Shown in pieces: positions 1 to 17,884 of a stretch of 17,884 nt of DNA (positions are counted from its first letter, which is position 1; every line of letters starts with the position of its first letter). A program made the position numbers and the translations under genes. The DNA is from a virus: IMG/VR virus record IMGVR_UViG_3300045988_145198. One strand, written 5' to 3'. The notes under the pieces are model-generated. The model was not told the DNA's origin. It worked only from the letters and a program-made list of their open reading frames with translations, and ran no database searches.

Positions 1-119
1 GTCATGTTGCGGCTTATCTCGCGGCCGCGCGCGTTCTGCACGTCGATGTTGCGGGCGATGCTCAGCATCGATGAATAGATGAAGTCGGCCATCGGGTTCT
101 CGGCCTTGCCGTCCCGGTA
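1..119. repeat. Terminal direct repeat, copy 1 (identical to 17766-17884)
   Basis: Read base by base: gtcatgttgcggcttatctcgcgg...gccttgccgtcccggta occurs at both window ends. Confidence 0.95.
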
Positions 120-200
120 CTCCTTGATGAACTCCCGTGTGGCCTTTTCCTGCGGTCCTTCGATCAGTCCCGCGTTCTCCAAGCCCTCGAAACCTGTCAT
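1..200 (-). CDS. 5' part of a 98-aa protein directly upstream of TerL (small terminase candidate); continues across the junction into 17669-17765
   Basis: ATG at 198-200 (minus strand) with GGAG about 11 nt upstream. My translation is MTGFEGLENAGLIEGPQEKATREFIKEYRDGKAENP, then MADFIYSS..., which joins in frame to track ORF 17669-17857. The product call rests on position only. Confidence 0.6.
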   Translation of the reverse strand, partial: MTGFEGLENAGLIEGPQEKATREFIKEYRDGKAENPMADFIYSSMLSIARNIDVQNARGREISRNM

Positions 201-371
201 GAGAAATTGCTCCAATCACAGTAATGGTGTATATTCCCTGTTTGAAGCATTTTCATAGCCTGATTTTGGGGTGCCGTCCCTATTTTCGGGCTTTTTTTAT
301 TGTTTTGTGGGGAACCAAAAACGGTGGGCGCGGGGTGTTCCTTCGCTTCGCTTCTCAAAAAAAAACGACGG
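201..371. promoter_or_regulatory. AT-rich spacer between the HNH gene and the small-terminase candidate; candidate cos/pac and promoter region
   Basis: Clearly lower GC than its flanks. Contains a T7 run (292-298), an A9 run (357-365), ttttgggg (264-271) and ttttgtgggg (303-312), and cttcg repeated at 341-354. HNH next to terS is typical of cos-type phages. Track ORFs in this region look spurious. Confidence 0.3.
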
Positions 372-1139
372 TCACCATGCCGGCCGCGCCGGTTGCGAGC
401 CGATCGGGCCGGCATCGGGTCCGTTGGCGAGCCCGAGGGCCGCGAGCCTTGACCTGCGAGCCTTGAGCCTCGCATCGATGCCGGTCTGAGTGATGCCCTG
501 CCGGTACCACTGGAGCACGCCGGCCTGCAACCGTTTACCAACGTCCATGCCTCGCGCCCTGAGCCTGTCCATCACCTCCTGCTTGCCGGGGTCGCAGACC
601 GTGATGTCATAGTCCAGGGCGATCCACTCGTCCAGCAGCCGAGGGCTTCGCGGCGTGAAGGGCAGGGTCTTCACCAGCCACAGCTCCACCGGTTCCGTGA
701 CACGCACCATGTGCCGGTAGGCCCCGTACCATGCCCCCGATGCCATACGCCTCACCCATTCCACGGTGACGTGCTCGGCGTCCGAGCCCGGCATCATGGC
801 CTTGGCCAGTGCGTCGAAGTCCAGCACCACGGCCCCCGGTTGCCGGTGCATGTCAACATACGTTGACTTACCGCCAGCCGGAGGGCCGATGACCGCGTGG
901 ATAAGCGCGCCATACCCGTTAAGCGTCCGGTCGCCCCGAAGCGAGTTGCAGTGCTTGCACGCGCGGCGAAGGTTCGCCGGCACGGTGGGCCCGCCCGCGA
1001 TATGCGGCACGATGTGGTCCGTGGTGTCGCTGTGGTTCGTGCAGCCGGGCATCCCCAGCCAGCAGTCGTTGCCCCACCGCTCGATGACCTCGGCCGAGAC
1101 GGCTGGCGGCACACGTTGCCTATCCCTTCTGCCCGGCAT
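372..1139 (-). CDS. HNH endonuclease fused to a P-loop NTPase/kinase-like domain
   Basis: 255 aa. The N-terminal part has CWLGMPGC...DHIVPHIAGG...NLRRACKHCN, an HNH motif with Cys pairs. The C-terminal half has Walker A GPPAGGKST and a Walker-B-like AVVLDFD. ATG at 1139 with GAAAGG upstream. Confidence 0.8.
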   Translation of the reverse strand: MPGRRDRQRVPPAVSAEVIERWGNDCWLGMPGCTNHSDTTDHIVPHIAGGPTVPANLRRACKHCNSLRGDRTLNGYGALIHAVIGPPAGGKSTYVDMHRQPGAVVLDFDALAKAMMPGSDAEHVTVEWVRRMASGAWYGAYRHMVRVTEPVELWLVKTLPFTPRSPRLLDEWIALDYDITVCDPGKQEVMDRLRARGMDVGKRLQAGVLQWYRQGITQTGIDARLKARRSRLAALGLANGPDAGPIGSQPARPAW

Positions 1140-1302
1140 GGCGCCACCTTTCCACCTCGGCGCTCTCGTACCGGACCAGCCTCGTGCCCGGCCAGCGCGT
1201 CCAACGCGGCCCCTTGCCCACTTCCTGCCGCCACTTGCGCACCGTATCCGGCTTCACATGCAACAGTTCGGCCACCTCGGCCGTCGTCAAATACCCCATC
1301 AT
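1120..1302 (-). CDS. Excisionase-family / MerR-like helix-turn-helix DNA-binding protein (60 aa)
   Basis: Track ORF 1120-1428 trimmed to MMGYLTTAEVAELLHVKPDTVRKW...LVRYESAEVERW. GGAGGG lies just upstream of the ATG pair at 1297-1302, and the previous gene stops at 1308. Whether it is Xis or another regulator is unknown. Confidence 0.65.
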   Translation of the reverse strand: MMGYLTTAEVAELLHVKPDTVRKWRQEVGKGPRWTRWPGTRLVRYESAEVERWRHAGQKG

Positions 1303-1307
1303 CCCTC

Positions 1308-1664
1308 CTAGAGCAAACTCATGCGAGACTGCATCTGCACGGTCGGCTGAGCCGCCTCGGCCCTGCGCCTGAATACGCTTACCTGCCCCTGCGCCCACAA
1401 ATCGAACTGGCGTGCGTCCAACGTCCACGCGCCGCCCAGACGACGCACTCCCATGGCCGGCCAGTCGCCGCCCAATGCGGCCAGTTCTATGTCGTTGCGC
1501 AGGTGCAGGACCTTCAACACGCGCATCGAATCGGGCAACCCCGTATGCTGTTCGTCGGCAAGGGCGTTGATGGACAGCCTGAAGCCCTCCAGCAGTTCGG
1601 CCGCGTCATGCGGAGCAGACCAAGGGCTCAACGCCTCGGCAAGGCTCGGATTCGTTCGCGCCAT
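1308..1664 (-). CDS. Hypothetical protein (118 aa)
   Basis: Track ORF 1308-1772 trimmed to MARTNPSLAEAL... The ATG at 1662-1664 shares one base with the TGA of the upstream gene (TGATG coupling). Confidence 0.55.
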   Translation of the reverse strand: MARTNPSLAEALSPWSAPHDAAELLEGFRLSINALADEQHTGLPDSMRVLKVLHLRNDIELAALGGDWPAMGVRRLGGAWTLDARQFDLWAQGQVSVFRRRAEAAQPTVQMQSRMSLL

Positions 1665-1972
1665 CAGTCCACCACCCAAGCCCACGAGCCGGTCCACCGG
1701 GCCAACGCCTGCATGGCCTCGCGCGCATCCCAGCAGCGCATCCCGTACTTGCGGGTCTTCGAGACGGGGCATTGCGCCAACTGCATCATATGGAACGCCT
1801 GGTTGTCGTCGATGCGCCCGTTACGTCTGGTTAGTCCGGCCCAGCGTGCGATCTGCTCGATGGTCACCGCGAACGATTCCGTGGTCTTCCGTGATTCGAT
1901 GAACTCGTTGAGCTTCGGAAGCAACCGGATGGCCGCGTCCTTCAGATTCATCTCGAACGTTGCTCTGCTCAT
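1664..1972 (-). CDS. Hypothetical protein (102 aa), possible HTH
   Basis: ATG at 1970-1972. The segment VTIEQIARWAGLTRRNG looks HTH-like. No family recognised. Confidence 0.55.
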   Translation of the reverse strand: MSRATFEMNLKDAAIRLLPKLNEFIESRKTTESFAVTIEQIARWAGLTRRNGRIDDNQAFHMMQLAQCPVSKTRKYGMRCWDAREAMQALARWTGSWAWVVD

Positions 1973-2175
1973 AATCCGTACCCCTTACGTTGGTTTCTCA
2001 TGTCCCTTTTGGGAGGGAGTGCTGGAGAGGTCAAGACCCGAAGATTCTCGGCCGAGACGCGCGACGCATAATCTCGGCCGAAAATCCTCACGTGGGTCTC
2101 GCTTTCGGTCGGTCGGCCGTCGATTGCAAGAGCAGGCCGAAGCCTGCCGGGAATGGTCCCCAAATCCAGCCCCAC
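1969..2175 (-). CDS. Questionable 68-aa ORF (GTG start)
   Basis: Its stop overlaps the ATG of the next gene (ATGA at 1969-1972), which favours coding. Against this, the start is GTG, hand-counted GC3 is only about 63%, and the stretch is packed with short palindromes. Confidence 0.3.
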   Translation of the reverse strand: MGLDLGTIPGRLRPALAIDGRPTESETHVRIFGRDYASRVSAENLRVLTSPALPPKRDMRNQRKGYGL

Positions 2176-2424
2176 GCGATGCGTGGTGATGCTGCCCGAT
2201 TCCGCCTTTACCAGCGGCTGGATAGGGTCGGTGGCAACCTCTTAGTCTCGCTAATACCGCAGTTGCAATGCGGCTGACCTCGCGCCACCACAGCGCGCCT
2301 AGGTATGCCTAGCCCTAGCCATACGGGGCATCAACGGCGTTACATTCTCGATGGCCCGAATAGCGTCGGGCACGCGGAAAATACGAAAGAATACCGGCGA
2401 ATACCCCGGTGAAAACCGAATAAT
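2176..2424. other. Non-coding, repeat- and hairpin-rich gap in the early/late minus-strand transcription unit
   Basis: Three (a/g)aatac copies lie at exact 10-nt spacing (2380-2384, 2390-2394, 2400-2404). Hairpins are gcccgaatagcgtcgggc (2354-2371) and ccgcagttgcaatgcgg (2257-2273). Three CCTAG occur within 2298-2318. No convincing ORF. Confidence 0.5.
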
Positions 2425-2610
2425 CTACTCGGGGCCGTCCGGCATCACGGCCAGCGCCTCGATCAACGCGCGCACCTCGTCGGCCGTGAACACGTACACC
2501 TTCGAATGGAAGTCGCGACGCCGCGCGTGCGGCGTGATGCACAGCATCAGACAGCCGTTCGCGGTCACCGCGCTCTTGAACACATAACCCAGTTCACCGT
2601 TCGGCATCAT
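2425..2610 (-). CDS. Hypothetical protein (61 aa)
   Basis: The ATGATG at 2605-2610 directly abuts the TGA (2611-2613) of the upstream micro-ORF. No motif recognised. Confidence 0.5.
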   Translation of the reverse strand: MMPNGELGYVFKSAVTANGCLMLCITPHARRRDFHSKVYVFTADEVRALIEALAVMPDGPE

Positions 2611-2724
2611 TCACCCCCTCAGCCACTCGCCAAAACGGATGGCGCACACCGTCACGCCCCACCCGAGCAACACCCACGAAGCCGCCAACACCAGCAGCAC
2701 CGACTGACAGCACTTCCTAAACAT
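2611..2724 (-). CDS. 37-aa single-pass membrane peptide (not in ORF track)
   Basis: My translation is MFRKCCQSVLLVLAASWVLLGWGVTVCAIRFGEWLRG. Its ATG (2722-2724) overlaps the end of the upstream ORF, and its stop abuts the next ATG. Confidence 0.45.
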   Translation of the reverse strand: MFRKCCQSVLLVLAASWVLLGWGVTVCAIRFGEWLRG

Positions 2725-2890
2725 CCAGACCTCGATTCAACCGGCCGGACAGGCGCTCCGGCATATCCGCCAGCACCAGCACGGCACACGAACACGTCAC
2801 GCCCAACAACAGCCAGAAACCCACCACAGCGAAAATCAGGGCGACGAACACCGCGCAGAACAACAGGAACCGCTTATACAACCCGTGCAT
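2717..2890 (-). CDS. 57-aa hydrophobic membrane protein (not in ORF track)
   Basis: My translation is MHGLYKRFLLFCAVFVALIFAVVGFWLLLGVTCSCAVLVLADMPERLSGRLNRGLDV. The ATG at 2888-2890 overlaps the upstream gene by 17 nt. Confidence 0.5.
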   Translation of the reverse strand: MHGLYKRFLLFCAVFVALIFAVVGFWLLLGVTCSCAVLVLADMPERLSGRLNRGLDV

Positions 2891-3086
2891 GCTTCGCCTC
2901 CCGGATCACCCTGGCGAACTCGCGGTTGATACGCACCATGTCGCCCATACTCAAACCGCCCAACGCGAAGTAATCCCCATCGACACTGAACCGAATACCG
3001 AACTCGTAGGGGCTGCCGCCATCGCCGGTCAGCTTGAACTCCGCGCTGAAACGGTTCCCGCTGGACTCAGGATCAAACACTGACAC
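2874..3086 (-). CDS. Hypothetical protein (about 70 aa)
   Basis: Track ORF 2874-3179 trimmed to a GTG at 3084-3086 with GGAGGAG (3094-3100) 7 nt upstream. Sequence VSVFDPESSGNRFSAEFKLTGDGGSPYEFGIRFSVDGDYFALGG... The start is uncertain. Confidence 0.5.
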   Translation of the reverse strand: MSVFDPESSGNRFSAEFKLTGDGGSPYEFGIRFSVDGDYFALGGLSMGDMVRINREFARVIREAKHARVV

Positions 3087-3246
3087 CTGCGTACTCCTCC
3101 CACGCCTCATTGAGCGCGTCCTGCCACTGGAACAAATCAGCGGTATCCAGCAGCACTTCCAAATGCACGCCGGGACCATGAAAATTCAGTATTTCCACGG
3201 AAAACCGGTAGTCCTGATTAAGCGAGACCCGAATATGCGTATCCAC
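3073..3246 (-). CDS. Hypothetical protein (57 aa, GTG start; not in ORF track)
   Basis: My translation is VDTHIRVSLNQDYRFSVEILNFHGPGVHLEVLLDTADLFQWQDALNEAWEEYAGVSV. GGAGG lies 6 nt upstream of the GTG at 3244-3246. It is the first gene of the micro-gene operon. Confidence 0.45.
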   Translation of the reverse strand: MDTHIRVSLNQDYRFSVEILNFHGPGVHLEVLLDTADLFQWQDALNEAWEEYAGVSV

Positions 3247-3353
3247 GGCAAACCTCCATCGGTCGAATGATTAAAAAGGGTTCCTTCCCCCGACGTAGGC
3301 TTGAAAAGGAAGAACCAAGCCACATGACGAACGAACGAAGGAAGGAAGAATCA

Positions 3354-4037
3354 ATGGATAATCCCGCCGAATACATGCTCCAGTTCTTCAACTGCGAAGA
3401 GCGGGAAGACGGGTTCGACGACAACATCTCCAAGGCGTTCGGGCAGATGCACGATACTGAAACGTGCCTCAACGACCTGCTAAGCATGAACGTCAGACGA
3501 CTAGATACGGCTAAAAGTGTCATGCCCGGAATCTGGGAGAAACTATGGGCGTCATACGCCAACGCACAAGGGAATGGTGCCCTGGTCAGTTTTGACATGA
3601 AGCCACGCCGGGAGCTCACGCTGGACGCGGCACAACGGCAGGCATTGGAAACGATTGCGGACAAAACGCCGGCGCTACCCATGAAACCGTCGCCAGACAA
3701 TATCCAATCGGTCGGGGACTTCCTCGACGAAGCCATCAAGGCGGTGAGGGAAGATGACACTCTTCCCGATGATTTGCGACTCTTCATCATGAGGCTCACA
3801 TATGAAGCGCGACGGAATCTTGACGAATACGCAGCAGGCAACGACTTCGAGCTGAGGGAAGCGATACAGAAACTATTCGGCCTCCTATACGTAGCCGAAA
3901 CCCAAACAAGCAAGCCCGGAATCTGGGAAAAGCTCAAGAGTGCTGCAGTTAAGCCTTTCGTCGCGGCGTTGCTTGCCGAAGCAGCAAAACAAGTCGCAAG
4001 TGGCACGGCACAAGCCTTCCTGCAAATCACTTCCTGA
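3354..4037 (+). CDS. Low-GC orphan protein (227 aa from ATG 3354; alternative starts 3267 and 3324), moron-like
   Basis: The plus frame has balanced, acidic, helix-like composition, while the antisense ORF 3218-4048 is Ser/Ala-rich shadow. AAGGAAGGAAG precedes ATG 3354. The internal motif PGIWEKL occurs twice. No family recognised. Confidence 0.65.
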   Translation: MDNPAEYMLQFFNCEEREDGFDDNISKAFGQMHDTETCLNDLLSMNVRRLDTAKSVMPGIWEKLWASYANAQGNGALVSFDMKPRRELTLDAAQRQALETIADKTPALPMKPSPDNIQSVGDFLDEAIKAVREDDTLPDDLRLFIMRLTYEARRNLDEYAAGNDFELREAIQKLFGLLYVAETQTSKPGIWEKLKSAAVKPFVAALLAEAAKQVASGTAQAFLQITS

Positions 4038-4044
4038 CGTGCGA

Positions 4045-4275
4045 TCATGAGGTCATCCCCTCATAGAGCGAAACGGAAGCGAGCAACGCGCCGCCCATGG
4101 AGCAGAAGGCGTTGCCCCACATCTTCGCCACTTCAGGGGTGTCCAGCAAAGTATCCAATGATGATTCATCCAGCTTCTGAACCTTGCCGTCGCTACCGAC
4201 TGTGAAGTTCAGAAGCTCCACCGTGTCACCATCCGACATCTCGGCTCGAAGATACATTCGACGAATGTTCGCCAT
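4045..4275 (-). CDS. Hypothetical protein (76 aa) downstream of the Cro-like gene
   Basis: Track ORF 4045-4332 trimmed to MANIRRMYLRAEMSDGD... The ATG at 4273-4275 shares one base with the TGA of the upstream XRE gene. Confidence 0.55.
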   Translation of the reverse strand: MANIRRMYLRAEMSDGDTVELLNFTVGSDGKVQKLDESSLDTLLDTPEVAKMWGNAFCSMGGALLASVSLYEGMTS

Positions 4276-4511
4276 CACGCCACCTCCAAAGGCTTGAGGC
4301 CCAGGAGGGCGTCGCTGGGGACGCCGAGCCAATGGGAAAGGCTGAAGATTTCTGCATCGTTGAAACGAATCTTGCCGGTCAGCTTGTTCGACAAGGTGGA
4401 TTCAGAGATACCGAGCATATCGGCGGCATCCTTTTGGGTATGTCCTTGTGCGGCTAGTGTCGCTCGGACTCTCCGAGCTAAATTCGTCTGAAACGAACTA
4501 GATTCATTCAT
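4275..4511 (-). CDS. XRE-family HTH protein, Cro-like partner of the switch (78 aa)
   Basis: QKDAADMLGISESTLSNKLTGK is a classic XRE HTH. ATG 4509-4511 is preferred because a TATAAA (plus-strand tttata, 4519-4524) sits 7 nt upstream, suggesting a leaderless start. The track start at 4547 is a TTG. Confidence 0.75.
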   Translation of the reverse strand: MNESSSFQTNLARRVRATLAAQGHTQKDAADMLGISESTLSNKLTGKIRFNDAEIFSLSHWLGVPSDALLGLKPLEVA

Positions 4512-4600
4512 GGCAGCTTTTATAGCACGGCGTGGTGCGTTAAACAAGAATTCTGCGTGTCGTCAGTGTAGAAAATTCGCTTTATGCTAATCTTGTTCGC
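4512..4600. promoter_or_regulatory. Divergent promoter/operator region of the rep-cro switch
   Basis: Candidate -10 for rep is TATGCT (4583-4588), 12 nt before ATG 4601. For the cro-like gene, candidate -10 is TATAAA and -35 is TTGTTT (4542-4547) with a 17-nt spacer. The 7-bp inverted half-sites aacaaga (4543-4549) and tcttgtt (4591-4597) overlap these elements. A related palindrome, cttgttcgacaag, lies at 4383-4395. Confidence 0.4.
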
Positions 4601-4957
4601 ATGACAGCAGTTATGGAAGCCCCGCGAGCGGCTGAGCCGGCAGCGGGCAAGGCAGATGATTTACAGGCGATTGTCACGCGCAATATTCGGGTTGCGATGG
4701 CTCTTCGCGGCGTGAATCAGAAGGATTTAGCCAAGGTTCTAGGGATAGCCACGTCGAGTATGTCCCAGAAATTCACGGGTAAGACATTGTGGAATCTGGT
4801 GGATATAGAAAAAGCCTCAGGTTTCTTCAATGTGAAACCTGAGGCGTTGGTAGCGGGGCATGGATTTGAACCATGGACCTCTGGTAACGTTGTTGCCCAG
4901 AGGTCCACGGTTCAAATCCATGAAGCCCGATTATTTGATTTTATCCTAGCGGCGTAA
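4601..4957 (+). CDS. XRE-family repressor, viral (attP-spanning) form of 118 aa with ssrA-like C-terminus
   Basis: The HTH is QKDLAKVLGIATSSMSQKFTGK. Codons 83-95 are encoded by the tRNA-like attP core. The ORF ends ...EARLFDFILAA. It is divergent from a second XRE gene and lies immediately upstream of int. Confidence 0.8.
   Translation: MTAVMEAPRAAEPAAGKADDLQAIVTRNIRVAMALRGVNQKDLAKVLGIATSSMSQKFTGKTLWNLVDIEKASGFFNVKPEALVAGHGFEPWTSGNVVAQRSTVQIHEARLFDFILAA
4848..4884 (-). other. tRNA 3'-end fragment = presumed attP core
   Basis: The minus strand reads CCAG-AGGTC-CATGG-TTCAAAT-CCATG-CCCCGCT-A-CCA. These are the anticodon-stem 3' strand, variable loop, a perfect T arm, the acceptor 3' strand, the discriminator and CCA. 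There is no D arm or anticodon arm, so it is not a gene. It lies 92 nt from int. Confidence 0.75.
4859..4922. repeat. 26-bp inverted repeat (one mismatch) with 12-nt spacer, built from the tRNA T arm
   Basis: catggatttgaaccatggacctctgg (4859-4884) and ccagaggtccacggttcaaatccatg (4897-4922). The spacer is taacgttgttgc. Confidence 0.9.
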
Positions 4958-4975
4958 TGCCGCCGGCCGCCAAGG

Positions 4976-5815
4976 ATGCCGGCCGTGAGTATGCACAAAA
5001 AGCTGCCCCCTGCTCAGTGGCGGGACGAAATCACCCTATGGCTCGAATCGCTCACGGCGGCGGGCCTCAGTCAGGACACCGTCAACACGCGGCGGTGCAA
5101 GATAGGCCACGCGGCGCGGTGCCTGGATAAATCGCCCTATGACGTGACGTCAGAGGATCTAGTGCATTGGACCGCCTCGCAATCATGGAAGGCGGAGACG
5201 CGCAAGGGCTACCGAAACACGCTCGTCGGTTTTTTCCGGTGGCTGCATGCCACGGGCCGGCGCGCGGACGATCCGGCCGCCGCGCTGCCGAAGGTGCGCA
5301 AGACGCGGCCGCATCCCCGCCCGTGCCCCGACGCGCACATATACGCCGCCATGTGCGCCGCGAACGATGTGGAACGGCTCATGCTGCGCCTCGGTGCCGA
5401 AGCCGGGTTGAGACTGTCCGAAATCGCGGCCGTCCACTCGCGCGACGTGCTGGAAGGCGACGCCGGCCCGTCGCTGATAGTGCGGGGCAAGGGCGACAAA
5501 CAGCGCATAGTGCCCATAAGCGAAGACCTGGCGAAGCGGATAACGGCCGCGCCCGGTTGGCTGTTCCCCGGCCGGTGGCGGGGACACGTCGAAAAATCGT
5601 ATGTGTCCCGCCACCTCACACGGCTGCTGCCGGACGGTTGGGGGCCGCACTCGCTGCGCCACCGGTACGCCACGCGCATGTACGAGACCACGCACGATCT
5701 GCTGCTGGTCTCGAAACTGCTGGGACATAGCAGCGTGGAGACCACGCAAATCTACGTGGCGATGCCGGACAGCCGTCTGCGCGTCGGTCTGGACGCGGTG
5801 ACGTTGGCCGGCTAG
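4976..5815 (+). CDS. int: Tyrosine recombinase / phage integrase (XerC/D-like, 279 aa)
   Basis: Catalytic signature: RLSE...GKGDKQR...HSLRHRYAT...LGHSSVETTQIYV. It is adjacent to the attP-like core. The start may instead be GTG 4985 or ATG 4991. Confidence 0.9.
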   Translation: MPAVSMHKKLPPAQWRDEITLWLESLTAAGLSQDTVNTRRCKIGHAARCLDKSPYDVTSEDLVHWTASQSWKAETRKGYRNTLVGFFRWLHATGRRADDPAAALPKVRKTRPHPRPCPDAHIYAAMCAANDVERLMLRLGAEAGLRLSEIAAVHSRDVLEGDAGPSLIVRGKGDKQRIVPISEDLAKRITAAPGWLFPGRWRGHVEKSYVSRHLTRLLPDGWGPHSLRHRYATRMYETTHDLLLVSKLLGHSSVETTQIYVAMPDSRLRVGLDAVTLAG

Positions 5816-6069
5816 GCCGCGTGCTGCGCGCGCGACTTGGGCGTGATTGGGTTGTCCTTCCACCACGCCCATAGCGCGGCGCCCACGTTCCATGTGAGGG
5901 CGACGAGCTGGTTAACCGTCTCGTCAGCGATGGGGATGGTATCGACGCCGAACATGACCAGGCAAGCGTTAATCAAGCCGAGCAGCAGCACGGCGGCGCG
6001 GGCGATGGTCGCGGCGCTGACGCCGGGGGTGCGGGTGTCGCCGCCCTCCACTTGTTCTTCGTATTCCAT
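5812..6069 (-). CDS. Putative holin (85 aa, two hydrophobic helices)
   Basis: Immediately downstream of the endolysin, with AAGGAAGGA before the ATG. Hydrophobic segments are AATIARAAVLLLGLINACLVMFGV and LVALTWNVGAALWAWW, followed by a charged tail. Confidence 0.6.
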   Translation of the reverse strand: MEYEEQVEGGDTRTPGVSAATIARAAVLLLGLINACLVMFGVDTIPIADETVNQLVALTWNVGAALWAWWKDNPITPKSRAQHAA

Positions 6070-6071
6070 GG

Positions 6072-6926
6072 CTATCCTTCCTTTTCGGTGGTCTTGTCGG
6101 TGGCGGTCACGCTGATTTCCAGCGAGTCCAGCTTCGCGCGCACGGCGTCCGCGACGATCTTGGATATGTCGGCCGGGTTCGCTCCCAGCGCCTTGCTAAG
6201 CGCCTCGATCGCGGCGGTCTGCGCCGTCAGCTGGGTTTTGAGGTCGGCTATGTCGTAACGCGCCTGGATGACGCTATCCAACACGTTGCGGCCGTCGTTG
6301 CCCTTGGTCTGGATCAACGCGTCGGCGGCCCGGTCCTTGAGCTCGTTCCGGGTCTGGATGATTCCATCGAAGAGATTGCGGCCGTCGTTGCCCTTGGTCT
6401 CGTAAAGGTCTTGCGCACTCACTGTTCCTGCTCCTGTCAAAAGTTGGTTTGCTTTGTTGATTACATAATCCACGTCCAGACCATTCGCGGCCCGGTCGGG
6501 ACATCCTGCGTGATCGCTGCCTGGTATCTCTCGGTGCAACCACACGTTGCCTTTTAGCCCGTCGTGCCATAGGCGCGGCCAGCCGTATCGGCGCGCGATG
6601 TCCGCGCACAAGGCGGCGCTAGCGTCCATGCACGCCTTGGTGCAGGGGACGCCGGCCATGCCGCCTTCGTGCTCGATGCTGATGGTCTGGCAGTTCGACG
6701 CATAGTTGCTGTCGGTCCACGGCGCGTCAGTTTCTCGCACATACTGGTGGATCAGGCCCGTGGAGCCGATGCCGTATGTGCTGGACGCCTGGCGCACCGG
6801 ATTCTGAAACGTCGCGTCGGTGCCGGCGAGACGGCCTACCATGATGTGCAGGGTGATGTGCGTGACCTCGTAGCCGTTGCGTCCCGCGTAGTGGTTGGGG
6901 CTGCCTATCCATGTGCTATTGACCAT
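6072..6926 (-). CDS. Endolysin: N-acetylmuramoyl-L-alanine amidase (Amidase_2/PGRP type) with a repeat plus coiled-coil C-terminus
   Basis: The N-terminal 160 aa carry THITLHIMVG...SIEHEGG...WLHREIPGSDHAGCP, a zinc amidase pattern. AAGGAGA lies upstream of ATG 6926. Confidence 0.8.
   Translation of the reverse strand: MVNSTWIGSPNHYAGRNGYEVTHITLHIMVGRLAGTDATFQNPVRQASSTYGIGSTGLIHQYVRETDAPWTDSNYASNCQTISIEHEGGMAGVPCTKACMDASAALCADIARRYGWPRLWHDGLKGNVWLHREIPGSDHAGCPDRAANGLDVDYVINKANQLLTGAGTVSAQDLYETKGNDGRNLFDGIIQTRNELKDRAADALIQTKGNDGRNVLDSVIQARYDIADLKTQLTAQTAAIEALSKALGANPADISKIVADAVRAKLDSLEISVTATDKTTEKEG
6286..6400. repeat. In-frame 90-nt tandem repeat inside the endolysin C-terminus
   Basis: An identical 25-mer, ttgcggccgtcgttgcccttggtct, occurs at 6286-6310 and 6376-6400. 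It encodes TKGNDGRN(L/V)... twice. Confidence 0.9.
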
Positions 6927-6940
6927 TCATTTGTCTCCTT

Positions 6941-7183
6941 TCAATCGTCTCGATGCTCGAAAATCCCTTCCGGTGGCTCAGGCGGTGGTGGCGGTGCTCG
7001 CCGGTATATGTGATCCACGAGAGCACGGTTCCATTGCCACAACAGGGAATTGTCGGTCTGCATCTGTTGCGCGAGCCGGTACGCCGCCAACCGGTCGCGC
7101 GAGGCGGTTGCTACGGTCTGGATAATCGCGCCCAGCACCACGCCGGCGCCGCCGACCACCGACACGATTACTTCCTCGCTCAT
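6941..7183 (-). CDS. Small membrane protein with Pro-rich tail (80 aa), between the tail and lysis genes
   Basis: Track ORF trimmed to MSEEVIVSVVGGAGVVLGAIIQTV...RRAPPPPPEPPEG. ATGA overlap with the upstream tail gene at 7180-7183. Confidence 0.55.
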   Translation of the reverse strand: MSEEVIVSVVGGAGVVLGAIIQTVATASRDRLAAYRLAQQMQTDNSLLWQWNRALVDHIYRRAPPPPPEPPEGIFEHRDD

Positions 7184-7884
7184 AGCTCCACCACGTTGAG
7201 ATAGCCGGCCACGCGCATTATGCCGCTGTTGTTGGAGTGGAACGAGACCTGGATTCCGCCGGTGCCGTCGGATTCGATGACGGTCACACACTCAATTGCG
7301 CTGAACGCATTACCAGAGGTGCTCGATTCCGCCGAACTCGGGAGCAGTGACGAGGCGCCTCCTACCGTCGCCACCCCGATGCTTAGCCATGTCATGTCTG
7401 CGATACCGGAGAACTGCATGTATTCTTTGACCAGCCATCGGCCGGCCGGCAGAATCGCATACGCGCCCTTGCTATTGGCAGTCGTCTTGATGTCGGCGCT
7501 TCCGGTCACGTTGGAGAACATCATGTATGTGTCGCCGTTGTTCAGGATGAGGTCGTTCGCGGATCTTTTGAACCGGCAGCCCCACGTGCGTTTCTGTCGA
7601 ATCTCCACGGGGTGCCAGGCGTCGCCAAGACGGTAGTACAGACCATTGCGTTGCATGGTGTCACCGGTGACCACGCCTGATTGTCCATTCACGCCTTCCA
7701 GTGACTCCAATGTCTCCAGCGTGGTTGCAGTCACTGGCGATACGCCTTCGGGGGTCGCTCGCGCGTCGATTTCGCGCAAGACCTTTTCGACGCCTTCTGC
7801 CGTCTGTCGGAACTGTGTGGGGGCGGACGATACGAGGTCATCGGCCTCGATATAGGGGATGCCGTACACGCTTGTGGTCTTCAT
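7180..7884 (-). CDS. Minor tail protein / candidate receptor-binding protein (234 aa)
   Basis: Track ORF trimmed to MKTTSVYGIPYIEADDLVSSAPTQFRQTAEGVEKVL... This N-terminal pattern recurs in actinophage tail-fibre-like proteins. ATGA overlap at 7881-7884. Confidence 0.6.
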   Translation of the reverse strand: MKTTSVYGIPYIEADDLVSSAPTQFRQTAEGVEKVLREIDARATPEGVSPVTATTLETLESLEGVNGQSGVVTGDTMQRNGLYYRLGDAWHPVEIRQKRTWGCRFKRSANDLILNNGDTYMMFSNVTGSADIKTTANSKGAYAILPAGRWLVKEYMQFSGIADMTWLSIGVATVGGASSLLPSSAESSTSGNAFSAIECVTVIESDGTGGIQVSFHSNNSGIMRVAGYLNVVEL

Positions 7885-9410
7885 CCTTGTGATCCTTCCT
7901 GTGTTGGTTGTGAGAATTGTCGAATTAACGCGAGCTCGGCTAGTGTGAACCGGCACATGTCCCATGTGACGGGCCATGCACCCATATCCGCCCACGTGGT
8001 CGCGGTATCGGTCTTGACGGGCAACGGCCATAACGTGACCTCGTTGCGGAGCAACGGCCGCCCGCTCGACCACTGGTAGGTGAGCGTGCCGCCGATGGTC
8101 GCCCACGCGCCGCCCGTGGCGGGTATGCCGTCGTCGCCGGTGAGACGTGACGACGTGGCGCCCTGGATGACGAGCGGCCCGGAACTGGCGGTGAGATACA
8201 GGCGCGCGTGCGTGGCCGGGTCCAGCTTGCGGCCGTCGAACACCACCGTTGCCGGCCGTAACCGCCGGTCGATGGTGACGAGCAGTCGGGCGAACGCGTC
8301 ACGATCCGCGTCGGTCGGGGCCCACACGCTGCCGCCCGCGCGGCCCCATACGCCGCCCGACTCGTCGGCCGTCACCACGTCGGCCTCAACGGTGACGCTG
8401 GATTGCGTGGCCTTCAGGTTCGCCGGCAGCCGGCCCATGTCCGTCAAAGCAGTTTCGTGCTGGTCGAACTCAAGCGCGCCGTCGGACGCTTTCGCTGTCT
8501 TGCCCTGAATAACGAACTGGGTGACGGGTTCCGGGATCGTCAATGATTGTTCGTCGTCGGTGATGACGTCGGCGGCGTCGAGGCCGTCCAGCGTCTCCCC
8601 CGTCCAATCGGTCACGGTGAGCCTCGCCGTGTCGTCGATGCCGATGCTTGCGGGCGCGCCGAACGGCATGTAGTCGAGTCGGCTCGCGTCATGGTCGGGG
8701 TATTCATACCATATCGGCCACATTCGGGAGTGCGCGTAGAGGCGGTGGAGCAAAGTGAGCTGCGATGGGTAGTCGTCGGTCCGGTAGGGTGCCACGGATG
8801 CGGTGGCGTCGAGGCCGTTGGCGTTGGCCTGTGGCGCGTCCGCTTCCCTGGCTCGTCGGTTGAGCTCCGTCAATCGTTCGGCCATGGTGCCGACCCAATG
8901 CAGGCCCGTGTAGCGTGCATCGGATGATACGGGCCCTTGTTTCTGCAGTCTTTTCCACAGGATCATGCGGCTGGAGGCGCTGAGCTCCAACAGCCAGCCG
9001 TCGCCGCGGGGCCGGGCTTCGCCGCCGTTCTGCACCAGTCCATCGAACAGCGTCGTCGCCGCGCTTGACTTGCCGGACGGGTTGCCGGGCGTGTATGCCT
9101 GGTGCATCGCGTCCAAACGCATGCGCTGCGCCGACCATGCGCCCATGTCGTCGCGGAGCATGCCCCATGTGGGTTGCGCCGAGATCTGCACGAGCACGCG
9201 CGCGCCGGCCAGGGTGAGGGCGCGGCCGGTGAGCCAGCCGGTCGAGTCGCGTAGCCGGAACGTCATCACGGACGGGTCGGGCTGCTGGTCGATGCCGTCG
9301 GTGCCCCACTGGATGCTGAAGCCGTCCAACGCGGCCACGTCGTTGTCGTGGTCGTTGACGGCAACCCAGCCGTCGCCCCAGTCGAGGAACATGAAACACT
9401 GCTGCGCCAC
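7881..9410 (-). CDS. Minor tail protein, distal-tail (Dit)-like (about 509 aa; alternative ATG 9392)
   Basis: Only the C-terminal part of the 1155-aa track ORF looks real. The GTG at 9408-9410 overlaps the tape-measure stop (TAGTG) with GAGG 6 nt upstream. It lies directly after the tape measure. Confidence 0.6.
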   Translation of the reverse strand: MAQQCFMFLDWGDGWVAVNDHDNDVAALDGFSIQWGTDGIDQQPDPSVMTFRLRDSTGWLTGRALTLAGARVLVQISAQPTWGMLRDDMGAWSAQRMRLDAMHQAYTPGNPSGKSSAATTLFDGLVQNGGEARPRGDGWLLELSASSRMILWKRLQKQGPVSSDARYTGLHWVGTMAERLTELNRRAREADAPQANANGLDATASVAPYRTDDYPSQLTLLHRLYAHSRMWPIWYEYPDHDASRLDYMPFGAPASIGIDDTARLTVTDWTGETLDGLDAADVITDDEQSLTIPEPVTQFVIQGKTAKASDGALEFDQHETALTDMGRLPANLKATQSSVTVEADVVTADESGGVWGRAGGSVWAPTDADRDAFARLLVTIDRRLRPATVVFDGRKLDPATHARLYLTASSGPLVIQGATSSRLTGDDGIPATGGAWATIGGTLTYQWSSGRPLLRNEVTLWPLPVKTDTATTWADMGAWPVTWDMCRFTLAELALIRQFSQPTQEGSQG

Positions 9411-11488
9411 TAGTTGCCTCGCTTCCGGTCGTAGTCGCGGAGAATCTTCCTGATTTCGCGTGCCACGCCCTCGCGGTCCACGGGCGCGTTGAACGTGACG
9501 TTGAAAACGGTGGTCGTACTGGCCGCCTGACTGCCGGCGGTGGTGCCGCCGTTGAACACGACGTTGGATAGGCGGCCGTTGATGCTGCCGATGGTGCGGC
9601 GCACGTCGGTGTCGAAGCCGGTGCGCAGGCCTCGTGCGAAGCCCTTCATGATGAGCCGGCCGTTGTTGACGAGCATGATGGCGTCGTAGGCGGGCGGCCC
9701 CTTGTGTTCCTTGATCCAGTCGCCGATGCCGCCTATCCAGCCGGTCACGTTGTTCCACATGCTTTTCAGGCCGTCGAGGAAGCCGCTGATGATGCTGGAG
9801 CCTGCGTCGTACAGCAGTCTGCCCACGTTGCCGATGGCGGACAGGATGCGGCCGGGCAGTCCGCTGAACCAGCTGACCACGTTGTTCCACGTGTTCTGCG
9901 CGAACTGGGCGGCGCTGGAGAAGAACGCGCCTATCTTGCCGGGCAATGATTGGAAGAATCCGATGATGTTGCTCGCGCACGAGCCGACGAAGCTGGTGAA
10001 TTTGCTCCAGATATTCCGGCCGGCCTCGGTCTGGGTGAAGAAATAGATTAAACCGGCCACCAATGCGGCGATGAGAGTGATGATGAGCACGATGGGATTG
10101 GCGTTCATCGCCACGTTGAGTGCCCACTGGGCCACGGATGCGGCGGTGCTGGCCACACTGAAGCCCTGCAATGCGGTGACCACGGCGCTGATGACGCTGG
10201 CCGCCTTGAACACGGCGAAGCCGGTGCCGATGCCGACCAGGGCGGCGCTGATGGGTTCGGCGTTCGCGCTCACCCAGTCGCTGAACGCGGTGAGTTTGTC
10301 GGCCACGTCGCCCACGATGCCGGCGGCGCCGTTGAAGGCGTCGCCCAACGCGGTGCCCGCTCCGGCCGCGCCGCCCATCGAGTCGAGCAGGGGCGTGAAC
10401 TGGCCGATGAGGTCGCCGGCGGCTCCGGCGAGGCTTTTGCATGACTCCCAGACGGCGGCGAAGATATCGCTGGCGGCCTGTGCGGGGCCGGTGTTCTGGA
10501 ACGCGGTGAGGAAATCGGAGACCTTCTGTTTCGCGGTGTCGAACGTGCTGGCGGCGGTATCCCGGATGGTGAGCAGGAAGTCCACGACGGGGCTGTCCTC
10601 CTCTACGTTGAACGCGTCGCGCAGTTCCGCGCTGAAGTCGCCGTCGCGCACGAGTTTGATGACGCCTTGCAGGCCGGTGGTCGCCTTGCCGCTGAACGCG
10701 CTGATTTTGTCGGCGGCGACGCTCATGGCGGAGGTGACCGTCGGTTTGAACAGGTTGAACGCATCGGTCAGGCCGCCGACCACGGCGGCCTCGAGGTTGC
10801 CCATGGCTCCCTCCATGGTGGAGGTGCTGGTCGCGGCCTCTTTGGCGACGTCGCTCATGCCGAGGTCCATGATCGCGGCGGAGAACTCGTCCGCCGTGAT
10901 CTCGCCCTTCTCCATGGCGTCCCTGAAATTGCCGGTGTACGCGCCGGCCTTGAGCATGGATTCCTGGAGCCGGCCGGCCGCGCCGGGGATGGCGTCGGTC
11001 AGCTGGTTCCAGTTCTCCGTCGTGAGCTTGCCGGCTCCGGCGGTCTGGGTCATGACCATGGCCACGCTTTTGAACGTGTCGGCGTTGCCGCCTGCCACGG
11101 CGTTCAGGTTGCCTGCCGCCTCGGTCAGGCCCACGTAGTCCTTGACGCCGTTGGCGGCGAGCTGGGCGGTGGTGTTCTGCACGGTCGTGAGGTCGTAGAC
11201 CGTGCGGTCCGCGTAATCTCGGGTGGCCTTGGTGGCCTGGTCTATGGCGGTGGTGTCCAGTCCGGCGAAGCCCATGGTCTGCTTGAACTTGTCGGTGCTG
11301 TCGCTCATGTCCACGACGGCGGCGCTGAAGCCCTTGAGCTTGTCCCACAGGGCGGTCACGCCCTTGACGGCCATGCCGCCCATGAAGCTGCCGAAGGCGG
11401 CGGCTTTGCCGGTGACCTTGCTGAACGCCTTCACGGCGTCGTCGCTGTTGCCGGTGATTCTCACCGACATGATCGCGCTACGCGCCAT
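9410..11488 (-). CDS. Tail tape measure protein (692 aa)
   Basis: Long Ala/Gly-rich helical protein with a central hydrophobic block (PIVLIITLIAALVAGLIYFF). It follows the chaperone pair. GGAGGAGG precedes the ATG at 11488. Confidence 0.85.
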   Translation of the reverse strand: MARSAIMSVRITGNSDDAVKAFSKVTGKAAAFGSFMGGMAVKGVTALWDKLKGFSAAVVDMSDSTDKFKQTMGFAGLDTTAIDQATKATRDYADRTVYDLTTVQNTTAQLAANGVKDYVGLTEAAGNLNAVAGGNADTFKSVAMVMTQTAGAGKLTTENWNQLTDAIPGAAGRLQESMLKAGAYTGNFRDAMEKGEITADEFSAAIMDLGMSDVAKEAATSTSTMEGAMGNLEAAVVGGLTDAFNLFKPTVTSAMSVAADKISAFSGKATTGLQGVIKLVRDGDFSAELRDAFNVEEDSPVVDFLLTIRDTAASTFDTAKQKVSDFLTAFQNTGPAQAASDIFAAVWESCKSLAGAAGDLIGQFTPLLDSMGGAAGAGTALGDAFNGAAGIVGDVADKLTAFSDWVSANAEPISAALVGIGTGFAVFKAASVISAVVTALQGFSVASTAASVAQWALNVAMNANPIVLIITLIAALVAGLIYFFTQTEAGRNIWSKFTSFVGSCASNIIGFFQSLPGKIGAFFSSAAQFAQNTWNNVVSWFSGLPGRILSAIGNVGRLLYDAGSSIISGFLDGLKSMWNNVTGWIGGIGDWIKEHKGPPAYDAIMLVNNGRLIMKGFARGLRTGFDTDVRRTIGSINGRLSNVVFNGGTTAGSQAASTTTVFNVTFNAPVDREGVAREIRKILRDYDRKRGN

Positions 11489-11905
11489 GTTCCGCCTCCT
11501 CCATGCGTTCCATCTCCTGTTCGAGCAGTCCTATCGCGGTGCCCCAGTCCAGTTCGCTGGCCTCGTTGCGCCATGCCCACGGCGTGCCGCCGAAGTGGTG
11601 GGCGAGGATGACGCTGAGCTTGCCGAGCGAGTCGTCGGGCCACTCGCCTATTCGGTAGGGTTTTCCGGGGTCTCCACGTCGATGTCGTCCACGTCGTCGA
11701 GCCACTGGTCGTATGGTTTGGACGTGTTGCCGGCGAACCTCATCGCGAGGTACGCCATGTAGTAGGACTGGCGGATTCGGCTGCCGTCGCCGGCGGCCCA
11801 CCCCTCCTTCTGCGCGTGTTCCTCGCATGAGGTGATAACGCGCGGGGTGAGCGGGGCCTCGCTGGTGTGGCCGTCGGTGTAGGTGACTTTCGCGATGTTG
11901 CGCAT
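11478..11905 (-). CDS. Tail assembly chaperone -1 frameshift product (GT-like)
   Basis: The -1 frame stays open from the G stop region to 11478 (…GKPYRIGEWPDDSLGKLSVILAHHFGGTPW…) and overlaps the tape-measure start. The candidate shift site is within CCCCGGAAAACCC (minus strand, about 11657-11669). That site is not a textbook XXXYYYZ heptamer. Confidence 0.45.
11648..11905 (-). CDS. Tail assembly chaperone (G-like, 85 aa)
   Basis: Located just upstream of the tape measure, with an acidic C-terminus (DDVDDIDVETPENPTE). AAGGGAG precedes the ATG. Confidence 0.6.
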   Translation of the reverse strand: MRNIAKVTYTDGHTSEAPLTPRVITSCEEHAQKEGWAAGDGSRIRQSYYMAYLAMRFAGNTSKPYDQWLDDVDDIDVETPENPTE

Positions 11906-11908
11906 GGG

Positions 11909-12292
11909 TTATGCTCCCTTGATCTGTTCCAATGTCTTGTCGACGTACTGCTTGTAGAGGCGCGTCCACTGTGGTTCGGTGGAGGCGACACCACTGTTGA
12001 CGAACTGGCGTCCGACGATGCGGCGTCGGGGCCAGCCGTAGTTGATGACTCCTGCGTAGGGCACCGATTTGCGGCCGGCGCGGATGATGCCGGCCTTCTG
12101 GGTCGCGCCGATTCGCACGCTGCCGGCCAGTCGGCCGGTCCTGCCGCGCGGGGCGAGTGCCTTGACCGCCGGCAGTGCGACGCCCGCCGCCTGCCGGTTG
12201 ACCTCCTTGAGCTGTTTGAGGTCGGCGCCGGCCTTGCGCATCGTGGCCACGAACCGTTTCTGGCCGACCACGTACAACGCCTTGTCGGCCAT
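11909..12292 (-). CDS. HK97 gp10-like head-tail joining / tail completion family protein (127 aa)
   Basis: Track ORF trimmed to MADKALYVVG... The motif APRGRTGRLAGSVRIGATQKAGIIRAGRKSVPYAGVINYG resembles the HK97 gp10 family pattern. TGATG coupling at 12290-12294. Confidence 0.55.
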   Translation of the reverse strand: MADKALYVVGQKRFVATMRKAGADLKQLKEVNRQAAGVALPAVKALAPRGRTGRLAGSVRIGATQKAGIIRAGRKSVPYAGVINYGWPRRRIVGRQFVNSGVASTEPQWTRLYKQYVDKTLEQIKGA

Positions 12293-12717
12293 CACGCGCT
12301 GGCCGTGGCCGTGTAGGCGCTGGCCTTCACGTTGGTGGCCGAGAACTCGAAGTCCTTCTTGTTGCGGGTCTTCACGTCGCCGCCGAACGCGATGGGCGCG
12401 ATGGTCACGGTCATGTCCAGTTGGAGGGAGCCCTTGTTGTTCGGTATGAACTTGGCGGTCTTCCGCTCTCCGGCGTGGTTCAGACACCACACCTGCGCGC
12501 CCTCCATGCTGTAGTCCTCGCCGATGCTGCCCGACAGCTTCCAGGTGGAGGTGAGCTCCCCGCCTTCCTCGTGCCCATCAAGGTAGGTGTCGGGGTCCTC
12601 GCTGGAATTGTCGGGGGCGAGCTCCACGCTCGTGCAGTCCACGTCGAGCCTGCGCTGGTCGTCGGCGGCACCGATGACCAGGCTTCCCGGTCCCAGGGTG
12701 CGAATCTTGTCTGCCAT
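12292..12717 (-). CDS. Major tail (tube) protein candidate (141 aa)
   Basis: Track ORF trimmed to MADKIRTLGPGSLVIGAADD...FIPNNKGSLQLDMTVTIAPIAFGGDVK. The composition is beta-rich and tail-tube-like. AAGGAAACA precedes the ATG at 12717. Confidence 0.5.
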   Translation of the reverse strand: MADKIRTLGPGSLVIGAADDQRRLDVDCTSVELAPDNSSEDPDTYLDGHEEGGELTSTWKLSGSIGEDYSMEGAQVWCLNHAGERKTAKFIPNNKGSLQLDMTVTIAPIAFGGDVKTRNKKDFEFSATNVKASAYTATASA

Positions 12718-12734
12718 GGTTGTTTCCTTTCGTG

Positions 12735-13100
12735 TTAGATGGCGTTCAAAGTGACTTCGTATGCGGCGAGCGTGCCCGCGTCGGCGAGGTTGAAGCCTGA
12801 GGCGGTGGCGCTGCGCAGGGGCAGGTTCTCCTGGTGCATGAGTTCGAGCACCTGCATGATGAGGGGGATGGCCTTCTGCTGGGTGGTGGGGGTGCCGGCC
12901 GTGACCATGAGCTTGATGGTGATTTCCGGCGGGTAGGGGTGCCATCCCTCCCATGTGAAATCAGGTGGTTCTATCCAGATGCTGGCCTTGCCCGGTGAGG
13001 GTTTGACCAGCGTGGGATCGTCGGTCACCTGTGTGACGATGCCGCCGAGCCCCGTGAGCTTTTCGGTCAGTTCGGCGACCGTGTTGTCGTAGTCGCTCAT
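12735..13100 (-). CDS. Head-tail connector / tail terminator-like protein (121 aa)
   Basis: Track ORF trimmed to MSDYDNTVAELTEKL... ATGA overlap at 13097-13100. The product call rests on position and size only. Confidence 0.4.
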   Translation of the reverse strand: MSDYDNTVAELTEKLTGLGGIVTQVTDDPTLVKPSPGKASIWIEPPDFTWEGWHPYPPEITIKLMVTAGTPTTQQKAIPLIMQVLELMHQENLPLRSATASGFNLADAGTLAAYEVTLNAI

Positions 13101-13432
13101 GACACCCCCATGCCGGCGGGTATGCCGGCGGCGCGCAGTTTCGGCCATGCGCTGCGCATCGGGTCGGTGCTGATTCTGAACGGTTCCACGCCGTCCACGG
13201 TCAGGCCGACGATGCCGTTGCGCGCGTCCTTCGCCTGCCATAGATCGAGGGAGATGCCAAGCACCACGTCATCGAGCAGTGGTTGGGCCAGTGTGTAGCC
13301 GGCGATGTGTGGGGCGAGGTATGCGCGCGCGGTCTTCAGCATGTCCGATAGCGTGGGCCTGTCGTCATCGTCCATGGTCCCGGCGAGATAGGCCAGTCTG
13401 CTGGTGAGCGGGTCCTGTTCGGTGTCGCTCAT
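13097..13432 (-). CDS. Head-tail adaptor (gp6-like, 111 aa)
   Basis: Track ORF trimmed to MSDTEQDPLTSRLAYL...LSDMLKTARAYLAPHIAG. It is the first gene after the capsid gene, which is the typical adaptor position and size. Confidence 0.5.
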   Translation of the reverse strand: MSDTEQDPLTSRLAYLAGTMDDDDRPTLSDMLKTARAYLAPHIAGYTLAQPLLDDVVLGISLDLWQAKDARNGIVGLTVDGVEPFRISTDPMRSAWPKLRAAGIPAGMGVS

Positions 13433-13434
13433 GG

Positions 13435-15021
13435 TCAGGCGGCGGCGAACTTGACGGGCAGGATGCCCTGCTTGAACGTGGTGCCGAACGCGGCGTAGCC
13501 GTAGACGCTGAACTGGCGGGTCAGGTTGATGATGTTGTCGGCCTGGAGCTGGAACGGGGAGCCGTTGGACTCCCACATGGTCACGGCGCTCTTGTCCATG
13601 AACACCACGGTGCCGTTCGGCGCGCCATCGAGCATACGCACGTCCTGGCGGAGCAGTCGGCCGCTGATTGATGCCGGGTCGAGCGAGCCGAGCGTGTCCG
13701 AGCCTTGGCCGGAGACGTCCAGGAAACGGTTGCCCTCGTCGGTCAGGTGCGCGATGGCCTTGAACACGTCCGGGCTCACGCCGATGTAGTCCAGGGTTGC
13801 GTTCACGTCGTCGAACTTGGCCGATGCGTCGATGATGAGATCGATCCAGTCGTTGGGCTTCAGAGCATCGGCGGTCTTTCCCACGGCCAGTTTGTCCGTG
13901 TCGCCAATGGCTTCGATGGAACCGTAGAGCGCGGTTCGGGCCGCGTTCTCGGTGGCGCGGGCGTAGGCCGCGGTCAGGCAACGCATCTCGAAGCTCACGT
14001 CCCCCACGGGCATGCGTTCGATGCGCTGGCGGCTCAGGTCGCCGTAGCCGCCGTATGTGTCGATGACGGCGGATTCGTCGCCGAACGTGACCTTGCCGAA
14101 GGGCAGCGAGTCGCCTTCCTTCGCCTGCTTGGCGACGGTGTGCGTGTCGGATTTGAGCACGAGATAGCTCATGCTCATTCCCTCCGCCGGCAGGGGCTGA
14201 TGGGTGAGCAGCGTGGCGATCTTGCGTTTCTGCTCCAGAATGCGGATGCGGTCGGCGATCCAGGTGGGTTGCGGGTCGGCGTCCGCCACTACGGAACCGG
14301 TGTAGTCACGGGACAACAGCGCATTGTAGGCTTCCCGAGCCGCTTCGGCCTTGCCGGTGTCGTCGGACACCAGCGCCTTGAGCAGTTCGCCCTGGCTGTG
14401 GTATTCGCCCAGCGGCGACGTGCCGCGCTGCTGATTGAGACGGCTGGTCAGCGTGGTCTCGATGCCGCGCAGAATCTCGGCCTGTTCGTCCTGGCGGTTG
14501 GTGAGCTTGGCCAGGGCTTCGGTCCATTTCTCGGCCTGTTCGGTCATTGGGGTTTCCTCCTGATTGTTGTTGCGATGGTTGGTGAGTTTCGCGTTTTCAT
14601 AGGCCGGCCAGCTCACGAGGCTGGTCTCCAAGAGCCGGACCTTCCTGCGATGGGTCACGCCGTCCTTGTCCTTCCGGTCCTCGATGGGAACGAAGCCCAC
14701 ACTGAGCGAATCAAGGGCCCCCTCGTCCAGCAGGGCCACGGCGTCGCGCCCCTGCTGGGTGTCCGCGATGCGCGCGGTGATGTGCAGGCCGTCCTCGCGG
14801 TTCTCGCCGGATGTGATGGAGCCGATAAGGGTGTCGTGCTGGTAGTAGAGCTTCGCGGAGTCGAGCCCCTCGAAGACGGTGTCGGGGTCGAAGGTCTCGC
14901 GTTCGCCCCACACGTCGATGACGTCGCCGAACGGCACGGCCACGCCCTCGATGGTGCGCCCGTCACCGTCGTCCTCGGAGCGGGCGAGCATTCGCCCCTT
15001 GAATCCGATTTCATGCTTCAT
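13435..15021 (-). CDS. Prohead protease (HK97/S78-like) - scaffold-like linker - HK97-fold major capsid fusion protein (528 aa)
   Basis: The N-terminal 150 aa match the prohead protease pattern (GVAVPFGDV...YYQHD...DSLSVGF...LLETSLVSWPAYENA). A coiled-coil linker follows, then about 330 aa of capsid-like sequence. No separate protease or scaffold gene is present. Confidence 0.8.
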   Translation of the reverse strand: MKHEIGFKGRMLARSEDDGDGRTIEGVAVPFGDVIDVWGERETFDPDTVFEGLDSAKLYYQHDTLIGSITSGENREDGLHITARIADTQQGRDAVALLDEGALDSLSVGFVPIEDRKDKDGVTHRRKVRLLETSLVSWPAYENAKLTNHRNNNQEETPMTEQAEKWTEALAKLTNRQDEQAEILRGIETTLTSRLNQQRGTSPLGEYHSQGELLKALVSDDTGKAEAAREAYNALLSRDYTGSVVADADPQPTWIADRIRILEQKRKIATLLTHQPLPAEGMSMSYLVLKSDTHTVAKQAKEGDSLPFGKVTFGDESAVIDTYGGYGDLSRQRIERMPVGDVSFEMRCLTAAYARATENAARTALYGSIEAIGDTDKLAVGKTADALKPNDWIDLIIDASAKFDDVNATLDYIGVSPDVFKAIAHLTDEGNRFLDVSGQGSDTLGSLDPASISGRLLRQDVRMLDGAPNGTVVFMDKSAVTMWESNGSPFQLQADNIINLTRQFSVYGYAAFGTTFKQGILPVKFAAA

Positions 15022-16123
15022 CGGTGTTTGTTCCTTCCTGTGAGCCTCCGAGCGGGGGCATGTTCTCCCTTGAGCGGGCTTCGTCCACGGTCATCACGCC
15101 GGCCTCGATAGCGATCTTGTAGGTCTCCATGCGGGTTTTCGTGTCCGAACGGCGGAACGAGTCCCAGCCGAAATCGATGGTCTGGCCGCGTGGTATCACC
15201 ATGCTCAGCGCGTCCTTCATCGGCTGCACGTAGGCGTTGAGGGTGAAGTCAGCGAACTGGCTCCATTCCTGTTCCACGTTGCTGTAGGTCAGGCTCGAAC
15301 CGGATTCGGCGAGCATGAGCTTGGGCGGGATGCCGAACAGTCGGGAAAGCAGGGTGGTGTCGAATTTCTGGGTTTCCAGATACTGCATGTCGGACGGGCT
15401 GAGCAGCAACGGCGTGTAGGTCATGCCCCCGCCGATGACCTTGACGCCCTTCATGTTCTTCTCGAACCGTTGCTTGGTGTTGGTGGCGATTTCGTCGTTG
15501 ATCATCTTGTCCGTGGAGAGGATGCCGGACGGCTGGGCGGGTTCGTCGAACCACATGGCCTTCGCATCCCTCGCGTCCATGGCACCGTTGATTTCCGCAC
15601 GGCCGGCCTCCACGGGTCCCAGTCCATGCAGTCTGCCGGGAATGCTCACGAACGGCAGGTGAAGGATATCTTCATCGCGGTAGACGTTGCCCATGTACCC
15701 GTATTGCTTCCACGGGTTCGCGGGGTCGCCGCTCAGGTCCGTGATGCTCACCAACGAGGCGGGCAGCACGCGCAGACCTTTCACGGTGCCGTCCAGGCCT
15801 CTCAATTTCAGCCAGAACGCCTCGCCCCGCACCACCATGTCGCCCACGGTCAGACGGACGAACTCGCTGCGATGACGGTTGGGGTCGGGGCGGGAGATTA
15901 TCGGCAGTTGGGGCACGATCTCCACGCCATCGCGCAACTGACGAAGGGGCAGCCCCGCGATGCTGGTCTCCAGAATCTGGACGGCGCGAAACACGGTGCT
16001 GTAGTGCAGCACGTCGCGGTCGGCCGGGGTACGGGCCGGCGGGGTCGTCAGCGGGCCTTCCGGTCCGGTGGCCGCGCGGTAGGCCGGTGCCATCCGGTTG
16101 AGCAGGCGTTCCACGAGATTCAT
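15011..16123 (-). CDS. Portal protein (HK97-family-like, about 370 aa)
   Basis: Located between TerL and the capsid gene, with typical size. Trimmed to MNLVERLLNRM... because the 27 upstream residues are Arg/His-rich and overlap a DNA-level repeat. Confidence 0.8.
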   Translation of the reverse strand: MNLVERLLNRMAPAYRAATGPEGPLTTPPARTPADRDVLHYSTVFRAVQILETSIAGLPLRQLRDGVEIVPQLPIISRPDPNRHRSEFVRLTVGDMVVRGEAFWLKLRGLDGTVKGLRVLPASLVSITDLSGDPANPWKQYGYMGNVYRDEDILHLPFVSIPGRLHGLGPVEAGRAEINGAMDARDAKAMWFDEPAQPSGILSTDKMINDEIATNTKQRFEKNMKGVKVIGGGMTYTPLLLSPSDMQYLETQKFDTTLLSRLFGIPPKLMLAESGSSLTYSNVEQEWSQFADFTLNAYVQPMKDALSMVIPRGQTIDFGWDSFRRSDTKTRMETYKIAIEAGVMTVDEARSRENMPPLGGSQEGTNTDEA

Positions 16124-16167
16124 GGCCCCAACCATGCACCGGCGCGGCCGGTTCTGTCCATGACGAT

Positions 16168-16204
16168 GCGGCATCCAGCGGCATTGGGCGGCATCCAGCG
16201 GCAT
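16168..16204. repeat. 17-nt direct repeat x2 (20-nt period) in the TerL-portal spacer
   Basis: gcggcatccagcggcat occurs at 16168-16184 and 16188-16204. Confidence 0.9.
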
Positions 16205-16208
16205 GTCG

Positions 16209-17672
16209 TCAGAAGACCTGGATATCGTCGGCCTCCCATTCGGGCAGGTGCATGTATCCCCAGTAGGCCATCGTCATGGCCTCCAACGCGCTCACGTCGC
16301 CGGCCGAACGGTTCCACAGCCATGCGTCGCCGCTCTTGCGTTTCGTGGCCCTGCACACCTGCTCGTCGGCCAGCCTGTCCGAGGCGTGCGTGAGATTATG
16401 TTGCTCCAACGCGCTTACGAACGATTGCGGGGCCGTCACCGCATCTGCCGCCCTCATGTCCGACAGCCGGTAGACGCGCTCGAACGTGTGCGGGTCATGG
16501 GCATTGGCGAGCACATCGGCCAAGGCGGCGGAGGGGCCGCGCGGGTCGATGCATACCGGTGCCCTGTAGTCGTTTTGGAGGGCCAGCAGTCTCGCGGGCG
16601 ATTCGCCGGTGCCCGGCAGGTCGTCAACGATCTGCACGAGCGGCGGCAGTCCCCCGCCAACGCCGATGCAGGCGGCTATCACCGTGTGGGTCGCGTCCAG
16701 GGGCACGCCCACGCCGAAGCACACGCGCATCCCATGCTCCGGCGTGACCGGCTCGTCCATGGTGTCGGCCCACAGCAGGGAGTCGATGGCCCTGTCTGTG
16801 CTGCCGGCGTCGCGGATGTTGCCGAACGCCCTCGCCCAACCCTCCGCGTCGTCGTCGAACTGACGGCGGAACCCGGCCAATTGGTCGAAATCGAACAAAT
16901 AACCGGCCCCCGGGTGATATCGCCATATGGTTTCGAGATCCTCCGGGTCGGCATCGAACGGTATGCCGAAATCAAAGAACGCGGTACGGTCGGGGATATC
17001 GCCGGCCCTCAGCCTGTCCAGGCGGTCGTTGAAATACTCGCTGCTGGCGTTGCCCTCCGTGCTCGTCCACCATATCTGCGGTCTCACGCCGGTGAGCTTC
17101 AGGCGCGTGGTGGTCGTGGGGATGAAACCGTCCTTGAGGTTCTTCGCCTGTTGTTTTGACAGGCTCCATACCTCGTCCACGTTGATCAGGTCGCCCTGCA
17201 CGCCGTGGCCGGCCGCCTCGGTCGCGCCGCCCGGCCTCAGCTGGCTGCCGTTCTTGAACTCCAAGGCCATGCTGCCGTTGCTCAGGCGGGGTGGTTTGGC
17301 GAGTTTCCGCAGTCTCGATTTGCGCCATGATTTGACGAAATCGCGAAACTGGTCGTTGGCGTCCTTGCCGGTCTGGGCGAGATACCAGGTCTTGCGGTCC
17401 GGCCCCCACAACGAGTTGCGCACGTCGTAGCTTTTGGTGATGGTGGTCTTGCCCGCCTGTCGTTGGACGGTGAGCACGAGTTCGTCGTACCAGTAGGTGC
17501 CGGTGGACGGGTCGATCTCGCTGATGACATCGATGACCTGGCGTTGCCACGGGATGAGTGGCTTGCCCAGCAGTTCGCTGAACCTGGCCACGAGAGCGCC
17601 GTCGGTGGCGCGTTCCTGGTTACGCGCGGTCGCGTGGCGCGGTTGCAAGGATGGCGGCTGGTCGTGGTTCAT
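16209..17672 (-). CDS. terL: Terminase large subunit (487 aa)
   Basis: Walker A-like VQRQAGKTT near the N-terminus, typical size, and position before the portal. Its ATG overlaps the stop of the upstream small ORF. Confidence 0.9.
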   Translation of the reverse strand: MNHDQPPSLQPRHATARNQERATDGALVARFSELLGKPLIPWQRQVIDVISEIDPSTGTYWYDELVLTVQRQAGKTTITKSYDVRNSLWGPDRKTWYLAQTGKDANDQFRDFVKSWRKSRLRKLAKPPRLSNGSMALEFKNGSQLRPGGATEAAGHGVQGDLINVDEVWSLSKQQAKNLKDGFIPTTTTRLKLTGVRPQIWWTSTEGNASSEYFNDRLDRLRAGDIPDRTAFFDFGIPFDADPEDLETIWRYHPGAGYLFDFDQLAGFRRQFDDDAEGWARAFGNIRDAGSTDRAIDSLLWADTMDEPVTPEHGMRVCFGVGVPLDATHTVIAACIGVGGGLPPLVQIVDDLPGTGESPARLLALQNDYRAPVCIDPRGPSAALADVLANAHDPHTFERVYRLSDMRAADAVTAPQSFVSALEQHNLTHASDRLADEQVCRATKRKSGDAWLWNRSAGDVSALEAMTMAYWGYMHLPEWEADDIQVF

Positions 17673-17884
17673 CGCGCCGCCTTGCCCAGCAGTTCGGTGA
17701 TTTCGGGGTCGTCGTCCATCGTGTCGTACATGCCCTCGAGCTGTTGGATATAGCCCAGAAGACTGGTCATGTTGCGGCTTATCTCGCGGCCGCGCGCGTT
17801 CTGCACGTCGATGTTGCGGGCGATGCTCAGCATCGATGAATAGATGAAGTCGGCCATCGGGTTCTCGGCCTTGCCGTCCCGGTA
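17669..17884 (-). CDS. 3' part of the 98-aa small-terminase candidate (5' end is at 1-200 after circular closure)
   Basis: Track ORF 17669-17857 stays open to the window edge and continues in frame through the duplicated 119 nt to the ATG at 198-200. Confidence 0.6.
   Translation of the reverse strand, partial: YRDGKAENPMADFIYSSMLSIARNIDVQNARGREISRNMTSLLGYIQQLEGMYDTMDDDPEITELLGKAAR
17766..17884. repeat. Terminal direct repeat, copy 2 (identical to 1-119)
   Basis: Same 119-nt string as the window start. It indicates circular closure or terminal redundancy of the assembly. Confidence 0.95.

Follow-up and report, generated by a model that had tools for sequence, protein, structure and literature searches.

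A probable integration-dependent immunity cassette in the viral-form genome of a tRNA-Met-integrating siphophage of Bifidobacterium longum

Described systems and the locus under study

Proteolysis of a repressor through its tag, a stable truncated Rep, and the resulting immunity have been demonstrated experimentally for mycobacteriophage BPs and its relatives only (PMC3694055, PMC4557955). An integration-dependent switch has also been described for the 17-kb Gordonia Cluster CW phages (Pope et al. 2017, PMC5559632), and was predicted from prophage sequences for bifidoprophages of ~18 kb that reside in tRNA-Met genes (Mavrich et al. 2018, Sci Rep 8:12772, PMC6109161). The switch is already known for the phage group treated here and for other small actinobacteriophages, and these two publications overturn the suggestion in a preliminary description of our sequence that it might be undescribed for such small phages outside mycobacteriophages.

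The stretch of DNA that we analyzed (IMG/VR record IMGVR_UViG_3300045988_145198; 17,884 nucleotides, hereafter the window) represents a temperate siphophage of Bifidobacterium longum in its viral form, an excised, circular genome of 17.8 kb. The phage belongs to the group of tRNA-Met-integrating bifidoprophages comprising Bl-1, Bb423phi2, and 689b-1. Positions 4275-5815 form a 1.54-kb three-gene cassette, with a cro-like gene pointing leftward and rep and int pointing rightward. By analogy with BPs, we consider it likely that this is an integration-dependent immunity cassette, BPs-like degradation steps included.

The prophages of Mavrich et al., namely Bb423phi2 and 689b-1 in B. breve and Bl-1 in B. 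longum NCC2705, occupy the same host genus, are of similar size (18.2 kb versus 17.8 kb for the window), and use the same attB, the tRNA-Met 3' end beside metA; int and rep lie at opposite ends of the prophage, as they do here. Their 39-nt att core, TGGTAGCGGGGCATGGATTTGAACC(A/T)TGGACCTCTGG(GT), is identical to the window core over 37 of the 39 nt, and their prediction is the one made for the window: a viral Rep extended at its C-terminus by an ssrA-like tail, giving integration-dependent immunity. Whereas their viral form was reconstructed in silico, the window is an actual excised sequence. The window, a B. longum variant, combines a 12-nt spacer with a 23-residue tail, whereas the published tail has 18 residues and the B. 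breve types in our analysis have a 5-nt spacer. Mavrich et al. make no mention of the inverted second T-arm, the embedded antisense terminator, or the alleles by which viral forms differ from prophages, all of which we describe below (PMC6109161).

The siphophages of Gordonia Cluster CW (GMA5, Jeanie, EricDab, and Emperor) have genomes as small as the window (16.6-17.7 kb) and share its cro / rep-attP / int arrangement, after which come convergent lysis and tail genes; a 37-bp attP lies in rep over a tRNA, although the target there is tRNA-Lys in Gordonia. The EricDab Rep tail ends in ...PPWAA and is devoid of an inverted T-arm copy. BPs, Brujita, and Charlie carry a cassette with the gene order and orientation of the window, as proposed in the preliminary description, and Angel and EricDab have its gene order; Angel gp34 and EricDab gp20 occupy the position of the cro-like gene. 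BPs, Brujita, and Charlie further resemble the window in that attP overlaps a tRNA 3' end within the 3' part of rep, and BPs-type systems share with it an ssrA-like ending on the viral Rep and a homologous short integrase in which no arm-binding domain was detected. The prophage Rep is truncated to 96 of 118 aa in the window and to 103 of 136 aa in BPs. The window differs from BPs in the branch of the host phylum, in a genome less than half the size, and in the initiator-type tRNA-Met target; its attP also contains a 26-nt quasi-palindrome, which the close BPs relative Angel lacks.

Organization of the cassette

The features of the cassette, in order of position, are as follows.

4275-4511, minus strand: cro-like gene of the XRE helix-turn-helix type, reading away from rep, 78 aa with ATG 4511 as start (matches to Pfam HTH_3, HTH_31, and others)
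4512-4600, no strand: presumed divergent promoters and operator, 89 bp, assigned by position only, with the role by analogy with BPs (PMC3694055, PMC4557955)
4601-4957, plus strand: rep, viral form, 118 aa, or 114 aa from ATG 4613, ending in ...LFDFILAA
4804-4845, minus strand: intrinsic-terminator-like hairpin (4845-4814) and T-run, directly after the tRNA CCA and antisense inside rep (codons for EKASGFFNVKPEA)
4848-4884, minus strand: attP common core, 37 bp that match exactly the 3' end of the initiator-type tRNA-Met of the host
4878-4884, no strand: CCTCTGG segment, within which strand exchange would have to fall were attP a plain attL/attR hybrid
4885-4896, no strand: 12-nt spacer between the inverted-repeat arms, the first phage-specific bases past the core
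4897-4922, plus strand: arm2, an inverted second copy resembling the T arm, CCAGAGGTC-CACGG-TTCAAAT-CCATG, in the stretch that encodes the tail
4946-4954, plus strand: Leu-Ala-Ala codons of the viral Rep C-terminus, an ssrA-like ending (translation, ...FILAA)
4976-5815, plus strand: int, short tyrosine integrase, 279 aa (PF00589), with alternative starts at GTG 4985 or ATG 4991

The second XRE gene, said earlier to diverge from a short promoter region, is separated from rep by the 89-bp gap, and a 78-aa gene is called at its position in the prophage loci as well. A scan for the sigma-70 consensus found no convincing promoter in 4512-4600. Translation and Pfam likewise uphold the 118-aa XRE-HTH reading frame: the rep product matches BetR and HTH_26, which are Cro/C1-type helix-turn-helix domains. 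Residues 1-95 are common to the viral and prophage forms, residues 96-118 constitute a viral-only tail, and an identical 114-aa protein (P0001) occurs on at least 24 contigs. Pfam searches recognized no further regulatory gene, such as a separate xis, cII, or cIII, beside the cassette.

The integrase gene begins 19 nt past the rep stop codon on the same strand, as had been read from the sequence and as the ORF list and the PF00589 match confirm; rep and int are co-directional and presumably co-transcribed. The catalytic domain is the only Pfam match of int, no arm-binding domain was detected, and at 279 aa the protein is too short to hold one. Its closest relative is the integrase of Gordonia phage EricDab (46% identity), and among solved structures int matches 5vfz ("Gp33") best and then XerC and XerD, over residues 22-273. 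The comparison with BPs put forward in the preliminary description held for one of its two proteins: int shares 44% identity (E 1e-52) with gp32 of the Cluster G mycobacteriophages, which are relatives of BPs, whereas Rep has no significant similarity to BPs gp33 and yields only weak matches (E about 1e-3), to other phage repressors. The integrase is therefore of the BPs/Brujita kind, and the DNA-binding part of Rep is analogous, not demonstrably homologous, to gp33.

The hairpin antisense to rep has a 12-bp stem with 7 G-C pairs and the tail TTTTTCTATA (terminator scan, with which the inverted-repeat list agrees), and its arms have undergone a compensatory change, from CAGG/CCTG to CCGG/CCGG, in 3 prophage loci (L001, L025, and L028). 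We presume that it serves as the terminator of the reconstituted tRNA. Both this hairpin and the inverted second T-arm had been missed in the preliminary description.

attP core and the integrated form

The common core spans the 3' strand of the anticodon stem, the variable loop, the T arm, the acceptor strand, the discriminator, and CCA, the minus strand of 4848-4884 reading CCAGAGGTC-CATGG-TTCAAAT-CCATG-CCCCGCT-A-CCA. ARAGORN found no complete tRNA anywhere in the window, so the 5' half is absent; the earlier reading of a tRNA 3'-end fragment lacking its 5' half is borne out, as is its placement, by coordinates, over rep codons 83-95. The same 3' half is present in 122 tRNA-Met genes across Bifidobacteriaceae, which answers in the affirmative whether plausible hosts possess such a tRNA. 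Rfam matches on the core were spurious hits to microRNA hairpins and reflect the inverted repeat.

Integration takes place at the 3' end of the initiator-type tRNA-Met gene beside metA and swaps rep residues 96-118 for a leucine and a stop codon. The crossover falls within the 37-bp core in the B. longum genomes at NCBI and in ten complete prophage loci, and BLAST breakpoints against one of the prophages (L022) lie at 4884 and 4848; the attB and integrated copies anticipated for Bifidobacterium were thus found. At the rep-side junctions (L001, L002, and L022-L031), the core is followed by GTTATGAG and the tRNA 5' half, yielding an intact tRNA-Met on which ARAGORN and Rfam agree. The lysogen rep continues through the antisense anticodon loop of this tRNA as ...tct ggg tta tga and stops at ...PWTSGL* inside the antisense tRNA-Met in 12 lysogen loci, so that the predicted stop at about 96 aa, with loss of the LAA tail, can be read directly across the junctions of B. 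longum prophages. The exact ...PWTSGL ending recurs in 39 database homologues from Bifidobacterium and Alloscardovia, and protein databases contain both these endings and tailed viral forms. At about 20 of the 122 tRNA-Met loci, across Bifidobacterium, Gardnerella, and Alloscardovia, repressor N-termini of at least 3 different families carry the C-terminal segment ...VAGHGFEPWTSGL encoded by att.

The int-side junctions consist of host DNA, a core copy, the spacer, arm2, and int. The tail codons and the inverted second T-arm copy accordingly travel with int to the other end of the prophage, away from the rep promoter region. In lysogens, int lies 17.8 kb from rep, preceded by host DNA, and a homoserine O-succinyltransferase gene (PF04204) adjoins the rep-side junction at the opposite end; the separation of int from the rep promoter, proposed earlier, is evident in this arrangement.

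In the switch modeled on BPs, the 118-aa viral Rep would be degraded via its C-terminal LAA, probably by ClpXP. Because the viral Rep would be lost through this tag, repression would have to await integration of the genome by Int and synthesis of the stable 96-aa Rep, and the loss of int transcription from the rep promoter would stabilize the prophage. The cassette represents a natural minimal lysogeny module for Bifidobacterium, a genus with few genetic tools.

C-terminal tail of the viral repressor

Among 37 distinct viral tails, 24 end in LAA and 4 more in LTA, LVA, or LAS; outside these endings the tails diverge, and the reading frame even shifts relative to arm2. That LAA has been kept in divergent, frame-shifted tails is, at the level of sequence comparison, evidence that the ending is under selection. 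The bifidobacterial tmRNA tag, ...AKSNRTEFALAA, ends in ...EFALAA, as read by hand from a contig (L277) that carries the published B. breve tmRNA att site beside a tmRNA-integrated prophage. A scan of viral contigs for tmRNA 3' ends returned mostly tRNA arrays of unrelated phages.

The position of attP in rep might instead be a by-product of tRNA targeting, in which case the 118-aa and 96-aa proteins would both be working repressors, the tail would not be a degron, and immunity would be independent of integration. Such a reading would accommodate one viral-form lineage in which the tail lacks arm2 and ends in ...YWALVD, by which the LAA ending is not universal, and an integrase without a clear C-terminal tag: Int ends in ...DAVTLAG, with no obvious degradation signal, and its relatives end in ...LQA, ...PGA, or ...RLI, none clearly of the LAA type, whereas BPs Int reportedly carries a degradation tag. 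It would also agree with the similar DNA binding of BPs gp33-136 and gp33-103, from which it follows that a tail need not affect DNA binding (PMC4557955). However, it would leave the recurrence of LAA or a close variant despite divergence and frame shifts, as well as the match of LAA to the ...ALAA of the bifidobacterial tmRNA tag, to coincidence, and the window shares its integrase family and cassette layout with systems whose tag has been demonstrated to work. We therefore regard a by-product as unlikely and favor the degradation-tag switch.

Inverted repeat at attP

Together with 4859-4884, arm2 forms a 26-nt inverted repeat, or quasi-palindrome, complementary at 25 of 26 positions, and the corresponding RNA hairpin is very stable (fold z-score -7.1). 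Across phage types the motif persists as DNA while being read in two different frames (RSTVQIH versus GPRFKSM), with spacers of 5, 7, 12, or 14 nt in related phages; no arm2-like repeat is present in Angel or EricDab. A scan with a pattern specific for the viral-form attP retrieved 1 viral contig and 0 metagenome contigs, and a looser pattern retrieved 23 loci.

The tail region might be constrained mainly as nucleic acid, the 26-nt repeat being an accessory Int-binding site or an RNA hairpin that controls int expression or mRNA processing, with the peptide secondary. Conservation of arm2 as DNA in two frames over variable spacers, the stability of the hairpin, and covariation of the int-side core copies with arm2 would all fit such a constraint, as would the extra displaced half-site in attP that Lunt and Hatfull are said to have found in 2016 to be required by Brujita Int. 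It would, however, leave the convergence on LAA after arm2 unexplained, and Angel and EricDab, with a working switch or the same layout, do without the repeat; as the principal constraint, it is very unlikely, although a role as nucleic acid and the degradation-tag switch are compatible rather than exclusive.

The core copies differ between the two forms of the genome. At 4873 and 4876-4877, viral attP copies equal the rep-side copy, whereas int-side copies differ: the int-side copies of prophages pair perfectly with arm2, whereas viral attP and the working tRNA copies stay tRNA-like. The int-side changes toward arm2 pairing (A to G, A to T, or GA to TT) occur in at least 9 host flanks and 3 phage types. 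If attP is simply a hybrid of attL and attR, strand exchange would be restricted to CCTCTGG, a placement in some tension with other data. A crossover in the T-loop predicts that viral attP equals the int-side copy, which is observed in only about 2 of 21 viral forms; it would still be compatible with the data if prophages with an imperfect repeat excised much more often. A crossover in the spacer or the anticodon loop was rejected, since attP and attB have no sequence in common in either stretch and spacer lengths range from 5 to 14 nt. An origin of the int-side alleles by Int-mediated inversion across the two T-loops was likewise discarded: in prophages, arm2 is unchanged and the spacer keeps its orientation.

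That arm2 is an active part of the switch, not debris, is improbable. Were it active, it might template a "correction" of the neighboring quasi-palindrome after integration; with exchange in CCTCTGG, excision would then return an initiator tRNA with a broken T-stem, which would penalize curing and lock the prophage in. Alternatively, a perfect versus an imperfect hairpin upstream of int would set the rate of excision. The asymmetry of the quasi-palindrome between viral and prophage forms bears on how integrases without an arm-binding domain recognize attP.

Viral form, host, and prevalence

The window consists of a circular 17,765-bp phage genome and a 119-bp terminal assembly overlap. Prophages in B. 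longum genomes are more than 99.5% identical to it, and the prophage in CP118598.1 matches in two parts (99.98% and 99.56% identity), with BLAST breakpoints at 4884 and 4848. Two members of the same group, Bl-1 and 689b-1, had earlier been classed as cryptic (PMC6109161); the window is evidence that elements of this group are active and excise, and it documents attP and the 118-aa rep allele as they really occur in the viral form.

That the viral form is instead an assembly artefact, a prophage circularized in silico via its 37-bp flanking repeats with a 118-aa ORF that never existed in nature, is extremely improbable: the repeats are short enough to confuse small-k assemblers and many related contigs terminate exactly at the core, but the rep-core-spacer junction recurs in independent assemblies, including k=141 contigs and 17.8-kb contigs from JGI and ENA, and viral junctions are tRNA-like at 4873 and then continue into the phage spacer, a combination of alleles that no k-mer path through prophages only could reach.

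When the whole window was compared by megablast with the deposited phage genomes, the sole match was to 83 nt of Gordonia phage Emperor; no close cultured relative is deposited as a phage record. The prophage itself is very common, occurring in thousands of human-gut assemblies: 7,933 blocks of the assembly collection have an entry for its exact capsid protein.

Organization of the cassette and identity of the phage

The cassette in the window comprises the following features:

4275-4511, divergent from rep: XRE-type gene (ORF and Pfam match)
4601-4957, plus strand: repressor gene rep, 118 aa, C-terminus ...ARLFDFILAA, with Pfam BetR and HTH_26 matches
4845-4814 (feature 4804-4845), minus strand: terminator-like hairpin with a 12-bp stem, plus TTTTT
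4848-4884, minus strand: tRNA 3' fragment, the attP core, CCAGAGGTC-CATGG-TTCAAAT-CCATG-CCCCGCT-A-CCA
4897-4922: inverted T-arm-like copy (arm2) in the tail-coding region, from the inverted-repeat listing
4976-5815, same strand as rep and downstream of it: tyrosine integrase gene int (PF00589)

BetR and HTH_26 are Cro/C1-type helix-turn-helix domains, and the minus strand of the core reads as a variable loop, a perfect T arm, the 3' acceptor strand, the discriminator base and CCA; ARAGORN called no complete tRNA anywhere in the window. The ORF, Pfam and ARAGORN results bear out the elements named in the preliminary description, namely the rep ORF, the tRNA 3' fragment, int and the divergent XRE gene.

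Because an exact 119-bp direct repeat occupies both termini (1-119 and 17766-17884), the window represents a circular, closed genome assembly (17,765 bp). Comparison with the prophage of B. longum CP118598.1 (L022) yielded two aligned blocks, 1-4884 (99.98% identity) and 4848-17884 (99.56%), and since these overlap by exactly the 37-bp core, the window is a B. longum prophage in its excised form. This prophage is very common: 7,933 blocks of the assembly collection list the exact capsid protein, and 2,437 list the exact integrase. One 279,743-bp scaffold (L003, 113875-134219) contains more than one phage genome length, with an internal junction of the viral type (intact 114-aa rep, then int); either two lysogenic copies in tandem or a join made during assembly could account for this.

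Int shares 44% identity with the product of gene 32 of Cluster G mycobacteriophages such as Angel and Liefie (E 1e-52, 94% coverage), a cluster that includes BPs; with the integrases of the Gordonia phages EricDab and GMA5 (16.6-17.6 kb) it shares 46%. The best solved-structure match is 5vfz 'Gp33', presumably the Brujita Int, followed by XerC and XerD; an Int of 279 aa is too small to include an arm-binding domain. The cro-left, rep-right, int-right order is the same in Angel, EricDab and the window, and the similarity of Rep to other phage repressors is weak (E about 1e-3).

Integrated copies encode the lysogen form of Rep

We compared the junctions of two NCBI B. longum loci (L001, L002) and ten complete prophages with both junctions (L022-L031). 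In all of them, the rep-side junction reads ...GGTAGCGGGGCATGGATTTGAACCATGGACCTCTGG|GTTATGAGCCCAGCGAGC..., and on the opposite strand both ARAGORN and Rfam call an intact tRNA-Met(CAT). The rep frame crosses it as tct ggg tta tga, yielding ...PWTSGL*, so that the 96-aa lysogen form predicted in the preliminary description is present at these junctions. Next to this junction, the host carries a metA-like homoserine O-succinyltransferase gene and the ATP synthase operon. On the int side, the order is host DNA, core copy, 12-nt spacer, arm2, tail codons and int; integration therefore takes int away from the rep promoter region, as had been anticipated.

Across protein databases, 39 of 120 rep homologues end in ...PWTSGL, including NCBI proteins from B. 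longum, B. breve, B. pseudolongum, B. cebidarum and Alloscardovia, and viral-form homologues reside mostly on 16-18 kb contigs. In five rep-int fusion ORFs (P0018, P0049, P0057, P0086, P0094), the rep N-terminus is joined to the C-terminal part of the integrase; these ORFs probably arose from the cassette by deletion.

Viral Rep tails and the SsrA tag

The tails of viral Rep are diverse (e.g., NVVAQRSTVQIHEARLFDFILAA, DTRGPRFKSMGLPSLSKLSLAA, YPRGPRSKPMPRLILSLAA, ATPRPMVQIHAGLSRLSLILAA); LAA terminates 24 of the 37 distinct tails, and LTA, LVA or LAS 4 more. This ending is the same as that of the host-family SsrA tag, because a tmRNA fragment adjoining a prophage contig with the published B. 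breve tmRNA att site encodes ...AKSNRTEFALAA. The shared ending is good evidence, at the level of sequence, that selection acts on a degron-like C-terminus of viral Rep. One lineage is an exception (L058 2343-3277; proteins P0024, P0046, P0054, P0055, P0063): its viral tail, ...GAKPPWIYPDYWALVD, ends in ...YWALVD, with neither LAA nor arm2, and its 274-aa integrase ends in ...VTLQA. The integrase of a tmRNA-integrating prophage contig (L273, about 7050-7336) has an LAA ending, ...GEGRSLAA.

Mavrich et al. 2018 (PMC6109161) described the ~18-kb prophages Bb423phi2 and 689b-1, and mentioned Bl-1. These prophages occupy a tRNA-Met gene beside metA; the att site is 39 bp long, and int lies at attL and rep at attR. 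The authors noted that the viral rep genes, once reconstructed, code for additional C-terminal residues bearing ssrA-like tags, and drew the parallel with integration-dependent immunity. Such immunity was reported for 17-kb Gordonia Cluster CW phages (Pope et al. 2017; PMC5559632), and 'prophages of various bacteria' were already mentioned by Broussard and Hatfull 2013 (PMC3694055). The switch is thus already known for this phage group: the mechanism put forward in the preliminary description agrees with the structure of the integrated copies, but its novelty is forestalled by the 2017 and 2018 reports. The structure of the integrated copies supports an integration-dependent switch, and analogy with the characterised systems supports its function. 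The switch itself adds little, and the quasi-palindrome in attP, with its viral-versus-prophage asymmetry, is of modest additional interest.

A quasi-palindrome in attP differs between viral and integrated forms

Positions 4859-4884 of the core (arm1) form a 26-nt quasi-palindrome with arm2 (RNA fold z = -7.1). Phage types differ in the reading frame of arm2 (two frames) and in the length of the spacer (5 to 14 nt), yet its DNA sequence is conserved; Angel and EricDab have no such inverted copy. In about 19 of 21 viral-form attP sequences, arm1 is tRNA-like and hence has at least one mismatch to arm2, whereas int-side junction copies are perfect complements of their own phage's arm2 (29 of 33 in one comparison set), with copy/arm2 being CCGTGG/CCACGG in type A, CCTTGG/CCAAGG in the B. 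breve types and CCATGTTCC/GGAACATGG in type C. An unbiased metagenome sample gave the arm2-matching base in 19 of 20 int-side copies and the tRNA-like base in all 3 viral forms. The asymmetry was seen in three phage types and at least nine host flanks (loci including the L011-L031 int-side junctions and L279-L301). On the same host flank, the int-side allele tracks whichever phage is resident, and attB sites without a prophage are tRNA-like, as are all 122 functional tRNA copies examined at these positions, bar one that differs at a single base.

If attP is a simple attL/attR hybrid, strand exchange is confined to CCTCTGG (4878-4884), and exchange there implies that the int-side fragment came from the host and acquired its match to arm2 afterwards; this conversion could have arisen by template switching at the quasi-palindrome. 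A T-loop crossover, if true, would require imperfect-repeat prophages to excise far more often than perfect-repeat ones.

A putative terminator within rep and the target tRNA

The terminator-like hairpin lies directly after the CCA, antisense to the rep codons for EKASGFFNVKPEA, and in three integrated copies (L001, L025, L028) carries a compensatory change on both arms (CAGG/CCTG to CCGG/CCGG). Most simply, it is predicted to be a phage-supplied terminator for the rebuilt tRNA, a role that would also account for the strong conservation of that part of Rep. The target tRNA-Met (L001 10296-10372, minus strand) has a C1.U72 mismatch, flagged by Rfam, and three G-C pairs (GGG/CCC) at the base of the anticodon stem, which are hallmarks of initiator tRNAs; the target is of the initiator type. 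The trinucleotide after the discriminator base, across 122 Bifidobacteriaceae genes, is CCA in 68, CTA in 24, CGA in 11 and CTG in 10. Mavrich et al. 2018 (PMC6109161) mention neither the quasi-palindrome, nor the rep-internal terminator, nor the initiator-type nature of the target.

Related arrangements across Bifidobacteriaceae

Species-representative genomes gave 122 tRNA-Met loci with the same 3' half; in about 20 of them, a helix-turn-helix ORF enters the tRNA and ends in ...VAGHGFEPWTSGL. This att-encoded ending is joined to repressor-like N-termini of at least three unrelated families, in Bifidobacterium, Gardnerella and Alloscardovia (L150, L176, L215; L187, L224; L172, L189, L265 and others). 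A further set of integrated elements (L040, L046, L056, L068, L076, L111, L127, L128, L137 and others) matches the tRNA through its anticodon loop, reading core, GTTATGA and then unrelated DNA. These elements target the same tRNA but cross over elsewhere in it, and they lie in tandem with the small phage; rep in such arrays still has the ...SGL ending. In L046 and L111, the displaced core carries the G allele despite having no adjacent arm2.
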